Position numbers and translations under genes: made by a program. From a virus, in IMG/VR virus record IMGVR_UViG_3300035696_000005, positions 96,001 to 160,000 of that record: a stretch of DNA of 64,000 bases; one strand, given 5' to 3'. The notes below the pieces were generated by a model, which was not told where the DNA came from, did not search any database, and saw nothing but the letters and a program-made list of their open reading frames with translations. Each line of letters opens with the position of its first letter. Positions within the stretch are counted from its first letter, which is position 1. Shown here in pieces: positions 1 through 64,000 of the stretch.

Positions 1-1265
1 ATCTGCTTTTCTTTCCCATCAATCACACATGCAGTAGACTTCAGAGCAAATCCGAAGGTATCACGCGTGTTGTACTGATAGGTGTAAGAACCAATCCCAA
101 AGACCACGTTTGTAGATGCGAATCCCTTTGCTTCGAGCCTCTGAGTAATCTCTTCGGCCCTTTTCAGAGTGATCGCATCTCCATAGATGAGCCCGATGTG
201 GGAATCGAGTTGCTTGAAGCCTTTGGCAGTTTTAGTTCCACCAAAGATATCATAAAGAGCTTCAACAGCACCTTTACGCTCAAGCTCAGTCTTCCCATTA
301 GGATCACCGCAGACAATGAGAACCGGATCGCCCGAGTCAGGACGAATAACAACCTTATCCAGACCCAGCGGATGACCTTTGCGAGCCATGATCTTATCCT
401 TCAATGCGGGAAGAACATGACCAATGACGCCCCAGAAGTCATAGCCATCAGATACAATCGAGACCGGACCACTCGGATGAACCCGACAGATCACATTCTC
501 AAAGTAGGCCATATCATCGCCGTAGGCGCACTGAATGGAGTGCTCCGTTGCCGCGATAGAGGTTCCGATGAGCTCCTTCTCCACATTACCACCATAGTAA
601 TACTCGATGGCAGGAATGGCAGGAACCGTATCGGTACCAACGAAGCTCGTCAGATGCCCGATACCAGTCAACTTCGCAGCCTCAAGACCCATCATTCCAC
701 GCATGGAAAAATCATGACCTTGGAACTGAACAAAGCTCGTATCGCCCACAGTTCTCATTGCTGCCGCATCGAGAAGCTTACGATACTGGTGAGCAATGGT
801 TGCTGCCGTGTAAGTAGGCCAGAGCTCAGAAGACATCAGAGTTTCGACGTAGTTGGTCAGCCAAAAGAATTCAGGCTTCGTGTTTTGGATCGTAAGGCTC
901 GGAGTCCGAAGAGGAAGAATCGTTCCTTCAGGAACTGCCTTAACCAGAAGCGGAAGATATCCAAGCTTGTGAAGTGCTTCGATATGCTCCGTCTCAGGCT
1001 TCTCTTGCCCCAGCGTATACTTCACGATCCTGGAATACTCGGCAACCACTTTAGCCATAGGTCTGCTGAAGAAGTGCTCTTGGAAGTAGTCCTTCAGGAA
1101 CTTAACGAAGCGCTGATTACCGGCAACGACAACCTCTTCCACATCCTTCATCCGGCTAGCGCGGTGAGTCCACGTGGAATAGACAACTTCAGTTTTTTGG
1201 GGGTACATCGGACGGTGGAACAGCTTATAAAAATCGGCCAACAACATTGCAGAAGTGCGTTCCAT
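1..1265 (-). CDS. nadV: Nicotinamide phosphoribosyltransferase-like (NAMPT/Namat), runs off the window edge
   Basis: Hand translation: MERTSAMLLADFYKLFHRPMYPKKTEVVYSTW... and HIGLIYGDAITLKRAEEITQRLEAKGFASTNVVFGIGSYTYQYNTRDTFGFALKS; AAGGAG SD before ATG at 1265. Confidence 0.93.
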   Translation of the reverse strand, partial: MERTSAMLLADFYKLFHRPMYPQKTEVVYSTWTHRASRMKDVEEVVVAGNQRFVKFLKDYFQEHFFSRPMAKVVAEYSRIVKYTLGQEKPETEHIEALHKLGYLPLLVKAVPEGTILPLRTPSLTIQNTKPEFFWLTNYVETLMSSELWPTYTAATIAHQYRKLLDAAAMRTVGDTSFVQFQGHDFSMRGMMGLEAAKLTGIGHLTSFVGTDTVPAIPAIEYYYGGNVEKELIGTSIAATEHSIQCAYGDDMAYFENVICRVHPSGPVSIVSDGYDFWGVIGHVLPALKDKIMARKGHPLGLDKVVIRPDSGDPVLIVCGDPNGKTELERKGAVEALYDIFGGTKTAKGFKQLDSHIGLIYGDAITLKRAEEITQRLEAKGFASTNVVFGIGSYTYQYNTRDTFGFALKSTACVIDGKEKQ

Positions 1266-1351
1266 ATAATCTCCTTTGATATGGAATATGTTTTGTTACT
1301 CAATCTCCATCGCGAGTAACTATTCAAGCATAAAGGCAATTTTTTCTTACG

Positions 1352-2155
1352 TCAAACCTCGATTCCGTCCGTGTTCTTACACAGACTGTTGGTTGTAAAA
1401 AGTTTGATCCCGGCTTTTTCAAGGACCTCACGGCCCTTACTGAAGATACCGTGAGTGACAAACAGATTGATGGTATGGCTGTTCTCGTACTTTTGATTCA
1501 GTGTCTTTGCAACACTTAAGAAAGTTGCTCCGCCGTCGCAAAGGTCATCGAGAATAAGAAAACGCGTGTTGGGCTTACACTCGTAGCTTTCTCCGTCAAC
1601 CATCCTATGCCCAGTGATGTTGCCATTCGATTGTTCACGCACCTTTTCAAATGTCATTGTCGGTATGCCACAGTACCTACCCTCTCTTGAAGTGATTGGT
1701 AAATATCTTTTCCTTGCCCCGTAGTCTGGGAACACAATGAAATGCGGCGATAGCAGAGTAACGGTGGCGTGGTGAATGAAATACATTTCTTCGTTTCTGA
1801 AGTTTCTGATCAAATCCCGAGTTAGACTTGGGTTATGAACGTCAACCGACGTGACCTCCGCAAACTCAAGACCATTGATCAGATCAGCGAAAACTCTGAG
1901 ATTGAAAGTTGAATCGTTCGACACACCCTTGTCCTGCCTGCCGTACGGTAAGAACGGAACATGAAGATGAATCGCGGCATCCTTTCTTAGGAGCTTTCTC
2001 AGGCTGTAGAGATCGATAATTTCCCTCTCAGCCTCAAATCGCCAGTCAATCTGAAGCACTTTTGTATTAAGAATTTTATCAGGAAGATTCCAGACCTGAG
2101 AGGTTCCGTCTGGAAAGATCGTAGGCTTAATCAGATGCCCGTTTACTTTAATCAT
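1352..2155 (-). CDS. prs: Ribose-phosphate pyrophosphokinase-like (Prs/Adps)
   Basis: FPDG, PFLPYGRQDK, VDVHN, LILDDLCDGGATF, LFVTHGIFSKG motifs. Confidence 0.9.
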   Translation of the reverse strand: MIKVNGHLIKPTIFPDGTSQVWNLPDKILNTKVLQIDWRFEAEREIIDLYSLRKLLRKDAAIHLHVPFLPYGRQDKGVSNDSTFNLRVFADLINGLEFAEVTSVDVHNPSLTRDLIRNFRNEEMYFIHHATVTLLSPHFIVFPDYGARKRYLPITSREGRYCGIPTMTFEKVREQSNGNITGHRMVDGESYECKPNTRFLILDDLCDGGATFLSVAKTLNQKYENSHTINLFVTHGIFSKGREVLEKAGIKLFTTNSLCKNTDGIEV

Positions 2156-2197
2156 AAAAGTCTCCTTCTAACTTCTTATACCCTCAAAATGGGTAAA

Positions 2198-2227
2198 TAA
2201 AACCGGGGTGCGTTCTGCACCCCGGTT
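2198..2227 (-). terminator. Intrinsic terminator
   Basis: AACCGGGGTGC/GCACCCCGGTT stem with U-rich tail on minus strand after the 2232 ORF. Confidence 0.7.
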
Positions 2228-2231
2228 GAGC

Positions 2232-2738
2232 TTAGCTATGGTTAACCGCAGCACTCTTGTCGATGTAGGCGTGAAGACCGCTCTCACATTGGTCATTACC
2301 AGGATTGAACGGATGATGCGGAGTGTGCCAACGCTTCAGCTTCCACCTGAATTTGTTGTTTCCACGTTTATTCTTCCGAACCACTGACTCAAACGTGTGA
2401 AGTGGACAAAACTTCTTAGACACTACAGGTCCCGTCTGGTAGGCGTATTCAGCGCCCACAACGTAGGCTTCGGACACACGAAGCTTATCAAACCTATTGA
2501 CTCCGTTTCTTCTAGCAGCATCTCCTGGGACAAAAAGCGTTAGCACAACATCCCTACTGCCGTTGTACTCACCTCTTTTGAAGAACACCTCACGAACTTT
2601 CTTGTAGCAGATGAACGGTTTACCGATATCAGGAATCTTCGTGAGGGTTTGATTTTCCTCAGCTAGACTTCTGATCAAAGCCTCGTTCGGTGCTTTTTTG
2701 AAATAGTCTGAGATTTTTTGAAATAGTCTTTTGATCAT
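2232..2738 (-). CDS. DUF5758-like phage protein (paralogue 1)
   Basis: KKV...VLTLFVPGDAARRNG...KLRVSEAYVV pattern; clearly similar to 2750-3226. Confidence 0.55.
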   Translation of the reverse strand: MIKRLFQKISDYFKKAPNEALIRSLAEENQTLTKIPDIGKPFICYKKVREVFFKRGEYNGSRDVVLTLFVPGDAARRNGVNRFDKLRVSEAYVVGAEYAYQTGPVVSKKFCPLHTFESVVRKNKRGNNKFRWKLKRWHTPHHPFNPGNDQCESGLHAYIDKSAAVNHS

Positions 2739-2749
2739 GAGCGGTTCTC

Positions 2750-3226
2750 CTAGAGGTAATACTTCTTAGCCGAGGCTTTGGAAATAAATGCATGAAGCCC
2801 GTGAGAGCACTGACCAGCCGCTGCCGCAAACTTATACGCCGGTTTATGCCATTTACCAACCACCCAGCGAAATTTCCCCTCCGCAGATTTCTTTTTCTTG
2901 TTCAGTTGGGAATAAATGATATTGTAGGTGTGGCCGGGGAAGAATTCTTTCTCACTGATCGGGTTTCCACTGCGGCTTTCTGCTTTGACAACAAACGCGG
3001 CAGAAACTCTGAGCTTGTCGTGGCGACTGTTACCATTCCTTCTCTTTGCATCCGCAGGAACATAAAGAGTCAGGATCGCAACATTTTTTCTGCGCCCATT
3101 CTGATCAGGGACAATCACTTTCTTAAATGCGATGAAATCCTTACCTACCTGTGGCACCCGTGCCATTCTTTCATTTTCTTTAAGCAACTTCTTAATCAGT
3201 GCGCTGCTTGGTTTTTTTCTTGTCAT
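2750..3226 (-). CDS. DUF5758-like phage protein (paralogue 2)
   Basis: FKKV...ILTLYVPADAKRRNG...KLRVSAAFVV; SD AAGGAG. Confidence 0.55.
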   Translation of the reverse strand: MTRKKPSSALIKKLLKENERMARVPQVGKDFIAFKKVIVPDQNGRRKNVAILTLYVPADAKRRNGNSRHDKLRVSAAFVVKAESRSGNPISEKEFFPGHTYNIIYSQLNKKKKSAEGKFRWVVGKWHKPAYKFAAAAGQCSHGLHAFISKASAKKYYL

Positions 3227-3299
3227 CTGAATCTCCTTTTTTAAATCAGTGAGGTGAGGAACTCAGCTCATGTACACTCGCACACTAGTTCCCCACCAC

Positions 3300-3378
3300 C
3301 AAAGACATCCGTGGTTTCGCTCCACAGACTACCGGTACAACAATTCCCGGAGTGCTTACCTCTTTACACCAATGTCAC
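3300..3378 (-). ncRNA. Degenerate tRNA-like cloverleaf
   Basis: GACAT/ATGTC acceptor-like stem, GTG..GGTAAG..CAC D-like arm, CCGG/CCGG arm, GTGG-AGCGAAA-CCAC T-like arm; no CCA. Confidence 0.4.
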
Positions 3379-3405
3379 CTGCCAGCCAGGATACGCCTGG
3401 CACGC

Positions 3406-3612
3406 CTATTGAAATCGCATGCTTCTACACTCGTATTCCTTATGCCCGTCTGTGATGCATTGACGAACGAGGCGTTCCCTCTCTGTCACGCTTTTGGGCG
3501 TGACGCTCAGAAACACAAGTCCCATCGACAGAAGAAACGTAAGGAATGCGATAACGACCAAAAGCTCTCCGATTTTCTTTTTCTTTTCAATTCTCGCCAA
3601 ATCCTCCCTCAT
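3406..3612 (-). CDS. Small membrane protein
   Basis: One hydrophobic helix; ATGA overlap with upstream vWA stop. Confidence 0.65.
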   Translation of the reverse strand: MREDLARIEKKKKIGELLVVIAFLTFLLSMGLVFLSVTPKSVTERERLVRQCITDGHKEYECRSMRFQ

Positions 3613-4694
3613 TCCCGGTCCCACCCTTCAACTTCATACAGAAACTTCGTCCTACCCAAGAGCTTGCGGGTGTAAGAAGTACTCTGGACGAACGGAGTAT
3701 ACTGCTCCAGGCTTGTCGGACGAATACGAACAGTTCCGTGTTCAGGCAAACCAAGAAGCTCACGAGCCCTGCGACCCGTGTACATATCGCCCGTTCTCTT
3801 ATCGAGAAGGACGATCTCCTTATGGGCTTGGATGTTTTCCGACTTCGTGAATTCATAGAAACCACGGCCCTTTACATAAGGAATGCCGTTTGCCTCAACG
3901 AATCCTTTGATCGTCGTATCGCTATCCACATCCATGACTTGGAAGCGCCCCGCAGGAACAGCAGAAAAATCAGCTGCCCCGAACGCAGTTCTTCCGCCGG
4001 AGCGATTCAGAAGCGTGTTAAACACACGCTCCATGCTTCGATTCATGCGGTGACTGCGAACGATTTCCTGCTCGAAGTTCTGGAGCTGTTCTTCACCCAC
4101 CTGACGGTAGCAGATCGCCATGATCATGTCCGTCACTTGAGAGAACTGGTCCAGGTTCAAGTGAAAGCCTCCGGTCTTCTCCGCAATCTCACGGTAGAAG
4201 CTTGTGGCATGACGATGGTTCAGTGCCTGAACGCCGTAGACATGGATGCCAGACTCCAAAAGAAGACCCAGCTCGTTTCTCCAGTTGATTTTCTTTTTGT
4301 TCTGACGGTCGGTAGGTCCGTGCGGAATGTCATCCCCGATCATCGCAAGGACCTTGGATTTGCCAGATGTCCAGGAGATATCGGTGCGTGCCTCGTGAAG
4401 GACGAGCTCATAGCATTCCTCAGAGTCGCCACCACCCGTTGCCTCCACTGTATCCACAAAGCGACAGATCGCACGGACATCGTCCGAGAGATCAAAATGC
4501 TTTGTGACATAAGTTGAGCCCGCGTCACAGTAATCCCCGTGAGCGATAATCCCAATACGGATATTGGGGATCTCCCGGAAAAGGCGGGTGACGTTTTCCT
4601 TCAGGGTTCGACGTACCTGAGTCAAGCATGGGTACATCGATCCTGTGGTATCGAACGAAAATACGACTTCAATGTTTTCAGTTGGCCTACTCAT
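3609..4694 (-). CDS. vWA-domain protein
   Basis: MIDAS DTTGSM, GGGDSEE, IGDDIPH; extra C-terminal domain. Confidence 0.85.
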   Translation of the reverse strand: MSRPTENIEVVFSFDTTGSMYPCLTQVRRTLKENVTRLFREIPNIRIGIIAHGDYCDAGSTYVTKHFDLSDDVRAICRFVDTVEATGGGDSEECYELVLHEARTDISWTSGKSKVLAMIGDDIPHGPTDRQNKKKINWRNELGLLLESGIHVYGVQALNHRHATSFYREIAEKTGGFHLNLDQFSQVTDMIMAICYRQVGEEQLQNFEQEIVRSHRMNRSMERVFNTLLNRSGGRTAFGAADFSAVPAGRFQVMDVDSDTTIKGFVEANGIPYVKGRGFYEFTKSENIQAHKEIVLLDKRTGDMYTGRRARELLGLPEHGTVRIRPTSLEQYTPFVQSTSYTRKLLGRTKFLYEVEGWDRE

Positions 4695-4954
4695 GTATGT
4701 TCCTTTTGATCACTAATTGCAGCTCGGTATCCGAGCCGAAAGGCGTTTTGAATCTCTGCTCCGTGAGGAGCGCCCAGACATCTTCGAGTATCAATGAAAC
4801 GAAGAAGCGCAAGATGCTCTGGTCTCAAGCGCTCTTCAATTTTACTTATGTCTATGTACTCCTTCTCAGTAAGAGGAGTGAAGTGTTTCTTTATCTCTTC
4901 CTTGGCGCTAGCTAGCTCATCGTAGCCAACGATTTTGCCTGTCTTTGTATCCAT
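4691..4954 (-). CDS. Hypothetical protein
   Basis: SD GGAGG, tiles between purA-like and vWA genes. Confidence 0.65.
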   Translation of the reverse strand: MDTKTGKIVGYDELASAKEEIKKHFTPLTEKEYIDISKIEERLRPEHLALLRFIDTRRCLGAPHGAEIQNAFRLGYRAAISDQKEHT

Positions 4955-4962
4955 TCGTCCTC

Positions 4963-6174
4963 CTACAAATGAAATTCCCGAACATCCTTACGAGTCGGGC
5001 CATACGAAATTAAGCCACTTTCCGCATCAAGACTATCCAGAAGTAACTTCATGAAGTTTTCCACTGAAGTTGACTGAAGAGAACTGCTAACGTTAAAGCC
5101 GTTACCGACGTTACAGTTGTAGATGACTCCACGATCCCCTACCTGATCGGCGCAGGTGATTGCGTAGTGAGGGCGGGCTATAAGTCCTCCTCCCCTAAAC
5201 AAATCATCCATTACTCGGGCGGTTAGATAATCGAAGTCGATGATTCCGAATCTGAGATCCCCCTGATGGGCGTTCGTCACATTCGTTGTGTCAGAGGCTT
5301 TGTCGTACGGAAGCTTTTCCATCTCCTCAGGAAAGGGTCCAGCTCCGTGCCGAGTGACGTAAGTCCTTGTTACGTAGTAAACATCGATCGGGGTAGCGAT
5401 ACTCCGAGCCGCGAGCAACTTAGCCACATTTTTTAGACCCGTCTTCGACCTGGTAACATGTGGAAAGAAGGTATGATCTTCATCCAACATGAGTCCTTGA
5501 GCACCCTCAAACACAACGTTCTCGTGATCTAGCTCCAGATCCTCCCACTTGCAAATATTTGTGAGAAAAACCATCTTCTCGCAATCTCCAAGAAAGTTCT
5601 CAAGGAGCTGAGGATGGTTGAGATAAGGAAGCTTACTGTCCGAAATCTTCAGCTGATCCAATCGAGCAGGAACATACTTCTCTCGAATGTGCTTCAGCTT
5701 ATCCATAAGATCTTTTGAGAAAAGATCCTTAAAGCTTAAGGTGAAGTCGGGGTCCTGATTGCGGTGAACGGTCTCGTTAAAACCCATGCCGCAACTTCCG
5801 TGCTTCTTATCCCCCCGAGATTCCTCGGCTGCCTGGTTGATCATGATGTCAAAAGGAGTCGTAATAGGGCAGCGATGGTCGATGTAGGTGTTTGGAGCAA
5901 AGCCCATCGCAGACAGGACTTTAAGTTCCTCAACAAAGAAAATTGGGCATGCAACAAAATATTGGCTTAAGAAGGTTTCAGCTTTAGCCAGGGTACCTGA
6001 TCCGAAATGATGAAACACGTGGCGTTTTCCTTCCGGGGTAACAACGGTGTGCCCGGCTTGCGCTCCGCCATTGAAGCGAACAACCATAGAACTCGACTGA
6101 GACGAGAGATAGTCAGTGATTAATCCTTTGCCTTCGTCCCCGTAGTTTGCACCGATAACTGTTGAAATTTTCAT
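4963..6174 (-). CDS. purA: Adenylosuccinate synthetase-like protein (divergent PurA family)
   Basis: GANYGDEGKG, GGAQAGHT, FEGAQG, TRHGAGPFP. Confidence 0.85.
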   Translation of the reverse strand: MKISTVIGANYGDEGKGLITDYLSSQSSSMVVRFNGGAQAGHTVVTPEGKRHVFHHFGSGTLAKAETFLSQYFVACPIFFVEELKVLSAMGFAPNTYIDHRCPITTPFDIMINQAAEESRGDKKHGSCGMGFNETVHRNQDPDFTLSFKDLFSKDLMDKLKHIREKYVPARLDQLKISDSKLPYLNHPQLLENFLGDCEKMVFLTNICKWEDLELDHENVVFEGAQGLMLDEDHTFFPHVTRSKTGLKNVAKLLAARSIATPIDVYYVTRTYVTRHGAGPFPEEMEKLPYDKASDTTNVTNAHQGDLRFGIIDFDYLTARVMDDLFRGGGLIARPHYAITCADQVGDRGVIYNCNVGNGFNVSSSLQSTSVENFMKLLLDSLDAESGLISYGPTRKDVREFHL

Positions 6175-6446
6175 ACTAACTCCTTATGCCCGCAAGGTTC
6201 CCCGCAGGCGCAAAAACATCCGAGAGGGCCAAAGCCAATAACGGATCGATGGACGAACACAAAATCACCGTCAGACAGTTCAGCAGTCTTTGGTGTGGGT
6301 TCTCCATTTATCCCATAGCCCCAACAGGGATACTTGGTCATAGCCTGAGTGAATTCTGGAACTGCCGCTATAGCCTCACCCACGGTATTCGCACAAACGA
6401 CGTGTTTGTCCTTCCCAAGCATCTGCACTACGATGTTCTTAGCCAC
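6171..6446 (-). CDS. Ubiquitin-like (beta-grasp) protein with Cys-rich tail
   Basis: Aligns by eye to the 12412-12612 Ubl (MAK..Q.LG, TVG, NGEP, LSD..FV); ends VIGFGPLGCFCACGEPCGHKELV. Confidence 0.65.
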   Translation of the reverse strand: MAKNIVVQMLGKDKHVVCANTVGEAIAAVPEFTQAMTKYPCWGYGINGEPTPKTAELSDGDFVFVHRSVIGFGPLGCFCACGEPCGHKELV

Positions 6447-6645
6447 TTTTGTTTTCTACTGCTTTTTTATGGATGTCAGATCCGACGAACGTTTCCACAG
6501 AGCCAAAACAAGGCTCACCCCAGCCTTCGTCCATGCCGCGCTGGTCCTTTTCTGCTTCTTTTGCCGACAAAAACCACGACGGGAAAGCTGAGCCATCCCC
6601 ACCATTTTGAATTGAGTACCAGACAATTACTTTCTTGAGTGCCAT
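6439..6645 (-). CDS. Hypothetical protein
   Basis: SD GGAGG; overlaps next gene. Confidence 0.6.
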   Translation of the reverse strand: MALKKVIVWYSIQNGGDGSAFPSWFLSAKEAEKDQRGMDEGWGEPCFGSVETFVGSDIHKKAVENKSG

Positions 6646-6660
6646 GCTTCCTCCAAAATA

Positions 6661-6693
6661 AAAAATGCGGGCAAGGTTTCCCCTGCCCGCATC
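6661..6693 (-). terminator. Intrinsic terminator
   Basis: ATGCGGGCA/TGCCCGCAT stem followed by U-tract on minus strand. Confidence 0.65.
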
Positions 6694-6697
6694 AAAT

Positions 6698-7612
6698 TTA
6701 CAGGGACGCGGTTCCCGAGCCCCTACCTGCCGAAAGAGAACTTACGGCATTTCTTACAACTACTGCGGTGTTACCTTCCCAGCTTGAGGCAACATCGTCG
6801 TGATCGTGTCCTTCATTGACCTGAATGGCGCTGACGATCACTTCAGCAAGTTTAGTGTGATCCGCAAGACGGATCGCACGTTGCGGAAGAATTCGGTTCC
6901 AGTCTTGGAAAACCTGATCTGTTCTTCCGCGAGCATAACTACCTTCTTCCACAATAATGTGGAATACCTCATAGACCCGAGAGACTTCAGTGAGAAGCTC
7001 ACGTGCCGAAATATCGGTATGAGCATTATCACCAAAGAAGTTATTCAGGTCCCTGGCTCGAAGCATTGGGGTAGGCAGCTCGTCACCGATGGTGAAGAGA
7101 TAACCTTTCTTGCCCCGCTTCTCAACGCAGTCCGTACTGGTATGGCGAGCTCCCATGTACCAGGCAGCGATATAGGACTCGTAAGGATTCCCACCACCTC
7201 CGCCTTCCAGGTAGAACTTCTCCAGCTGCTGGGCGATCCTGAGATCGGCTTCAAACTGGGTTGCCTGGACAGGAGCACGGTCGCATTCCATATCACCGAT
7301 AGCCATGCACATAATGTGCGGATCAGTGACGGGTCTACGCTGGTAGATCTCCGATACCAGAGTTGGAACCCCTTTGCGAGCCATGTGATCTGAGATCATT
7401 CCCATTGATCCGGTAACGTCCTGAGCGATGATGATCGCTGTAGACTGCGGATTATCAGAGGAATCTCTGGATTCACGGACTCTGACGCCCTTCACATCCA
7501 GAGCGGCATCGATCCTCCGGCTGGTGAAAATCTCGTCCGTGGTCTTCGTTTCGTAGCTATTTGTCGTAGCGTAGGCTTCCCAATCCTTCGGATTAAACCT
7601 TCCTGATCCCAT
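6698..7612 (-). CDS. vWA-domain protein
   Basis: DVTGSMG MIDAS, GGGGNPYESY, FTIGDE. Confidence 0.85.
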   Translation of the reverse strand: MGSGRFNPKDWEAYATTNSYETKTTDEIFTSRRIDAALDVKGVRVRESRDSSDNPQSTAIIIAQDVTGSMGMISDHMARKGVPTLVSEIYQRRPVTDPHIMCMAIGDMECDRAPVQATQFEADLRIAQQLEKFYLEGGGGGNPYESYIAAWYMGARHTSTDCVEKRGKKGYLFTIGDELPTPMLRARDLNNFFGDNAHTDISARELLTEVSRVYEVFHIIVEEGSYARGRTDQVFQDWNRILPQRAIRLADHTKLAEVIVSAIQVNEGHDHDDVASSWEGNTAVVVRNAVSSLSAGRGSGTASL

Positions 7613-7614
7613 CG

Positions 7615-7782
7615 TTAGCTCTCCTTAGCAGGCGAATGACCGCCTTCGTTTTCCATTGCTTCAGCCGGGGTGGCTTCAGCGGGTGTGGCCTCGATAGCGG
7701 CAGGTGCTGCTTCAGCAGGCTTTGCCTCACCTTCCGGTGCCTTTGCATATTCTTCCATCGTTGTACTAGATACTCCGCCCAT
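7615..7782 (-). CDS. 55-aa acidic Ala/Pro/Glu-rich protein (not in ORF track)
   Basis: GGAG SD; MGGVSSTTMEEYAKAPEGEAKPAEAAPAAIEATPAEATPAEAMENEGGHSPAKES*. Confidence 0.65.
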   Translation of the reverse strand: MGGVSSTTMEEYAKAPEGEAKPAEAAPAAIEATPAEATPAEAMENEGGHSPAKES

Positions 7783-8065
7783 AAATTCTCCTATTGGTGA
7801 CTACGTTTTAAATCTACAAATAAAGAGAGGACACCGGGTCAAGGTCGGTGTCCTCTCCATCTTCTCGGGTCAGATTCCTGTCCGGCCCTTAACAGGCTCC
7901 TTTAAGGACAGCCGCCACTACCCTCCATTGGACTGACAGCCGGGCGACACTTCACAGAAAATCCCCCGTAATGGGATTTTGTTTTCTGTGGATAGGGTGA
8001 TGCTCGTATTACGCCGCCGAGAAAATACTTTTGCCCCAAAGACTTATACCCATATCTTGGGTATT

Positions 8066-8278
8066 TTAGAATCCCTTTCTGGTTGGAACCGACTGCTCAA
8101 TTCCCATACCGCTATTGGCTACTGTCTGAAGGTGCTTAGAACAAGATTCACAAAACCTATGCGACTTATCGGTCTTAATCATCTTGCCACCACACCATCC
8201 AAGACACGGTCTATATTTAACTCCCTTCTGTTTATGAGCAACATTTCTCGACATGTTCTTAGAGGTTTTAGAGCTCAT
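8066..8278 (-). CDS. Small Zn-ribbon-like protein
   Basis: CLGWC...FCESC. Confidence 0.55.
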   Translation of the reverse strand: MSSKTSKNMSRNVAHKQKGVKYRPCLGWCGGKMIKTDKSHRFCESCSKHLQTVANSGMGIEQSVPTRKGF

Positions 8279-8976
8279 CGAGGGGCTCCGGAAGTCAGTC
8301 CCTGAACAAACAGATCCATCACGTTGCGTCTCTGCGAGGGTGGAACGGGGAAGTGATCAAGAGCATTCTGAAATGCCGTAGCAACCGCTTCAGGACTGAG
8401 CCCAGGCGTTCTTGGGATTGTCGTTGGACCGCCTAGCGCACCGGTGACACGTGCCGCGAACTCCACCGCAGAAGTAGGTTCTCTAAAGAAGACTCTTTGT
8501 TCTTCGCTGCTGATACCCCACTCTTCGCGCTCATCGTTCCAGTAAGGTCCGCGATATTCTCTCTCCAACTTCTCAACCCAGTTGGCTGAATGACGTATCA
8601 AGGCCGACATACCCCCGCTAAAGCCACGGGAAAAGACAAGCGAGCCTCTCATTAGCTCTGGAAATGAGACACGGTTAACAATGTCGTAAATCTTTACGAC
8701 CATCATGTCAGCCGTTCCCATGACAATCTGCCTTTCGGCAATAATGTGGTTTTTGAAAATCAGTTCGGTAAACATATTCACCTCCGTAGCGGGTAATATT
8801 TGTCGAGCAACACTTTCGCCGAGCATATCCGGAAACATCAGCTCGTACATATCTCGGATATTAAACCCAGTAGTCGACTCAAACGGCTTTAAGAAAATAT
8901 CATCGAGAATAAGGTCTAGACCTTCAAGTCTTCTTCCACGCGATGAATTGGTCATCCTTAATGCTCCATTGGGCAA
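8275..8976 (-). CDS. Hypothetical protein downstream of E1
   Basis: 233-aa ORF overlapping E1 end; start uncertain. Confidence 0.6.
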   Translation of the reverse strand: MPNGALRMTNSSRGRRLEGLDLILDDIFLKPFESTTGFNIRDMYELMFPDMLGESVARQILPATEVNMFTELIFKNHIIAERQIVMGTADMMVVKIYDIVNRVSFPELMRGSLVFSRGFSGGMSALIRHSANWVEKLEREYRGPYWNDEREEWGISSEEQRVFFREPTSAVEFAARVTGALGGPTTIPRTPGLSPEAVATAFQNALDHFPVPPSQRRNVMDLFVQGLTSGAPR

Positions 8977-9598
8977 GCCTGAGATACTTCCCAGGACTTG
9001 TCACAAGATCTTTGACTGCCTTAGCTACCAGCCCAGACAGCATATTTGCGGTGTAAATTGTAGCTTTTGCCGTGCATCTCTCTTGGACCGCTGAATCGTC
9101 CGTATAGAGGGTCTTCTCATAACTCTCGATATCCCTCTCATCCATCGGGCTCATGACGTAAAGCAGTGCCGTCTCAGCCCCCATCCTAGGATCGATGATT
9201 GCCTTTGTGAACGGAGCCTGATTTTTGTGGTTCATCCAGATGCGCTTACGCACTTCCATTGAATCCACAGCCGAGATCACAATGCCTGGGAATGTGCCGC
9301 GCTCATAACGTTCATCGCGTGCAGCGATCTCAGTCTTGGTGAAATCAGCCACAAGCTTCTGAAGAGCAGTGACCTTCTTTGTTCCGATGTCGCTATAGCG
9401 ATAAAATTGGCTATTCATGTTCTCTTCTTCGATCTTATCGAAGTCGATAATAGTAATATCGCCGAAACCCATCTTAGCCAAAGCGAGAGCGGTGAATGAG
9501 CCAATGGCCCCTGCCCCAATGATCGTGATCTTTTCTCCTAACACTTCGAGGGGAATCAAATCCAACTGACGCGTCAAATTGACATTCTTAAGTTCCAT
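8924..9598 (-). CDS. ThiF/E1-like adenylating enzyme
   Basis: GAGAIGS, DFDKIEEEN, SQFY, K, VDS, IDPRMG; candidate catalytic Cys in ERCTAKAT; SD GGAGG before ATG 9598. Confidence 0.92.
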   Translation of the reverse strand: MELKNVNLTRQLDLIPLEVLGEKITIIGAGAIGSFTALALAKMGFGDITIIDFDKIEEENMNSQFYRYSDIGTKKVTALQKLVADFTKTEIAARDERYERGTFPGIVISAVDSMEVRKRIWMNHKNQAPFTKAIIDPRMGAETALLYVMSPMDERDIESYEKTLYTDDSAVQERCTAKATIYTANMLSGLVAKAVKDLVTSPGKYLRLAQWSIKDDQFIAWKKT

Positions 9599-9737
9599 AT
9601 TTCCTCCATAAAACCATTCTGTTGTGCAGATGTCTCCACAGAGCATGTCTCCTACGGACCAAATGACTGAGCCGCAATTTTTGCAATGCTCCTTCAAATG
9701 AATCCGTAGGAGAAATCTATCGAGTCTGCCGAGCTTC

Positions 9738-10514
9738 TTACCAACCACCCGAGTGGCCGTTTCTCATCGGCGGCCCTGCCTTGGGCGCGCCGATTGTTCG
9801 TCGTTCCTCCAAATACTCCTGAATTTCTTCAGGAGTCATGGGTGGAATCCGATCCTCGATCCCTGGACCATCATCCTCAACGGTGCGGCTTGGGTGGTGC
9901 GGAAGGAGAGGAAGCTGCCCACCTTCCCCACTTCTGAAGTCGCTTGAGCTTCTTCCGCTCTCGCTTGGATAGCGACTTTCCGACTTTCCCCAGGTGTAAG
10001 TCCTCATGAGATTAGTCACATTCTTCTCATAATCATCATCCCATTTCTTGACCGCTTCAGGATCAAGATACTGGATTTGCTGAGTAGGAATGTTATCGAT
10101 GAATCCCAAAGGAAGTGGGCTTACCATGCTCAATGCAGAGCGCATTTCATGCCTCTTATTGAATACGGTGGAAACAAACCAACCCCCTTGAGTGATCTTA
10201 TCGATTGTGTCGCGATCCGTTCCACTCCAGAAGACATCCATGTTGACGTGGCTATGCCACCACCAACGAAGATCTCCGGGAGTATCCTTAAGAAGGAACA
10301 TCGCCTTACCAACATCAGCACCCTCGATGTCGGTATGCGCTGAACCGTTCTTTTGAGGAAGAAGAATCGCATCGATCACCGTGATCCTTCCGTCCTTGTA
10401 GGTGATCTTACCGAGACCGGAAACTTCATAGCTCGACTTGTTCACCCAGTGCATGATCTTATGGTAGACCATGCTCTCAATCATAATGTGCGTTCCAACT
10501 ACTTCATTTGCCAT
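9738..10514 (-). CDS. JAB/MPN+ metalloprotease
   Basis: YEVSG Glu plus complete JAMM motif H-S-H-x7-S-x2-D (HSHVNMDVFWSGTD). Confidence 0.92.
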   Translation of the reverse strand: MANEVVGTHIMIESMVYHKIMHWVNKSSYEVSGLGKITYKDGRITVIDAILLPQKNGSAHTDIEGADVGKAMFLLKDTPGDLRWWWHSHVNMDVFWSGTDRDTIDKITQGGWFVSTVFNKRHEMRSALSMVSPLPLGFIDNIPTQQIQYLDPEAVKKWDDDYEKNVTNLMRTYTWGKSESRYPSESGRSSSDFRSGEGGQLPLLPHHPSRTVEDDGPGIEDRIPPMTPEEIQEYLEERRTIGAPKAGPPMRNGHSGGW

Positions 10515-10529
10515 GAATGATTCCTTTCA

Positions 10530-11885
10530 TTAATCACGGTTGTCTTCACGACGTTCAGGTGCTGCGCTCATAAACGCCTCTACGTTAGCAGAGGGTGTTA
10601 GAGGAGGATTCAGGTTCGGTCCAACAAAGATTGGATTAAGAGCTCCCCTGAGCCTACTAAATTCCTCCTGTCTACGAGCTGACTCACGAGACACCCTGCA
10701 GATATCGCACTCACACCCATCCATTGCGGGTTGAGTTGAATCTGTCGGGTGACCTGGCGGAGGTGTTACCCTATCCAATGAGATTCCCCTAAGAGCCTGA
10801 AGGAGGGCTTCGTTTTCGGAGAATGACCCGATCGATACCTCTACGGGACTGGTAAGACCCTCTAGAATACTAATCCCAGGATGCCTCGCGTAACCCATTA
10901 CTGGCGGTGCCGGACGAACTTCCGTTGCAGCAGCAGCCGCACGAGCTCTCCCGGCCTCCATCTCAGGGGGAAGGGGCGGCGGAGCATCTTTAGGAGGTGC
11001 GTCTCTCTCTGCCTTTTTCTGAAATTCAGCCAATGATCTGTAGGGGTTTCCATCGTTATAGTTCGTTAGAACGCTAGCGAGGAGCCTCAGAACATCGGCA
11101 ATTTCTCCTTTCGGTAGTTTTTGAGCCACAGTAGTTGCGGCAGTTCCCCAACAGATGTTTCCGGAAGGGTTAATGTGTGGGTGATAGTAGCCTCCCTCAA
11201 GTTCGATGTTCCCTTCATACTTAAGAACGCTTACCGTCATAGCACGAAGATTGATGATTGCGCGAACCTTCCCAAAGTTCACGCGAAGATCAATGCTTGC
11301 AGCCGCGTTCCGTTGTGTTAGAAGAATATCGTTCCTGGTAGTGAGTTCCAGATTCTCACCTGTCAGCTGGTGAAAATCCCAGAAGTTCTCCTGAAGAATC
11401 TGGGCAATCTGACCCGAAGCCGTTGATTCGCGACGCTCCAAAGCCATGATGTTTACTTCAACCCTGTGGGCTTCCGTAAGGTCGGCGTTGGCTCGCTCGA
11501 ACGAACGAATCGCGTTTGAGATATAGGAATCTCTGTTCTTCCTAAGATTCAAGATCTCCCGATCAGTCTGAGTTCTGGTCAGCGCGTCGATTTGATCACT
11601 GATCCGCTGCTCTAGAGCAAAGACCTGAGCCGGGGTCTTAGTCTTGATTTCCTCAACCTTCGCAAAAAATCTTTTGTTGATCTCCGTCTTATCGGTAATG
11701 AGTTCATTGCCCTTACCAGCACCAAAGACCTGAAGAAGATCCCAGGGCTCCATTTTGGTGCCAGTCTGGTTGGCAAGAAGCTCGATGTATTGAACTGCCA
11801 GGATGTGTGCCTTTTGCTTTTCGGCACCCATCCTGGAGAACGGCTTATAGCCTGAACGAATAACTTCACGTAGATTCATGACCAT
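10530..11885 (-). CDS. Coiled-coil + prokaryotic E2-like protein
   Basis: YHPHINPSGNICWG matches the E2 HPx(I)xxxGxIC signature with catalytic Cys; N-terminal heptad-like region. Confidence 0.85.
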   Translation of the reverse strand: MVMNLREVIRSGYKPFSRMGAEKQKAHILAVQYIELLANQTGTKMEPWDLLQVFGAGKGNELITDKTEINKRFFAKVEEIKTKTPAQVFALEQRISDQIDALTRTQTDREILNLRKNRDSYISNAIRSFERANADLTEAHRVEVNIMALERRESTASGQIAQILQENFWDFHQLTGENLELTTRNDILLTQRNAAASIDLRVNFGKVRAIINLRAMTVSVLKYEGNIELEGGYYHPHINPSGNICWGTAATTVAQKLPKGEIADVLRLLASVLTNYNDGNPYRSLAEFQKKAERDAPPKDAPPPLPPEMEAGRARAAAAATEVRPAPPVMGYARHPGISILEGLTSPVEVSIGSFSENEALLQALRGISLDRVTPPPGHPTDSTQPAMDGCECDICRVSRESARRQEEFSRLRGALNPIFVGPNLNPPLTPSANVEAFMSAAPERREDNRD

Positions 11886-12343
11886 CTCCCCACTTTCTCG
11901 GCATAGTATTCATCGCCATTACTGTCGAAGTAAGTTAGTTCCAAGGAGTCAGGAGCTCTTGGAATATCGTACCCACCGTAGTTGCAGTGCCCAAGGTCAA
12001 GCAAATAGTCCCTAGCAGCGTCCGTCATCGCCTTTAGATCTTTTTGCTCTTCCTCGGAAATATTAAACTTTTTAGCCACTGCTGCCACTAGAACTGGGTT
12101 ATTAGCAAACTTTTTGGCAGTATCATCCAACAGCTCGTCGCAGTCATCGCCACCAAGACCACGGCTGGCAACCTTAATTTGCTCCCTGTAAAGCTTCATC
12201 AGCTCTTCGATCTCGCCCTCATACTTATCCGAATATACAAGGCCGGTCTTGTATCCGTCCGCATCACCCTCCATGAAGGTAATGGCAAGACGATACTGAT
12301 TTTTTCGGCAAGCCTGCTTAAGTTTTAATTTAGAAACGTCCAT
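11876..12343 (-). CDS. Hypothetical protein within the Ubl operon
   Basis: 155-aa ORF between Ubl and E2, overlapping E2 start. Confidence 0.65.
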   Translation of the reverse strand: MDVSKLKLKQACRKNQYRLAITFMEGDADGYKTGLVYSDKYEGEIEELMKLYREQIKVASRGLGGDDCDELLDDTAKKFANNPVLVAAVAKKFNISEEEQKDLKAMTDAARDYLLDLGHCNYGGYDIPRAPDSLELTYFDSNGDEYYAEKVGRWS

Positions 12344-12355
12344 GCACGCGCCCCC

Positions 12356-12392
12356 TAAAAAATAAAAGGGACGCCTGAAACCAGGCGTCCCT
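12356..12392 (-). terminator. Intrinsic terminator directly after Ubl
   Basis: AGGGACGCCTG/CAGGCGTCCCT 11-bp stem + U-tract. Confidence 0.75.
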
Positions 12393-12411
12393 CAATTCCC
12401 TTCGACCTAAA

Positions 12412-12612
12412 TTAGATCTTGCCGCCCTTGACTGCCGGGCTCAGCGAGACGAATTCGAAGTCAGACAGCTGGTAGCTATCTTCAGCCGGTTCGCCGTTGA
12501 CGGTGGCGGTGTGGGTCGCTACACCGAGGCGAGACTTAACCTGGCCTACGGTCCCGCAATCATCGAGAACCTTCGGGTCGCCGCCCAGGACTTGTGCAGT
12601 TACTTTTGCCAT
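12412..12612 (-). CDS. Ubiquitin-like protein (ThiS/MoaD-like beta-grasp)
   Basis: 66 aa, TVNGEP, ends AVKGG-KI; SD AAGGAG. Confidence 0.88.
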   Translation of the reverse strand: MAKVTAQVLGGDPKVLDDCGTVGQVKSRLGVATHTATVNGEPAEDSYQLSDFEFVSLSPAVKGGKI

Positions 12613-12700
12613 TTTGTTTCTCCTTCTTTCTTGTACAAGTTACAACGAGAGATCTATCCCTCGCACCAGTCTTATATCTCACACTAGGAAGAATTTGCCT

Positions 12701-12737
12701 AGCTAAAAAAAGACCCCGCTAAGTACGCGGGGTCTTT
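12701..12737 (-). terminator. Intrinsic terminator with TTTTTTAGCT tail
   Basis: AAAGACCCCGC/GCGGGGTCTTT stem. Confidence 0.75.
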
Positions 12738-12739
12738 GA

Positions 12740-13102
12740 CTAAAGCTCCTCCCAGTGTTTCTCGATGATGTCAGCGATTTCGTTGAAAGTATGCCCCTCA
12801 TCATTTAGCCTGGTGAGAACAAAACGATTGTTTCCTTCCGTGAACTCCCCGTAACTACTCTTAAGATCACACTGTTTCATATGATCTGGTGCTAGGACAC
12901 CAAATGGATTAGTGACACCAGGTCCTTCGTGCGCATATTTGTAAGCATCCGTGCCTTTGTCCATCGGCTTAATTCCGTTGATATCCAAGAGAACCCCCAG
13001 ACAACAGAACTTTCCGTCAAGACTTTGCAGAAAAGATTTTCCCTGTTCGTATTTCTTAGAGCGAAGGGCTGTGACCCACTTATCTGCGTTTTCTTTTTTC
13101 AC
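12740..13102 (-). CDS. Conserved phage hypothetical (paralogue 2)
   Basis: ADKWVTALRS..YEQG...FCCLGVLLDING...LTRLNDEG.TFNEIADIIEKHWEEL. Confidence 0.7.
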   Translation of the reverse strand: MKKENADKWVTALRSKKYEQGKSFLQSLDGKFCCLGVLLDINGIKPMDKGTDAYKYAHEGPGVTNPFGVLAPDHMKQCDLKSSYGEFTEGNNRFVLTRLNDEGHTFNEIADIIEKHWEEL

Positions 13103-13449
13103 AGAGCCTCCCAATGCTTCTCGATGATATCGGCAATTTGGTTGAAGGTCTTCCCGCTGTCGTTCAGTCTGGTAAGGAAGGTCGCCTCCCCATCATCTCC
13201 GACAAATTCCCCGTGTGCGCTTCTAATGCCACACTTTTTACGAATATCTAGGTCTACGATTGCCCCGTATGAGTTATCCCCAAATGTGTTTCTGGCATCT
13301 TGTGTCTTCTTGGATTTAAACCCGTTAATATCAAGAAGAACCCCAAGGCAGCAGAACTCGCCTTTGCCGTTCTTCAGTTCTCCGGTACCTTGCTTATAGT
13401 TGCCGCTCCGAAGAGCGGCAACCCACTTATCAGCAACTTCCTTATTCAT
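13099..13449 (-). CDS. Conserved phage hypothetical (paralogue 1)
   Basis: ADKWVAALRSGNYKQG...FCCLGVLLDING...LTRLNDSGKTFNQIADIIEKHWEAL. Confidence 0.7.
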   Translation of the reverse strand: MNKEVADKWVAALRSGNYKQGTGELKNGKGEFCCLGVLLDINGFKSKKTQDARNTFGDNSYGAIVDLDIRKKCGIRSAHGEFVGDDGEATFLTRLNDSGKTFNQIADIIEKHWEAL

Positions 13450-13801
13450 CGATCTCGTCCTCCAAAGAAATCCTAAGCTCCCTGTGTCCGTTGGGCATCT
13501 TGAAGTGGTGGGTGCTATCCCAATATTCGAACCACCAGCAATACTTCACGCCCTCAAATGTCACCGCCCCAAACTCCCGCTTGGGTCCTTGAGCGTGAGG
13601 AGTATGCCTGATCAGATCAAGAAGCTTATTGTACCTGTCTGTACTGTCGTTCAGAAGTTCTGCGACCCCATCCGACAGTGTGATTCGCCTTAAATACTTA
13701 GGACCAAATTCCGTATGCACCATCGGCCCAGGGTTAAGCCCCCTTCTGATGATGTCGTTAATGTCTGCAATATTCTCATCCTTCGCAAGAGGTGCTGGCA
13801 T
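13442..13801 (-). CDS. DUF3768-like protein
   Basis: REFGAVTFEGVKYCWWFEYWD resembles the HDFG...FWKIDYYD motif. Confidence 0.55.
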   Translation of the reverse strand: MPAPLAKDENIADINDIIRRGLNPGPMVHTEFGPKYLRRITLSDGVAELLNDSTDRYNKLLDLIRHTPHAQGPKREFGAVTFEGVKYCWWFEYWDSTHHFKMPNGHRELRISLEDEIDE

Positions 13802-13810
13802 AGATCTCCT

Positions 13811-14572
13811 TTAGTGAAAATCAAATAAAGTTTCTTTCCTAACCGTTGGAACAAGCTTGTCGTTATATTTGAAGATCCCTTTATGGACCTCAAACACAAA
13901 CAAAAGCATTGGAGTTGAACGAGCCTTACGAATCGAATCTTTGTAGTAAGTTCTGCTCTGTAAGACCAGGGTATGATCATGAGTCTGAGCCACACGGTTA
14001 AGTTCCCTTGGAATCCCGTAGTGCCTTGCAAACCCAAGCTCATCTTTCAACTCAACGCTCTTAACTGCTGACTTGTAGAAATCGGAGATAACGAGTGACC
14101 GCAGATACTCGCTGTTCTCATGGGTTTCCCTAGCAGCTAAGACAGTCAATGCAATAATCGGATTGCCGTTCTTAAAGGAAAGATGTCCATTCTCAAAGAT
14201 AAGGTCCAGTGAGTAAGGAACATCCGAACAATAAGGAGAGCAACGATCGAGCCAAATGAAATCAAGCTTATTCTGAGCAGGACGATCCCAGTAGTCCAGG
14301 TCATACATCCTCTCAAGCGTCAGCGGAAGCCCAAGCTTAGCCGCCTTATCCCAAGCCCTTGCATAAGTTTGCTTGTCTTTTTCAACTCCGAAAAACTCGA
14401 CTTTGCCCCGGTGATAGCGCATGAGGCGCGCTTCGAATTCAAGAACATCTGCAGGCAAAGTCCAGATGTTCAGGCTCGCTGTATCCCCGAACTGATCAAA
14501 AATCTTATCGGTCAGATCGCGGCGAGTTTGGTGTTTCAAAACAGAATCATGAAATTTTTGAGTGGTATTCAT
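13811..14572 (-). CDS. Hypothetical, possible SAM-dependent methyltransferase fold
   Basis: FFGVEKD and DFIWLDRC resemble Rossmann MTase strand ends; weak. Confidence 0.4.
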   Translation of the reverse strand: MNTTQKFHDSVLKHQTRRDLTDKIFDQFGDTASLNIWTLPADVLEFEARLMRYHRGKVEFFGVEKDKQTYARAWDKAAKLGLPLTLERMYDLDYWDRPAQNKLDFIWLDRCSPYCSDVPYSLDLIFENGHLSFKNGNPIIALTVLAARETHENSEYLRSLVISDFYKSAVKSVELKDELGFARHYGIPRELNRVAQTHDHTLVLQSRTYYKDSIRKARSTPMLLFVFEVHKGIFKYNDKLVPTVRKETLFDFH

Positions 14573-14639
14573 TGTGTTCCCCCGAACCTCTCATAACTGC
14601 TTTTCTTGAAAAGGGGAGAGGGAACATCTCCCCTCTCCC

Positions 14640-16382
14640 TTATGACTGGATGACTTGAAGCTCGGTAACGCTGTTATCCACTTTGGCGATGAGAACTTGA
14701 GCGCGAGGAAGCCTACTTGCGTATTCATCCATCAGCTCAACGTCATCAATGAAATAGAATTGTGGGGCTTTTGCAACGAGCCTTTGAAAGGTTTTGCAAA
14801 GCTCCAAGCCGATTTTCTTTCTTCTGCCACGGGATAAAGATGTGTACGGAACGAGCCTCTCATCCGTAACCAAGAATTCCTCGTCAACGAAACTGAACAA
14901 AACTCCAGGAGTTTTAAGCATCTCAAGCGTTTGCTTGACTTCAAGCTCAGGCATCTTAAGGAGGGCTGCCTCAAATTTCTTGAGTTCCTCCGTAAGCTTC
15001 AGCTTCTGCTCAATCGCCGTCTTGTACATCTTTTCACGGGCTACCAGTTGTTCTTTCTTTTGTTGAAAGAGCTGATGCGCGTGAAATTTTGCTCTGAGAT
15101 CCGAAAGCTTCGTTCTTAACGCCTGCTCGTCTCCTTCTGGCTTTGGCGGAGGGGTTGGCTTTCTAACTTCCTTGGGCTGAAGTGAGGTGAGCCTCTCCTG
15201 AAGAATTCTTCGTTTTGAGTCATTAACTGCCGATAACGTACGATGTGAGGAAATCTGCTGAAATAGTTCTCTAATACTGTTTTCGCAGATGCGTATCCGC
15301 TCAGATCGCCCCTGGTTACGGTCTTGGATTTCCCTCGCTTTTTGATTGTACTCATTGATTGCTTTCTCCCTTGCACGAGCCGCTGTTTCTCTGAGTTTTG
15401 GTGGAACCAGTTGCCCACACTTTGGACAGCTTCCCTCCGGCATCTCCGTAAAGGTCGGTGCAGGAGGAACAGTTTCCATCTCGCTTAAAAGACGAGTCTT
15501 CTCAGTCTCCAGGGAGCTATTCTGTGCCTCAAGATCAGTGACCCGAGTTTGAGACGTAGTTCCCAAAGACTTAAGTTCAGTCTCAATTTTCTTCTTTTCA
15601 CCATCAAGTTTAAGGTTGTCCTCATGATTCTCCCTGGCTTTGGTCATGGCAGTCTGGTATTTAGAAAGTTCCGATGTGTAAAGATCAAACAGGTCCACCT
15701 GTGCGGTGAGCTGTTCAATCTCAAGGCGTGCTCCATCCAGATCCATCGAGGCAAGATCGCCCTTGAAATCAGAAAGCTGCGTTTCAATCTGAGCTAAAGC
15801 CCCCTGATCCGCAGCCAACTGGTTCTGAGCAATCCGCCTCTCAGTTGCAATGACTTGGGCGTCAACTCTCAAGTTCTCAAATTTGATCTTAGGATGAAGA
15901 GTCATCCCAGAAACGAGAGAACTTAAAAGTGCCTTACGATCCACCTTGGCCACTTGACCAATAACCTCAAGCCTTTTTGCCTGAGACAATGTATCCATGA
16001 AGAAGCCTTCGTTATAACAACTTGCGAAGACTTCAAAAGAGATACCAAGCAGCGCCGTAAGCTCAGTTTGATTAAGCTTAATGGGTGGAACGCCGTTACG
16101 GATTAAGTTGACCGTAGCCGTCTGGCCTCGCCTTTTGATCCTTTCAAACGAGGCTTTGTCGGTAGTGATGATGACACCACCAACCTCTTCTCCAGTAGAG
16201 ATCAAATGATCCGGATTTTTGCTTCCTGCAGAATCAGTTCCAAAGAAGCCAAACGAGATCCCTTCGTTGATTGAGGTTTTACCAATCTCGTTCGGACCTT
16301 TAATGACATTCAGTCCTGGACCAAAGTGAACGGTCTTGTCACGATGGCCACGGAAATTCTTAAAAGTCATGGAAAGGATCAT
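14640..16382 (-). CDS. sbcC: SbcC/Rad50-like (gp46-type) SMC ATPase
   Basis: Walker A GPNEIGKT, coiled coil with CPKC zinc hook, LSRG signature, Walker B FIDDVE. Confidence 0.9.
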   Translation of the reverse strand: MILSMTFKNFRGHRDKTVHFGPGLNVIKGPNEIGKTSINEGISFGFFGTDSAGSKNPDHLISTGEEVGGVIITTDKASFERIKRRGQTATVNLIRNGVPPIKLNQTELTALLGISFEVFASCYNEGFFMDTLSQAKRLEVIGQVAKVDRKALLSSLVSGMTLHPKIKFENLRVDAQVIATERRIAQNQLAADQGALAQIETQLSDFKGDLASMDLDGARLEIEQLTAQVDLFDLYTSELSKYQTAMTKARENHEDNLKLDGEKKKIETELKSLGTTSQTRVTDLEAQNSSLETEKTRLLSEMETVPPAPTFTEMPEGSCPKCGQLVPPKLRETAARAREKAINEYNQKAREIQDRNQGRSERIRICENSIRELFQQISSHRTLSAVNDSKRRILQERLTSLQPKEVRKPTPPPKPEGDEQALRTKLSDLRAKFHAHQLFQQKKEQLVAREKMYKTAIEQKLKLTEELKKFEAALLKMPELEVKQTLEMLKTPGVLFSFVDEEFLVTDERLVPYTSLSRGRRKKIGLELCKTFQRLVAKAPQFYFIDDVELMDEYASRLPRAQVLIAKVDNSVTELQVIQS

Positions 16383-16396
16383 ATGGATCTCCTTAG

Positions 16397-16597
16397 TTAT
16401 TTTTGCAAGCGATCATGCAGCTTGCCTGCTATGTCACGCCAGCTTTCGGCTTCCTTCTCGGCATCAATAAGCTCACTACGAAGCGACTTGATCTCATCAA
16501 AAAGTTCCTCAGCCTCGGACGGATAAAGAACCCGATTGAGATCGAGACTTGTTTTAAGAAGCTCCTCCCGCTCCAGGGTGAGCCTGAGTTTCCTCAC
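16397..16597 (-). CDS. Hypothetical coiled-coil protein
   Basis: GGAGG SD, tiling. Confidence 0.6.
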   Translation of the reverse strand: MRKLRLTLEREELLKTSLDLNRVLYPSEAEELFDEIKSLRSELIDAEKEAESWRDIAGKLHDRLQK

Positions 16598-16938
16598 AGC
16601 ACATCCTCCGGATAAGCAGGAACACTTGACGCGAGATCAGCATTCTCGTTACAGCTTTCACAAGGAACCCACTGTCCGCTCGTCATGTCATTGTTGTTAT
16701 AGTGCCTTCCCGGATAATCCGAATTCTTACACTCCGGGCACTGATACTCCATGAAGACGTGATCATAGGCATCAAGAGCCACGATCTCGTCATCTTCTAC
16801 TGCGTCGATGACGAGTCCTTCATCTTCGACTTTAATTTGATATCGACACACTTCCGCTTCTGATGTGCCTTTGTTACGGAACACTTCAACGTGGATGTAT
16901 TCTTTATCGACTTTGATGGTTTTTGTGATGGTGGACAT
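16594..16938 (-). CDS. Zn-ribbon-containing hypothetical
   Basis: CPEC...CESC; SD GAGGAG. Confidence 0.65.
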   Translation of the reverse strand: MSTITKTIKVDKEYIHVEVFRNKGTSEAEVCRYQIKVEDEGLVIDAVEDDEIVALDAYDHVFMEYQCPECKNSDYPGRHYNNNDMTSGQWVPCESCNENADLASSVPAYPEDVL

Positions 16939-17047
16939 TGGATCTCCTCAACTCGAATGATACCCGAGATGTAATACGGATGGATGAAACAGATGTTTTT
17001 GTTGGTTGAACAAGCACTGAAAAAGAATAATGAAACCGTCAGCCACC

Positions 17048-17266
17048 TCATTCTTTCTTCTTCTCCTCTTCTAGCTCATTAGCCTCAATTCCGGCGACAA
17101 CGCAGCCACCAACAAATGTGGCCAGTGCCCCATAGAACCATCGGGTATCAATCTGGTTCTGAGTTGTATTGGGTTCAGAGATCCCAACCGACCACAGAAC
17201 ATTAACAGTTAGAATAAGCAAGCCCGAACCAAGTAAATAGAGAGCAGCCAGTTTAAAGTATTTCAT
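17048..17266 (-). CDS. Two-TM membrane protein
   Basis: Two hydrophobic segments; ATGA overlap. Confidence 0.6.
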   Translation of the reverse strand: MKYFKLAALYLLGSGLLILTVNVLWSVGISEPNTTQNQIDTRWFYGALATFVGGCVVAGIEANELEEEKKKE

Positions 17267-17556
17267 TCTTCTTCATCTCCTGAATAATCGTCGTTGTTAA
17301 TGAGCTCCCCGTCTTCATCAAAGTCGTGCTCTTCTGGTACGTAGTCCATCTTTCTCAGCTCACGCATAGCCTGAGGACCTGAGATAGACTTTGAAGACTG
17401 AAGACGCCCACTTAGAAAAGGATTGTTAATGCAGCAACCCACCCCGTCCTTGTGGAGATCCTGAACCATATAATTGATGTCGGTTTGGTCAAGTTTCTCG
17501 TTGACCGTAATCACTTCAAGAACGACGGTGTGCTTATAGAACTTGTTATGAGCCAT
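17263..17556 (-). CDS. Hypothetical protein
   Basis: SD AAGGAG; tiling. Confidence 0.6.
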   Translation of the reverse strand: MAHNKFYKHTVVLEVITVNEKLDQTDINYMVQDLHKDGVGCCINNPFLSGRLQSSKSISGPQAMRELRKMDYVPEEHDFDEDGELINNDDYSGDEEE

Positions 17557-17843
17557 TAGAGTCTCCTTGGGGTGACAGTATAATCCAGTTTAAGCCCAGA
17601 AAGCCTTTTAAGTCTCTCTCCTTCCTGAGTTAAAAGATGGATATAGATTAAATCCGGCAAAATGCCCAAAGCTCTCGCCCATGGAACGATTTTTGCCGCA
17701 GGAAAAGGTCGCACCCCATTCTCCACATCCCAGATGTGTTGAGGGGATTGATCAATCTTTTTTCCTAGTTCTAACAGAGTTAAACCTTTGGCTTCTCTCC
17801 CGTCTTTAAGGAGAGATCCAAGGCGTGCGCTGGGTTGAGACAT
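17556..17843 (-). CDS. XRE-family helix-turn-helix protein
   Basis: REAKGLTLLELGKKIDQSPQHIWDVENG. Confidence 0.85.
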   Translation of the reverse strand: MSQPSARLGSLLKDGREAKGLTLLELGKKIDQSPQHIWDVENGVRPFPAAKIVPWARALGILPDLIYIHLLTQEGERLKRLSGLKLDYTVTPRRL

Positions 17844-18103
17844 ACTGAATTTTCCTTTGGTACAAATTTGAGTTCACAAGACTTCTTGAATTCGATCTCT
17901 TCGCCCGGATTATCATCAGCAGCGGTCATATCGAATTCGCCTAAGACCATACCCTCCAGATCCAGCACTAGAATTTCTACGTGCTCGTCTTTTTTCCAGG
18001 GTCCGAAGTCTTGTTTAAAGGTGACATCCGAAAAGTCAGAACCGCCACAATAGGGTGACTGACTACGAAACGAAAATATTTCTGAAAAGCCTTTGGTGGT
18101 CAT
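17780..18103 (-). CDS. Hypothetical protein
   Basis: SD GGAGGGAG; follows TATAAG motif. Confidence 0.6.
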   Translation of the reverse strand: MTTKGFSEIFSFRSQSPYCGGSDFSDVTFKQDFGPWKKDEHVEILVLDLEGMVLGEFDMTAADDNPGEEIEFKKSCELKFVPKENSVCLNPAHALDLSLKTGEKPKV

Positions 18104-18207
18104 AAAACTCCCTCCAGAGATCTTATAACCAGAAAATGGGTAAAAAAGAAAAGCCCCACTCCGTTTCCAGAGTGAGGCTTTTCCAATGTCGGGTCGGGTC
18201 TTCTATC

Positions 18208-18825
18208 TTAGCTGCTGCTGACCCAGTGTCCTGCAGCGGCATCCGTGAGTCTGATCGACTCAGCGGCAGCCCACAGCTGGTACTGAGAGCCAACAGTCAG
18301 AGCATCGATTTGATCCCCTGCTTGAGGATAGATATTCAAAACCGTGGAAGGCGGCTGAATAACGAATTCGATAGATCGCCCGCTTCCAGTTGCTGCCGGA
18401 AGATTGGTGACCTGGTTATCGATGTTCTCAACAATGAATGAGTCAGTCGCCTCAACCATGTAAGGATTAGCTGGGTGATAGACTACGTTCTGGTAGTTGC
18501 CGGGAAGAGGAGCGCCTGGCGGAACAAGGTTATTGCCAGCATCAAAACTCATCAAAGCAATCATTGGTAGCTTCTGTCCGCCTGCCGTAACGAAAAATGG
18601 CGGGCGGGACTTCTCTTCAATGGTGCTCGCAGGGTGAACTTCCACGTGTGCAGCAGAAACGGTCCCAGCGCCCTGAAATGCGGTCAAGGTGTTGCTTGCG
18701 GTCGGGACGACTGCGACTGCAGCAGGAACCTTATTCCCTAATGCGTCGGTGTAATAAGCAACATCATCGTCATCGAGAATAATGTTGTGCGCCGGATTGG
18801 CGACTTCAGATGGGTTAAATGCCAT
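18208..18825 (-). CDS. Possible virion decoration/fibre-like protein
   Basis: Small-residue, beta-rich; C-terminal LPAATGSG...IYPQAGDQI...W module; own promoter and terminator. Confidence 0.45.
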   Translation of the reverse strand: MAFNPSEVANPAHNIILDDDDVAYYTDALGNKVPAAVAVVPTASNTLTAFQGAGTVSAAHVEVHPASTIEEKSRPPFFVTAGGQKLPMIALMSFDAGNNLVPPGAPLPGNYQNVVYHPANPYMVEATDSFIVENIDNQVTNLPAATGSGRSIEFVIQPPSTVLNIYPQAGDQIDALTVGSQYQLWAAAESIRLTDAAAGHWVSSS

Positions 18826-18854
18826 ATGCATACTCCTTATTTTTAGATGATTAG

Positions 18855-18883
18855 AGTATGGATAGTGACGAAGCCTATGTCAA
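18855..18883 (-). promoter_or_regulatory. Sigma70-like promoter
   Basis: TTGACA-N17-CATACT. Confidence 0.7.
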
Positions 18884-18917
18884 CCGGAATTAGATTCCGC
18901 ATAAAAGTGTAGTAAAA

Positions 18918-18995
18918 TGGCGCGCCCGTTCGGACTCGAACCGAAAACTAGCCTTTTTTAGAGAAAGGCTCCTCTACCAATTGAGGTACGGGCGC
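18918..18995 (-). tRNA. tRNA-Sup (CUA), amber suppressor with 6-bp anticodon stem
   Basis: GCGCCCG acceptor, CCTC/GAGG D stem, GCCTTT-CTCTAAA-AAAGGC, TTCGAGT T loop, G73, CCA. Confidence 0.85.
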
Positions 18996-19005
18996 ACCGA
19001 CTACG

Positions 19006-19302
19006 TTACAACAAGGGAAGGTCTTTGACCAGTGTGTCTGCTCCAAGTACTGCTACTGCCGTGAGTTGATTACCAATATCTGGCTCATAAAATGAAGAGT
19101 AAAGCTTCTCACGATATGCAAATAGATCTTGATAGTACTCAAGCTCGTCTTCACTTTTTACTACGAGGAAAACTAAAGTGCCATTATCCCAGCCAGGAGT
19201 TTTACCATACTCCAAGAGAAACTCTGCTACGGCATGCCCAGCCTGAACTGCTTTGTAGCCGGGCGTCTTTAGGTCATCCCGCACTAGCACATACAGTTTC
19301 AT
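19006..19302 (-). CDS. pth2: Peptidyl-tRNA hydrolase, Pth2 family
   Basis: KLYVLVRDDL...GYKAVQAGHA...EPD...TAVAV. Confidence 0.88.
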   Translation of the reverse strand: MKLYVLVRDDLKTPGYKAVQAGHAVAEFLLEYGKTPGWDNGTLVFLVVKSEDELEYYQDLFAYREKLYSSFYEPDIGNQLTAVAVLGADTLVKDLPLL

Positions 19303-19684
19303 GGCAAACCTCTTTGGTTTCCTCTGCAATCAATTGCGTGTAGTGGTTCAAGAGCTCATGGATCTTCTTCTCACTGGGCTTATTGCAGCAATGAGGGTTG
19401 TCCTCACATTTGCCGTACACTGGCTTACACGGAACTCTCTTCTCAATTTGCTCACGAGTCCTACCACGAATCAGACAGTACACGATGTGCCTATGGCGAA
19501 AATCAAAACGGAGCTTAGCAAGCTCAGCTTCAATCGCTCCAAGCTCTTTATTGTGCCAGCTGGTATCGCCGCCCGCCTTAGTAGTAACGCTGACCGCTTG
19601 TCTAAAGATGGGCTTCTTTTGTTTGATCAGATCTGCGGTGAGCTTGAGCTCGTTTTTGAGTTTGAGTAACGTCATCGATTTCAT
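19274..19684 (-). CDS. Conserved phage hypothetical (RHxHIxYxxxRG motif)
   Basis: SD AAGGAG before ATG 19684; FRHRHIVYCLIRGRTREQIE. Confidence 0.7.
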   Translation of the reverse strand: MKSMTLLKLKNELKLTADLIKQKKPIFRQAVSVTTKAGGDTSWHNKELGAIEAELAKLRFDFRHRHIVYCLIRGRTREQIEKRVPCKPVYGKCEDNPHCCNKPSEKKIHELLNHYTQLIAEETKEVCHETVCASAG

Positions 19685-20021
19685 TTTTGTTCTCCTTAGC
19701 CCGAAAAGTAATAATCGCCTCTGAGACCTGCCGGGTGTCATAGTCACAAAGGAGTTCAGCAATTTCTTGATTGAGTGGAACACGAAGTATCCGGTTTTTC
19801 CGGACAGTTGAAAGAGCGTAAAAACCAGTGCTGCTCTTTTCGCCTTGAGAAAGATTTCGCCCAAGCGAAATATCCACCGGCCTGATCTCATAAGAGGGAT
19901 CAAGCTTCGTTAGAATATGCTGGGCAAGGGAGCGACTAAAAGTGATTCGAAAGATGAGCGACCCTTTGCAGATCGCGTATCCTGAGTTTCCAGAACAACC
20001 TAAACAAACCTAATGTTCCAT
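19602..20021 (-). CDS. ORF with in-frame TAG at codon 4 (read-through candidate, 139 aa)
   Basis: AAGGAG SD, ATG GAA CAT TAG, then an open frame continuous with the 19602-19877 ORF. Confidence 0.5.
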
Positions 20022-20562
20022 AAGCTATTTATCTCCTTCATAAAAATATTTGTCAATCGCGCCTCTTATTTAGCTCTGCAACGAGACGTAAGTTTCACCA
20101 GTCTTAGTTTGTTAGTATTTCGATAACAAACTAATACCTGCAAAACCAGTTTGTTTTTCTTGCGTCAAATCCATGCTGCGGCGCGACTGTGGGAATGTGT
20201 GGTCCTATAGCGAAGAAGGTCCGATAGACAATGAAAATTACGGACGAGGGTTCTTATAATAAAAAATGTTTGTAGAGTCAGCGTTATTGCTTAGGGTTGC
20301 ACATTATGCACATTGCGCATAAGGTCAGTTGTAAGCGCCTGTTTTTATTTCTTTTCCTTAGAGCACCGAATGTGTAGAAAAATGTGTAAAAAACGTCAAT
20401 GTGTGGCTACCCCACGCCGCGTTATAAAGCAAATCAATCGATTAAGCTATATTTTGGTTAACAATCAACTAAAGTGCTTTTGACACACTTCTCAGACCCG
20501 CTGTGTTGAATTACACATTGAGGGTATTTCGCGCACACGCCTACACAGTACTAAAATGGTTT

Positions 20563-20811
20563 TTAACGCGTTGCTTCGGAGCTCATCTTCTTGAGCTTGT
20601 GAGCTATCTTCCTAAACCAGCGGTGGTCTTCACCTTGGACCTTTTCCAAGATAGGGCAGAGCGCAAGCGCTGTGATCGCGACGATCTCTTCGGGATCTTC
20701 TGTCTTTTCTAGGTAAAGAAGAAGGGCGCTGGCGATAGCCGCCAAGTTCCCTTCTTCTAAAGCGACACGGTACTCTGGAACGGCAAAGGGCAACTTTTCA
20801 AGGAACTTCAC
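20563..20811 (-). CDS. Hypothetical protein
   Basis: 82-aa ORF following Hsp20. Confidence 0.55.
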   Translation of the reverse strand: MKFLEKLPFAVPEYRVALEEGNLAAIASALLLYLEKTEDPEEIVAITALALCPILEKVQGEDHRWFRKIAHKLKKMSSEATR

Positions 20812-20828
20812 TTTCCCATTTTCTCACC

Positions 20829-21173
20829 TTACTTGATCGGGATCAATCGGGGTCCGGCTATCTTCTGCTTCTTGAATCTGAGTTCCAAAACTCCATCTTC
20901 TAGGTGAGCGTCAATGGAGAGAGGATCTGCGCCCAAAGGGATGTCGAATATCCGCTTCAGTTCTTGGTCTCCCCTTTTTCCAGAAACAGTGATGTTTTCC
21001 CCGTTCACTTCAACTTTCAGATTCTCCTTTTTAATGCCTGGAACTTCGATTTGAAAACTGTAGCCGTCGCCTGTGTCATTATGTGGAACTATTGGAGCAA
21101 AAGGACTTCCCGGTCCAAAGAACTTTTCAGTAGCCTTCCAAAAGTCATCGAAAAAATCGTTATTATGGGACAT
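20829..21173 (-). CDS. Small heat-shock protein (Hsp20)
   Basis: EVPGIKKENLKVEV...ISGKR...IDAHLEDGVLEL; SD GAGGAGG. Confidence 0.92.
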   Translation of the reverse strand: MSHNNDFFDDFWKATEKFFGPGSPFAPIVPHNDTGDGYSFQIEVPGIKKENLKVEVNGENITVSGKRGDQELKRIFDIPLGADPLSIDAHLEDGVLELRFKKQKIAGPRLIPIK

Positions 21174-21204
21174 GGTAGCTTCCTCCTCTTGGTAATTTGA
21201 GTTT

Positions 21205-21432
21205 TCATTCATCGTTGTCAAGCATCGCCTTTTGGTCACGGATACGCAGCACCGGAGCAAACCCATATTTATGTGGTTTGCAGTGTGCGCATCCGCAACC
21301 ATAGTGATCTTTTTTAAGATGTCCAATGTGCTGGGATTTGTTGATTGTCTTCCAACAAGTGGCGCGAAGATCTCTCAATCTTCGCGCCTGCACTCGTTTG
21401 GTTTGTTCTCTTCTCCAGGCTCGATTACGCAT
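21205..21432 (-). CDS. Small basic Cys/His protein
   Basis: MRNRAWRR...CGCAHC. Confidence 0.65.
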   Translation of the reverse strand: MRNRAWRREQTKRVQARRLRDLRATCWKTINKSQHIGHLKKDHYGCGCAHCKPHKYGFAPVLRIRDQKAMLDNDE

Positions 21433-21433
21433 A

Positions 21434-22060
21434 TCAATCCCACATCCAAGGATCAAAGTAATCCTTGCGCTTACCGGTGAAGAGCTTCTCATGATTCCCT
21501 ATGTGAACCATTTGATTCTCATAGTGACGGAAGCACTTGTTGCTTGTTCGCTTAGCCCAGGTGCGTGGTCCCCAGTGACGGCGGCGTCCTCTCGCCTTGT
21601 CGCGATCAATGCCCCTCTCCTTACGCCATTCCTTCTTCTGAAGATACCTCTCAGAACGCACCTTCTTTTCGGTGATGTTCAGAGGGGTTTTGCAGCGGAA
21701 GTGAGCGCCGTTACGAGGATACCAGTCTTCGTACTTGTTACTGGTGTAGCGGCGTTTCTGACGATTCCAGAACGGTGGCTGGTATGGGACTGCGGCGCTG
21801 TGGTTGTAACGCTTTTCGACAGGCTCAATCCAAGCCCAGAACTCATCCATGCTTTTGTGCATGACGTAGTGCGATCTGCCAATACGCCAGATGCGATAAG
21901 CAAGGTGCCAGCAGTGGTAGCGGTCACGGCGGTTTTTACGGTGTGGGTGGCTATCGTGCTTGTCTTGGGAATAGAGCTCGCGAGCCCAGCTGAGGAAATG
22001 AATGTGGTCGCATCCGTCCCATTGACGAACGAATGGCGCGACCGGTTCTTTTTGTAGCAT
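21434..22060 (-). CDS. Basic Arg/Trp-rich hypothetical protein
   Basis: SD AAGGAG; ends PWMWD. Confidence 0.6.
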   Translation of the reverse strand: MLQKEPVAPFVRQWDGCDHIHFLSWARELYSQDKHDSHPHRKNRRDRYHCWHLAYRIWRIGRSHYVMHKSMDEFWAWIEPVEKRYNHSAAVPYQPPFWNRQKRRYTSNKYEDWYPRNGAHFRCKTPLNITEKKVRSERYLQKKEWRKERGIDRDKARGRRRHWGPRTWAKRTSNKCFRHYENQMVHIGNHEKLFTGKRKDYFDPWMWD

Positions 22061-22075
22061 AGATTATAGTCTCCT

Positions 22076-22288
22076 TCACAATCGACCTATAATCATGACC
22101 ATCTCCTTTCGTTTAGGGTTTAGAGTGCAGCCATCCATGGCTGAGAATTCCATCCTTGGTAGGTTCAGTATTCCATAAGAAGGCAAGAATTGCTAGTCGG
22201 CGAGCCAAAATACGCCGTCTTTTTCGCAAAGCCAAACGACTTTCCTTATGCGGGAACCATCTTCATACCACAGGCTGATTTGTTTCAT
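22076..22288 (-). CDS. ORF with in-frame TAG at codon 32 (read-through candidate, 70 aa)
   Basis: ATGA overlap with the upstream stop; final TGA abuts the next SD; MKQISLWYEDGSRIRKVVWLCEKDGVFWLAD*QFLPSYGILNLPRMEFSAMDGCTLNPKRKEMVMIIGRL. Confidence 0.55.
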
Positions 22289-22551
22289 ATTGGCTCTATA
22301 TGTGCTGGTTCATAAGTCTCATGGAAGATATCGGGCTTACAGGCGTAGTACTCACCCTTTACTCCGCAGATGATGTAGTCACCGACAGATACCTTCATTG
22401 CCCCTTCCATGGTGTGGATCTTGAGGTCTTCTCCTTCACGGTAGAGATAGGTGCCCGTGCTAGGAGCGTAACTCGCCCACCCCATGGCTGCTTCCCAATC
22501 CCCCGTGTAGTGGTAGGCTTCAACTTCAACCGGCTTTTTTCTGTATAGCAT
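22285..22551 (-). CDS. Conserved phage protein (YRKKPV...GDYII.GVKGE...CKPDIF..TYE family)
   Basis: Recognisable family motif. Confidence 0.8.
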   Translation of the reverse strand: MLYRKKPVEVEAYHYTGDWEAAMGWASYAPSTGTYLYREGEDLKIHTMEGAMKVSVGDYIICGVKGEYYACKPDIFHETYEPAHIEPI

Positions 22552-22736
22552 TAATCCTCCTTAGCTTGTGCACGCTCGGCATCAGCGTGGCGTAAATTCT
22601 CAGGGCTTATTCCATATACGTGTCCATCGAAATCAACCCGCACGCGCCCATCTTTCCAAAATCCGATAACCGTTCCCACTCGGTCACGACCACAGGTGAA
22701 TCGACAAATTACCACGTCAAATAGTCCAAACATCAC
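22551..22736 (-). CDS. Small SH3-like hypothetical
   Basis: VGTVIG...VRVDFDG; tiling. Confidence 0.5.
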   Translation of the reverse strand: MMFGLFDVVICRFTCGRDRVGTVIGFWKDGRVRVDFDGHVYGISPENLRHADAERAQAKED

Positions 22737-23093
22737 TCGCCCCCTTTTGCCTGCTGGGCAGTGGTGTTTACCATCGGTAATTCATGTCATCGTACAGTTT
22801 TCGTTCTTCATCTTGCTGGCGCTCATACTCGGCACCGAATTTTCGCCATTCAAACCACCATTCTTTTAACTTAGCCCACATCAACAACCTCCGGGGTTTG
22901 GCATACTGGTCCACACTCAATATCATCATCCGGCGCATCTGCGTCCGGCGGCAATTCATCGAGAAAGATTCGCACGCCTTTGACCCGCACTAGGCGCACG
23001 CCGAGAAGTCTGCTCTGTCTTGCCCGACGCTCAAAAACTTCGTCCCTAGTCTCTTCAACAACCTTATGTTTTTCTCCGCCTCTAAAAACAAAC

Positions 23094-23345
23094 TTATCCA
23101 TCCTTGCTCCCCTTGGACTGTTGGGCATCCGTGCCGCTATCCGGTCGAGCGTAAAAGCGTTTCACATCGCACATAGTTCTTACAAAGGGTGAAATGGTGA
23201 AACTATCTAGCTGGTTGATCTCGGCTAGAAAATCATAAGCATCTGCCTGTGTTCCGGTGAACTGCGCAGCTTTTTTGCGCCAGCTTTCGTCAAGTTGACC
23301 GGTGGGTGCAGAAACCAACATAGCTACCATCTTTACAAAATCCAT
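23094..23345 (-). CDS. Hypothetical protein
   Basis: SD AAGGAG. Confidence 0.6.
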   Translation of the reverse strand: MDFVKMVAMLVSAPTGQLDESWRKKAAQFTGTQADAYDFLAEINQLDSFTISPFVRTMCDVKRFYARPDSGTDAQQSKGSKDG

Positions 23346-23347
23346 AG

Positions 23348-23569
23348 TTACTCCTTCTTGACAGTGCGAACGTAGTTATGTGAGCCATCCCAATGAACCA
23401 CAACGCCGCCGCCACCTGTCCCGCCGTAGTAAACCCAAGCCACCATTTCCATACCCACTCCTTCACTTAATCGTTTGTCACACAAGTAGTCGTGTCTTCT
23501 TTCTTTAGTAGGGCATCGATCTCCTTTTTGGTGCAAAAGTAGTACTGAATCAATAACCCGTCCGGACAC
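23348..23569 (-). CDS. Hypothetical protein
   Basis: Tiling ORF. Confidence 0.5.
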   Translation of the reverse strand: MSGRVIDSVLLLHQKGDRCPTKERRHDYLCDKRLSEGVGMEMVAWVYYGGTGGGGVVVHWDGSHNYVRTVKKE

Positions 23570-23606
23570 CCAAATTCGCGAAGTTCTTCGAAGGTGTAGC
23601 TATCCA

Positions 23607-24638
23607 TCAGTTATAATTCTCCCCATGTTCTTTATAGACAGCTCCCGTAAACGCCATCACTTCTTCTCCATAGTGGTGGCAGATCAGTTTATTGCACCAT
23701 TCCAGATCCGGCGTTTCGTGGAGAGTTGACTTAAGCCTAGCCTCTTCGAGTTCCACCAATCCTTGCTCGATCTTTTCAAAGATCTCCTTGGAGTGGATCT
23801 CTTTGTTTCTGATCTTAAGCAAATATTCTGCATCAGGTCTTGGGAAAGTGATCCTTCCAGTCAATAGAAGCTCCTTAGCTTGAGAAGCAACACGGATTGC
23901 GTGCATGCAGGCTTTAAAATCAATACCCTCATTCTTTTCCGCCTGGAGAGCGCGTTCTCCGTATTCGTCCACCCACTTAGCCGCCATCGTAAGTGCAAGA
24001 GGGAGTTTCGTGCTGAAAGGAATCATCTTTCCGCAGACATCGAGGTGTTTGATCATTTGGGTAGAAGGCATTAGATCCATCTTTCGGGTCTTTTGTTCCA
24101 CTTCAACGATCTTAATGAAAGTGTTTTCGAGTGCCCTTGTAGCCCAAAGTGATTCCATGTCCCCAACAGTATGTGGCGTTCCGCTGGCTGCAAGAAGGTC
24201 ATCTCGAACAATACGAAACGCCGCTACCCGCGATCCTTTGATCCCGTATTTGTCCGCCTGCCCTTTGCAGTACTCAGCAAACTTAGCCGTTCCTTTGTGG
24301 ATGAACTTTTGTTTGTTGAACCGAATTTCTACCCACCAGCCCGGGACATGTTGGCTGGTGTAGAATTTTGCTGGTGTGAACAGCATATCAAGCGCCATCG
24401 TATCCCCAGCCAAAAGAAGACCCATATACTTCTTAAGTGAGTAGAAGTCGCGGTCTGTATCGTTTTTCGTGTTCTTGGCGTGCTCATCTTCCTTCGTATG
24501 GGTCCGGTAAGCATCGACTACCCTCTGAAGAAGGATGTCTTCAGCTTTGGGGATGAAAACAGTTTTGTAATCAGTGTCGCTTTCCGTGGTATTGGTTCCG
24601 TAAACGTGGCTCCCAAACTGCATTGTGATTTCGTCCAT
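23607..24638 (-). CDS. Nucleotidyltransferase (Pol beta superfamily)
   Basis: FGSHVYGTNTTESDTDYKTVF (GS...DxD). Confidence 0.85.
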   Translation of the reverse strand: MDEITMQFGSHVYGTNTTESDTDYKTVFIPKAEDILLQRVVDAYRTHTKEDEHAKNTKNDTDRDFYSLKKYMGLLLAGDTMALDMLFTPAKFYTSQHVPGWWVEIRFNKQKFIHKGTAKFAEYCKGQADKYGIKGSRVAAFRIVRDDLLAASGTPHTVGDMESLWATRALENTFIKIVEVEQKTRKMDLMPSTQMIKHLDVCGKMIPFSTKLPLALTMAAKWVDEYGERALQAEKNEGIDFKACMHAIRVASQAKELLLTGRITFPRPDAEYLLKIRNKEIHSKEIFEKIEQGLVELEEARLKSTLHETPDLEWCNKLICHHYGEEVMAFTGAVYKEHGENYN

Positions 24639-24895
24639 TAATCCTCCCAGTCTTCTGCGTCTGCGTCGTAAACGTTGCCGTTACCATCATCAAGGTAGGT
24701 GAGAGCACCATGTTCATAGTGGACCTCTCCGGTGCCAATTTGTGGTTGAACGCCGTGGAGATCGCCACGCAAATTCCTATTTCCGAATTCCCTTTTCACT
24801 GGAACGCCCTCGTCATAGCCACAGCAAATCAATCTTCCATCTACCGGTTTGACTTCTTTTCCACAAGTTTTACACCCAAAGCGTGGGTTTGACAT
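24638..24895 (-). CDS. Small Zn-ribbon hypothetical
   Basis: CKTC...CC; SD AAGGAG. Confidence 0.6.
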   Translation of the reverse strand: MSNPRFGCKTCGKEVKPVDGRLICCGYDEGVPVKREFGNRNLRGDLHGVQPQIGTGEVHYEHGALTYLDDGNGNVYDADAEDWED

Positions 24896-25017
24896 AGTGA
24901 TTCTCCTTGAAGAAACGGCGGCTCGGAGTAGGTGTTCTTCAGTCCCCGCCGAACCGCCGCCTTTTGCTCGTGCTTTAGAAGTTTAAAGAAGCTTGTTCTT
25001 TATCCTACCGAGCAAAC

Positions 25018-25161
25018 TTAGTAATAGAATACGTGAAAGAGCCTTTTTCCCTTCCTCCGAATGTCGACGACCTTTAGGAGCTTGAAGCCCTCGTTGCGGA
25101 CTCGCTCCAAAACTTCGTCGTACATATCCTCGTAAGCCACGATCATTTTGACTTGATTCAT
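25018..25161 (-). CDS. 47-aa hypothetical (not in track)
   Basis: ATGA overlap; MNQVKMIVAYEDMYDEVLERVRNEG... Confidence 0.55.
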   Translation of the reverse strand: MNQVKMIVAYEDMYDEVLERVRNEGFKLLKVVDIRRKGKRLFHVFYY

Positions 25162-25448
25162 GATTTTATTCCTTTCAATTGTTGGTTTTCCTTCAGCAGT
25201 ACTTGAATCTTTTTATCTAAATTGATCACGGTTGCAATCAGGATATTTTCAAAATCATCGGGATCAAGTAGCCCAGTATACTGGTCATCTTCCACAAGCA
25301 TGTCAAAGAATTCTTCCCTGCTGAGCGGTGCTATCTCCCCGAGAAGCACTCCTTCACTCATGAAGTCCATATCTGCAAGTGCTTGCTCTTGGCAGTCGCA
25401 AGCCTCTCCTGGTTCCAACCCGTATGCTCCACAGTTTTCACAGTTCAT
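25158..25448 (-). CDS. Hypothetical with N-terminal CxxC
   Basis: SD GAGG; MNCENCG...CDC. Confidence 0.6.
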   Translation of the reverse strand: MNCENCGAYGLEPGEACDCQEQALADMDFMSEGVLLGEIAPLSREEFFDMLVEDDQYTGLLDPDDFENILIATVINLDKKIQVLLKENQQLKGIKS

Positions 25449-25451
25449 AGA

Positions 25452-25625
25452 TTATTCCTCGCAGCACAAATCATTGTCAGTGCCATGATAGTAGTGGTCC
25501 CCGTATCCGCAGCTTATGACTGAGGGGACATAGCGGCAGTAGGGTTTAGCTTTAATCTCACCACCTCCGATCGATAAAGCGCATCCGGTAAGAGAAGTTA
25601 TGCTTAATATCAGTAACAGCTTCAT
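25452..25625 (-). CDS. 57-aa predicted lipoprotein (not in track)
   Basis: GGAGG SD; MKLLLILSITSLTG-C lipobox. Confidence 0.6.
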   Translation of the reverse strand: MKLLLILSITSLTGCALSIGGGEIKAKPYCRYVPSVISCGYGDHYYHGTDNDLCCEE

Positions 25626-25669
25626 TGTGCCTCCTTGCTAAATTAGGTACATTGCCTCAAAATTTTAAG

Positions 25670-25972
25670 ATGAGGGTGTTCTTTTTATTGATGCTCCTAG
25701 CCATTTCCGCCCAGGCTTTCGATCGAGACAGCTTCTGTAAGGGCGTTTGTCACGATCGGTATCACGACGGAATGGCTACCTCTGACCAAAGTAATCTTGC
25801 TGAAAACGAGGTGCGTTGTTTCTGCGGTGATTACCGCGTTATTACTTTGGGAAGACAGCTTCCGGTTCCTCATAGGAAAAACCAAAATCCCTCTGAACCT
25901 ACTGTTTATTACGGGGTCGACGAAATGCACTATGCTCCCGCCGACCCTCCTTCTGTCAATGTTACTTTTTAG
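25670..25972 (+). CDS. Small secreted Cys-rich protein
   Basis: Signal-peptide-like MRVFFLLMLLAISAQA; four Cys. Confidence 0.5.
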   Translation: MRVFFLLMLLAISAQAFDRDSFCKGVCHDRYHDGMATSDQSNLAENEVRCFCGDYRVITLGRQLPVPHRKNQNPSEPTVYYGVDEMHYAPADPPSVNVTF

Positions 25973-26739
25973 ACATCCTCGGTTCTCCACCCTTCTGGAT
26001 CATAATACTGCTTTGCTGCCTTAACCGTATGGTAGCTTTCCGCGCTATCATCCGCCTCAATAACCACAGCACGTAAGTGTCCTCCATAAACACAACCTGC
26101 ATCCAAAGCCCTCGCATAGGGGAAGTAGTATTGCTCACCTACGTTGTGCACATTATGTCCGAAGTAGATCGTTTCAGGACCGTGCCAGGAGTTGTACCAT
26201 GGTGGACAATCATCCGAGTTATATGAGCCTTTTTTGTCGGGGCTATAAGTTCGGATCAGCCTGCAGGCAAAAGGATCTTGTTTGTAGACCGGAAATCGTG
26301 AGTCGATGCCCGCGTGCGCGACATACTTTGTATCCCGAAACCGAATGATCTGTGGCAGCTGATCGAGCCACTCAAAAAGCTCTTGTTTGTGTCTCGGCTG
26401 TTCGAGCTCCCACTTGAATTGGGTGAGTGTTGAGAGGAGCGACCCAACTTTAACGTTATTTCCTTTGAGAAAACGCTTGAGCTTATTTTCATGGTTTCCC
26501 TCGCAGCAGTAGATGTTCTCGATAAACCTGGCAAAGTTAACGAGCCTGGCAATACCAGGACCACGGTCAATGAGATCTCCCGTGAAGATCAGAATGTCGT
26601 TTGTCATCTTCCAATCCACGAGTTTTAGGAGTTGGTGGACTTCAGCGTCGCAACCGTGGGGATCTCCGATAATGATGACGCGCTTATCTTTACAGACCTC
26701 GCGGAGGTCTAGGATCTTTGCGTATTCCTTTGGTTTCAT
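25969..26739 (-). CDS. Metallophosphoesterase (PPP/PrpE-like)
   Basis: GDPHG, GDLIDRG, GNHE, HAG, GH, LDAG. Confidence 0.9.
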   Translation of the reverse strand: MKPKEYAKILDLREVCKDKRVIIIGDPHGCDAEVHQLLKLVDWKMTNDILIFTGDLIDRGPGIARLVNFARFIENIYCCEGNHENKLKRFLKGNNVKVGSLLSTLTQFKWELEQPRHKQELFEWLDQLPQIIRFRDTKYVAHAGIDSRFPVYKQDPFACRLIRTYSPDKKGSYNSDDCPPWYNSWHGPETIYFGHNVHNVGEQYYFPYARALDAGCVYGGHLRAVVIEADDSAESYHTVKAAKQYYDPEGWRTEDV

Positions 26740-27094
26740 AAGACTCCCCAATGAGTTTTTTTAGCTCATAAAGCTCGTTGGTAAACTGGCAAACGTCTGC
26801 TCCAACATCGCCTTCGTGTTCCATATACCAAATGATCTCCGGAATGACCCAAAGAGCCTCTTTGAGCTTATCTAGTTTTTCCCGGGCTTCGTGCCAAAGA
26901 TCGTGCTTAGCTTGCGCTTCTCTTGCAAAGCTTTCTTTGTCGCCCAGCGTAAGCCACATTGCTTCAGCCCGATGCTTGGCCATTTCAAGTTCTTCTTTGC
27001 TGAAGGTATTGGCTGCTTCGCGTAGCTCATCTGCTTCTCTTGGCGTAAGGACATTCACATACTTTGTACCACACTCGTCACATTCGAAAACCAT
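26690..27094 (-). CDS. Hypothetical with CxxC
   Basis: SD GAGG; CDEC. Confidence 0.6.
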   Translation of the reverse strand: MVFECDECGTKYVNVLTPREADELREAANTFSKEELEMAKHRAEAMWLTLGDKESFAREAQAKHDLWHEAREKLDKLKEALWVIPEIIWYMEHEGDVGADVCQFTNELYELKKLIGESYETKGIRKDPRPPRGL

Positions 27095-27145
27095 AGCATC
27101 CTCAAAATAAAAAAGGCGGGGCGCATAAGCACCCCGCCTGATTGG

Positions 27146-27964
27146 TTAATTCACCGCCGTGTAACTTGAGATCATGATATTCAGTCGATCAAGCCTATTG
27201 AGCCTGCTTGTCTCCTGAATCCTCCGACTGGAGTTGCCGATCACATAGGTGAAGGCGTTGTAAATGTCCCAAACCGTGGTAGCAGATTGGAAGCGTACCT
27301 TCTCCTTCTCGATATCCCTTGGGCTTGCAATACCATATTCTTTGGCTGCCATCTCTGTAAGCCTTTCGATCTCATGGGGTCTAAGGGTAAGATCCGCCCA
27401 TTGTTCCCAGATGCGACCCGTACGCTGGAACGCAGCAATGACCGCCTCAGGTGTAGGAAGGTTGATCTCAGGCTCTCCGTGCCCAACGTGTTTGATGTTG
27501 AGCCCGAAGATACTATCCATCGCCGTCGCACCATTCATGCAGCGAAGAACAAGACATCCCACTCGCAGGGTCAACGGAGTGGTTGTGTTGTAGGAATTGG
27601 TTCCCCAGGTACGAAGAGCAACGACGTCGCCCAGGCCCCGACCAACGCCCGGAATGTTATGGCCTGGCATATTGAACGTGATGCTTCGGAATGTATGCTG
27701 GACGATGACTCTGGCACCGTCTTTTTCCTGGAAGAACTGGGTGTCAGGATTTACTCCGCCCAGAGCGCGAGCAAACGGCTCGAAAGCATCGATCATGCGC
27801 TCGTGTTTAATCAGCTTGTAGCGATCACTCACGATAGCCAGATGTTTTCTTGTGTCAGTTCTAGTGACACTTTTGACTCGTGGAATTTCCCGGTCAAACT
27901 CGTCGAACACAGGACGAAGGGCGACCGGGAAGTTATAAACGGAAGGGTTTGTAGTAGGAAGCAT
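27146..27964 (-). CDS. DUF932-family protein
   Basis: LAIVSDRYKLI..., NSYN...LRVGCLVLRCMNG, TVWDIYNAFT. Confidence 0.85.
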   Translation of the reverse strand: MLPTTNPSVYNFPVALRPVFDEFDREIPRVKSVTRTDTRKHLAIVSDRYKLIKHERMIDAFEPFARALGGVNPDTQFFQEKDGARVIVQHTFRSITFNMPGHNIPGVGRGLGDVVALRTWGTNSYNTTTPLTLRVGCLVLRCMNGATAMDSIFGLNIKHVGHGEPEINLPTPEAVIAAFQRTGRIWEQWADLTLRPHEIERLTEMAAKEYGIASPRDIEKEKVRFQSATTVWDIYNAFTYVIGNSSRRIQETSRLNRLDRLNIMISSYTAVN

Positions 27965-28008
27965 AGTGATTCTCCTTGATACAATACTTATAACAGAGAA
28001 ATAAGGCG

Positions 28009-28191
28009 CTATTCCTGGATTTTGGCTTCTTTCTTCGCTACAGCCGCAAGAAGTTGATTGAGCTGATTGATCTCGTTAAGCACAGCATGATAGCCAGGAT
28101 TGTGTTCTTGGCTTATGCCACGGTATTCAAAATCTTGTAGCTCATTGTGAAGTCTAATCAATTCCCGGTCGATTGCTTCAATGATGGTCAT
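28009..28191 (-). CDS. Hypothetical protein
   Basis: SD AAGGAG; tiling. Confidence 0.55.
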   Translation of the reverse strand: MTIIEAIDRELIRLHNELQDFEYRGISQEHNPGYHAVLNEINQLNQLLAAVAKKEAKIQE

Positions 28192-28487
28192 TGTTTCTCC
28201 TTATCTAGTTCGCTGAGCGCTTCCCTCAAATCAGACAGAGCCTCTGAGTACGAGGTGAACGGTGCCTGCTTGATCACCCCTGACTCCATCGCTTTTCGAG
28301 CCAGATTAACAACTCTTTGGAGGGAATCACGCTCTTTTACGAGCTGACATAAACCATGCTTCTCCCAAATGGCGTGCTCCATTTCCATCTCTTCCACGCG
28401 AGCCTGGAGTCGCCTAAAGCAGTTCTTCGACGGGTAGTGAAGTGGAAGTCCCCCGCATCTGCAATCTAAAGTATCTTCGTTACTCAT
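28188..28487 (-). CDS. Hypothetical coiled-coil protein
   Basis: LQARVEE...LQRVV...EAL motifs shared with 28768-29103. Confidence 0.6.
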   Translation of the reverse strand: MSNEDTLDCRCGGLPLHYPSKNCFRRLQARVEEMEMEHAIWEKHGLCQLVKERDSLQRVVNLARKAMESGVIKQAPFTSYSEALSDLREALSELDKEKQ

Positions 28488-28849
28488 TTACTAGACTCCT
28501 TTAGTGCACGAATTTCTTTCTCAATGGCTTTTTGGGCATTTTCCCAGCCTTCCATGGAGTGATCTCCGAAATAAGGGTCTTTTTCATCTTCTGGCCAGAC
28601 TCCAGCGCACAGACTGGCTGCTTCCTCTAGTGCCTCGTTGCGAATTTCGCGGAGTACCCCAAGCAGATATGGACTGAAGTCAGCCGGGAGACACAAAACT
28701 CCGTCCTTGTCTGCGTAGACATTGCATAGAAACATCATCGTCACTTTGTCTGCACGTTCTTTCAGTTTCACTTGCTCTCCTTGTTCAGCTCTTGAAGAGC
28801 TTCTGTGAATTCTGGAAATTTCTTGTGGTACTGAAATCCCTTCATCCAT
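28484..28849 (-). CDS. Hypothetical protein (true start probably near 28771)
   Basis: RNEALEEAA phage motif. Confidence 0.55.
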   Translation of the reverse strand: MDEGISVPQEISRIHRSSSRAEQGEQVKLKERADKVTMMFLCNVYADKDGVLCLPADFSPYLLGVLREIRNEALEEAASLCAGVWPEDEKDPYFGDHSMEGWENAQKAIEKEIRALKESSK

Positions 28850-29103
28850 TCAAACACGCCTCGTGCAGCATCCACCACACGCTGAAGCTTGGCGTTTTTC
28901 TTGGCAAGCTTTCGATTTGTTTCCTTTAGTTCAACTGGGAAATCTCGATTAGCCAGTGTCTTCCAATTCTGTCTATCTCGGGCAAGTTCTTCACATTCCT
29001 TTTCGAGTTCCTCCACGCGGGCTTGAAGTGAACGAATCATTTCAGATCGTTCATCTCCTGAAGTCTCTGGAAACGCCCCACCCCACGGACTGTCCCAACC
29101 CAT
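28768..29103 (-). CDS. Hypothetical coiled-coil protein
   Basis: Motifs shared with 28188-28487. Confidence 0.6.
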   Translation of the reverse strand: MGWDSPWGGAFPETSGDERSEMIRSLQARVEELEKECEELARDRQNWKTLANRDFPVELKETNRKLAKKNAKLQRVVDAARGVFEWMKGFQYHKKFPEFTEALQELNKESK

Positions 29104-29106
29104 AAG

Positions 29107-29460
29107 CTATTCCTCCATATTAAAGTTCTGTCCGCAATCCTCGCATAAGAATTGTTTCTTAAGTTTCCTCCCTTTGGAGAAATAATCGATCCGTTTCTGG
29201 ATGTGTTCTTGCGGGTCTGCCTGGTCCAGGATGTTCTGACTTTTACATTCAGGACAACGCTCCTCTGGACCATTCAGTACTAGCGTCCTATCTTTTGAGG
29301 CTCGCGAGTTGGAATTGATTAGGTCCGCAATGTAACCAGCATCTTGTTCTCCTCCGCCGTCGTTGTACCAGGCAAGCCAGCAGTCTAGGTCGGAGTCTGA
29401 TTCAAATACAAGAAGCAGACTTCGTTCGTTAATGGGTTGTAGGTTCTTCTTTTTTGACAT
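29107..29460 (-). CDS. Zn-ribbon hypothetical
   Basis: CPEC...CEDC. Confidence 0.6.
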   Translation of the reverse strand: MSKKKNLQPINERSLLLVFESDSDLDCWLAWYNDGGGEQDAGYIADLINSNSRASKDRTLVLNGPEERCPECKSQNILDQADPQEHIQKRIDYFSKGRKLKKQFLCEDCGQNFNMEE

Positions 29461-29719
29461 CGGTCACCTCTGGTCCAAAGGGCATAACTTCTCCGAACTT
29501 CTTAAGCCACTTCATATCAGTGGGGCATTCAAGAACAAGTCTCAGATCGTTACATTCAGGATTATAGGCAAGTCCAATGATTGGGAAGTCGAGAAGGACA
29601 TCATAGGCTTCGCTATTTTCATCCTTCAGATCGACTGCGATAAGGCGGGAAAGCTCGACGTGTGCGTTATCCGGGTAGTCAGAGCTTGAGAGGGCTTCGA
29701 TAAATTCTTTTTTAGTCAT
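29429..29719 (-). CDS. Hypothetical protein
   Basis: SD AAGGAG. Confidence 0.6.
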   Translation of the reverse strand: MTKKEFIEALSSSDYPDNAHVELSRLIAVDLKDENSEAYDVLLDFPIIGLAYNPECNDLRLVLECPTDMKWLKKFGEVMPFGPEVTDVKKEEPTTH

Positions 29720-29734
29720 AGTGTTTCTCCTTTA

Positions 29735-29805
29735 TGGTACCCCCGTACAGATTCGAACTGTACAGCACGAGCTTAGAAGGCTCAGTTGGTATCCAAACCG
29801 GGGGC
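29735..29805 (-). tRNA. tRNA-Arg(UCU), compact D arm
   Basis: GAGC-CTTCTAA-GCTC, TTCGAAT T loop, CCA; D arm TTGG-ATA-CCAA. Confidence 0.8.
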
Positions 29806-30075
29806 ACTGATAGTTCCTTTATAGCTATCGATTTCAACACCGTTACCTTTGCGGTAGGCGTACATTTTCACGTCCCGCACTGGGAAGATTACGATCTTCT
29901 TTCGTTCAAGTACATCGTGTACAACTTCTTGGATCATAACCGTGAAGTTTGGGTCTTCTACTGATTTAATGCCGTAGTCTTGGTATTCAACCACAAGACC
30001 GGATAGGCGCTTATGTCGCCTATTGAAGATGTAGTTGAAGAGGTCTTTGAGCTCATCGAAGAGTCTTTTTATCAT
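29782..30075 (-). CDS. Hypothetical protein
   Basis: MIKRLFDELKD...; the annotated 3' end overlaps the tRNA. Confidence 0.5.
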   Translation of the reverse strand: MIKRLFDELKDLFNYIFNRRHKRLSGLVVEYQDYGIKSVEDPNFTVMIQEVVHDVLERKKIVIFPVRDVKMYAYRKGNGVEIDSYKGTISAPGLDTN

Positions 30076-30241
30076 CTGACTTTCCTTTCTCCCACGGCAC
30101 ACCCCTGATCAATATGATAATGCACTGACCAACAGCATAGCAGAACACGAATGCAGGAATACTTGCCTCCGGCACGATAAATTTCATGAGAGCGCCCCAG
30201 AGCGACATCCAGGCAATGTGAAAGACGAAGTAGGTTAACAT
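30053..30241 (-). CDS. Small membrane protein
   Basis: Two hydrophobic segments. Confidence 0.55.
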   Translation of the reverse strand: MLTYFVFHIAWMSLWGALMKFIVPEASIPAFVFCYAVGQCIIILIRGVPWEKGKSDDKKTLR

Positions 30242-30573
30242 TATGTGTCTCCTTTTAGAACGGTCCTGGCTTCTATTGCAACACGCCTACAAGGCCCACA
30301 GCAATTGTTTCCGTCTGTCTTTTGCAGAATCGACTTTAGGACAGTTTCGAGCTGCTCGATCCTATCTTCGTAACGATGTCTTGTCATACTCTTTCCGCGC
30401 TTGAATGCTTCCATATCAACTCTGATCAGAGCCGCTTCAGCAAAGTCAGCTATGTCACTAGGGTGATTATGTATCCAGTCTTCGCGGATTTTTTCTGCCA
30501 CCTTTCTAAGATCCATCTGAGTTCTCTTCGGTAAGTCCATCAACCCACTTTCCGCTTTCATCTCTGGTCTCAA
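30241..30573 (-). CDS. Hypothetical protein
   Basis: Tiling; CC..C near C-terminus; start uncertain. Confidence 0.5.
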   Translation of the reverse strand: MRPEMKAESGLMDLPKRTQMDLRKVAEKIREDWIHNHPSDIADFAEAALIRVDMEAFKRGKSMTRHRYEDRIEQLETVLKSILQKTDGNNCCGPCRRVAIEARTVLKGDT

Positions 30574-30880
30574 CCTTAACCGCCTTCATTTCCTGATCGA
30601 CTTTCTCGTCGATCTTGGCAAGAACTCCAGTGACTCGGGCTGTCTCAGTCTTAAGCCAGGCTTGAAATGTTTTACTTTGAATGCAGCGTTCAAAGGCTCG
30701 TTTCTTGTTCACATGTTGGTCTCGCTCGTCACGAGCTTCGCCAACAGCACCTGAGGCTTCGTGAACTACACGAACACCTGAGTTGACCTTGTTTTGATTC
30801 TGCCCTCCCTTGCCGCCGGAGCGAAAAGTATCGACTCTAAAGTCTTTTTTGGTGACGCTGAAGAGGATTTCTTTAGCCAT
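30506..30880 (-). CDS. Class I release-factor homologue (GGQ domain; ArfB/PrfH-like)
   Basis: FRSGGKGGQNQNKVNSGVR.VH...ERDQHVNK; only 124 aa, no codon-reading domain. Confidence 0.88.
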   Translation of the reverse strand: MAKEILFSVTKKDFRVDTFRSGGKGGQNQNKVNSGVRVVHEASGAVGEARDERDQHVNKKRAFERCIQSKTFQAWLKTETARVTGVLAKIDEKVDQEMKAVKVETRDESGKWVDGLTEENSDGS

Positions 30881-30890
30881 ACATCTCCTT

Positions 30891-30965
30891 TGGTCTCCCC
30901 ACTCCGAATCTCACGGAGATTTCAAATTTAGGAAATTTGCGTCCTGTATATTGAACGATGGGGAG
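30891..30965 (-). tRNA. tRNA-Arg(CCU), atypical loops
   Basis: CAAAT-TTCCTAA-ATTTG; CTCCCCA/TGGGGAG; CCA. Confidence 0.75.
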
Positions 30966-30968
30966 GTC

Positions 30969-31169
30969 TTAATCTTCTAGCCAATGACTGAAAGGTCCGA
31001 TCTCTTCGAGTTCTCGTTCGCGTTCGATATCTTCCTTCATTGATGAGCTAATAGCCATAGAGCCCATGTCTTCAAGTTCTCGTTCGCGTTCGATATCTTC
31101 TTTCATGGATGGGCTAATTCCCATTGCTCCGAAACCATCATCCTTTTTCTTCTTTCCCGAAGACCTCAT
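30969..31169 (-). CDS. Small acidic protein with 22-aa tandem repeat
   Basis: SMKEDIERERELE occurs twice; 66-nt period. Confidence 0.6.
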   Translation of the reverse strand: MRSSGKKKKDDGFGAMGISPSMKEDIERERELEDMGSMAISSSMKEDIERERELEEIGPFSHWLED

Positions 31170-31350
31170 ATTCTGTTCTCCCTTCTAGTAACTGTTCCAT
31201 GTCGAACTCGTTTGGAAAGTGTTTGAGACGGTAATAGGCTTCTTTCCTGATCCATTTTGGAACACCGGGAGTTTTCTTTGGGTCAAGTAATGCCCGCAGA
31301 AACTCTCTCGTATTCCTGATTGCTCTTGTTCTTTCGTAAGGTAGCGTCAT
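31138..31350 (-). CDS. Conserved hypothetical (MTLPYERTRA...LKHFP)
   Basis: ATGA overlap; recognisable small phage family. Confidence 0.65.
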   Translation of the reverse strand: MTLPYERTRAIRNTREFLRALLDPKKTPGVPKWIRKEAYYRLKHFPNEFDMEQLLEGRTEYEVFGKEEKG

Positions 31351-32021
31351 AGATCAAACACAATGGGTTCGTTTTCCGGGTCGTAGCTATATGTGCAGGT
31401 ACTGGCGTTCACATAGAGCGTATCTCCCACCTTCACTTCGCCGTAAGCTTCGTGAATGTGTCCAAAGATATGAGCTTTGGGCTTAATTCGCTCCACAGCT
31501 TTTGCCAAATCCCAGCACCCCACATGTCCCGGAACCAATCCGACAGGATCATACTTGGTCCGTGTCTTCCTGAAAATATCATCCTGGATCAGATAGGGCG
31601 GTCCATGAGTGATGAGCACATCCGTATCCGTCGGGATCTTATCCCACATGATCTTGAGCGCGTTTCCCCTGGGAAGGTTAAACGCCCAGTCATAGAATTC
31701 TGGTTGCCAGGGTGAGCCATAGAACTTGAGTCCTTGAACGGTGACTGAGCTATCTTGCAGGTAGTGTCCTGCAACCTTCACCATGTCTCTGGCGAGCGTG
31801 GGGTTTTCCTCAAAGAGGAAATCGTGATTGCCACAAATCCAAACGACATCCTTGTATTTTCCTTTGTTGAGAAGGGTATCAACCCAGTCAACAAAGCGTT
31901 GAACTTCATCGATGTCTCCTCGCATACTGATATCACCCGAATGGACGAGGATATCTCCATCAGGTAGTTTTAATTTTTTGTGTAGTCCGTGAGTGTCGGA
32001 AATAGCAACGATTCGGGGCAT
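31347..32021 (-). CDS. Metallophosphoesterase (MPPED/239FB-like)
   Basis: ISDTH, HSGD, GNHD, THGPP, GHIHE. Confidence 0.9.
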   Translation of the reverse strand: MPRIVAISDTHGLHKKLKLPDGDILVHSGDISMRGDIDEVQRFVDWVDTLLNKGKYKDVVWICGNHDFLFEENPTLARDMVKVAGHYLQDSSVTVQGLKFYGSPWQPEFYDWAFNLPRGNALKIMWDKIPTDTDVLITHGPPYLIQDDIFRKTRTKYDPVGLVPGHVGCWDLAKAVERIKPKAHIFGHIHEAYGEVKVGDTLYVNASTCTYSYDPENEPIVFDL

Positions 32022-32242
32022 AATGATTCTCCTAGTAATAATCCTATACCCGATTTGATTAGAAGTGGTAGCCCTGCTTGGAATCGCACCAAGTTCTTCG
32101 GTTTCGTAGACCGATATCCTATCTATTGAACGACAGGGCCACATGAGGTAAAGTGGAAGGCGTGTGGTAACAACATCTATCTCCGAATTCAGTACTAGCA
32201 ACTGAAACTGACGCCACACGTGCGTCTAAAAGGAGATAGGAT

Positions 32243-32470
32243 ATGAAGCGTTATACGATTGTCGAGCTTTGCTCTGTTGACCACCCCAATGCCGAGAAGA
32301 TCAAGAAGTACAATAAGGACCTGGGCTTCCATGTCTATAAATACCGTGGTGCCTATATGCTCATCATCGGTGATGAGTATGTGTGGAGAGCTGACGATGT
32401 CGACTACTGTTACATTGAGGGCGGAATGTACGTCTTTAATGAAAAGGGCGAACCTGTAAAGGTCGCTTAA
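32243..32470 (+). CDS. Hypothetical protein
   Basis: SD AAGGAG; opposite strand to neighbours. Confidence 0.6.
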   Translation: MKRYTIVELCSVDHPNAEKIKKYNKDLGFHVYKYRGAYMLIIGDEYVWRADDVDYCYIEGGMYVFNEKGEPVKVA

Positions 32471-32472
32471 AT

Positions 32473-32546
32473 TGGAGCCCCAACCGGGAGTTGAACCCGG
32501 GCGTCCTGACTGGCAGTCAGGCATGCTACCGTAACATCTCTGAGGC
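32473..32546 (-). tRNA. tRNA-Gly(GCC)
   Basis: CCTGA-CTGCCAG-TCAGG; CCA. Confidence 0.9.
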
Positions 32547-32610
32547 ATTGAACTTGTATTAGGAAAATTCCCCTATTGAAACGCTGTTCACCCAGTGTTT
32601 CAATAGGGGT

Positions 32611-33378
32611 ATGAAAAACAAACTTTTTGGTCGTCGTCCTCGTGGCTTTAACCATAAGATCCCGCACATGAGCGCCATGCTGCTGGGCTCCGACAACTCT
32701 GTCTTTGTGCCGCCCAGCATCAACTATGCTCCGGACACTGTTTCGAATTTTGGAATGATGTTGAATGATCAGCTCGGGGATTGCACTTGCGCTGCTGTCT
32801 ACCACTCCATTCAAATTTGGTCCTTAAACGCACAAGGATCGATGCTGACAGAGCCGGACAATGATGTCCTCTCTTTGTATGAGCAGGCTTGCGGGTACAG
32901 CCCAGCCGATCCTAGCACGGATCAGGGCGGGGTCGAGCAGAGCGTTCTCTCATATCTCCTCAACAACGGTGCTCCGATGAGTAGCGGAGCACCCCACAAG
33001 ATCTCTGCTTTCTATGAAGTCGATCCTCGTAACACCAAGGACGTTAAGCAAACAATCTACGAATGTGGCGTTGCTTACATCGGTATCGATGTTCCAGCCA
33101 ATATCATGCCGGATGACGGCATGCCTCCGCAGCTCTGGCAGGTCGTGCCTAACCAGGAGATTATTGGTGGGCACGCGATTGCTCTGACTGGCTATAACGC
33201 CACCGGTCCTTTTCTGATCAGCTGGGGTCAAAAATTTCAAATGACCTGGGATTTCTTTAACCAGTATACCGACGAGGTCTACGGCATCGTAGACTCTGAG
33301 TGGATCGCCAAGACTGGCAAGACTCCTTGTGGAATGACACTTGTTCAGCTTGAACAAATGATGCAGTCCATGAAGTAA
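32611..33378 (+). CDS. Papain-like cysteine peptidase
   Basis: NDQLGDCTCAA (Cys), GGHAI (His), SWG. Confidence 0.8.
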   Translation: MKNKLFGRRPRGFNHKIPHMSAMLLGSDNSVFVPPSINYAPDTVSNFGMMLNDQLGDCTCAAVYHSIQIWSLNAQGSMLTEPDNDVLSLYEQACGYSPADPSTDQGGVEQSVLSYLLNNGAPMSSGAPHKISAFYEVDPRNTKDVKQTIYECGVAYIGIDVPANIMPDDGMPPQLWQVVPNQEIIGGHAIALTGYNATGPFLISWGQKFQMTWDFFNQYTDEVYGIVDSEWIAKTGKTPCGMTLVQLEQMMQSMK

Positions 33379-33479
33379 GCCGCTGTTTATCATTCACGGA
33401 AGTGTCGGCAGTTTAACGTAACTATGTGCTTTTTCACGATTTAGTGATCTCCTTATCAGTCACGTTATCATTCAAAAAT

Positions 33480-33554
33480 TGGAGCCCCGAGCGAGAGTCG
33501 AACTCGCTTCACCAGATTGGAAGTCTGGCACATCACCACCAATGTTTTCGAGGC
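33480..33554 (-). tRNA. tRNA-Gly(UCC)
   Basis: CCAGA-CTTCCAA-TCTGG. Confidence 0.9.
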
Positions 33555-33555
33555 A

Positions 33556-33630
33556 TGGAGCCGCTACCGGTGTTCGCACCCGGATCGCTACATTACCAAT
33601 GTAGAGCTCTGCTACTTAAGCTATAGCGGC
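33556..33630 (-). tRNA. tRNA-Thr(GGU)
   Basis: CTACA-TTGGTAA-TGTAG. Confidence 0.9.
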
Positions 33631-33637
33631 ATTAAAA

Positions 33638-33711
33638 TGGTACCCCAGCAAGGAATTGCACCCTGTCGAGCTGTTTCGAAGACAGCCATGCGTCTACTAC
33701 ATCACTGGGGC
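33638..33711 (-). tRNA. tRNA-Arg(UCG)
   Basis: GCTGT-CTTCGAA-ACAGC. Confidence 0.85.
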
Positions 33712-33781
33712 TCAGGATATTGGTGCGCGGCCACGCACCTCACTGATAGTTAAAAAAGCCGAGCCCGAAGGCTCGGCGAAA

Positions 33782-34027
33782 CTAAAGCAAATGAAGTTCG
33801 TACTTGCTGTTCTGTGTTTGGAACAGGTACTTACTTTCTTCTTTGAGAAACGAGCACTCCTTGATTTCGGTTGTGAGAACAATCCTGAGATTACCCTCTT
33901 CAAGTGGTGGAGCAGTCATTAGAAAAGTCTTCCCAACTTCAGGAAGCTCCATACATTTCCCGACAATCTCGTTTGTCCTTAGGTTGTTGTGATTAGACTG
34001 AATCTTCACTAACCGTACTTCGTACAT
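33782..34027 (-). CDS. Hypothetical protein
   Basis: SD AGGAG; followed by terminator at 33751-33778. Confidence 0.65.
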   Translation of the reverse strand: MYEVRLVKIQSNHNNLRTNEIVGKCMELPEVGKTFLMTAPPLEEGNLRIVLTTEIKECSFLKEESKYLFQTQNSKYELHLL

Positions 34028-34034
34028 AAATCTC

Positions 34035-34775
34035 CTAGTCGATATTTTCCTGCTGGTAGATTTCCATCTCTGGGAATCTTAGAGCAGTGAGTTTTCCGTA
34101 GTAAGGTCTCAACGGATCACCGAGAATCGTTATGCCCTTATAAGCACATCCCGTATCAATGTTGGCATACCAGTCTTGGATATCAGGACCACTTTGCTGT
34201 GGCGTGTGTCCGTGGACGTTATACCAATTTTTGACGTTCTTCCTCGGTGGCTTGTAGCGGTTCCAGATGAAGGTCTGTCCGTCCCAGCCAAATTTTTTAA
34301 CCTGATTCTCAAGATGACCCTGACCGACAGGGGCGTGAGTGATCAAAAGATGCCTTCCATTCTTGTGCTTGAGTTCCTCGTACTCAAGATAAAGCGGAAG
34401 TGCCTTGATGTACTCTTGGTGCTTTTTCAGAACCTCGATACCTTCACAGGTGTGTGCTCTGTTGATTACTGTTTCTCCTGGATGCGGATAGAGTAGTCCA
34501 TCTGGACAGCTACAGTAGCTTGCGTAAGCCTTAAGTCCTCCGTTGTAGAGCCACAAGCCTTCTTGCTTATCATCCGACATGAAATCATCGTGGTTTCCTT
34601 TGATACATGTGATCTTGTTATCGATGATGTATTGGATGAGCTCGCGGGTTCTTGGTCCACGATCAGGGAGATCTCCTGCAACCACAAAAGGCTCGCCTGG
34701 AAATTTGGCCGTCATGTCTTCATGAAGCTTCTTGAACGTTAGAAAACATCCGTGCGGATCTGTCGTGATAATCAT
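34035..34775 (-). CDS. Metallophosphoesterase (PPP/PphA-like)
   Basis: TDPHG, GDLPDRG, GNHD, HGHTP, IDTG. Confidence 0.9.
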   Translation of the reverse strand: MIITTDPHGCFLTFKKLHEDMTAKFPGEPFVVAGDLPDRGPRTRELIQYIIDNKITCIKGNHDDFMSDDKQEGLWLYNGGLKAYASYCSCPDGLLYPHPGETVINRAHTCEGIEVLKKHQEYIKALPLYLEYEELKHKNGRHLLITHAPVGQGHLENQVKKFGWDGQTFIWNRYKPPRKNVKNWYNVHGHTPQQSGPDIQDWYANIDTGCAYKGITILGDPLRPYYGKLTALRFPEMEIYQQENID

Positions 34776-34813
34776 ATAGATCTCCTTGGAAGTCTCATAC
34801 CAGCATTTTAAAG

Positions 34814-34890
34814 TGGTAGGGATGGTGAGAATCGAACTCACTTGATGTCTTGCTCCCAAAGCAAGCGGCTAGCCTTTGGCCCACATCCCT
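34814..34890 (-). tRNA. tRNA-Pro(UGG)
   Basis: CTTGC-TTTGGGA-GCAAG. Confidence 0.92.
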
Positions 34891-34989
34891 ACATTAAAAT
34901 TGCATTCCGATGCCCGGTCACCCTAACTCACAACTTCGCATGTGACGCATATTCCAGCAACCGGCCTCTTTGACCTGGCTGATGAAAAT

Positions 34990-35056
34990 TGGAGCGGGCT
35001 GTTGGCTTCTAACCGAAAGAGCTTATGCTGCAGCAACTTCTCTTTCCAGACCCCGC
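34990..35056 (-). ncRNA. CCA-ended tRNA-like element lacking a D arm
   Basis: GCGGG/CCCGC-T-CCA ends; AAAGAG/CTCTTT central stem. Confidence 0.3.
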
Positions 35057-35063
35057 ATAGTAA

Positions 35064-35303
35064 CTAATTGGCCGCAATAGATCCACGGCGTTTAAATTCG
35101 ATAGCCTCTCTGGCTTTTTCCAGCGCCTCTTGCATAGGGAGACGCATGCTGCTTGCTGACAGTACTGTCCATAAACGAAGTGGTTCGTCACTATCTTTCA
35201 GCGTTACCTGATAACCTACTTTTGCACCACGCTCAGGAATCCAGGCGACGGTTTCGAAATTCTCGCTTTTCAGTACGCACTGCCTAAAGAAGTCATCTTT
35301 CAT
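35064..35303 (-). CDS. Hypothetical protein
   Basis: SD AGGAG. Confidence 0.65.
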   Translation of the reverse strand: MKDDFFRQCVLKSENFETVAWIPERGAKVGYQVTLKDSDEPLRLWTVLSASSMRLPMQEALEKAREAIEFKRRGSIAAN

Positions 35304-35317
35304 ATAGTCTCCTAAAA

Positions 35318-35396
35318 TGGTGCCCCCAGCCAGCTCCGCCCTGGCACATTCACCGAGTCTCAGTCGATGCTCTCTACTAATCTGGAGTATAGGGGC
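35318..35396 (-). tRNA. tRNA-Leu(GAG), short variable loop
   Basis: ATCGA-CTGAGAC-TCGGT; A73; CCA. Confidence 0.75.
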
Positions 35397-35400
35397 ATAA

Positions 35401-35580
35401 TCAGTTGGCTGAAATTTTCGGATCTCTCCAGACTAAGGAGTCTGTGAGTACGTCAATGTAGTAAAGAATGCGTCCTCTTTCGTCTCGCTCTTTCTTCACC
35501 TTAAGTCCACCAACCTGTTCGTTGATGCGAATGACTTCTTTGATTCCTTCGTCGAATTCTGAGCCAATGATGACCTTCAT
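35401..35580 (-). CDS. 59-aa hypothetical (not in track)
   Basis: MKVIIGSEFDEGIKEV...; TAATG overlap. Confidence 0.6.
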   Translation of the reverse strand: MKVIIGSEFDEGIKEVIRINEQVGGLKVKKERDERGRILYYIDVLTDSLVWRDPKISAN

Positions 35581-35837
35581 TAGTATCCTCCCCTTTTCCT
35601 GATAACCTTACTTTCTTTGAAGCAGTAGTCTAGGTTCACCTTATCAGCGTCTGCTTTGTTTTGACCCCCAGCATGGCTGTTGGCAAGGTAGTATTGCTCC
35701 ACGCCGTCTATGCAACCGTACTCGTACCAGTTGGAACCCGTCATTCGCACGTAAGCGTAGGCAGCGAAGTATGCTGTCGGAATAAACAGCAGCATAACAA
35801 GCACCAGAGCAGCGAGCGACATGGCGATATATTTCAC
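35580..35837 (-). CDS. Small membrane protein
   Basis: N-terminal TM helix. Confidence 0.6.
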   Translation of the reverse strand: MKYIAMSLAALVLVMLLFIPTAYFAAYAYVRMTGSNWYEYGCIDGVEQYYLANSHAGGQNKADADKVNLDYCFKESKVIRKRGGY

Positions 35838-35851
35838 TGACTATCCTTTAA

Positions 35852-35934
35852 TGGTGACCCTGGAGGGACTTGCACCCCCACGCCGAAGCATAAGTTCCTA
35901 AGACTTACGTGTCTGCTAATTCCACCACAGGGCC
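35852..35934 (-). tRNA. tRNA-Leu(UAG)
   Basis: TAAGT-CTTAGGA-ACTTA; long variable arm. Confidence 0.92.
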
Positions 35935-35940
35935 ACATCC

Positions 35941-36477
35941 CTACAAAAAGTCCTTGAGATAAGACTCCCACACAGCCGGATCATTTGGCAAGTACTGGAT
36001 TGTCATCGCAGGCTCCCATGAAGGTTTGAATGGCTCCCTAAGGAGTTTCATTTTAGCTTCTTGAGGTGTCCTGTTTCTCTTCTTCTGGTTGCAAGGTTTG
36101 CAAGCAGTCACGATGTTAGTCCAAGACTTGTAAGAGTCTGGCGTTCGATTACTCTTAGGAATTACGTGGTCAAGCGTGAGCTTGGCTGCTGGAAATTTCT
36201 TACAGCAGTATTGGCAGATGTAGCCATCTCGCCAGAACACGTTGGGCCTGGAGAATTTTACGAAACGCCTCTTATAGTGTCCCGCTCCATTAAGCATCAT
36301 TACGCAAGGAAGATTGAGAGTAAGGCGCTGAGAGCGTATGGGAATATCAGCGTATTCTTCTAAAACATCCGCCTTACCCTCGTAAAGCTTTTCAATGGCT
36401 TTCCTACCATTGATTACATCGATAGGCTGCATGCCTTGATCAAGAAGTAACACACGGACTTTTTCTAAGTTTGCCAT
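35941..36477 (-). CDS. HNH endonuclease (McrA-like)
   Basis: RDGYICQYC...TLDHVIP...WTNIVTACKPCN..K. Confidence 0.92.
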   Translation of the reverse strand: MANLEKVRVLLLDQGMQPIDVINGRKAIEKLYEGKADVLEEYADIPIRSQRLTLNLPCVMMLNGAGHYKRRFVKFSRPNVFWRDGYICQYCCKKFPAAKLTLDHVIPKSNRTPDSYKSWTNIVTACKPCNQKKRNRTPQEAKMKLLREPFKPSWEPAMTIQYLPNDPAVWESYLKDFL

Positions 36478-36504
36478 ACAGCCTCCTCTCTGGGTTTACG
36501 TTAA

Positions 36505-36583
36505 TGGTGCCGGTGATCGGACTTGCACCGATAAGCAGTAAGGTTTGAGCTTACTAGGTATGCTAGATTCCCTTCACACCGGC
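36505..36583 (-). tRNA. tRNA-Leu(CAA), short variable loop
   Basis: GTAAG-CTCAAAC-CTTAC; A73. Confidence 0.78.
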
Positions 36584-37015
36584 TCGTTTCCAATTAAACT
36601 GTTTTGCGGTCCTACGCCTATGGCAGTTTGCACAGCGGACTTCGCATTTACTGATTTCCTCTTCAATGGCTTTCCAGCTGTAGGCACCGCGAACAAGCAG
36701 TGTCACAGCACTGATCTTAAGGTCACGGTCAACGTGATCAAAGTCAAGGACAACCAGATCGTCTTCGCCGCAGTCCACACACGGATGCTCAAGCAAATAC
36801 TTGAAAAGTTTTTCGTAATTCTCTGCCCTAATGTCCTTGTTGCGCTTGCGAGCCTTTTTCTTGTAATAGCCTTTATTATTCTGATAGTGATCGCGAAGCC
36901 TGGCTCTACGGCACTCAGTACAATAAGACCTGCGCGTGCCGGTCTTTGGATTCTTGATGTCAAACTCTTCGATGGACTTCTCAAGCTTACACGGACCAGT
37001 GCAGCGTTTAGTCAT
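36563..37015 (-). mobile_element. HNH homing endonuclease (leaderless); 3' end overlaps the tRNA 5' end
   Basis: CVDCG...LDFDHV...KCEVRCANCH; TTGACA-17-TACACT-7-ATG. Confidence 0.85.
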
Positions 37016-37054
37016 TAAACAGAGTGTAGGTAATAATTTCCGCTATGTCAAATC

Positions 37055-37130
37055 TGGTGCCCGTGATGGGTACTGCCCCCAAAAGACGGCGGATTTTAAG
37101 TCCACCCGATATACTATTCTCTACACAGGC
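37055..37130 (-). tRNA. tRNA-Leu(UAA), short variable loop
   Basis: GTGGA-CTTAAAA-TCCGC; A73. Confidence 0.78.
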
Positions 37131-37134
37131 AAAC

Positions 37135-37208
37135 TGGCGTCGCTTAAGGGAGTTGAACCCTTCTTGTCCGACTGAGAATCGGAAGTCCTACCGATAGACG
37201 AAAGCGAC
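37135..37208 (-). tRNA. tRNA-Glu(CUC)
   Basis: TCCGA-TTCTCAG-TCGGA. Confidence 0.9.
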
Positions 37209-37209
37209 A

Positions 37210-37497
37210 TCAAAGCTTAATCTTATCCCGATACTTCTTCATGGCCCGCTCGACTGTGCCTACGAGCTTTCCTTCGTCCTCGGCTAAGGCAGCGTGTTCT
37301 AGAGCCTCGTGTTTGAGGTCATCGCCCCAATCAAGAAGCCTGCAACGCTCTTTAGGATCAGATTCTTTTGCAGCCAGAATAAAGACAGCCATTGCGCGAG
37401 ATGCCCACTTTGACGCAGTCTCGCGCTCGATCTGTTTTTCGCTTTTAGTCTGAACTTCCTTCATGGCTTCGGCGATATCGAATCCGATTTTGAACAT
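37210..37497 (-). CDS. Hypothetical helical protein
   Basis: 95-aa ORF between tRNAs. Confidence 0.6.
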   Translation of the reverse strand: MFKIGFDIAEAMKEVQTKSEKQIERETASKWASRAMAVFILAAKESDPKERCRLLDWGDDLKHEALEHAALAEDEGKLVGTVERAMKKYRDKIKL

Positions 37498-37512
37498 TTG
37501 TCTATTATATCA

Positions 37513-37588
37513 TGGTGGACTACATGGGAATCGAACCCATCAAAAACTGATTGCAAATCAGCCTACTTCCCCAGCTGTTTCGTAGCCC
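37513..37588 (-). tRNA. tRNA-Ala(UGC)
   Basis: Loop TTTGCAA; G3:U70; A73. Confidence 0.9.
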
Positions 37589-37647
37589 ATTGAAATTTGG
37601 CATTGGGGAGAGCCCGGCAACTAGGCCGTATGACTCTCCCCAATCTT

Positions 37648-37830
37648 TTAGCCGAACAGAATTCGGCGCGCTTGAGTCAGCGTCTGAGCCGACATGAATT
37701 CGGCTTCCACTTTTTTCTCTTGCGCACGCTTCTTGTGAAGCGCTTTGTAGTTGGTCAGACTACGAAATGGGCTTAACACCCATCTTTCCTTCCCGTCCTG
37801 GGTAAGGAACTTCCTCTTGATCTGGTTCAT
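37648..37830 (-). CDS. Small basic protein
   Basis: SD AAGGAGG. Confidence 0.6.
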   Translation of the reverse strand: MNQIKRKFLTQDGKERWVLSPFRSLTNYKALHKKRAQEKKVEAEFMSAQTLTQARRILFG

Positions 37831-37932
37831 AACAGACCCTCCTTCAGCTTTTGAGCGAAGAAGAGGTCTAGAAAGGATCTTCCGTAGTCATAGGCAGATG
37901 ATGCCTGATGATGTTTTCAAAATCAAATTAAA

Positions 37933-38007
37933 TGGCAGGGGATGAAGGTAGTGCGCCCTCTTCTGCTGGTTTGGAATCAGCCGTGTTACTTTTATCACTA
38001 ATCCCCT
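37933..38007 (-). tRNA. tRNA-Trp(CCA)
   Basis: Loop TTCCAAA; G73. Confidence 0.85.
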
Positions 38008-38018
38008 ACTGGAAAAAC

Positions 38019-38093
38019 TGGGGTCGCGTACGGGTTCTGCCCCCGCCTGTTCACCTTGAAAGGATGATGACCTCACTAGAAGTCGAACGCGAC
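38019..38093 (-). tRNA. tRNA-Glu(UUC)
   Basis: TCATC-CTTTCAA-GGTGA. Confidence 0.85.
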
Positions 38094-38098
38094 AAACT

Positions 38099-38175
38099 TG
38101 GGGTGATCGACGGGAGTTGCACCCGCTTACCCTGCTTCACAGGCAGGTACCTCAGCTACTTCGGTTTCAACCACC
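38099..38175 (-). tRNA. tRNA-His(GUG)
   Basis: CCTGC-CTGTGAA-GCAGG; encoded G-1:C73. Confidence 0.92.
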
Positions 38176-38184
38176 ACTGGAACT

Positions 38185-38259
38185 TGGTCGCTACGGGGGC
38201 ACTTGCATCCCCTTCAGCAGGATATGAATCTGCAGCTTTACTTTATAAGCTACGTAGCG
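38185..38259 (-). tRNA. tRNA-Met/Ile2 (CAU)
   Basis: Loop TTCATAT. Confidence 0.8.
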
Positions 38260-38312
38260 AAATGAGCAATCATCAGCCGCCTTCTGCAGTTCGGCTGTAT
38301 CTTCGCTGATGA

Positions 38313-38654
38313 TTACCACTTGGCTGCTTGTTCAGCAGCATGAAACTTTCGATGACAATTTGCGCACAAGATGTCGCATTTTTTTAATTCAATTAGTATG
38401 CGTTCTTTGCTCGCGTGATGAGCCAGTAACTTTGACATTTCTGAATCTTTTTCTGATGGATCTCGATGATGAAAATCCAGGCAAGCTCTGTCTGTCTCTC
38501 CGCATTTTTTGCATTTGATATTCGGCGTAATCTCAACGAACCACTGCCTAATTTCTCTTCTTCGTGCCTGATTTCTTGAGTGATAGGCTTCTTTGTTTTT
38601 GAGGTAATGTTTGCGCTGAGCTGTTCTTTGTTTTTTTGTATCTGAGTAAGGCAT
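38313..38654 (-). mobile_element. HNH homing endonuclease (leaderless)
   Basis: CKKCG...LDFHH...KKCDILCANCH; TTTACA-18-TATGAT-7-ATG. Confidence 0.85.
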
Positions 38655-38701
38655 GGTTCGTATCATACGCTATAGATATGAACTTTGTAAATTTAAAGGA
38701 A

Positions 38702-38766
38702 TCGGGGGAGGTGATTCGATACACCATCTCCGGCTTTCGCCGGGCTCTAACTTAAGCTATCCCCCG
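38702..38766 (-). ncRNA. tRNA-like RNA with a GAAA tetraloop in place of the anticodon loop
   Basis: CGGGGGA/TCCCCCG, GCT..AGC D arm, CCGGC-GAAA-GCCGG, GGTG-TATCGAAT-CACC; no CCA. Confidence 0.7.
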
Positions 38767-38769
38767 TCA

Positions 38770-38841
38770 TGGATGCAGGTCCTAGGGATGCCCTAGGGTC
38801 TTCTGGTTATGAGCCAGACATGGTCTCTCCACTAACCTGCA
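38770..38841 (-). tRNA. tRNA-Met(CAU), atypical T arm
   Basis: TCTGG-CTCATAA-CCAGA; directly after promoter TTGACA-17-CATAGT. Confidence 0.75.
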
Positions 38842-38877
38842 AAATCTACTATGGCAAATCTTGCCGCCTTTGTCAAA

Positions 38878-38950
38878 TGGTCCGCGCTCCGGTTCCGCCC
38901 CGGTCCCTAACTCTTATAAGGAGTTTGTTGTTCTACTCAACTAAACGCGG
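38878..38950 (-). tRNA. tRNA-Ile(UAU)
   Basis: AACTC-CTTATAA-GAGTT. Confidence 0.85.
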
Positions 38951-38982
38951 ATGTATACTGAAAAAGACCATCTTGGAGATAT

Positions 38983-39924
38983 ATGAAAACAGAAAACTTC
39001 TATGTCATCGCAGTGATCAGCAACCCCATTCGTTTCAAAAGCCGCTACGCCCTCTATCAAAAATTTGAAGCAGAAGTCAAGGCCGCAGGAGCACAACTTC
39101 TGACTGTGGAGTGCGCGCTTGGAGACAGACCACACATGGTTACGGAGTCGAATAATCCGTGGCATCTTCAGCTCAGAACCTGGGACGAAATTTGGCATAA
39201 AGAAAACATGATCAATCTTGGGCTAGCACGCCTTCCTTCCAATTGGGAATACGTCGCTTGGATTGATGCCGATGTTTCTTTCATCCGAAAAGATTGGGTT
39301 CTTGAAACCATCCATCAACTTCAGCACTACATGGTTGTTCAAATGTGGGAGACCGCTATTGATCTAGGACCAACCGGTAGCGCTCTTGCGACTCATCATT
39401 CGTTCATTTCTCAGTACATCAAGGGTAAACCTTATTGCTACGGGCGACCTGGCGGCTACTACTATGAACAATGGCATCCAGGCTATGCTTGGGCAGCCAG
39501 GCGCGAAGCAATTGATCATCTGGGTGGCATGATTGATACCGCAATCTTGGGTGCTGGCGATAACCATATGGCACACGCCCTGATCGGTATGCTCGATGGA
39601 TCGATCGCAAAAGGTCTTCACCCAAACTACATCAAGCACCTGACGACGTGGCAAGCTCGTGCTGAACGACATGTTCGTAGAGATGTTGGCTTTGTTCCTG
39701 GAACGATCTGTCATTCGTGGCACGGTAAAAAAGTGGACCGTAAATATCATGATCGCTGGAAGATTCTTGTGAATCACCAGTATGATCCGGATCTTGATCT
39801 TAAGCGCGACTCTCAGGGTCTTTATCAGCTCGTGGATCACGGGACACTCAGAAGTTCTCGTTTTCGCGATGATCTTCGTAGATACTTCCGCGCAAGAAAC
39901 GAAGACTCCATCGATCTAGAATAA
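38983..39924 (+). CDS. Putative GT-A-fold glycosyltransferase
   Basis: YVAWIDADVSF (DxD); SD GGAG. Confidence 0.55.
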   Translation: MKTENFYVIAVISNPIRFKSRYALYQKFEAEVKAAGAQLLTVECALGDRPHMVTESNNPWHLQLRTWDEIWHKENMINLGLARLPSNWEYVAWIDADVSFIRKDWVLETIHQLQHYMVVQMWETAIDLGPTGSALATHHSFISQYIKGKPYCYGRPGGYYYEQWHPGYAWAARREAIDHLGGMIDTAILGAGDNHMAHALIGMLDGSIAKGLHPNYIKHLTTWQARAERHVRRDVGFVPGTICHSWHGKKVDRKYHDRWKILVNHQYDPDLDLKRDSQGLYQLVDHGTLRSSRFRDDLRRYFRARNEDSIDLE

Positions 39925-39925
39925 A

Positions 39926-40000
39926 TGGTGCATCCCCACGGTACTGCCCCGTGTGCACTGCCGTGTAAAAGCAGCCGCTCACTTTTTGCTGTTGAGATGC
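39926..40000 (-). tRNA. tRNA-Val(UAC)
   Basis: CTGCT-TTTACAC-GGCAG. Confidence 0.82.
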
Positions 40001-40001
40001 A

Positions 40002-40074
40002 TGGTAGCCCTACCAGGAATCGGACCTGGGTTTCTTCCATGTCACGGAAGCGCTCTTCCATTGAGTTATAGGGC
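40002..40074 (-). tRNA. tRNA-Val(GAC)
   Basis: CTTCC-GTGACAT-GGAAG. Confidence 0.88.
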
Positions 40075-40084
40075 TATAGGAAAC

Positions 40085-40158
40085 TGGTTGGCCTTCCCGG
40101 TACCGCCCCGAGTTCTTGCGCCTATCAAGCGCAGGCATCACTTTAATGCTTAAGGCCA
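40085..40158 (-). tRNA. tRNA-Ile(GAU)
   Basis: TGCGC-TTGATAG-GCGCA. Confidence 0.88.
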
Positions 40159-40166
40159 GTCTTTTA

Positions 40167-40241
40167 TGGTGGGCCGCCCGAGGCTCGAACTCGGTTCTAC
40201 GGATTAAGAGTCCGCTGTGTCACCCGGTACACTTGCGACCC
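40167..40241 (-). tRNA. tRNA-Lys(CUU)
   Basis: GCGGA-CTCTTAA-TCCGT. Confidence 0.92.
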
Positions 40242-40264
40242 ACAAAAAATGGTATATGGTTTAG

Positions 40265-40338
40265 TGGTAGGCCCGAACGGTACTGCCCCGTTTTCCTTAG
40301 GTTAAAAGCCTAATGTATCACTTTAATACTTCGAGCCC
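40265..40338 (-). tRNA. tRNA-Lys(UUU)
   Basis: TTAGG-CTTTTAA-CCTAA. Confidence 0.9.
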
Positions 40339-40340
40339 AC

Positions 40341-40415
40341 TGGAGCCTCCGGTGTGAATTGCACACACGCTTTCTCTTTTGCAGAGAGATATCTCCCTAA
40401 TTCGATCACGGAGGC
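40341..40415 (-). tRNA. tRNA-Cys(GCA)
   Basis: TCTCT-CTGCAAA-AGAGA; U73. Confidence 0.9.
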
Positions 40416-40424
40416 ATAGAAAAT

Positions 40425-40500
40425 TGGAGCCAGCTCCGGCGTTCGCATCCGGTTTACCTGCTTACAAGACAGGAGTTTTACTACATAGAACTAAGCTGGC
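40425..40500 (-). tRNA. tRNA-Thr(UGU)
   Basis: CCTGT-CTTGTAA-GCAGG. Confidence 0.9.
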
Positions 40501-40501
40501 A

Positions 40502-40576
40502 TGGAGCCTCCACACGGACTTGCGCCGAGCTATCAGCTTTACGAAAGCTGCACATCGCTATCTATGTTTTGAAGGC
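40502..40576 (-). tRNA. tRNA-Thr(CGU)
   Basis: CAGCT-TTCGTAA-AGCTG. Confidence 0.88.
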
Positions 40577-40585
40577 ATTGAAAAA

Positions 40586-40660
40586 TGGCGGAGCTAAGGG
40601 GAATTGAACCCCTGTTTTCCGATCGACAGTCGGATGTAATTGCCACTATACGATAGCTCC
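40586..40660 (-). tRNA. tRNA-Asp(GUC)
   Basis: TCCGA-CTGTCGA-TCGGA. Confidence 0.92.
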
Positions 40661-40783
40661 GTGGTAAATATGTTCATGCTCATGTTTGAAGTCACCGCTC
40701 AGGCGTCACCCTGACTTGGTTCTGAATATCCTGTAGGTTTCCCCACAGGGTCCAACTTCATCTACAAGCACTGCTTTTCAAAT

Positions 40784-40828
40784 AGCTAAAAAACAAAGAG
40801 CCAGCCCTGGTTTCCCGGGGCTGGCTCT
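40784..40828 (-). terminator. Terminator/attenuator upstream of the main tRNA array
   Basis: 14-bp stem + TTTGTTTTTTAGCT. Confidence 0.8.
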
Positions 40829-40855
40829 ATCAGTTCAAACTTTTTAGTTATCCCT

Positions 40856-40972
40856 TTAGATCCAGCCCCTCTTAGTACCCGGTTCAATACCGGTGACCAA
40901 ATGAGCGCACATATCCAGTCCACGCTTTGTGGCTGGTTTTGCTGCTCTGAGGTTGGACCATAGGTTAAACAT
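40856..40972 (-). CDS. 38-aa leaderless peptide
   Basis: TTGCAA-17-TATTCT-7-ATG; MFNLWSNLRAAKPATKRGLDMCAHLVTGIEPGTKRGWI*. Confidence 0.55.
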   Translation of the reverse strand: MFNLWSNLRAAKPATKRGLDMCAHLVTGIEPGTKRGWI

Positions 40973-41070
40973 AAGTTTAAGAATAATGGGGTTAGGAAGA
41001 AGTTGCAACATTTATTTTTGAATAGCTAAAAAAAGACCTGCTCTCCAGAAGAGCAGGTCTTTTTATTAGT

Positions 41071-42410
41071 TTAGGAGTTGGGCGACGACCGCACTTCGGA
41101 ACGAATATTGTGCGTTACCGCGCCGTATTCATTAGTTTGCGTTACTCCTTTCTTATTCTTAACGCTTACCCGAACCTTGGTAATTTCTTCAGTTCGTGGA
41201 ACGGATTTTTCAACCATGTCGTACAGTTTGTTCCAGATAGATTCTGTCCTGCCGAAAGCGTAAGTGTTCTGCTTACCCGTGATTTTTAGCAGAGCATAAT
41301 CTAAGAGGCTTTGCAGAGTTTTATCCACAAACTCTTTAACGTCTTCGAACGGCATGATGAATTCTAGATCCTGCCCGTTTTCACCCAACCTAACCAACTG
41401 CCTGTATGCAGACAAGATAGGCATGCGAATCGAATACATCAAAAGATAATCGATTTCTCCATTAAGGAAGACAAGCTGTTTATACTTGGCCTTCTTTCCA
41501 GTAGTTTTATGGGCATATGTTCTAATCTGAGAAACCTCTCCATCGAATCTCTTACTGAGGTATCTGGAAGATAGTAACAGCACATAATCCATTAGAGCCG
41601 CAAACTGCGGTCTAATCTTTTCTCTGGCCCTCACCGCTTCCGGATCAGATTTAAACCTGTCGATAACAAGGTCATCTCCGCAAACGTTGATAAAAATTGG
41701 AGCCCTCCTCTTTCCAAGGTAGGTATGCCCATCCAATGCCAAATCGAGTTTAGCTAAATCAACGCAAGACCAGGTTGTGTCTGGCTGGTTCTCTTTTCTT
41801 TCAATCTTATCTCTGGACGGGTGATTCTCGAAACTAACTTCAAAAGTATCGAATACGCCGCCAAGATAGGCAAAAGAAGACGATTTAACCTTGTTGCTTG
41901 AGTTAAGCCGAAAAGATGTCGACAAAAGATCTTCTCTAGTTTCAGTAAAGCCCTCAATCAACCAGATACTCTGTTCGACATTGAACGGTTATCTTTGGCA
42001 TCCATCAGAGTTTTGTAAAGATTTTGACCGTTAACAATTCCTCCGATAGCCATTTCCCCCAAATTGCAGTCGAATGTGACAGTATCCCCGTCACTATCCA
42101 ACTCTCCAATGAGGACATGGATGGCATTATTGCTTACCAGATGTGTACCCGCTTCTTTTGGAATATGTAGGGATTTTTCGATTCCTCGGATGACCTTGTT
42201 GCTTTCTGGGACAGGATATCTGGCATTAGAATCGTTTCTAACCACTTGGGCGTTTTTCAGATCCTTCAAGGTAGTTACGATCCATGTCACTCTCCTCACC
42301 CTATCCCACTCACTTTCCGGAAAAAATTCTAGAAGCTTCGTATCAGTATTCCGGATCGTTGATTCGTAAGTACTGCGATGCTTAACTTTGAGGGTAACGA
42401 TAGTATTCAT
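41071..42410 (-). pseudogene. AIPR-like gene split by a -1 frame change
   Basis: ORF1 has NAR...KSL...NNAI...IVNGQN; ORF2 continues IEG...LNSSNKVK; the frames overlap around 41958-41990. Confidence 0.65.
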
Positions 42411-42494
42411 AAATTTCTCCTTTAGCTTCTTATAACCATTTTTGTGGTATTTTTACTCTGGTAAAAAGACCCCCTCCATAGGGTCTTTATCGAA

Positions 42495-43040
42495 CTAGAT
42501 GTTCAAGTGCCCGTTGAAGTGCTTCTTCAGGTCTTTGATGGTGTACCTGATATGTTCCATCGGCGGCTGATAACCAGGGCTGATCCAGTACTCGCTGATC
42601 GTAATTTCTTTACCGGTATACTTATTGAAGGTCCCGGAATCCCTACGATAGACAAGCCAGTACTTCTCAGTCCTGAGCGAAATCCTCCACCGAACCAAAC
42701 CACCAACGAACTTCAGTTGAAGCTCATTGGCCTGATCTAGATTTCGCCCCGTAAGCATGTGGGTAGAGAAAGTCATTTCAGCTGTATCCCAAATGTGGTT
42801 TACATCCACGTGAGGGACAGCGCTTTTATGACCAACGAGGAAGCCAGCCTTAGTGAAAATTAGTTTTCCGGCCATAGTTCCGTTACTGACCAGATCATCG
42901 AGTGCGACATCGAGGATGTCACAATCTTTCCCGAATCTACGAGCGCCAACTTCTGTCTTGGCTTTTTGAAGGATGTCGTAGCTTTCTGCATCCTTGGGAT
43001 TAACCCAATAGTCTTTGTGAGTCACATCGAACAAGTACAT
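42495..43040 (-). CDS. Hypothetical protein
   Basis: SD GGAGG; terminator after. Confidence 0.7.
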   Translation of the reverse strand: MYLFDVTHKDYWVNPKDAESYDILQKAKTEVGARRFGKDCDILDVALDDLVSNGTMAGKLIFTKAGFLVGHKSAVPHVDVNHIWDTAEMTFSTHMLTGRNLDQANELQLKFVGGLVRWRISLRTEKYWLVYRRDSGTFNKYTGKEITISEYWISPGYQPPMEHIRYTIKDLKKHFNGHLNI

Positions 43041-43120
43041 AATTACCTCCTATGTTCTTGCGAGAGTATTCGAACGACCTAGACCATCCAGGTTCCTTCG
43101 AAGCACTTCTCATTGTGTTG

Positions 43121-43339
43121 TTAATACGTTCTAGAGTAGTTCCCAAACCTCAAACGAGCTTTGGCTTCTCCAGCATCCCCGTAGTAATCGCTTTCGCGGC
43201 TATACGGACCACAGTCACAGAGAGTTCCGATGTAGTAACCATTACCGCATCCGATCACTGTGATCTCTGGAATTTTTTTGCAACAGCCGCATACTTTAGG
43301 TGCGCCCGTTGCCATAGTTGTGTTAACTTGCGTTTCCAT
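43121..43339 (-). CDS. Small Cys-rich phage protein
   Basis: CGCC...GYYIGTLCDCGPYSRESDYY. Confidence 0.65.
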   Translation of the reverse strand: METQVNTTMATGAPKVCGCCKKIPEITVIGCGNGYYIGTLCDCGPYSRESDYYGDAGEAKARLRFGNYSRTY

Positions 43340-43598
43340 ACTTACTTTTCCAGCCACCACTTATTCCTATTCATACGTCCTCCTCAACGGCACCTAAGCC
43401 ATGCCGTAACAAACATTATTCCCATTCCGACGGACACAGCCACCGACGTAAGCAGTATGTCCTTCCCGACTAGTATTACGATATTCATCTGACACCTTCC
43501 CGATAGTTAAAGAAAAAGCCATAAGCCTAGTTGCGAGGCTAAACTTATTTCTTTTCCTCATTATTCTTATACCCGGATCATGAGTAATTTTGCCCGCT

Positions 43599-43627
43599 TG
43601 ACGGCAGGCTTTTCCTAGGATAGATTT
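43599..43627 (+). promoter_or_regulatory. Sigma70-like promoter
   Basis: TTGACG-17-TAGATT upstream of 43690 (approximate coordinates). Confidence 0.55.
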
Positions 43628-43689
43628 GTCCTTGTCCCTAGCTCTTAAACCCGAGGAGTCGAGCTACCCTCATAACAAGGAGATCCCTC

Positions 43690-44664
43690 ATGATGGCCTA
43701 CGAGTCGAATTTCGTCGTATCAATCGTTCACAACAACAAACCCCTCCGAGAATTCAATGAATGCGGTACCCGTGTTTGCCGAGTTCCGTTCAACTCAGAA
43801 TATAAGATCAGACTGAAGAGCAAGACCTGGAAACGGGCTCTCGCTGTAATCACTATCGACGGAACGGATGTTCTTTCGGGCGGTAAGGCTGTTCTTCTTT
43901 CCCCGTATCAAACGGTGGATCTTGAGCGCTTTGTCGACGACTTGGATGCTGGTCGTAAGTTCAAGTTCGTCTCTGTGGAAAAGGGTGCTATGACGGGTGA
44001 AGTTCAAGATCCGACTTCAGCAGAGAATGGCTGGATTCAGGTGGATGTCTATCCTGAGGTGGATGCGCCGAAAGTGTATCCCACTTCAGACACTGGAATT
44101 CCTATCTGCTCCACCAAAGACATGGGCAGTGTTTGTCGTAGTCGTGGCATGTCCACTAGTTTCTCTGTCGCTGCCGACAACGGAATCAATCTCAGCGGCG
44201 CTACGATGGATTTCATGAGCTGCTCAAATGAGTCTTTTGCTACCAATACTGTAGCTAACACTTTTTATACATCAGGGGCAGTCCCTACCCCCTGCTCTAT
44301 AAGTGGTGGTGTATCTGAGGAGCGATATCGAGCCATTTCTGACAAAGGCGCTACTGCCGAAGGAACTCATTCCGGTCAACAGTTTAGACTGGAAACGAAG
44401 AGCTTCGAGGTGGAGGAAAAGCCTGTGTCGATCAAGATCCTTCTTAAGGGTCCTAAGAGTGATCTGCAACAAGGAGTGCCAGCTACCGTGCCCAACACGA
44501 AGCCGGTCATTGTCTCCTTCCGTGATGGCAAGTACTACGTCTACTTGAACGGTAAGCTTGTTGATGGAATCACTAGCTGCCAAATCACAGACGGGATGGT
44601 CCACATTACAGGACGTAACGGACTATCTATTCAGACGGCAGATTATATGTTGGATTCGCAATAA
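43690..44664 (+). CDS. Conserved hypothetical beta-rich protein
   Basis: SEYKIRLK...AVITIDGTDVLSG...KFKFV; SD AAGGAG. Confidence 0.7.
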   Translation: MMAYESNFVVSIVHNNKPLREFNECGTRVCRVPFNSEYKIRLKSKTWKRALAVITIDGTDVLSGGKAVLLSPYQTVDLERFVDDLDAGRKFKFVSVEKGAMTGEVQDPTSAENGWIQVDVYPEVDAPKVYPTSDTGIPICSTKDMGSVCRSRGMSTSFSVAADNGINLSGATMDFMSCSNESFATNTVANTFYTSGAVPTPCSISGGVSEERYRAISDKGATAEGTHSGQQFRLETKSFEVEEKPVSIKILLKGPKSDLQQGVPATVPNTKPVIVSFRDGKYYVYLNGKLVDGITSCQITDGMVHITGRNGLSIQTADYMLDSQ

Positions 44665-44666
44665 TT

Positions 44667-44696
44667 AAAAAAGAGGGGCACCATTTGGTGCCCCTC
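44667..44696. terminator. Bidirectional terminator between convergent genes
   Basis: GAGGGGCACC/GGTGCCCCTC stem. Confidence 0.7.
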
Positions 44697-44700
44697 AATC

Positions 44701-46335
44701 TTACAACTCAACCGAATTAACAACTGATTCGACATCCATTCCAAGCGTACCTACAGCTCCGAATAAGGCTGGAGTGAGCGTGTTATACACAATCATGGAA
44801 TCACAGTTTGGAACTGCCGACCAAGGATTTGAAGCTTGGTTGATCAGAATCAGCTTTGAACGTGAATTGACATTCTTTTGATACTTCAAGAATGCCTGAT
44901 CCAGCGGTGTTCCCTGATTTTGGGCTTCATCGGTGATGATGATGAACTTATCCACATGCTTATCTTCAGCCAACGCTTTTTCGATAATCATGGCCGGGTT
45001 GGTATAGCCAGCAGCATAAGGATATTCAAGTACCATCTTCATGTCGGTCTTACGGTTTCCAGTCCAGCGAGGAAATGCTGCAGCACCACGAGATGCCCCA
45101 ACGGAGCTTCCTTCGAAATGAAGCCTGCTATTTTCAAACCAGCTAAACCGAACGTCTCTAGCTTTACCATAGAATGCGTAAGCAAAAACGTTAGCAACTA
45201 GATACGACCATTGGTCAGAGTTTCCAAGACCACCGCGCATTGAGCCTGAGCTGTCAACACTGACTTCAATAACGTCATCAGCGATCCCATCGATTGGAGT
45301 GTCGAAAGAAGAAGCTAAAGCTTCAGCCTGGATTCCCTTGATCTGTGGATGACTCGTATGAACGTAGCTCTTGACGATGTCCAGCGGATTCATCCTTCCG
45401 CGCACAATAGCTTCAGGAGAAAGCATCTCACGATACTTCTCGATCGCACCGGTGAGCTCGAATACGCCGTGCTCGATGAATGAACGAGTATTCAAAAGAA
45501 GACCTTGAGTACCGCAGCTCATCATCAATGCAAACCACCAGCGTGGGTTGCTGCAAGGGACTGGCTTAAGCGTATCAAACGGAAGCTTATTCTCCAGGAT
45601 GATTCGACCCACAGCATCCAAATCGAAGTTCGGACGCTGCGCCATCGAGAGCACCTGCTCGTATGCCTTCTGCTGTGTTCCGTAAGGAACACCCTTACGG
45701 GTTCCTTCCTGCCCAGGGAACACGTAATCAAGCAGCGGGTTATTCCAGTCCGGGTGAGTCAAGCGAAGGAGGATTCGCATGTCATCCTTGTACTGGATCG
45801 TATAGCGCTCAAGCTTCTCAGGGCTCCAGCTCTTCATGACCTTACCGACCCAGCCTTGCTGGCGGTAGCCGAGACCCTTCGTGTACTTCTTTTGCATCTC
45901 GACATATTCCCGAAGCTGCTTCGGGTGATAAGTCGAAAGAAGATCCACAATGACGTCCCTGTAGTCAGCACAGAAGTCCTTGTTTGCGGACAGCGCAATA
46001 ACGCCAAGCTTAGGCGACATCTTGATATTGCTTCGACGAGCAAGCACAAGCGCCTTAAGCAGAAACAGAGGGTTGGTCTGTGCTGCTTCAGAGAACCTCT
46101 TTAGCATCTCGGAGGCTTGCTTATCTGCATCGCTGTAATACGTATTTCCAATCACACCGCACTGAGACATACGGAAAATATCACGAGCAAACGAAGGAGT
46201 GAATGCCGCGTATCCATGAGGATTGGTTGTGGTCGGAGTTTTTCCGCTTGCGTGCTTTTCCATAAGCTTTCCGCCACGGCTTGAAGCAGGCTTTGGTTCC
46301 CGGGTATTTCGAAATGCGTCGACGTTGTTTGCCAT
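44701..46335 (-). CDS. rsr: Ro60/TROVE-domain RNA-binding protein (Rsr-like)
   Basis: TTTNPHGYAAF, NTYY, FLLKALVLAR...MSPKL TROVE helices; C-terminal vWA VSVDSSGSM...FIIITDE; SD GGGAG before ATG 46335. Confidence 0.85.
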   Translation of the reverse strand: MANNVDAFRNTREPKPASSRGGKLMEKHASGKTPTTTNPHGYAAFTPSFARDIFRMSQCGVIGNTYYSDADKQASEMLKRFSEAAQTNPLFLLKALVLARRSNIKMSPKLGVIALSANKDFCADYRDVIVDLLSTYHPKQLREYVEMQKKYTKGLGYRQQGWVGKVMKSWSPEKLERYTIQYKDDMRILLRLTHPDWNNPLLDYVFPGQEGTRKGVPYGTQQKAYEQVLSMAQRPNFDLDAVGRIILENKLPFDTLKPVPCSNPRWWFALMMSCGTQGLLLNTRSFIEHGVFELTGAIEKYREMLSPEAIVRGRMNPLDIVKSYVHTSHPQIKGIQAEALASSFDTPIDGIADDVIEVSVDSSGSMRGGLGNSDQWSYLVANVFAYAFYGKARDVRFSWFENSRLHFEGSSVGASRGAAAFPRWTGNRKTDMKMVLEYPYAAGYTNPAMIIEKALAEDKHVDKFIIITDEAQNQGTPLDQAFLKYQKNVNSRSKLILINQASNPWSAVPNCDSMIVYNTLTPALFGAVGTLGMDVESVVNSVEL

Positions 46336-46350
46336 AAATCTCCCTACATA

Positions 46351-46396
46351 AAAAAAGAGAGGGACATAGCTTGCACAATGCAAGGTGGCCCCTCTC
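46351..46396 (-). terminator. Terminator between Y-RNA-like array and Ro60
   Basis: AGAGAGGG/CCCTCTCT outer stem followed by U6. Confidence 0.65.
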
Positions 46397-46408
46397 TGAG
46401 TTGAAAGA

Positions 46409-46471
46409 GCCACTGTGAATTGTAGAACCGGTTTTTCGTTTCAAGTGATGAACGGTTCCACGAAGAGTGGC
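46409..46471 (-). ncRNA. Y-RNA-like unit 4
   Basis: GCCACT/AGTGGC outer stem; GTGGAACCG/CGGTTCTAC inner stem; AACCGTTCATC motif. Confidence 0.7.
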
Positions 46472-46491
46472 GAACTTGGTACTTCAATTGT

Positions 46492-46624
46492 TTTACTACT
46501 ATAAACGGATCAACCGGTTTTTAGCGTCCTAGCCATTAGACGACCTAGACCAAGGTCTTGGGTGAGATTCGAACTCACATTTCCATCTTGTGTAGATGAA
46601 CGGTTAATTAACCAGAGTAGTAAA
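46492..46624 (-). ncRNA. YrlA-like Y RNA (unit 3) with a circularly permuted tRNA module
   Basis: TTTACTACT/AGTAGTAAA outer stem; order T arm (GTGAG-TTCGAAT-CTCAC), closed acceptor (CCAAGAC-CTTG-GTCTAGG), D arm (GTC-TAATGGCTAG-GAC). Confidence 0.8.
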
Positions 46625-46639
46625 TTTTCAAACAACAAA

Positions 46640-46699
46640 GCTACTGTGAATCGGACAACCGGTGTTCAGTGTATAGATGAACGGTTATCCAAGAGTAGC
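46640..46699 (-). ncRNA. Y-RNA-like unit 2
   Basis: GCTACT/AGTAGC; GGATAACCG/CGGTTGTCC; TTCA/TGAA. Confidence 0.7.
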
Positions 46700-46720
46700 G
46701 AACTTCAAAAACTTTTTGTG

Positions 46721-46789
46721 GGGAGCTACTGTGTTTTGATCAACCGGTTTTCATTTTTGCCGATGAACGGTTAATCGAGAGTAGCTCCC
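46721..46789 (-). ncRNA. Y-RNA-like unit 1
   Basis: GGGAGCTACT/AGTAGCTCCC 10-bp stem; same internal motifs; starts just after TATAAG at 46798-46803. Confidence 0.7.
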
Positions 46790-46845
46790 TCAACTTACTT
46801 ATAACAGAGTACCGGAAGATTGTTCCTAGTCAACTCTTTTTTAAA

Positions 46846-46938
46846 TGGCGGAGAAAGCTGGACTCGAACCAGATCCGGTCAAAGCCGGACTCAGAGTTTA
46901 GCAAACTCGCTATGCCGCCCGAGCATAGTTCATTCTCC
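46846..46938 (-). tRNA. tRNA-Ser(GCU)
   Basis: Loop TTGCTAA; long variable arm; G73. Confidence 0.9.
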
Positions 46939-46943
46939 AAATA

Positions 46944-47033
46944 TGGCGGAGGGTTACGGAGTCGAACCGTCACGCTTTCGCGTGTGGTGCCTGTTTTCAA
47001 GACAGGTAGTCGTCCACACAACACAAACCCTCC
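46944..47033 (-). tRNA. tRNA-Ser(UGA)
   Basis: CCTGT-CTTGAAA-ACAGG; long variable arm. Confidence 0.9.
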
Positions 47034-47040
47034 AAACTTT

Positions 47041-47114
47041 TGGTTGGGCTACTCTGGATCGAACAGAGGTTAACACCTTCAGAGAGTGCAGTCTTGCCAC
47101 TAGACGATAGCCCA
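47041..47114 (-). tRNA. tRNA-Gln(CUG)
   Basis: GCACT-CTCTGAA-GGTGT. Confidence 0.88.
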
Positions 47115-47122
47115 ACATAAAC

Positions 47123-47196
47123 TGGTAGGGGATACCCGTGCTGCCCGGGTGCGACAACTTTCAAAGAGTTGCAGGCTACTGTTACCTCAATCCCCA
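47123..47196 (-). tRNA. tRNA-Gln(UUG)
   Basis: CAACT-CTTTGAA-AGTTG. Confidence 0.88.
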
Positions 47197-47208
47197 ACAT
47201 CAAAACTA

Positions 47209-47284
47209 TGGTGCCGCGAATCCGGATCGAACGGATACCTCTTGCTCTTCAGGCGAGCGTGCAGACCAACTACACCATCCCGGC
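47209..47284 (-). tRNA. tRNA-Phe(GAA)
   Basis: Loop CTGAAGA. Confidence 0.9.
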
Positions 47285-47296
47285 ACATTAAAATTT

Positions 47297-47383
47297 TGGT
47301 GCCCGCATAAGGAGTCGAACCTTATTGCCCCGAAGAGAACGCGTTTACAGCGCGCCGAGTTCACCGGAACTCTCACTGCAGGC
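47297..47383 (-). tRNA. tRNA-Tyr(GUA)
   Basis: GCGCG-CTGTAAA-CGCGT; variable arm. Confidence 0.9.
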
Positions 47384-47393
47384 ACATTAAACT

Positions 47394-47469
47394 TGGCGCA
47401 TGGGTTGAGACTCGAACTCAACTTTCCCGAGTTAACAGCTCGGTTCCATCACCCGATGGATACCCATGC
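47394..47469 (-). tRNA. tRNA-Asn(GUU)
   Basis: CCGAG-CTGTTAA-CTCGG. Confidence 0.9.
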
Positions 47470-47470
47470 A

Positions 47471-47548
47471 TGGCTGCGGGAGCTGGGATCGAACCAGCCT
47501 CATTTCGCATTAACAGTGCGACGCACTCACCCTGAACGCTATCCCGCA
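47471..47548 (-). tRNA. tRNA-Asn(GUU), second copy
   Basis: TCGCA-CTGTTAA-TGCGA. Confidence 0.88.
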
Positions 47549-47901
47549 ACATCTAACTTTTCATGCTCCTCTGCGTGACAATTCAAACACAGTAGGACAC
47601 ATTTCTTTGCTTCAGCCAACACAGCCTTGTAAGAGCGCGTAATTCCTTTATTCGATACTCCGAAATCTTTCTTACTAGGGTCCGTATGGTGAAAACTTAG
47701 TGCTCCGTTACATTTGTTATAACCACACTTAGTACATTTACCTCCAAACTCATTAAGAAGCATTTCTTTTACACGCCTTCGTCGTCGTGCAACTGCTTCT
47801 GACCTGCATCTTACGCAGCGGTAATGCTGCTCACACTTAACGAAAATAAAGCTAGTTTTTCCATGCTTGCTGCAAACTCGATCAATATACTTTGTGGGCA
47901 T
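47539..47901 (-). mobile_element. HNH homing endonuclease (leaderless)
   Basis: CTKCGY...LSFHH.DP...KCVLLCLNCH; TATGAT-7-ATG. Confidence 0.85.
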
Positions 47902-47934
47902 GTTGGTTATCATAACACGTTAACCAACCTCCAT

Positions 47935-47979
47935 AGCTAAAAACAAAAACCCCGGCTAACTTTCGCTAGCCGGGGTTTT
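47935..47979 (-). terminator. Terminator/attenuator upstream of HNH and second tRNA array
   Basis: AAAACCCCGGCTA/TAGCCGGGGTTTT + TGTTTTTAGCT. Confidence 0.8.
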
Positions 47980-48002
47980 GAGTTCTTGTCTATTCGTAAT
48001 CT

Positions 48003-48074
48003 TTAGACGCGAACGCTCCCCGACCAGCTTTGCTGGTTACTATTAAAATAGCTTGAGGAGAAGTTCTTAGTCAT
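48003..48074 (-). CDS. 23-aa leaderless peptide
   Basis: TTGCAC-17-TAGGAT-7-ATG; MTKNFSSSYFNSNQQSWSGSVRV*. Confidence 0.55.
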   Translation of the reverse strand: MTKNFSSSYFNSNQQSWSGSVRV

Positions 48075-48084
48075 AAATACGATC

Positions 48085-48339
48085 CTAAGCGGGATTTTCC
48101 GTTTGTGCAACAACTTTCTTTTGTGTGGGTCTAGGCTTCTTTTTCGGAGGCAAATACCCAAACCCATAAGCCGTATTACCGATACCGATGACCACCCAAG
48201 GACCCGGAGTTTCGCCGTAGTCAAGGAAGAGCTGCGCCTTGTGCGGGTTCGGAATGTTTTTCACCGCAACCTGAAATTGCGGTGCTCTTTTGTTTGTGAG
48301 CGCTTTCTCTGTGTTGATCGTAACGAGTTCTTTAGCCAT
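48085..48339 (-). CDS. Hypothetical protein
   Basis: SD GGAGG. Confidence 0.65.
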   Translation of the reverse strand: MAKELVTINTEKALTNKRAPQFQVAVKNIPNPHKAQLFLDYGETPGPWVVIGIGNTAYGFGYLPPKKKPRPTQKKVVAQTENPA

Positions 48340-48364
48340 GTGAATCCTCCACAAGGCTTATAAC

Positions 48365-48556
48365 TTATTTTCGAGTTTTCTTGGGTGGCGGGTAATCTCG
48401 GGCTAGCGAGTATTTGTTGATCCAGTTTCTGAGAGTTCTGACACTGATACCGAGAAGCTCTGCCGCCTCTGTCCTATTTCCTTTGGTCTGTGTGAGTGCA
48501 GCTTCTGCAAGTTTCTTAAGTTGCTTATCGACGTTGAATGCGTTGTTGTTTGCCAT
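48365..48556 (-). CDS. Fis-family (HTH_8) DNA-binding protein
   Basis: ALTQTKGNRTEAAELLGISVRTLRNWINKY. Confidence 0.9.
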   Translation of the reverse strand: MANNNAFNVDKQLKKLAEAALTQTKGNRTEAAELLGISVRTLRNWINKYSLARDYPPPKKTRK

Positions 48557-48825
48557 TAGTCCAAGTACCTCACTTCGGTACGCCCATCATGGCTGTGGAG
48601 CTTTTCAAGCTGCGCAACGCTGTGACAGAACTCCATGCTCTTTTCGACCGAGAGCCACTCAACGATTACGAAGCCACTCGGGAAGATAAGACCAGTTGCA
48701 ATGTAGCCGCAACCGCTGTTTCCTGAAACGTCTTCTTTTCTGTAGAGGGCTATCTTTCGTGTAAGAGGGACTTCTTTTTCTGGGTTATGAAGGGAGCTAG
48801 CAATCTTACCTTTGGTTTTTGCCAT
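48556..48825 (-). CDS. Conserved phage hypothetical (leaderless)
   Basis: LYRKEDVSGNSGCGYIATG..F.SG...W; TTGACA-17-TATATT-6-ATG. Confidence 0.7.
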   Translation of the reverse strand: MAKTKGKIASSLHNPEKEVPLTRKIALYRKEDVSGNSGCGYIATGLIFPSGFVIVEWLSVEKSMEFCHSVAQLEKLHSHDGRTEVRYLD

Positions 48826-48896
48826 AAGCCCAATATACCTCGGCAAAACTTGCCTGTCAAAAGAGCTAAAAAAAGAGGGAGCCCCGAAGGGCTCCC

Positions 48897-49112
48897 TCAG
48901 AAGGTGAATGTCACCTTTGTCCTCACCTCAGTCTCTTTGGCACCTTTGAAAAGCTTCTGCAACCTGTAGCCGTGTTGCTGCAGCATCTCAAGTCTAGTAA
49001 TCACATCTTTCTTAGAGGCGATAGTCTCATAGTTAAGACTACCGTTCTCAACAGAATAGATGAGCACATAGACGCCCGCATCTCGGGTAGTGTCGTTTGA
49101 CTGAGTTTCCAT
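48897..49112 (-). CDS. Hypothetical protein
   Basis: SD AAGGAG. Confidence 0.6.
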   Translation of the reverse strand: METQSNDTTRDAGVYVLIYSVENGSLNYETIASKKDVITRLEMLQQHGYRLQKLFKGAKETEVRTKVTFTF

Positions 49113-49134
49113 AGTGATTCTCCTTACCCTTAGA

Positions 49135-52100
49135 TTACTCGTTCACGGCAATTTTTGCCACAATATTTTGTGGCACTACCTCAAGCGAGGTTGTCGTGAG
49201 TTCTTTGGGGGAGATCTTGCTTGGAGTAAACCCAAGTGACTCAAGCTTAATTGCCCAGCAATAGTGCCTGTTTCCTTGGGGTGTGGTCACATACTTCGTA
49301 TTGGAAGTGCTCTTGGGGTCGTGCATACCAGGAGGAATATGCCCATCCTCAAGAAGCTGTCTTCCAATATGATGCTTACTCTGTGACCAGCTCTTGGATT
49401 TGTTGAGATGGGTCTCGACTTCTCCGTGAGCGGTGCCCGGGTAGATATAAACTACATCAGGCGTTTTCTCACGATAAAAGCCAAGTGCCTTTGAGCTCTT
49501 GTGCTCCGAAGGATCGTGCTCGCCCCAATTGATAATATGGTAGCGGGCAGGATCTTGAAGAAGCTCTTTAATTGAGTCCAAGAAAAGAGCTGCGGCACGC
49601 TGAGAGCCTGCGTTAGAGATGATTGTCTCACGACAGATCTCAAGGTTCTTTAGATGCCTCGCACAGAATTCATCCTTTCGTTTGTCTGGAATTACTCCCT
49701 TATCAACGAGAAGATCCATGATGAGTCTAAAGCCCGTCATATTGAATGCCAGGTTCTCGGAGATGCGGTAGCTGTTCTCTTTGACACCGGCTTCTTTATT
49801 TCTTTGTTCGAAGTAGGCAAGATACTCGTTGTAGATTCTCCTGACTTCTTCTTCGGTCATGTTGTACACGAACTGAATGAAGTAAGGGGTAAATCCGCAA
49901 TAGTCAATTCGTCTGTCCCGAACTTTGTTTCCCTTCTCAACGTTCATGCAGTTTTTCCCTGCATCAACCATGATCATGCGAGAAACAACGCTTGCTTCTT
50001 CAAGGGGACAGTCTTCTCCGGTAGTAGCCACAAGGCTTCTCACCCGAGTCGTCTTGTCCCTAAGCTCCCCATGCCTCTGAAGCGCCTGCCGACCAGAACG
50101 ATCGTAGGCATTCTGAATAAACTCCATCATCTGTTTGGTGTTGTGTTCATTCAAAGACTTCTTGAAGTCATCCATCACGAAGAATGCATCTCTGAATTTA
50201 TGCGCAATCTGAAGCTTGGCTAGTCCAGTGCTCTTCATGCCAGTCAGGCTTGAGAAGTTACCGTAAAAGCATTGCGCCATTTCAGCGATGAAGCTTTTTC
50301 CGTTTCCGAAGGAGCCCCCAATCCAAAGAACAGGGCTTTTCGTAAGCGGAATGTGAGACATGATGGAAGCAGCCATGGCGTGAGCAAAGAGCGCCATAGT
50401 TGCAATAGAAGAGTTACACTCGAAGTAATCCGTGATGATGTGAAGGGAAAGATCCTTGAATTGGCTTTCGTCAATGATCTTGAAGTCAAGAGACTTGCAA
50501 GTATCGTCGCTGAACTCCAGCTCAAACTCATCGTTTGGACGAATATAGTCTTTGGTAATAATCACCGAAGGAGAGATGTAAGCGTGCTCTCCTTTGATCA
50601 TGTAGTGACCAAAGTCTTCGACCTTTTTGCGGATGACTTTCAAGTCCTTGCTGAATGTTCCGATACAGTTACGAATCGCGTTGAAGTCTTGCGTTTCGTA
50701 CTGAACTTCTGTTCCAGCACGGTTCATGATGAACGTGAAAAATGCTTCCGAGCTTCTAAGCCATTCATCTGAGGCGGTCTTGAAAGTGTAGTGCTTTGTT
50801 CCAACATGAATAATGCCCTTGACCCACCTATGTTCGATGGTCTGTTCTTCTTTGGGATCATCGAGATCTTTAGGCTTAATCAGCGTAATTTCCTCTTTGA
50901 TCTCAATTGTGAAGTTGGTGATTGGAAGCGTCGACGGACTTCCATCCAGAGCTCTTGAAATCTGAACGTATCCTCCGTCTTTTTGCATGTAATCTTTGCC
51001 GTGGAAAGAGAAGTGCGGGTGGGTCTTTTTATCGATCTTTACCGCCTCTTCTTTAATCTCTTTGGCAACGATCTTCCTAAGCTGCTTTGCCTCTTTCTCC
51101 GGCATGTACTTCTTTACGGCAACGTAGCTATGGAAAGCACCGCCATCTTCTGGATCGAGCTTGCCAGCTGATGCGTAGATTTCTTTCACTCGAACAGCCA
51201 GATCTTCTGGCTCCGGTTCTTTCTTTTCTCTAAAAGAAAACAAAGCATCCAAAGCCTTAGTGAGCTGATCAAGAGTCATGTATCCGCTGGCAAAGCGAAC
51301 CGGACTAGGATCTTTCCACTCACTCTCCGGAAGATTATCTGGATTAACCACATACTGGTTATTCCGCATCTCTCCCGGCGGTATCTTCTTCATGCAGTGG
51401 TCCCGCTTAACCGGATGGGTACCGATTCGGCAAAGTCCTGATTCCTGCATTGCCTTACAAGTCCATGGATGTTGAGTTGATTCTAAGGCGTAATCGATCT
51501 CAGCCTCAATGCTGATGGATTTCCAGCGGTCTCTGACGATCTCAAGGCCGTTTTCCGTTGCAGCAGCAAAGGCAATAGATGCAGTCCGGTGATTGTGGTC
51601 GCCTTTAGCATCTGGTCCAATCTTGTACCTACCCGCTTCATCCTTTTCCCAGAACTGCTTTAGAGCTGGGCACCTCTCGACCACTTTCCAAAAGTCACCG
51701 CGTGGTGGAATGGGCTCTCGATTTTCCTTATCTGTTCCTGCGTTTGCAGCAGCCCTTCGACTTCTGCTCACCGGAACATTCAGAACTTCGATTTTTTGCT
51801 CAGCAATCACCTTCTCCAATTGCTCAAGAGTGATCTCTTTGCAGTTCGTAAAGTAGGACCACTGCTCATCTGTAGGGATTGGCTTTGCATCGTCGTCCAC
51901 CCAACAGTTGAACCCCTCCTTAATCTTAGGCTCAATCATTGGGATCTTGATACCATTACCAGGTTTTGCAGGATCGTAGTTCACCTGTTTCGGGAAAGTC
52001 TCAGGAATTTTCATCTCGATGTTTTCTTGATACCGAGCAGTGAATCCGACTTTCTCGTAAATGTGGTGAATTAAGCTTGTAAAAAGATGGGCTGGAACCG

Positions 52101-52581
52101 GAGTCGCAAAGAACCAATAAAGATGGTAGCCCTTCTTACTGGATCTTGCGATATAACTTGGCAACCCATACTTCATGCTCTCATCCCGAACTGCTTTGGC
52201 ATCTTCGAAGTGAGTTCCGTAATCAAAGTCGCAAGCGCCGAACTTGATTCCTTCTCTCTGGAGTAGGTGAAGGACCAGTTCTTTTTCTCCTGAGATGTGT
52301 TTCCAGATCCACTCGTCTGTGAGCGGCTGATACCGTTTGTGATCACATGTCGTGCATCCGCCTTTGTTTTGCGTGATTAGGCAAAGCTTCTGATTGCCAT
52401 AATTCATGCATTGCGGAGAGAAGGTCGAGACTTCTTCAACACGTGGATTCAGTTTTTCAATATCGTCTGGATCATAGACTGTCTTTTGAAATGTCTGGCG
52501 AACAGTGAAAACGTCTTCTCTGGAGCCGAATCTTTTTCGGAATAGATCAACTTTCTGCTTCCATACTTCTTGTTGAGTCAT
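49135..52581 (-). CDS. AEP primase-helicase fusion
   Basis: ACDFD, SSKKGYHLY (AEP motifs), Cys cluster (CPAL...WTC...GLC...HC), Walker A GGSFGNGKS, Walker B FVMDD. Confidence 0.88.
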   Translation of the reverse strand: MTQQEVWKQKVDLFRKRFGSREDVFTVRQTFQKTVYDPDDIEKLNPRVEEVSTFSPQCMNYGNQKLCLITQNKGGCTTCDHKRYQPLTDEWIWKHISGEKELVLHLLQREGIKFGACDFDYGTHFEDAKAVRDESMKYGLPSYIARSSKKGYHLYWFFATPVPAHLFTSLIHHIYEKVGFTARYQENIEMKIPETFPKQVNYDPAKPGNGIKIPMIEPKIKEGFNCWVDDDAKPIPTDEQWSYFTNCKEITLEQLEKVIAEQKIEVLNVPVSRSRRAAANAGTDKENREPIPPRGDFWKVVERCPALKQFWEKDEAGRYKIGPDAKGDHNHRTASIAFAAATENGLEIVRDRWKSISIEAEIDYALESTQHPWTCKAMQESGLCRIGTHPVKRDHCMKKIPPGEMRNNQYVVNPDNLPESEWKDPSPVRFASGYMTLDQLTKALDALFSFREKKEPEPEDLAVRVKEIYASAGKLDPEDGGAFHSYVAVKKYMPEKEAKQLRKIVAKEIKEEAVKIDKKTHPHFSFHGKDYMQKDGGYVQISRALDGSPSTLPITNFTIEIKEEITLIKPKDLDDPKEEQTIEHRWVKGIIHVGTKHYTFKTASDEWLRSSEAFFTFIMNRAGTEVQYETQDFNAIRNCIGTFSKDLKVIRKKVEDFGHYMIKGEHAYISPSVIITKDYIRPNDEFELEFSDDTCKSLDFKIIDESQFKDLSLHIITDYFECNSSIATMALFAHAMAASIMSHIPLTKSPVLWIGGSFGNGKSFIAEMAQCFYGNFSSLTGMKSTGLAKLQIAHKFRDAFFVMDDFKKSLNEHNTKQMMEFIQNAYDRSGRQALQRHGELRDKTTRVRSLVATTGEDCPLEEASVVSRMIMVDAGKNCMNVEKGNKVRDRRIDYCGFTPYFIQFVYNMTEEEVRRIYNEYLAYFEQRNKEAGVKENSYRISENLAFNMTGFRLIMDLLVDKGVIPDKRKDEFCARHLKNLEICRETIISNAGSQRAAALFLDSIKELLQDPARYHIINWGEHDPSEHKSSKALGFYREKTPDVVYIYPGTAHGEVETHLNKSKSWSQSKHHIGRQLLEDGHIPPGMHDPKSTSNTKYVTTPQGNRHYCWAIKLESLGFTPSKISPKELTTTSLEVVPQNIVAKIAVNE

Positions 52582-52661
52582 TTGTATCCCCGGATAGTGG
52601 TGTTAGAGTAAATGCTTCTCACTAGGACCCGGAGCATTTCCGGGTCCTATTCCTTATTCCA

Positions 52662-52922
52662 TTATCTGGAAGGATTGAGAGAAGGCTTCTCTCCATTCTC
52701 ACCAGCTGGAGTAACTTCGCAATGGAAAACTACTTTTTTGCCGTGTGTCGGCGTCCGACACAAGTACTTCGGAATTTCTTCGATCTCGTCTTGTTCTGCA
52801 GGCAAGGTCCATAGAATCACAAGCAATTCCGCAGGACCCTCCACCAAGGATCTCTTTAGATAAACGAGATCGCCCGATTCATATTCTTTTATATCTTGAC
52901 TAGTTGCTTTCCAATTATCCAT
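52662..52922 (-). CDS. Hypothetical protein
   Basis: Overlap tiling. Confidence 0.55.
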   Translation of the reverse strand: MDNWKATSQDIKEYESGDLVYLKRSLVEGPAELLVILWTLPAEQDEIEEIPKYLCRTPTHGKKVVFHCEVTPAGENGEKPSLNPSR

Positions 52923-54978
52923 TTCTGTTTCTCACTCGTTGGATTAGTTTTTTTGTTAGATGTTCCGCAATCTCTTCAACAGAGCTTTGGCTGGATGGAT
53001 TGAAAAGAGCGTTACGGTCACTGTTCTTTGTTACCATGACATCCATCAAGTCCCAGTCAATAGTTTCTGTTCCGTCTCTATACTTGGCCAGAATGTGACC
53101 TACGAAAATAGGCCACCTTTGCCCGAGCCTCTCGATTCGTTTGGCTGTTTGATAGTAATACTCGAAGTTGTAATCAAGCGACGCAAATACGAGATGATTC
53201 GCCGCTGTAAGCGTAATCCCGTGGGCAGCTGCTGCAGGCTGGAGAATAACAATTCGGCATGTGGGATTTTCTTGGAAGTCCCTGATGATTCGAGCTCTCT
53301 CCGGAACAGCAACGTCTCCGTTGATAGCTTTTGCGCCAATTCCTGAGTATCGTCGCACAAGGCAACTAATCTCTTCACGGAACTGGGCTGCGATGACAAT
53401 CTTTTTATCACCAAGCTCTTCAATGTAGTCATCTAGGTCCTCCCATTTTGGGTTAGATGTTAGGTGAGCGACTTCCCCGTCTTTACCGAGGAGAAAGCCA
53501 CTTGTGATTTGGCGAAGTTTCATGATCTTGGATAGGACATTGACGGCTTCCGCGCCGACACGTCTCCCGTCCTGACTCGTGAGTTCTGCGATGAGGTCAC
53601 GCTCCATTCGATCATAAGCCTCCTCCTGTTCAGCTGTCATATAAGCCACTCGCCTGGTATCGGTACGCGGCGGTAGATCAATACAGTCCCGTTGCTCAAA
53701 AAATGAACTTGCATTCCGCACTCTAGTGATAAGTGCTTCTTTTTCTTTTTCTCCCCTGATTTCGTATTTGATTGCTTCTTTATTTCCTCCCGGCGTTTTG
53801 ACGTACCCGACTCGAATTGGCTTGAAGTACTCATTTAAAAAATCCTTATACGATGGCTCTAAAGTAAGCCCACGATCCAAGAAATAGAACTGCTGGAAGA
53901 GATCTAAAAAACCGTTCGGATTAGGCGTCCCACTTAAAATAGATCTTCTTTTACATCTCCAGCTTATATTCACGTGTGCACGTGCAACTTTAGATCTGGG
54001 GCTTTTTATTTTGGTGCTCTCATCAATAATCAGCCAGTCAAGATCAAATTCTTTGAATATACCTTCGTAAATCCTTACGGAATCGTGGTTAGTAAGATAG
54101 ACGTCAACATCTGTACGGGCTAGCTCGGATCGGATGAAGGCTTCTCTGGTCTTTTCGGTGCTTGCAGTGCGTGCTCTAATTGGTCCGAAAGGAGTTTCGC
54201 ATCCTTCGAGATCGATGGCGACTTTATAATTGGCAAGATGCTTGACCCAGTCATTGCCGTCGAGTGACGTAGGTCTTTCAAGAACCCTTCCGCTACTTGT
54301 TTGAACGTAGCAGACACCTGTTTTTGTCTTTGTCGTGATCGTACCTTCTGGCTTTTCCCCGTAGTTGCCGATGATCTTTTTTTCTTCGCCGAGGATCGTT
54401 TTGTTCGAGAGCGGGGTCCAGAGGATACTGGCTTTAAGCGAAGTAAACTTACCAAGATCGTCGAACCAGGAAGTGTGCAAAATACTGAGAGGGGCAGATA
54501 CGAGTATACGCCCCTTTCGTACTTCACCATTCGCAAGACATAATTCGATTGCTCTTCCGTAGGAACCAGTTTTTCCCAAACCACAGTCAGCGAAGGTTGC
54601 TGTGTATGGGTTATTGAGGATAGCTCCGACAATTTTCGTCTGATGCGAGTACGGGATGAATTTGCCATTGGGCGGTACCGGATACCTTTCCTGTGAGGCG
54701 ATTTGTTGAGTTGTTTCTTTTGCAGCTTTATATCGGCTAAGTCTGTCTTTTAGACTATCTAAATACTGCTGACCTCCGGTTACAACCGGCTTCCTAGGTC
54801 CAGTAAGCCATTTAGCAATACGCTGCATATTCTGAGTCGACAATGCATATTCAAACACGCCGGGCGCTATGTCCTCCACCTTGCCGGTCAGCTTGCTAGC
54901 AAAAAGCCAGTCGGCTGGATCTGATAGTTTTAGAATGATCTTAGAGTACGTGAATTTAATTTCGTTACTCACATCCAC
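52915..54978 (-). CDS. SNF2-family (SF2) helicase
   Basis: DCGLGKT, IIDEST, SGTP, KLRQITSG, GITLT, QTAKRIER. Confidence 0.92.
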   Translation of the reverse strand: MDVSNEIKFTYSKIILKLSDPADWLFASKLTGKVEDIAPGVFEYALSTQNMQRIAKWLTGPRKPVVTGGQQYLDSLKDRLSRYKAAKETTQQIASQERYPVPPNGKFIPYSHQTKIVGAILNNPYTATFADCGLGKTGSYGRAIELCLANGEVRKGRILVSAPLSILHTSWFDDLGKFTSLKASILWTPLSNKTILGEEKKIIGNYGEKPEGTITTKTKTGVCYVQTSSGRVLERPTSLDGNDWVKHLANYKVAIDLEGCETPFGPIRARTASTEKTREAFIRSELARTDVDVYLTNHDSVRIYEGIFKEFDLDWLIIDESTKIKSPRSKVARAHVNISWRCKRRSILSGTPNPNGFLDLFQQFYFLDRGLTLEPSYKDFLNEYFKPIRVGYVKTPGGNKEAIKYEIRGEKEKEALITRVRNASSFFEQRDCIDLPPRTDTRRVAYMTAEQEEAYDRMERDLIAELTSQDGRRVGAEAVNVLSKIMKLRQITSGFLLGKDGEVAHLTSNPKWEDLDDYIEELGDKKIVIAAQFREEISCLVRRYSGIGAKAINGDVAVPERARIIRDFQENPTCRIVILQPAAAAHGITLTAANHLVFASLDYNFEYYYQTAKRIERLGQRWPIFVGHILAKYRDGTETIDWDLMDVMVTKNSDRNALFNPSSQSSVEEIAEHLTKKLIQRVRNRNG

Positions 54979-55444
54979 CTCTACGCAGGTATTTAATTGC
55001 CGCTTTCAGTAAAGAGATATCATCGCCGAACAGACCTAAGGCATTATTACATGATTTACACAGAAGACCCCTGACTTTGCCTGTTTTGTGGTCGTGATCT
55101 ATGTGCATGTGTTTAGTACGTACATCACCGCTAGTCCTTCTCATGCAGATAGCACACCGTCTATTTTGTTTTACAAAAAGATTTACATAATCTAGTTCTG
55201 TAAGTCCTCGCCTACTTAAAACCATCTGTCGATTATATTTTTTTCTCTTCTCTGGATTAGCTTTTCTGTATGCTGTAACTCTGGCATGAAATAGCTGTGG
55301 GTTAGCAAGATAACGTTTTCTTGCTCTTTTGCTGGAACATTTTTTACAGAGTCTGACAAACTTACCTTTTCCGTCAACGTAACTGTAATGTTTCCTACTA
55401 CCACATTTCCTACATCTATAAGCCTTCCTTGGCTTCTTTTTCAT
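54965..55444 (-). mobile_element. Endonuclease VII-family homing endonuclease
   Basis: CAIC...HIDHDHKTGKVRGLLCKSCNNALG. Confidence 0.9.
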
Positions 55445-55453
55445 AATCTCTCC

Positions 55454-56170
55454 TTAAAGACTGCTATACCTTTCTTTTGGATTCGTCGCTTGCTCTAACC
55501 TCGAAAGCGTCGGAGACACAAACGGATTAGGCGGACGAGTTGTCGTAGTGGACGTAAGACTCTTAGTCGGCTCATTAGGAACCTCCTTCGCTCTATGAAA
55601 CTCATTCCAATAAGCGCAAGTCTGAAGTTTGCAATCTTCGCAGGTCGCTCTCTTACTTGTATCCCTGATCTTGGGATCAGTGTTGTAGAGTCTGCAGCGG
55701 TTGCAATAAGTCCTCACATGCTCTTTACCGCCACTCCACTCTGTGACGTTAGCGCTGCAATAGCCCATAGGAACGAGTACACCACAGTCGTCACAAGCAG
55801 CGTGATTAGGACGATCCATGATTTCAATCATCCCGTGAGGTACGACATTCTTGTTGTCATAGAGCCACACTTGAAGAAGCTCAAGCTTCTTGTAATCAAG
55901 GTGACCTTCCTCCATACCGAAGTAGCCTTCTTTGTAATAGGTCTTGAGGTAACTCGCTGGCTCAGCCTTAAAGGTATCGCGGAGAAGCTTATATAAGATT
56001 CTATGCCCGTCTGACCGCTTAGAGAGATACCCAAAGACGATCTGAGTGATAAAGGTGATATCATCCACCGAAAGATTGATGCCGCACTGATGAAGAAGCT
56101 TACGAGCCTCCTCCACCATAGGTGGGTGGGACGGGGGGAGCGAACGCGACCACTGGATTCTGGGATTCAT
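55454..56170 (-). CDS. Cys-rich hypothetical protein
   Basis: CDDC, CNRC, CEDC...C. Confidence 0.6.
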   Translation of the reverse strand: MNPRIQWSRSLPPSHPPMVEEARKLLHQCGINLSVDDITFITQIVFGYLSKRSDGHRILYKLLRDTFKAEPASYLKTYYKEGYFGMEEGHLDYKKLELLQVWLYDNKNVVPHGMIEIMDRPNHAACDDCGVLVPMGYCSANVTEWSGGKEHVRTYCNRCRLYNTDPKIRDTSKRATCEDCKLQTCAYWNEFHRAKEVPNEPTKSLTSTTTTRPPNPFVSPTLSRLEQATNPKERYSSL

Positions 56171-56618
56171 GTTGAACCTCCTGCATAATGATAGGTTGTT
56201 GCTGCTGTTGTTTGGTTTGTTCTTCTGTTTTGATGAAATGCGTTGGGTGGTGTTTACCACCTGCTTCTAAAAACTGTTCGTATGCTTTAGCGATTTCTCC
56301 TATGCGAATTCCTAGCTTCACTAGTATTCTTATATCCTCTACGCGTGTTCTTTTGCCCGCCAAGTTCTCAAAAATAATGAGAGTATCGTTTGCGATGTTG
56401 TTGGCTTTATCAATCGGCATGACTGCCAGCACGTCGATCAGTTTTTCTGAGTTAATGTATTTGAGATGTTGTTCTGAGAGAGTATAGGGTAGCGTATAGG
56501 CTTCTAGTGCCTGCTTTCCCAGAGGTAGCCCGCAACTGGGGCAGCTCGTGGTTGTTTCGATTGAGCTGATGCCCTCTTCACAGCGTGGGCACAGGAAGAC
56601 TCTTTTGATAACGGCCAT
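56100..56618 (-). CDS. Zn-ribbon hypothetical protein
   Basis: CPRC...CPSC; SD AGG. Confidence 0.65.
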   Translation of the reverse strand: MAVIKRVFLCPRCEEGISSIETTTSCPSCGLPLGKQALEAYTLPYTLSEQHLKYINSEKLIDVLAVMPIDKANNIANDTLIIFENLAGKRTRVEDIRILVKLGIRIGEIAKAYEQFLEAGGKHHPTHFIKTEEQTKQQQQQPIIMQEVQHESQNPVVAFAPPVPPTYGGGGS

Positions 56619-56690
56619 TTTTTCCTACCTCTTGACTTTATCCTAACTGACCGGATACAGTATGAAAAGGTTCTTTAAGGAGATACCACG

Positions 56691-57386
56691 ATGGAAGGCA
56701 GCTTCAAGGCACAAGGTTCGTTCGGAATTCCGGAACACGTCAAAAGGGAAATGGAAGCAGTCCGAAAGAGAGTCCCCGCTGCCGAAGCAGAAGCAAAGGC
56801 GACGCAGCCCCATCATCCACGTGCCCCAGCACCTGAAAAAGTAAACGAGCCGGAACCCACCCCCACACAAGAACTCAGCAAAGAACTCGCTCCCGAAGAA
56901 GCTAAACAAAAGACTGCCGAAGAAACCGAATACGAAGAACTCGTTAAAAGGAAAAACTACTGGGAAAAGCAGCTTGAGATCGAGATTACTGGTGAAGATC
57001 TCCAAGACTACTTGTTCAAGGGGCGCATCATCAAAGATGGAATCTATCTGACCTCCTATAAAGTTAAAGGCGCTGAGAAAGATTTCAGGGTGAAGCTTCA
57101 ATCACTTAACCCGAATGACTCAACAGAGATTGACGAAAAGATGGCTGCATTCCGCGACAAGGGAAAGTACACAGCAGCGGGTATCGATAATGAGCAAGCT
57201 CTTGTGACGCTCTCTTATGGGTTGCTAGCAGCCGACGGAAGGCCGCTTGGAAAAACACCAGACGAGCGGTACAAGAATATCTGCCAATTCGGTGGACTCA
57301 CCGTCAACATGCTCGCTAGTGCATGGAAGGGCTTCAACTACCTCCTTGACTACGCCCTACAGGAAAAAAAACTCTTAAAAAAGTAG
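56691..57386 (+). CDS. Tail assembly chaperone (G-like)
   Basis: Upstream of tape measure; ends in slippery A AAA AAG TAG. Confidence 0.7.
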   Translation: MEGSFKAQGSFGIPEHVKREMEAVRKRVPAAEAEAKATQPHHPRAPAPEKVNEPEPTPTQELSKELAPEEAKQKTAEETEYEELVKRKNYWEKQLEIEITGEDLQDYLFKGRIIKDGIYLTSYKVKGAEKDFRVKLQSLNPNDSTEIDEKMAAFRDKGKYTAAGIDNEQALVTLSYGLLAADGRPLGKTPDERYKNICQFGGLTVNMLASAWKGFNYLLDYALQEKKLLKK

Positions 57387-57760
57387 TAAACTCCGCCGAA
57401 GTAAAAAGTCTGCTTGATTTGAGGCTTGCGGGCTTTAATTTCAGTGAGCTTAATCCCTTGGAACGAGATCTCTTGCTCAATCGTTTAGCCGAAGTGAAGC
57501 AAGTCACCTACTTTCAAATGATGACCATAGTTTATGCAATCATGGAAGGCGCTAAGATGGTTGCAAGCGGTGAAGGTAGCTTTAATAAAACCTCAGACAT
57601 GCTGAAGTACGTTCGAGATATTATGTTCCCTGAAGTGGCTGAACAGACTGAGAAAAAAGCAGAAAGAACCAAGGCCCTCATCGAGAAAGAAATGAGCCGT
57701 GGACCAATCAAATTTCAGACCCGCGACTACGGGAAACAAAAGAGGAAAAAGAAGCGTTAA
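57383..57760 (+). CDS. -1 frame extension of tail chaperone (GT-like)
   Basis: Open -1 frame from 57383 joins the 57419-57760 ORF. Confidence 0.7.
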   Translation, partial: VVNSAEVKSLLDLRLAGFNFSELNPLERDLLLNRLAEVKQVTYFQMMTIVYAIMEGAKMVASGEGSFNKTSDMLKYVRDIMFPEVAEQTEKKAERTKALIEKEMSRGPIKFQTRDYGKQKRKKKR

Positions 57761-57794
57761 GTACCTTTTGCCACTATGTTAAACTGAGTGGTGT

Positions 57795-60700
57795 ATGGCC
57801 TTTGACCAGAACATAACGTATCGCGTCAACGTAGACGATTCGAATTTCCAGGCCAAGCTCTCGCAGATGAGAGCAAGCATGGACATGACGATGGGGGGCA
57901 TGGGCGGCTTCGGCGGCATGATGCCCACGGGTGCTGCCTTCGGCGCGATGATGGCTCCTTTTGGTGGCGGCTATACGGGCGGCGTAATGAGCGGACTCGC
58001 CGACTTCGGTGCCCAAATTAGACCCGTCACTTACACCCCTCCCGCCATTGCGATGCAGCCTCATTTTGGAATGATTGCGCTCCAGCAAACAACCGGACAA
58101 GCCATGATGGGTGCAATGGGTCCTTTGGGTATCGGTCTTCAAGGTGCCGGGCACTTCTTAAGACACCCCTTCAGTGCTCAACCAGATGTCATTCCTCAAC
58201 AGATCTCGGCTGCTGAGTACATGACTCTTTCATCAAGAGCATTTGCCACACGTGCAGGAGATGCGGCAGCTACTGGCGCTTACGTGGCTTCTAGCGTTGC
58301 TGCAAGCCTCGTAGGTGGCACCATTGGTGGTATTGCAGGTACAGCTCTTGGCGGACCAGTTGGTGGCTTTATTGGAAGCGTGCTGGGTAGCCAAGCCACA
58401 GATATGGTGATGGGTCCTGTTGGCACAATGATGACCGCTAACAGAGCTGTTCAAACTCAGCTTGAGGCTGGATCATTTCGCTTTATCTCTGGTGGCCCTG
58501 ATGTCGATCCACTGACAGGTCGTGGCTTTGGTCGTAGAGCTCGTGCTGAGGTAGCGGATTTCATTCAATCTCAAGAACTCAGAGATCCCCGCTTTGGCAT
58601 GGGTGAGATGAGACAAGTTCTTGAGGGTGGCATGCAGATGGACCTCTTTTCAGGAACGAGAGATGTCCAGCAGTTCAAGGAAAGATTCTCAGGGCTTGTC
58701 AGCACTTTGAAAACCGTCACTGCAACACTTCACACAAGCCTTCAAGAAGGAATGGAAGTCGTTCGCGGGATGCGAGACATTGGCATTACCGATCCAGGTC
58801 AGGTAGTTGGAATGACCATGAAAGCCGAGACGATGGGACGCATGGCAGGCCGTACTGGTTCTGAGATGCTTGCTATCGGACAAGCAGGCGCTGAAATCTT
58901 TCGCGGTACTGGCATTCGAATGGGTCTTGGTTTTGAAGCTAATATGCAGAACGCTACGATGGTTCGCCAGATGCTTAACCAGGGCGTAATCACCCGGGAG
59001 AATATCGCACAAGCAGGCGGCGAAAACGCCATGGCTCAACAGATGACTGCAAGCGCCCTTGCTTCAACCCAAACAGCGATGGGTCGCGGCATCTTGATGG
59101 CAAATTTCAATCCAGCTACCGGTGCGCTTGATCCCAATATGGCTACCAACATGGCTAATCGTGGAGTATTTGGGCTATTAGGTCGTGCAGCTGCCATGTC
59201 CCCTCAAGCCATCATGAGTTTTCAGGCAAGGCAAGAAGACGTCATCAGTCAGATGAATCCGATGCAGCTTCAGCTCTTTGGAATCCAGTCCGATATGATG
59301 CAGGCTCGTATGGTGACTGATTCGATCTCAGGCACACGCCGTGGAACTCCTGAGTATCAACAAGCTCTGGAAGATAACTTCATCAATGCGGAAAAACGCC
59401 GTGGTGTCCCAATCGATATCATCAAAGCCAACATGGGCATGATGAAAGCCGATCCGGATAAACTCAAGCAGGACCAGGAAGCAGCGATGGCTACCATGGG
59501 TCAGCAGGCTGCTATGGAAGATATCAGGAATACCTATAGTTTAAAGCGTGTTACCAACGCTCTGAGCAGAACTTTTGTTCAGCCGCTTCAAAGAGAATTT
59601 ACAGCTATCAGTACTGCAGTTGGGCTTGGTGTCGAGAGAGCTACGATGAGCCTCATGGGTGGTACTACGGTTGACTCTCTTTTTCTCGGACCAAGAACAA
59701 TGTCTATGGCCCAAAACTTGGCTCAGCATCCTCTCGTTGCTGCTCCTACTGAAAAAGCAGGCGAAGTGCTGGACCTTCGTGGGAGCCTCTACCAAAGAGC
59801 GGTTGGTGGACAGACCTCTGGCGCTTTGGCTGCAGATATCTTTAAGTTCGGTACTCAGGGTGCTGCGGCAAACGAAGTCAACTTTATGGGCGGCACTGCC
59901 CTGAAGTTCAAATCCGAAGCAGACGTGAAGGCATATGCCGAAAGAGAGCACGTTGCTATGAGAATCCTTGGCGAGAAGAATGGGGAGATTCTCGCAGTTT
60001 CTTCTACGCAGGAAGAGAAGATGCTTAAAAGGAGAGATCAGCTTATTCCAACAGCCAAAGACAAAGAGGCTGCTGAGAAGTTCAAAACCTCATCTGAAAC
60101 AGACCAAGCGCTTCAAGATATGGCTATCCGAGAAGAACAGACGGGAGTTGCTACCGGAGTTAAAGACATCTCCGCTGTTCTCATGAAAGAGAAAGGCTTT
60201 CAAAAGCTCAGTGTTGCTGCTCAAGGCGAAGTTTTGGCTAGAGTCTCTAGGCAAGCAGGTTTCACTAAGGCGGGTGAGCAAATTGAGGCTGTTCGTGGCA
60301 AAGCTCTTGCTAACGCTGGCATGGCAACGACGGCTCAGGAAATCCAAGCTGGCGTGAAGGCTGGTAGGGCGGTTCAAGCACAGTTTTCGGATATCGCTGG
60401 CGGCGGAGCCCTTAAAGGTGCCTTGCTTGGGACGGCGGGCGTATTCGGAATCCACACCGCTGCTGATGATGCAAGCCGGGCCATTGGTAAGATGAACATG
60501 GATCAGTTCAATCAACTCGCCATTGTTGCGACTGACCCAACCTCCACAGAAGGCAAATCCGCTGCTGCAGCCCTGGAGGCTGAAGGTGTTTCTGCAAGCG
60601 TGATTAAAGTCGCCAGAGAAGACATCCATAAGAGGCTTATGGAGAAAGGTCAGATCTCTGATGTAAAAGCGCAGATCGCAGAATCCCAACGTGCTATTCG

Positions 60701-60875
60701 AGCAGGCGCTGCTACCGCAGAAGCAACTGGAGCGGCTGTTACTGGTGCTGGTGTTGGAGAAATATCAAAAGATACTTTGGCTTCAATGCGTACGATGTCT
60801 GATCAACTTGTTAAGAATATGGAGATGCTCATCGCCCTTCAGAAGCAATTTAATCAACTTCAAGGAAGCAGGTAA
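57795..60875 (+). CDS. Tape-measure-like protein
   Basis: 1026 aa, Ala/Gly/Met-rich helical; follows the frameshifted chaperone. Confidence 0.78.
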   Translation: MAFDQNITYRVNVDDSNFQAKLSQMRASMDMTMGGMGGFGGMMPTGAAFGAMMAPFGGGYTGGVMSGLADFGAQIRPVTYTPPAIAMQPHFGMIALQQTTGQAMMGAMGPLGIGLQGAGHFLRHPFSAQPDVIPQQISAAEYMTLSSRAFATRAGDAAATGAYVASSVAASLVGGTIGGIAGTALGGPVGGFIGSVLGSQATDMVMGPVGTMMTANRAVQTQLEAGSFRFISGGPDVDPLTGRGFGRRARAEVADFIQSQELRDPRFGMGEMRQVLEGGMQMDLFSGTRDVQQFKERFSGLVSTLKTVTATLHTSLQEGMEVVRGMRDIGITDPGQVVGMTMKAETMGRMAGRTGSEMLAIGQAGAEIFRGTGIRMGLGFEANMQNATMVRQMLNQGVITRENIAQAGGENAMAQQMTASALASTQTAMGRGILMANFNPATGALDPNMATNMANRGVFGLLGRAAAMSPQAIMSFQARQEDVISQMNPMQLQLFGIQSDMMQARMVTDSISGTRRGTPEYQQALEDNFINAEKRRGVPIDIIKANMGMMKADPDKLKQDQEAAMATMGQQAAMEDIRNTYSLKRVTNALSRTFVQPLQREFTAISTAVGLGVERATMSLMGGTTVDSLFLGPRTMSMAQNLAQHPLVAAPTEKAGEVLDLRGSLYQRAVGGQTSGALAADIFKFGTQGAAANEVNFMGGTALKFKSEADVKAYAEREHVAMRILGEKNGEILAVSSTQEEKMLKRRDQLIPTAKDKEAAEKFKTSSETDQALQDMAIREEQTGVATGVKDISAVLMKEKGFQKLSVAAQGEVLARVSRQAGFTKAGEQIEAVRGKALANAGMATTAQEIQAGVKAGRAVQAQFSDIAGGGALKGALLGTAGVFGIHTAADDASRAIGKMNMDQFNQLAIVATDPTSTEGKSAAAALEAEGVSASVIKVAREDIHKRLMEKGQISDVKAQIAESQRAIRAGAATAEATGAAVTGAGVGEISKDTLASMRTMSDQLVKNMEMLIALQKQFNQLQGSR

Positions 60876-60931
60876 GCCTGCTATAATGAGCCAAACCACA
60901 CCTCAGAAGATGAGCGTAGCTGGGAGGAACC

Positions 60932-61162
60932 ATGGGCCAGGTTGTTAGTAGTACAGTTGGTATCGCAGACACGGGAATTGGACCCGTCTCAGTCACGGTG
61001 TCAATCATGAACAACTTTGATATCGATGACTTCGTTCATTCAGTCGTTCGGGCTCAGTGTATCCAACTCCAGCTGATCAACGCTATTCAGACAGCGGACC
61101 CTAGCCTGGCAACGAATCGTCCCCCACTCAACATTAACGGCAATGTTATTGGTGGGTATTAA
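60932..61162 (+). CDS. Small virion-module protein
   Basis: SD GGAGG; TAATG overlap. Confidence 0.55.
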   Translation: MGQVVSSTVGIADTGIGPVSVTVSIMNNFDIDDFVHSVVRAQCIQLQLINAIQTADPSLATNRPPLNINGNVIGGY

Positions 61163-62241
61163 TGGCACAAAGTGTTCTTAGCTCTGGTCAGAGCCCCGCA
61201 AGCCTACTAAATACCAACTCCACGGGCACTGGAAACTATGCCCTTCTTACGGGGAAACTTACCGATTCCTCTGCGATTTCAGGAACGAATGTCGGACCCA
61301 TTGGATCATCGCTCGCAGTTCCGGCTGCTCCACAGACTATCCAGCAAATGCTAACCCCTGGTGGTGGGTCGGTAAATCAAACGGAAGTTTTGCAGATGCA
61401 GTCGCAGCCCGCAACAACGCCCGACTCTAATGCGACTTCAACGAGCATCAACTTCAGTAACGACGCTTATCGTAATACACCAGGACTCGGAATTACTTCC
61501 AGCGTAAGCGGAGACACGGTTACTACACCGCGAGAGCTTGGTGACTCGGCAGATAACGTTGCTTCAATCAGCCTTTCAAGCCAACTGATTGGGCCGAATT
61601 CGAACGCTACACCAACAAGCAACACAATCTTGAGTGCTTACTCGCGGTTCTTTTTGCAATCGATTAATGAATCTCAGGTTGAGAAGTACCAGGTGGTAGA
61701 AACATTCACAGCCTATTATACTTTCTTCTACGGAAAGAGACCCCCTGTCTACAATTTCCGTGGTGCTTTGCTTAACGACGAGAACCACAAGTGGACCAAC
61801 GATCTGATGTTCTTCTACGAGAACTTCTTAAGAGGCACACAAACTGTCAGCCTGGGTGCACAAGCTATCATCAGCTATGACGGTCGTTTGATCAGTGGCT
61901 TTCTCCTCAATCTGAATATCAATCAAACAGCCGACCTGAACAAGGGCGCTGCGTTCTCTTTCGATGTGCTTGTCACAGATCACGTGCAAACTTATTTCAG
62001 TGCGGATATCAGTAGCCTTATTTCTAACGCAAGAGCTCTGCTAGCAGCAAGGCAGCAACAGATTGAGCAGCAGATCAGCCAGATTACTTCTTCGGTCGCT
62101 CCTGGGAAAGCAGCACTGAATTCTCTTCTTGTTACCAATGGGCAGCAAAAGGCAAACTCTGTGTTAGCATCCGGTGTGACCCCCACCGTAACACCGGTAA
62201 GCGTTCAGGCGCCGACATTCGTTTCTACAGCGAACTTTTAA
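61162..62241 (+). CDS. Putative baseplate/tail-tube initiator protein
   Basis: EKYQVVETF...FFYGKRP.VY.F.G.L...LRGT; position after TMP. Confidence 0.5.
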   Translation: MAQSVLSSGQSPASLLNTNSTGTGNYALLTGKLTDSSAISGTNVGPIGSSLAVPAAPQTIQQMLTPGGGSVNQTEVLQMQSQPATTPDSNATSTSINFSNDAYRNTPGLGITSSVSGDTVTTPRELGDSADNVASISLSSQLIGPNSNATPTSNTILSAYSRFFLQSINESQVEKYQVVETFTAYYTFFYGKRPPVYNFRGALLNDENHKWTNDLMFFYENFLRGTQTVSLGAQAIISYDGRLISGFLLNLNINQTADLNKGAAFSFDVLVTDHVQTYFSADISSLISNARALLAARQQQIEQQISQITSSVAPGKAALNSLLVTNGQQKANSVLASGVTPTVTPVSVQAPTFVSTANF

Positions 62242-62252
62242 GGATAATCACG

Positions 62253-64000
62253 ATGGCTAAAGGCATAACTCAGAAATGTAGACTTTTACTGGAAGGGCGT
62301 GAAGTTCCCTTTGTTGCAGCTACTCTTGTTTGCAATATCGGTGAACCGATGACTGCTGTCATCGAGCTTGTTCCACTTCAGGTCATTAAGTTCATTAAGC
62401 CGAAAACACAAGTTCAGATCTTTGTTCAGGATACCTACAACTTCGGTGACACTAATTTCTATTGTGCATTCGAAGGCGAAACTACCGGGCGTATGATGAG
62501 AAAGACGGATGGTTCCCGCTCTTTTCAAATCACAGCCGTAGATTACACCGGATACTGGGATGAAGCTAAAGCCTATTACTACAACCCAAACTTTCTTGTG
62601 GGTAAAATCGAGGATGTTGTTGAAGGTGGGCAATCACCTTCTGCAGAAGCAAAACAAGCTGGCGCTACAACACTCACGACAAGTTCGACAGTCAACAGCA
62701 TCATGATCAACATCATTACTACTGCCCTTCATGGGTCTAGTACGGATCTAATCGATGGTGTTGTGAACGTGGTTAAAGCTCTGAAGAAGATCAACCTCTT
62801 CTACAAAGCAGCGTTCAACCGCCTGCGGATTACTGACCGAATTCAAGTCCTCTCTAGCGGAAACATCAAAGCATTCCTTAAAGACCTGAACATGGATGAC
62901 TTCCTGCTCAGCTACACGGGTAAACAGGGTGGAATGACTTCACTCAGGGAAATGCTTCTCAATGTGATGGGACTTATCTTTCACGATTTCGTAAGCGTTC
63001 CGTTTGCGTCGCTGGTTCCGTCCGTTCAGGGTGGCACTAACCTTGGGAACACGATCGCAAACTTCCTTTTTGTTCCTGACGGCTATCCCTTTCCCCCACC
63101 CCAGTGTAATGTCATTTTTCCGAACTACGTGCAGTCATTTGAATTTCGTGATGACTTCCAATCTAGCCTGACGAGGTTTTCTTATCGTGCAAGTTTCCCA
63201 GGATTTGCTGCGGATATTGGTGGTGTGAAGACATATCCAATGCAGTTCTATCCAGATAGCTTTAAAGACTATATGTTTAACACAGCTACTGAAACAGATG
63301 CTGAATACTATAGTTTACTTGGTACGTCTACGATCCTTGTAGATCCAGCAACTGGTAAAACCTATGGAGATCTTGCAGAAAGCGGATTTCATTACGGATC
63401 TGCCGCAGGAACAAATAGCGCAAACGCTATTGGAAAAACGTCTGTGTCCCCGGTTCTCAGGGAAGCTGACTTTTTAACTAACGAAGAATCGATTAAGGGC
63501 ATCATCCTGGATACTGAAACTTTCATGCCCGGAATGACCACACTAGCGTCTCACAGCTCGGCTGGCTCCATTCGTGGCTTTACTCAGTCAGTCGGCGCTT
63601 ACATGTTTTACAAGAAAAGATTCTCATCTAGAAACGCACAAGCACAACTGATGTTTCACCCATTTCTCGTTCCTGGATTCAACTGCATTATTGTCGACGA
63701 CAGCGATGCCGGACAAAGCTTCATTGCCAAGATTCAAGGACTGACTCACAATCTCACTCACCAGGGATGCTCAACTACTGTTCAGCTTGGCTATGCCCGT
63801 GACTTCGATGAGGTCGATGCTTTGACGGGCGGTTCCTCTGAACCTCCTCTTCCGCCCTGGTTTGATTCAACCAAGTTTGGAAGTGTTGCTACGAATGGCA
63901 CATTGTTTAACCAGGAAACTGTATATCTCATCAACCAGAACATGTTAGGTCCTCAGTCCTTTGACCCCACTAACGGGACGCAAGAGCTAATCAATAGGCA
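62253..64000 (+). CDS. Putative baseplate hub protein (partial, runs off edge)
   Basis: Hand translation MAKGITQKCRLLLEGREVPFVAA...FQITAVD; later in frame FHPFLVPG...IQGLTHNLTHQGCSTTVQLGYAR. Confidence 0.6.
   Translation, partial: MAKGITQKCRLLLEGREVPFVAATLVCNIGEPMTAVIELVPLQVIKFIKPKTQVQIFVQDTYNFGDTNFYCAFEGETTGRMMRKTDGSRSFQITAVDYTGYWDEAKAYYYNPNFLVGKIEDVVEGGQSPSAEAKQAGATTLTTSSTVNSIMINIITTALHGSSTDLIDGVVNVVKALKKINLFYKAAFNRLRITDRIQVLSSGNIKAFLKDLNMDDFLLSYTGKQGGMTSLREMLLNVMGLIFHDFVSVPFASLVPSVQGGTNLGNTIANFLFVPDGYPFPPPQCNVIFPNYVQSFEFRDDFQSSLTRFSYRASFPGFAADIGGVKTYPMQFYPDSFKDYMFNTATETDAEYYSLLGTSTILVDPATGKTYGDLAESGFHYGSAAGTNSANAIGKTSVSPVLREADFLTNEESIKGIILDTETFMPGMTTLASHSSAGSIRGFTQSVGAYMFYKKRFSSRNAQAQLMFHPFLVPGFNCIIVDDSDAGQSFIAKIQGLTHNLTHQGCSTTVQLGYARDFDEVDALTGGSSEPPLPPWFDSTKFGSVATNGTLFNQETVYLINQNMLGPQSFDPTNGTQELINR

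What the first reader, a model, noticed from the sequence alone, without database searches (positions are those of the whole stretch)
46409..46803. Array of four Y-RNA-like RNAs immediately upstream of a phage Ro60/TROVE gene
Seen: four tandem units share one scaffold on the minus strand: outer stem (G)CTACT/AGTAG(C), inner AACCG/CGGTT stem, a conserved AACCGTTCATC on the 5' side and a 3-4 nt bulge. Compensatory changes keep the pairing (GCCACT/AGTGGC in unit 4; TTTACTACT/AGTAGTAAA in unit 3). A TATAAG promoter-like motif precedes unit 1, and a terminator separates the array from the Ro60 start. Established: Y RNAs are encoded next to bacterial rsr and tether Ro60 to effectors such as PNPase. 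Inference: a polycistronic set of Ro60 ligands with variable effector loops, made in excess of the protein and co-located with the tRNA arrays.
Basis: partly seen in the sequence, partly recalled or inferred. Interest (0 to 1): 0.88.

Follow-up and report, generated by a model that had tools for sequence, protein, structure and literature searches.

The report
Phage Ro60 gene with four Y-RNAs
An uncultured 182-kb phage carries, between a tRNA cluster and a very divergent Ro60 ring-protein gene, four small structured RNA genes built on one shared "handle" (one also holds a tRNA look-alike); this is the known Ro60/Y-RNA partnership in a new sequence guise, and the same handle recurs in other large phages that carry this Ro60 subfamily.

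Summary
Four units (window 46409-46789, minus strand) share a 6-bp outer stem, an asymmetric internal loop, an 8-9-bp middle stem, an invariant UUCAUC and a variable top. They fold far better than shuffles and show compensatory changes.

The gene downstream (44701-46335, minus) is a Ro60 homologue by fold and by profile, although Pfam TROVE misses it.

Unit 3 carries the V/T/closed-stem/D order that defines YrlA-type bacterial Y RNAs. Units 1, 2 and 4 are short YrlB-like hairpins.

A model built from the handle finds the same RNA family in all five large-phage records that encode the nearest reachable Ro60 relatives (32-33% identity), plus one hit in a 27% relative. It finds nothing in eight other viral records. 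A more distant TROVE-positive lineage has five or six Y-like units, with a different handle, directly upstream of Ro60.

Best reading (about 0.8): these are Y RNAs that dock on the phage Ro60. This is a known kind (Chen 2014; phage phiLo Yrl1/Yrl2, 2025). The handle is undescribed, lacks the CGAA motif and is not recognised by Rfam.

This scan has already noted similar phage Ro60 multi-RNA arrays on other DNA. Interest is moderate.

The parts
46796..46809 (-). Promoter-like 14-mer that contains an extended -10 (TGTTATAAG, 46798-46806). It ends 7-9 nt before the first paired base of U1.
   Evidence: Sequence. The short motif alone is not above chance. The 14-mer occurs exactly twice in the 182-kb genome; the other copy is 5' of ORF 27146-27964. 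Function not shown.
46721..46789 (-). Unit 1: short Y-like hairpin RNA with a 10-bp outer stem, a 3/7-nt internal loop, a 9-bp middle stem, UUCAUC, and a small apical hairpin.
   Evidence: Fold -28.7 kcal/mol, z -7.5. R1 82 bits. R2 62 bits.
46640..46699 (-). Unit 2: short Y-like hairpin RNA with a pyrimidine-rich apical loop.
   Evidence: Fold z -5.2. R1 74 bits. R2 65 bits.
46492..46624 (-). Unit 3: YrlA-type Y-like RNA. It has the same handle, closing a tRNA-like insert (46526-46600) made of a V hairpin, a T arm with loop UUCGAAU, a closed 5-bp stem, and a D arm with GG in its loop.
   Evidence: Folds. Local match to Rfam YrlA positions 30-81, 16.3 bits. It was not in the seed of R2 yet scores 30 bits, E 1e-5.
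46409..46471 (-). Unit 4: short Y-like hairpin RNA. Both its outer and middle stems differ from units 1 and 2 by compensatory changes.
   Evidence: Fold z -4.3. Pair counts. R2 70 bits.
46349..46397 (-). Intrinsic-terminator-like hairpin (46356-46397) followed by a U7 run (46349-46355), between the array and Ro60.
   Evidence: Fold -23.8 kcal/mol, z -3.9. The simple scan missed it because the loop holds a second stem.
44701..46335 (-). Ro60-like gene (544 aa). The ATG is at 46335, preceded by GGGAG at 46340-46344.
   Evidence: Pfam vWA_Ro60 30.4 bits; TROVE not hit. phrog_850 8e-14. Homologues start at the same Met. AlphaFold model pLDDT 75; Foldseek top hits 2nvo, 1yvp and 9kop at E 1e-13 to 1e-10. 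Profile against PDB, Rsr at 4e-30.
46847..47548 (-). Context: a tRNA cluster on the same strand directly upstream. No terminator-like site was found between it and unit 1.
   Evidence: ARAGORN and Rfam. Terminator scan. Sequence.

Best explanation
The four units are genes for Y RNAs, small non-coding RNAs that dock on the phage's own Ro60 ring protein.

Transcription and processing (inferred). They are transcribed on the minus strand, from an extended -10 promoter just before unit 1, by read-through from the tRNA cluster upstream, or both. The transcript is then cut into separate RNAs of about 60-135 nt. A terminator after unit 4 lets only part of the transcription reach the Ro60 gene, so the RNAs would outnumber the protein.

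Shared handle (shown). Every unit has the same handle: a 6-bp outer stem, an asymmetric internal loop, an 8-9-bp middle stem, and the invariant UUCAUC that follows the middle stem's 5' strand. This handle is the likely Ro60 docking site (inferred).

Variable top. The top of each unit is the effector module. Unit 3 carries a YrlA-type permuted tRNA mimic. Units 1, 2 and 4 carry short YrlB-like hairpins.

Function (inferred). By analogy with Rsr-Y RNA-PNPase in Deinococcus and Salmonella, and with phage phiLo, the RNAs would gate the Ro60 cavity. They would also tether the ring to host exoribonucleases or tRNA-binding enzymes during infection.

What is shown and what is inferred. Shown here: the structures, their covariation, the Ro60 fold, the YrlA-type module order, and co-occurrence of the handle family with this Ro60 subfamily. 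Inferred: transcription, processing, binding and the effector.
For: - Structure and covariation within the window.
- Only these four units occur in the 182-kb genome.
- The neighbouring protein is Ro60 by fold and by profile.
- Unit 3 has the V/T/closed-stem/D order that Chen et al. 2014 (PMC4201824) give as the YrlA hallmark. Rfam YrlA aligns locally to its T, stem and D parts.
- Cross-phage test: model R2 was built from 3 window units and 3 units of two other records. It recovers 8 further non-seed units, window unit 3 among them, all on the Ro60 strand.
- On the 16-row alignment of R2 matches, which includes two weak hits at E 0.6-0.9, 96% of cells pair and 13 of 15 pairs change on both sides. 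No shuffle out of 500 reaches this, and slid controls pair at most 43%. The alignment is fitted to the model.
- R2 hits all 5 records with a 32-33% identical Ro60, and gives 1 hit in a 27% relative. It hits 0 of 3 records with more distant Ro60 and 0 of 5 unrelated viral records.
- An independent lineage with a TROVE-positive Ro60 has 5-6 Y-like units of the same architecture directly upstream of the gene. Its first unit scores 30 bits on Rfam YrlA.
- Literature precedent. In M. smegmatis, YrlA and YrlB lie upstream of rsr and come from one precursor. In phage phiLo, Yrl1 and Yrl2 lie upstream of Ro60, bind it, and form a complex with host PNPase (PMC12135203).
Against:
- The published Ro60-recognition motif (GNCGAAN0-1G, or its CGAA core) is absent from all four units (sequence).
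- Rfam YrlA reaches only 16 bits against a threshold of 69.
- Pfam TROVE does not hit the protein.
- In relatives, many units sit 12-65 kb from Ro60 inside tRNA clusters, so the partner could be another protein shared by this phage group.
- The co-occurrence sample is small, was chosen through Ro60, and may reflect common descent of the phages.
- The contigs of the closest Ro60 relatives (55-72% identity) could not be fetched.
Confidence: 0.8

Rival explanations
1. The units are real structured RNAs of the phage tRNA operons, but they work with a partner other than Ro60, for example a tRNA-processing or modification enzyme, or as decoys for host tRNA nucleases. On this reading their place beside Ro60 in this phage is incidental.
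For: In relatives most copies lie inside tRNA clusters, interleaved with tRNA genes on the same strand and 12-65 kb from Ro60. Several carry tRNA-like bodies. The CGAA motif is missing in the window.
Against: In this genome all four copies sit between the tRNA cluster and Ro60. A second, unrelated handle type also sits directly upstream of Ro60 in another lineage. A closing stem with a tRNA-like top is the published YrlA design, and YrlA is bound by Rsr. R2 found no units in the 8 records without this Ro60 subfamily.
Confidence: 0.12
2. The repeats act as DNA: operator or partition-type protein-binding sites, or repeated extragenic palindromes, and are not transcribed into stable RNAs.
For: They are imperfect palindromes, and they fold about as well on the plus strand.
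Against: The stems change sequence while keeping their pairing, including G-U pairs, and the loops stay constant. This is the pattern expected of an RNA, not of a DNA-binding site. Unit 3 holds a T arm and a D arm that read correctly only on the minus strand, which is also the strand of the tRNAs, of Ro60 and of the U-tailed terminator. In relatives every unit lies on the strand of its neighbouring tRNA genes.
Confidence: 0.03
3. The array is a cis-regulatory leader of the Ro60 mRNA: attenuator hairpins, or an autoregulatory switch in which Ro60 binding to unit 4 controls the terminator. It would not be a set of free RNAs.
For: A terminator lies directly after unit 4 and before the Ro60 ribosome-binding site.
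Against: Folding unit 4 together with the terminator keeps both intact and shows no competing structure. Relatives carry the same units far from any Ro60 gene, and downstream rather than upstream of it. Four units with different tops are not needed for a single switch.
Confidence: 0.03
4. It is a type III toxin-antitoxin-like module: a repeat array of antitoxin RNA, then a terminator, then a protein gene.
For: The layout promoter, RNA repeats, terminator, protein gene matches ToxIN-type loci (the layout of such loci is from my own knowledge).
Against: The protein is Ro60-like, not an endoribonuclease toxin. The units differ in length (60-133 nt) and in sequence, whereas such antitoxin repeats are near-identical.
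Confidence: 0.02

Closest known systems
YrlA / YrlB of Salmonella Typhimurium and Mycobacterium smegmatis with Rsr (Chen et al. 2014, PMC4201824; Rfam RF02553)
   Same: The RNAs are encoded within a few kb of Ro60 on the same strand. Their 5' and 3' ends pair into a closing stem. One RNA carries a permuted tRNA mimic in the order V, T, closed stem, D, and the others are plain hairpins with small pyrimidine-rich loops. In M. smegmatis they lie upstream of rsr and come from one precursor.
   Different: There are four RNAs here instead of two. The GNCGAAN0-1G motif is absent; the invariant element is UUCAUC after the middle stem, with AACCG/CGGUU in this phage. Rfam YrlA scores 16 bits against a threshold of 69. 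The protein is so divergent that Pfam TROVE misses it. A terminator separates the RNAs from the gene.
Thermus phage phiLo Ro60 with Yrl1 and Yrl2 (NAR 2025, PMC12135203; PDB 9KOP, 9L5Y)
   Same: A phage-encoded Ro60 with several Y-like RNAs just upstream of the gene, each with a stem, internal loop, stem design. The predicted fold of the window protein matches 9KOP at E 4.5e-11.
   Different: The phiLo RNAs were identified through their CGAA motifs, and binding to Ro60 and to host PNPase was shown experimentally. Here the motif is absent and nothing has been tested. The window has four RNAs, one of them a tRNA mimic, at the end of a tRNA cluster.
Deinococcus radiodurans Rsr with Yrn1/Yrn2 and PNPase (RYPER)
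   Same: Several small RNAs lie upstream of rsr. One has tRNA-like features and one is a long hairpin. This system is the model for the proposed tether-and-gate mechanism.
   Different: No phage PNPase, RtcB or Rnl2-type ligase was found in this genome (PNPase was not searched). Any effector would have to come from the host.
Y-like arrays upstream of TROVE-positive Ro60 in large-phage contigs found here (L009, L011, L012, L013)
   Same: Five or six tandem units lie on the Ro60 strand, with the same outer stem, asymmetric loop, middle stem, constant hexamer and variable cargo, next to tRNA genes.
   Different: The handle sequence differs: it is CGAGG-like followed by UACUUC, closer to the Rfam YrlA consensus. 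There is no terminator before Ro60. Neither R1 nor R2 detects these units.

Membership tests
Y RNA (Ro60-bound non-coding RNA, functional class) | Encoded close to a Ro60 gene, on the same strand | tested here: met
   The units end 74 nt upstream of the Ro60 ATG, on the minus strand.
Y RNA (Ro60-bound non-coding RNA, functional class) | The 5' and 3' ends pair into a long stem interrupted by an internal loop or bulge, and a variable module closes the top | tested here: met
   Folds. Covariation within the window and across six phage records.
Y RNA (Ro60-bound non-coding RNA, functional class) | Conserved 5'-strand recognition motif (GGUCCGA in animals; GNCGAAN0-1G, or its CGAA core, in bacteria and phage phiLo) | tested here: not met
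   None of the four units has it. Relatives keep only a CG at that place, and two of them have CGAA. The family's invariant elements are UUCAUC and a few handle bases.
Y RNA (Ro60-bound non-coding RNA, functional class) | Physical binding to Ro60 and Ro60-dependent accumulation | not testable with these tools
   This needs pull-down, EMSA or northern blots.
YrlA (Rfam RF02553) | Score at or above the family's gathering threshold (69 bits) | tested here: not met
   16.3 bits, a local match to model positions 30-81 only. Nothing was found at gathering level in the window.
YrlA (Rfam RF02553) | tRNA-like module inside the closing stem, in the order V stem-loop, T arm, closed 'acceptor' stem-loop, D arm | tested here: met
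   Unit 3 at 46526-46600 has the four hairpins in this order, with T loop UUCGAAU and GG in the D loop. The order is as described in PMC4201824.
YrlA (Rfam RF02553) | tRNA-type modifications (pseudouridine 55, dihydrouridine) | not testable with these tools
   Requires RNA from infected cells.
Ro60 / TROVE protein | Pfam TROVE domain (PF05731) | tested here: not met
   No hit at E 0.001 for the window protein. Three distant homologues in alignment A1 do carry it.
Ro60 / TROVE protein | Ro60-type vWA domain with a MIDAS motif | tested here: met
   PF25045 scores 30.4 bits against a cut-off of 27.7. D361, S363 and S365 are invariant in 10 and in 15 homologues.
Ro60 / TROVE protein | Helical-repeat ring plus vWA fold over the full length | tested here: met
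   AlphaFold model pLDDT 75. Foldseek's best 12 listed hits are all Ro60/Rsr, at E 1.6e-13 to 1.5e-9 with about 520-560 aligned columns and TM about 0.5. The profile hits 2nvo at 4.4e-30.
Type III toxin-antitoxin RNA arrays (ToxIN-like) | Near-identical short direct repeats followed by an endoribonuclease toxin gene | tested here: not met
   The units are 60-133 nt long with 53% mean column identity. The protein is Ro60-like.

The most novel reading that the evidence does not exclude
The four RNAs are one sample of a large, undescribed adaptor library. A divergent phage Ro60 ring would be programmed by many RNAs that share one handle. Their cargo runs from mini-hairpins to permuted and native-order tRNA bodies. 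They are transcribed as part of tRNA operons; in this phage that may be behind the leader-peptide attenuator that another report places upstream of the cluster. Y-RNA supply, and with it Ro60 activity, would then be tied to tRNA shortage or damage, for instance as a counter to host tRNA-cleaving defences.
Probability: 0.15. Interest if true: 0.75.

Novelty: new variant of a known kind. Interest (0 to 1): 0.45.

Why it matters
Ro60 and its Y RNAs are a conserved RNA-surveillance particle and a human autoantigen. What the RNA's variable part does is still open.

This locus shows a Ro60 subfamily whose partner RNAs have a different docking sequence and come in sets of four or more with exchangeable tops. 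That gives a natural series for two questions: which handle bases Ro60 reads, and what each top recruits.

It also supplies a covariance model (R2) that finds such RNAs where Rfam finds none. With it, unannotated 'spacers' in the tRNA clusters of large phages can be annotated.

The gain is an extension of known biology rather than a new principle.

Tried and rejected
Searches that did not reach close relatives
- BLAST of the locus and of the protein against 50,697 phage records found no match.
- phmmer of the single protein against PDB gave only noise; the alignment profile was needed.
Six protein-guided scans found none of them: viral contigs and genome contigs. A first protein scan of viral contigs found nothing. 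The scans with alignment A1 returned only distant relatives at 26% identity.

DNA pattern scan
- A scan of viral contigs for the handle core gave 7 loci. None has a Ro60 relative in its flanks, and R1 matches only the pattern itself. I treat these as chance matches.

Models and motifs
- R1, built from the window only, does not detect the units of any other lineage. A cross-lineage seed (R2) was needed.
- The TATAAG motif alone, and TTGACT plus spacer plus TATAA, are not above chance. The -35-like TTGACT lies 24 nt away, too far for a standard sigma-70 promoter.
- Minus- versus plus-strand folding energies do not settle the strand.
- R2's weak hit at window 15033-15085 (13.7 bits, E 0.9) has no UUCAUC handle and was rejected.

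Other
- RtcB and Rnl2-type RNA ligase are not encoded in this phage.
- Two reviews (PMC10870794, PMC6047535) are not held. The supplements of Chen 2014 are not held.

Full report
**Where the window lies.** The window is bases 96001-160000 of a 182,359-bp virus record that is rated complete. The region of the finding lies on the minus strand. It sits between a tRNA cluster (46847-47548) and a 544-aa ORF (44701-46335).

**The observation.** Read on the minus strand, there are four units:
- U1, 46721-46789
- U2, 46640-46699
- U3, 46492-46624
- U4, 46409-46471

Each folds on its own into the same nested shape:
- an outer stem of at least 6 bp;
- an internal loop of 3-4 nt on the 5' side (longer in U3) and 7-8 nt on the 3' side;
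- a middle stem of 8-9 bp whose inner five pairs are AACCG/CGGUU;
- the constant UUCAUC, which opens a small hairpin;
- a variable top;
- an A-rich stretch before the 3' strand of the middle stem.

The folding energies lie 3.1 to 7.5 standard deviations below dinucleotide shuffles. The four folds persist when the entire 457 nt is folded at once.

On the alignment of the four units (A3), 88% of cells are standard pairs and 8 of 19 pairs change on both sides. No shuffle out of 500 reaches the covariation score. Sliding the 3' partners drops pairing to 18-49%.

A covariance model of the four (R1) finds them at 73-82 bits and finds nothing else in the 182 kb. The one exception is the '3-4 nt bulge', which holds for U1 and U2 only.

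**Signals around the array.**
- Promoter-like site. The TATAAG is part of TGTTATAAG, an extended -10 shape, ending 7-9 nt before U1. As a short motif it is not above chance, and the TTGACT further upstream is 24 nt away.
- Repeated 14-mer. The 14-mer that contains the motif occurs exactly twice in the genome. The second copy is just 5' of another minus-strand gene. This gives modest support for a promoter.
- No terminator before U1. No terminator-like site lies between the last tRNA and U1, so read-through from the tRNA operon is equally possible.
- Terminator after U4. A 10-bp G+C-rich hairpin with an inner stem is followed by U7 (46349-46397; -23.8 kcal/mol). Then come GGGAG and the ATG at 46335.
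- Start codon. Homologues begin at this same methionine. The longer GTG-started ORF in the mechanical list is therefore not the gene.

**The protein.** Several results agree that it is a divergent Ro60.
- Pfam sees only the Ro60-type vWA domain (30.4 bits) and not TROVE. PHROGs gives 'RNA-binding protein' at 8e-14.
- Direct homologues are few. Six lie at 38-76% identity. Below these come proteins at about 26%, some of which do carry TROVE.
- An exhaustive search counts 15 representative clusters at E 1e-30 or better and 363 at E 0.001 or better.
- The DxSxS MIDAS residues are invariant.
- The family profile hits D. radiodurans Rsr at 4.4e-30, Xenopus and human Ro60 at about 1e-26, and phage phiLo Ro60 at 6e-17, nearly end to end.
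- In an AlphaFold model (pLDDT 75), the best 12 Foldseek hits listed are all Ro60/Rsr over about 520-560 columns. After them come isolated vWA domains.

**Unit 3.** Its 84-nt insert is made of four parts:
- a 7-bp hairpin that starts with the constant UUCAUC (the 'V' position);
- a T arm with loop UUCGAAU;
- a closed 5-bp stem-loop;
- a D arm with GG in its loop.

This is the order V, T, closed acceptor-like stem, D that Chen et al. 2014 describe as the hallmark of YrlA. Rfam's YrlA model aligns locally to exactly the T, stem and D parts. The score is only 16.3 bits against a threshold of 69, so formal membership is not met. Units 1, 2 and 4 are plain hairpins; the apical loops of units 2 and 4 are pyrimidine-rich. 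Chen et al. report the same design for YrlB and Yrn2.

**Evidence from other phages: a distant lineage.** Close relatives could not be fetched (see Tried and rejected). Four contigs encode a TROVE-positive Ro60 that is 26% identical (L009-L013; L010 is the same contig as L009). They carry five or six tandem units directly upstream of the gene on its strand. The units have the same architecture but a different handle: a CGAGG-like strand followed by UACUUC. The first unit scores about 30 bits over the whole Rfam YrlA model. tRNA genes follow the Ro60 gene there.

**Evidence from other phages: nearer relatives.** After the exhaustive protein search supplied intermediate relatives, a last scan returned ten viral loci.
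- A strict structural screen required UUCAUC preceded by an 8-mer perfectly paired to a downstream 8-mer, inside a perfect 6-bp outer stem. It recovered the four window units and seven units in L018-L022, all on the Ro60 strand, with two doubtful hits elsewhere.
- A cross-lineage model (R2; three window units plus three from L018 and L022) then found eight further non-seed units at 22-41 bits, window U3 among them.
- On the model-fitted alignment of all 16 R2 matches, two of which are weak hits at E 0.6-0.9, 96% of cells pair and 13 of 15 pairs change on both sides. Slid controls pair at most 43%. The fit to the model inflates these numbers somewhat.
- Across the 14 solid units, the invariant positions are A4, C5, C7, one A and one C in the middle stem, UUCAUC, GGU on the 3' strand, and GU in the outer stem.

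**Linkage to Ro60.**
- Over whole records, R2 hits all five genomes whose Ro60 is 32-33% identical to the window's (15 hits). It gives one hit in a 27% relative.
- It hits none of three records with more distant Ro60 and none of five unrelated viral records.
- In the relatives many units lie 12-65 kb from Ro60. They sit inside tRNA clusters, interleaved with tRNA genes on the same strand.
- One such unit closes a native-order D/anticodon/T body in the handle. Another is built as V/T/stem/D, like window U3.
- In the window's own genome all copies are the four beside Ro60.
- The co-occurrence is supportive but not proof. The genomes were chosen through Ro60, the controls are few, and shared ancestry of the phages could produce the same pattern.

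**What is known.**
- Chen et al. 2014 reported YrlA-like RNAs near Ro60 in 254 bacteria and 22 phages. [quoted passage not shown] In M. smegmatis both lie upstream of rsr and come from one precursor.
- In 2025 the Ro60 of Thermus phage phiLo was shown to bind two Y-like RNAs encoded just upstream of it, and to assemble with host PNPase.
- Jumbo phages with TROVE proteins have been catalogued.
- In the held library I found no description of this handle, or of multi-member handle-closed RNA sets in phage tRNA clusters.
- This scan's own notes list similar phage Ro60 multi-RNA arrays on other DNA, and the same locus read in an overlapping window. I used these as leads only.

**Verdict.** The locus is a Ro60/Y-RNA module of the known kind, in a new variant:
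- four RNAs on one undescribed handle that lacks the CGAA motif;
- a Ro60 too divergent for Pfam TROVE;
- a terminator between the RNAs and the gene;
- membership of a wider RNA family that Rfam does not detect.

Transcription, processing, binding and the effector are all inferred. Interest is moderate.

Noticed in passing
window 46847-46938 (-): A tRNA-Ser(GCU)-like gene with a long variable arm and an encoded CCA end. ARAGORN and Rfam's tRNA model (at threshold) both miss it. It scores 31 bits on the tRNA-Sec model and has an unusually long D stem.
   Followed up: partly
window 18918-18995 (-): ARAGORN calls a 'tRNA-Pyl' with anticodon CUA, which may be an amber-suppressor tRNA of the phage.
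   Followed up: no
L009 2169-2903; L011 1839-2882; L012 2237-2857; L013 808-1545: Large-phage contigs with a TROVE-positive Ro60 carry five or six tandem Y-like units directly upstream of the gene. Each unit is preceded by an AAAAATTCG-like string and has a handle different from the window's.
   Followed up: partly
L028 1491-2307 (-), L029, L030, L031: In relatives, units of the UUCAUC handle family are interleaved with tRNA genes 12-65 kb from Ro60. L028 1956-2067 closes a native-order D/anticodon(UAU)/T body in the handle, and ARAGORN calls it tRNA-Ile.
   Followed up: partly
window 27985-27998 (-) and 46796-46809 (-): The exact 14-mer CTCTGTTATAAGTA occurs only twice in the 182-kb genome, both times just 5' of a minus-strand unit. 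It may be a phage promoter element.
   Followed up: partly
L026 1-326 (+): A tmRNA gene (102 bits, cut at the locus end) on a 129-kb viral contig that also encodes a distant Ro60 relative, next to tRNA genes.
   Followed up: no
window 47539-47913 (-): An HNH endonuclease gene (phrog_2255, 1.6e-25) whose 3' end abuts or overlaps the first tRNA-Asn of the cluster.
   Followed up: no

What the first reader, a model, noticed from the sequence alone, without database searches (positions are those of the whole stretch)
46492..46624. Circularly permuted tRNA module inside Y-RNA unit 3 (YrlA-type mimic)
Seen: read 5' to 3' on the minus strand, the insert is T arm (GTGAG-TTCGAAT-CTCAC), then an acceptor helix closed by a CTTG loop (CCAAGAC/GTCTAGG, one mismatch), then a D arm with the GG (GTC-TAATGGCTAG-GAC). 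There is no anticodon; the Y scaffold takes its place. Established: this is the topology described for YrlA RNAs. Inference: one member of the array presents a tRNA elbow, possibly as a decoy or scaffold for tRNA-targeting enzymes, while its three siblings have only short loops.
Basis: partly seen in the sequence, partly recalled or inferred. Interest (0 to 1): 0.75.

Follow-up and report, generated by a model that had tools for sequence, protein, structure and literature searches.

The report
Phage Y RNA with tRNA-elbow mimic
In an uncultured 182-kb phage, the third of four small hairpin RNAs just upstream of a Ro60-type RNA-binding protein gene carries an inside-out imitation of the upper half of a tRNA, which is a divergent new example of the known bacterial and phage YrlA design.

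Summary
On the minus strand, unit 3 (46624-46492) carries a T arm, a 7-bp closed acceptor-like hairpin and a D arm, in that order. A strict descriptor of this layout matches once in the 182-kb genome and never in 100 shuffled genomes. All the tRNA elbow nucleotides are present: U8, A14, A15:U48, G18, G19, A21, G53-C61, U54-U55-C56 and A58. When the module is de-permuted, ARAGORN calls it a tRNA.

The next gene downstream is a true Ro60 homologue: its predicted fold matches D. radiodurans Rsr at E 7e-16. The four units share a covarying two-helix scaffold and occur nowhere else in the genome. So this is a Ro60/Y-RNA locus with one YrlA-like tRNA mimic and three short siblings.

It is not a canonical YrlA:
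- Rfam RF02553 gives 16 bits against a cut-off of 69.
- The GNCGAA motif is absent.
- YrlA's conserved T and D stem sequences are absent.
- An 8-nt A-rich linker replaces the tight junction with the anticodon-stem equivalent.

No relatives' DNA could be fetched, so conservation of the module is untested. Phage Y-RNA arrays are already known (CcrColossus, phiLo), and this scan has noted similar loci in other phages. I rate it a new variant of a known kind, of moderate interest.

The parts
46492..46624 (-). Y-like unit 3 (133 nt): outer stem, internal loop, inner stem, V hairpin, and the T/acceptor/D module
   Evidence: Sequence. Scaffold model R1 scores 69.8 bits at 46490-46626. Fold z-score is -3.5.
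46582..46600 (-). Apical hairpin of the scaffold (7 bp, 5-nt loop). It sits in the position of a tRNA variable arm, the 'V' stem-loop of YrlA.
   Evidence: Predicted in the MFE fold. Its 5' strand lies in the 11-nt block that is invariant in all four units.
46562..46578 (-). T arm: 5-bp stem with loop UUCGAAU (U54 U55 C56 G57 A58) and G53-C61; preceded by U48
   Evidence: Aligned to the T arm of Rfam YrlA. 16 of 17 bases are identical to the T arm of the phage's own tRNA-Pro(UGG).
46544..46561 (-). Closed acceptor-stem mimic: 7 positions with one A.A mismatch, capped by a CUUG tetraloop
   Evidence: An alternative 5-bp hairpin competes with it in the MFE fold.
46526..46543 (-). U8-C9 connector plus D arm (4-bp stem, loop with A14 A15 U16 G18 G19 A21)
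   Evidence: ARAGORN draws it as a D arm in the de-permuted sequence.
46517..46525 (-). G26 plus an 8-nt A-rich single-stranded linker (CUAAAAAC) leading into the inner scaffold helix
   Evidence: The A-rich run before ACCGGUU is shared by all four units. ARAGORN recognises the de-permuted RNA only when this linker is removed.
46720..46790 (-). Y-like unit 1 (short form)
   Evidence: R1 scores 78.1 bits; fold.
46635..46704 (-). Y-like unit 2 (short form)
   Evidence: R1 scores 80.9 bits; fold.
46404..46476 (-). Y-like unit 4 (short form)
   Evidence: R1 scores 85.9 bits; fold.
46349..46397 (-). Intrinsic-terminator-like hairpin with a U tract, between unit 4 and the Ro60 start codon
   Evidence: Fold -23.8 kcal/mol, z-score -2.8. 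The simple scan missed it because of its long interior.
44701..46335 (-). Ro60/Rsr homologue (544 aa): HEAT-repeat ring plus a vWA domain with the MIDAS DxSxS motif
   Evidence: Pfam vWA_Ro60 at 4e-7. phrog_850 at 8e-14. Profile against Rsr 2NVO at 1.9e-12. AlphaFold model (pLDDT 74) against 2NVO at E 6.9e-16, TM 0.68/0.74, and the 12 best listed PDB hits are all Ro60.

Best explanation
Unit 3 is a Y RNA of the YrlA kind and a partner of the phage's own Ro60 protein.

Shown:
- Four tandem units lie on the same strand directly upstream of a Ro60 homologue. They share a covarying stem / internal loop / stem scaffold with an invariant core.
- Unit 3 alone has a 62-nt cassette (T arm, closed 7-bp acceptor mimic, D arm) inserted between the scaffold's apical hairpin and its A-rich 3' strand.
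- The cassette keeps every nucleotide needed for the tRNA elbow.

Inferred:
- The array is transcribed as one precursor, probably together with the upstream tRNA cluster, and is cut into single RNAs.
- Phage Ro60 binds the shared scaffold of all four RNAs.
- In unit 3 the T and D loops dock to form a tRNA-like elbow stacked on the acceptor mimic. This elbow recruits a host protein that recognises tRNA elbows. By analogy with Rsr-YrlA-PNPase and the phiLo Ro60-Yrl-PNPase complexes, the recruited protein is probably an exoribonuclease, so Ro60 is coupled to RNA degradation or quality control in the infected cell.
- The three short units would give Ro60 particles without this adaptor, acting as gates or alternative adaptors, like YrlB and Yrn2.
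For: - The descriptor is unique in the genome and absent from 100 shuffles.
- All elbow nucleotides and an A15:U48 Levitt pair are present, the features listed for YrlA in PMC4201824.
- The de-permuted, capped module is called a tRNA by ARAGORN, with or without the V hairpin.
- The Rfam YrlA local alignment covers the T, AS and D arms. E is 1.8 over 4227 families, about 4e-4 for this one pre-specified family.
- The scaffold is 98% paired over 15 pairs. Five pairs have changes on both sides, and every slid control falls to 13-49% paired.
- There are exactly four scaffold copies in 182 kb, all in this array.
- The adjacent protein is Ro60 by profile and by fold.
- Precedents exist: three tandem YrlA-like RNAs upstream of the CcrColossus Ro gene, and two Yrl RNAs upstream of phiLo Ro60 that form Ro60-Yrl-PNPase complexes (PMC12135203).
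- The phage encodes no PNPase/RNase PH, RtcB, CCA-adding enzyme or Rnl2-type ligase, so any effector must come from the host.
Against: - No homologous locus could be retrieved, so the T, AS and D helices have no covariation support. The module rests on one sequence.
- The Rfam score of 16.3 bits is far below the cut-off, and below known phage YrlAs.
- The GNCGAA(N)G motif thought to contact Ro60 is absent, so Ro60 binding to this scaffold is inferred only from adjacency and architecture.
- The 8-nt linker means the D stem cannot stack on the scaffold helix as in a tRNA or in the YrlA crystal structure.
- An alternative hairpin is slightly favoured thermodynamically over the acceptor mimic.
- There are no expression data.
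Confidence: 0.72

Rival explanations
1. The cassette is a non-functional relic. A piece of tRNA-derived DNA landed in unit 3 by recombination inside this tRNA-rich, HNH-endonuclease-rich region. Unit 3 is then simply a damaged or neutral copy of the short Y RNA.
For: - The T arm is 16/17 identical to that of the phage's tRNA-Pro(UGG).
- HNH endonuclease genes sit among the tRNAs.
- Unit 3 is the most divergent unit in its internal loop and 5' leader.
- No homologues were found.
- The MFE fold prefers another hairpin.
Against: - A random tRNA fragment would not be permuted and still have a newly complementary 7-position acceptor helix, closed by a stable CUUG tetraloop, placed exactly between the T arm and U8.
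- The acceptor and D arms match no phage tRNA.
- Every tertiary-contact nucleotide is intact, including the 15:48 pair.
- The scaffold helices of unit 3 are intact, with compensatory changes.
Confidence: 0.12
2. The elbow acts as a decoy or sponge for a host anti-phage factor that targets tRNAs. It would protect the phage's large tRNA set rather than serve as an adaptor for Ro60.
For: - The phage invests heavily in tRNAs: at least 24 in this window.
- The module has a canonical host-like T loop, while about ten of the phage's tRNAs have U-G-C T loops.
Against: - It has no anticodon loop and no free CCA end, which are the parts attacked by most known tRNA-targeting toxins.
- There is only one copy.
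- Being embedded in the Ro60-linked scaffold argues for function within the Ro60 particle.
Confidence: 0.08
3. The module is a processing substrate. RNase P cuts 5' of G1 in the 7-bp acceptor mimic, as in M. smegmatis YrlA, giving a two-piece RNA or a tRNA-like half with a free 3' end.
For: M. smegmatis YrlA, the one YrlA with a 7-bp acceptor stem, is cleaved by RNase P and receives CCA (PMC4201824). Here the stem also has 7 positions.
Against: - The stem has an A.A mismatch at 5:68.
- The residues after position 72 are C-U-U-G, not CCA.
- The phage has no CCA-adding enzyme.
- This is a refinement of the main reading rather than an alternative to it.
Confidence: 0.06
4. It is a chance resemblance, or a phage attachment site that carries the 3' part of a host tRNA gene.
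For: T arm plus acceptor 3' strand is what tRNA-targeting attP sites contain.
Against: - There were 0 hits in 100 shuffled genomes.
- The D arm and a complementary acceptor 5' strand follow in permuted order, which an attP site would not need.
- There is no tyrosine integrase in the genome.
Confidence: 0.01

Closest known systems
YrlA (Y RNA-like A; Rfam RF02553), from S. Typhimurium, M. smegmatis, mycobacteriophages and Caulobacter phage CcrColossus (Chen et al. 2014, PMC4201824; structure 10.1101/312249)
   Same: - It is encoded beside, and on the same strand as, a Ro60 homologue.
- The order is V, T arm, closed acceptor stem, D arm, inside the RNA's 5'/3' stem.
- It has canonical T and D loops, U8 and a 15:48 Levitt pair.
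- It is accompanied by shorter sibling Y RNAs.
   Different: - 16.3 bits against a cut-off of 69, with only model positions 30-81 aligned.
- No GNCGAA(N)G motif.
- The T and D stem sequences are not the conserved YrlA ones.
- The connector is UC rather than UA.
- The 4-bp anticodon-stem equivalent that hugs the module in YrlA is replaced by the scaffold's own hairpin on one side and an 8-nt A-rich linker on the other.
Thermus phage phiLo Ro60 with Yrl1 and Yrl2 (PMC12135203)
   Same: Phage-encoded Ro60 with several Y-like RNAs directly upstream. The RNAs have stem / bulge / stem architecture. The phage has no PNPase, so the host enzyme is the proposed partner.
   Different: The phiLo Yrls were picked by a CGAA motif, and no YrlA or tRNA-like module is mentioned for them in that paper. 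Here the CGAA motif is missing, and one of the four RNAs has the module.
CcrColossus tandem YrlA-like RNAs (L125 1498-1611, 1696-1792, 2000-2109)
   Same: A tandem array upstream of a phage Ro gene, next to tRNA genes.
   Different: All three CcrColossus units carry the tRNA-like module and match the YrlA model at 30-42 bits. Here one unit in four carries it, on an unrelated scaffold (R1 finds nothing in CcrColossus).
D. radiodurans Yrn1
   Same: A Ro60-bound Y RNA with a T-arm-like element, used to tether PNPase.
   Different: Yrn1 has the opposite orientation of its T and D elements and no full D arm.
Permuted T/acceptor/D module in Salmonella phage FelixO1 (L130 24631-24682), a lead from earlier notes of this scan and not published as far as I found
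   Same: T arm, 7-bp acceptor hairpin with a 4-nt loop, and D arm. It lies in the tRNA array next to a gene annotated as an RNA-binding protein.
   Different: The flanking scaffold is different. R1 gives no significant match, and the proteins align only weakly over the vWA part.

Membership tests
YrlA (Rfam RF02553) | Encoded within about 2 kb of a Ro60/Rsr gene, usually on the same strand | tested here: met
   Unit 3 ends 157 nt upstream of the Ro60 start codon on the same strand. The protein is Ro60 by profile and by fold.
YrlA (Rfam RF02553) | Score at or above the curated gathering threshold (69 bits) | tested here: not met
   16.3 bits, local, model positions 30-81. Accepted phage YrlAs also fall below the cut-off: CcrColossus 42.3, 30.5 and 29.9; Catera 36.1.
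YrlA (Rfam RF02553) | T stem-loop and D stem-loop with the invariant tRNA loop nucleotides, in the order T then D | tested here: met
   The T loop is UUCGAAU. The D loop has A14, A15, G18, G19 and A21. G53-C61 is present.
YrlA (Rfam RF02553) | A closed acceptor-stem hairpin (AS) between the T and D arms, and a U8-type connector | tested here: met
   The stem has 7 positions with one mismatch and a CUUG loop. The connector is U-C, where YrlA has U-A. An alternative fold competes with it.
YrlA (Rfam RF02553) | Levitt pair 15:48 and the other elbow tertiary contacts are possible | tested here: met
   A15 and U48 are present, as are U8-A14, G18-U55, G19-C56 and U54-A58 (sequence inspection; criteria).
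YrlA (Rfam RF02553) | GNCGAA(N0-1)G motif near the 5' end (the presumed Ro60 contact) | tested here: not met
   The motif is absent from all four units. The invariant core here is AACCGUUCAUC ... ACCGGUU.
YrlA (Rfam RF02553) | Strongly conserved T-stem and D-stem sequences, and a short anticodon-stem equivalent directly flanking the module | tested here: not met
   Comparison with the model consensus shows different stems. An 8-nt linker follows G26. ARAGORN accepts the de-permuted RNA only without that linker.
YrlA (Rfam RF02553) | Bound by Ro60 in vivo; carries pseudouridine-55 and dihydrouridine from TruB and DusA | not testable with these tools
   This needs immunoprecipitation and modification mapping.
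Y RNA in the broad sense (Ro60 partner RNA) | 5' and 3' ends pair into a stem interrupted by an internal loop or bulge, conserved among paralogues | tested here: met
   There are 15 pairs in two helices, 98% paired, and 5 pairs have double changes. The folds of all four units agree.
Ro60 / Rsr (TROVE) protein family | HEAT-repeat ring plus a C-terminal vWA domain with a MIDAS motif | tested here: met
   Foldseek gives 2NVO at E 6.9e-16 over the full length, and the 12 best listed hits are all Ro60. D361, S363 and S365 are invariant in the alignment. The Pfam TROVE model itself does not hit; only vWA_Ro60 does.

The most novel reading that the evidence does not exclude
The module is an independent, convergent reinvention of the YrlA design. 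A T/acceptor/D cassette, whose T arm may have been borrowed from the phage's own tRNA-Pro, was inserted into a Ro60-binding scaffold that uses a different recognition core from all described Y RNAs. That would show that Ro60 particles recruit tRNA elbows repeatedly. It would also define a separate phage Y-RNA family, in which one shared handle carries exchangeable cargo, that current Rfam models cannot see.
Probability: 0.3. Interest if true: 0.6.

Novelty: new variant of a known kind. Interest (0 to 1): 0.45.

Why it matters
Ro60-Y RNA particles are conserved from bacteria to humans, yet it is still unknown which factor reads the tRNA-like domain of bacterial Y RNAs. This locus is a natural comparison: four RNAs on one scaffold, of which only one carries the elbow. 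Pull-downs with unit 3 against units 1, 2 and 4 would isolate the elbow-specific partner directly.

It also shows that Rfam's YrlA model misses divergent phage versions. Phage Ro60 systems are therefore likely to be under-annotated, and Ro60 recognition may not depend on the GNCGAA-type motif.

Tried and rejected
1. **Finding relatives' DNA.** None of these routes worked:
- The search for related loci with the protein or with a 7-sequence alignment found nothing in viral, metagenome or genome contigs.
- A 16-base scaffold pattern gave only chance single hits in viral contigs. Model R1 finds nothing in the 100 of those loci that I searched, L002-L101.
- A 23-base pattern gave nothing in viral contigs. 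It gave one chance hit in a high-GC bacterial coding region in the metagenomes.
- blastn and tblastn against GenBank phages gave only a tRNA-Phe match and one 22%-identical Ro protein, from Sinorhizobium phage Phosso. Nothing Y-like was detected beside that gene.
- The listing of cluster members gave no accession numbers.

2. **Tymovirus tRNA-like element.** The Rfam hit (23.8 bits against a cut-off of 40) reflects only the T arm and neighbouring hairpins. Rejected.

3. **A flawed comparison.** My first comparison with the phage tRNAs read only the first line of ARAGORN's wrapped sequences and so missed the T arms. It was redone.

4. **Amber suppressor idea.** I first took the tRNA-like gene at 46938-46850 for an amber suppressor. 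A 7-nt loop with U33 gives anticodon GCU (Ser), so I dropped that idea.

5. **Link to FelixO1.** Its Y-like RNAs were a lead from earlier notes. The permuted module is there, but there is no detectable scaffold or protein homology.

6. **attP reading.** Rejected.

Full report
**Setting.** The window is bases 96001-160000 of a 182,359-bp IMG/VR virus record that CheckV rates as complete. The minus strand around the finding reads, 5' to 3':
- a tRNA cluster from 47548 down to 46944 (Asn, Asn, Tyr, Phe, Gln, Ser);
- a further type-II tRNA-like gene at 46938-46850;
- four related hairpin units;
- a terminator-like hairpin with a U tract at 46397-46349;
- 14 nt later, a 544-codon ORF at 46335-44701.

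**The observation.**
- T arm at 46578-46562, a 5-bp stem with loop UUCGAAU.
- Acceptor-like hairpin at 46561-46544, with 7 positions, one A.A mismatch and a CUUG tetraloop.
- U-C connector.
- D arm at 46541-46526, a 4-bp stem with an 8-nt loop.

In tRNA numbering the module has U8, A14, A15, G18, G19, A21, G26, U48, G53-C61, U54, U55, C56 and A58. The contacts U8-A14, A15-U48 (Levitt pair), G18-U55, G19-C56 and U54-A58 can therefore all form. These are the criteria used for YrlA in PMC4201824.

I tested the layout against chance with a strict descriptor of the permuted order. It matches one place in the whole genome on both strands, which is this one, and it gave no hit in 100 dinucleotide-preserving shuffles of the genome. 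With the allowed acceptor hairpin widened, the same descriptor recovers known phage YrlAs as positive controls: CcrColossus twice and Catera once.

I then de-permuted the module, joining its halves through the innermost 5 bp of the scaffold capped with an arbitrary 7-nt loop. ARAGORN calls this a tRNA, both with the apical hairpin as a long variable arm and without it. It does so only if the 8-nt linker after G26 is left out.

**The scaffold and the array.**
- The four units align with an invariant 11-nt block (AACCGUUCAUC) and an invariant ACCGGUU.
- A structure of two helices (6 + 9 pairs) is 98% paired. Five pairs have changes on both sides. Partners slid by 1-3 columns fall to 13-49% paired.
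- A covariance model of the scaffold (R1) finds exactly these four copies in the 182-kb genome, at 70-86 bits, and nothing else significant.
- Units 1, 2 and 4 end in a small hairpin. Unit 3 has the same hairpin, then the 62-nt cassette, then the shared A-rich 3' strand.
- The cassette is therefore best described as an insertion into a common scaffold. The scaffold's own apical hairpin falls in the position of the tRNA variable arm, the 'V' stem-loop of YrlA.

**The neighbouring protein.**
- Pfam detects only the Ro60 vWA domain (4e-7), and PHROGs gives the 'RNA-binding protein' family phrog_850.
- A profile of the protein and six homologues matches D. radiodurans Rsr (2NVO) at 1.9e-12, Xenopus Ro60 at 2e-6 and human RO60 at 1e-5.
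- An AlphaFold model (pLDDT 74) matches 2NVO over its full length at E 6.9e-16 and TM 0.68/0.74. The 12 best listed PDB hits are all Ro60 proteins, including the Thermus phage phiLo one.
- The MIDAS DxSxS motif is invariant.
- The locus is therefore a Ro60 gene preceded by four candidate partner RNAs.

**Comparison with YrlA.**
- Rfam's YrlA model aligns locally to exactly the T, AS and D arms (model 30-81) at 16.3 bits.
- E is 1.8 after multiplication by 4227 families. That is about 4e-4 if only this pre-specified family is counted.
- The score is far below the 69-bit cut-off, but accepted phage YrlAs are below it too: CcrColossus 42.3, 30.5 and 29.9 bits, and mycobacteriophage Catera 36.1 bits.
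- Four things are missing here: the GNCGAA(N)G motif thought to contact Ro60, the conserved YrlA T and D stem sequences, the U-A connector, and the 4-bp anticodon-stem equivalent that clasps the module in the model and in the crystal structure.
- In their place are the scaffold's own hairpin and an 8-nt A-rich linker.
- So it works like YrlA in layout, but I do not file it as a member of RF02553.

**Origin.**
- Properly compared (one search was flawed), the T arm is 16/17 identical to that of the phage's tRNA-Pro(UGG) at 34890-34814.
- The acceptor and D arms match no phage tRNA better than background.
- This fits a cassette assembled from tRNA parts, in the spirit of the dimeric-tRNA origin proposed for YrlA, and not a recent copy of one tRNA.

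**Mechanism.**
- Shown: the anatomy described above and the Ro60 neighbour.
- Inferred from the families involved: Ro60 binds the shared scaffold, and the unit-3 elbow recruits a host tRNA-elbow-binding protein. The precedents are Rsr-YrlA-PNPase and phiLo Ro60-Yrl-PNPase.
- The phage has no PNPase/RNase PH, RtcB, CCA-adding enzyme or Rnl2-type ligase, so the effector would come from the host.
- There is no convincing sigma-70 promoter between the last tRNA and unit 1. The terminator sits 14 nt before the Ro60 start codon. The array is therefore probably co-transcribed with the tRNAs, and Ro60 would be made by read-through.

**Weak points.**
- The module stands on one sequence.
- The minimum-energy fold prefers a different 5-bp hairpin in the acceptor segment by 1.7 kcal/mol.
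- The linker prevents tRNA-like stacking of the D stem on the scaffold.
- There are no expression data.

**Novelty.**
- Phage Ro60 genes are common: 418 GenBank phage records match.
- Phage Y RNAs with tRNA-like domains were reported in 2014 (22 phages).
- Tandem copies exist in CcrColossus and phiLo.
- Earlier notes of this scan describe similar 'shared handle, one with a scrambled tRNA' arrays in other phages. I verified one of these in FelixO1, but it shows no detectable homology to this scaffold.
- What is new here is the variant: a different invariant core in place of the GNCGAA motif, a cassette inserted into a common scaffold with a flexible linker, and only one elbow-bearing RNA among four.

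Noticed in passing
window 46850-46938 (minus): A type-II tRNA-like gene with a long variable arm and an encoded CCA. ARAGORN does not call it, and Rfam sees it only as tRNA-Sec at 31 bits (cut-off 47). A 7-nt anticodon loop with U33 gives anticodon GCU (Ser). The acceptor stem looks like 8 bp, the T stem 4 bp and the D stem 6 bp.
   Followed up: partly
window 18918-18995 (minus): ARAGORN calls a tRNA with anticodon CUA (labelled Pyl). It could be an amber suppressor. I did not check whether the phage recodes TAG.
   Followed up: no
window 32066-40500 (minus), tRNA genes: About ten of the 24 tRNA genes listed have a T loop that starts U-G-C or G-G-C instead of U-U-C, that is, no U55. The Y-RNA module has the canonical loop.
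   Followed up: partly
window 46349-46397 (minus): A terminator-like hairpin ends 14 nt before the Ro60 start codon, leaving no room for a promoter. Ro60 expression would need read-through from the tRNA/Y-RNA transcript.
   Followed up: partly
L125 (Caulobacter phage CcrColossus) 1498-2109: Three tandem YrlA-like matches lie upstream of the Ro gene. The second (1696-1792) overlaps the annotated tRNA-Gln at 1661-1728, which may be a mis-annotated part of a Y RNA.
   Followed up: partly
L130 (Salmonella phage FelixO1) 24631-24682: A permuted T arm / 7-bp closed acceptor / D arm module lies in a gap of the tRNA array, 1.1 kb downstream of ORF42 (annotated as an RNA-binding protein). Rfam YrlA did not report it at E up to 10.
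   Followed up: partly
window 49135-52581 (minus): A 1148-aa protein with an N-terminal archaeo-eukaryotic primase domain of the TOTE type (Pfam PF22548, 1.6e-31).
   Followed up: no
window 47539-47913 (minus): An HNH endonuclease gene (phrog_2255, 1.6e-25) abuts the first tRNA-Asn of the cluster that precedes the Y array.
   Followed up: no
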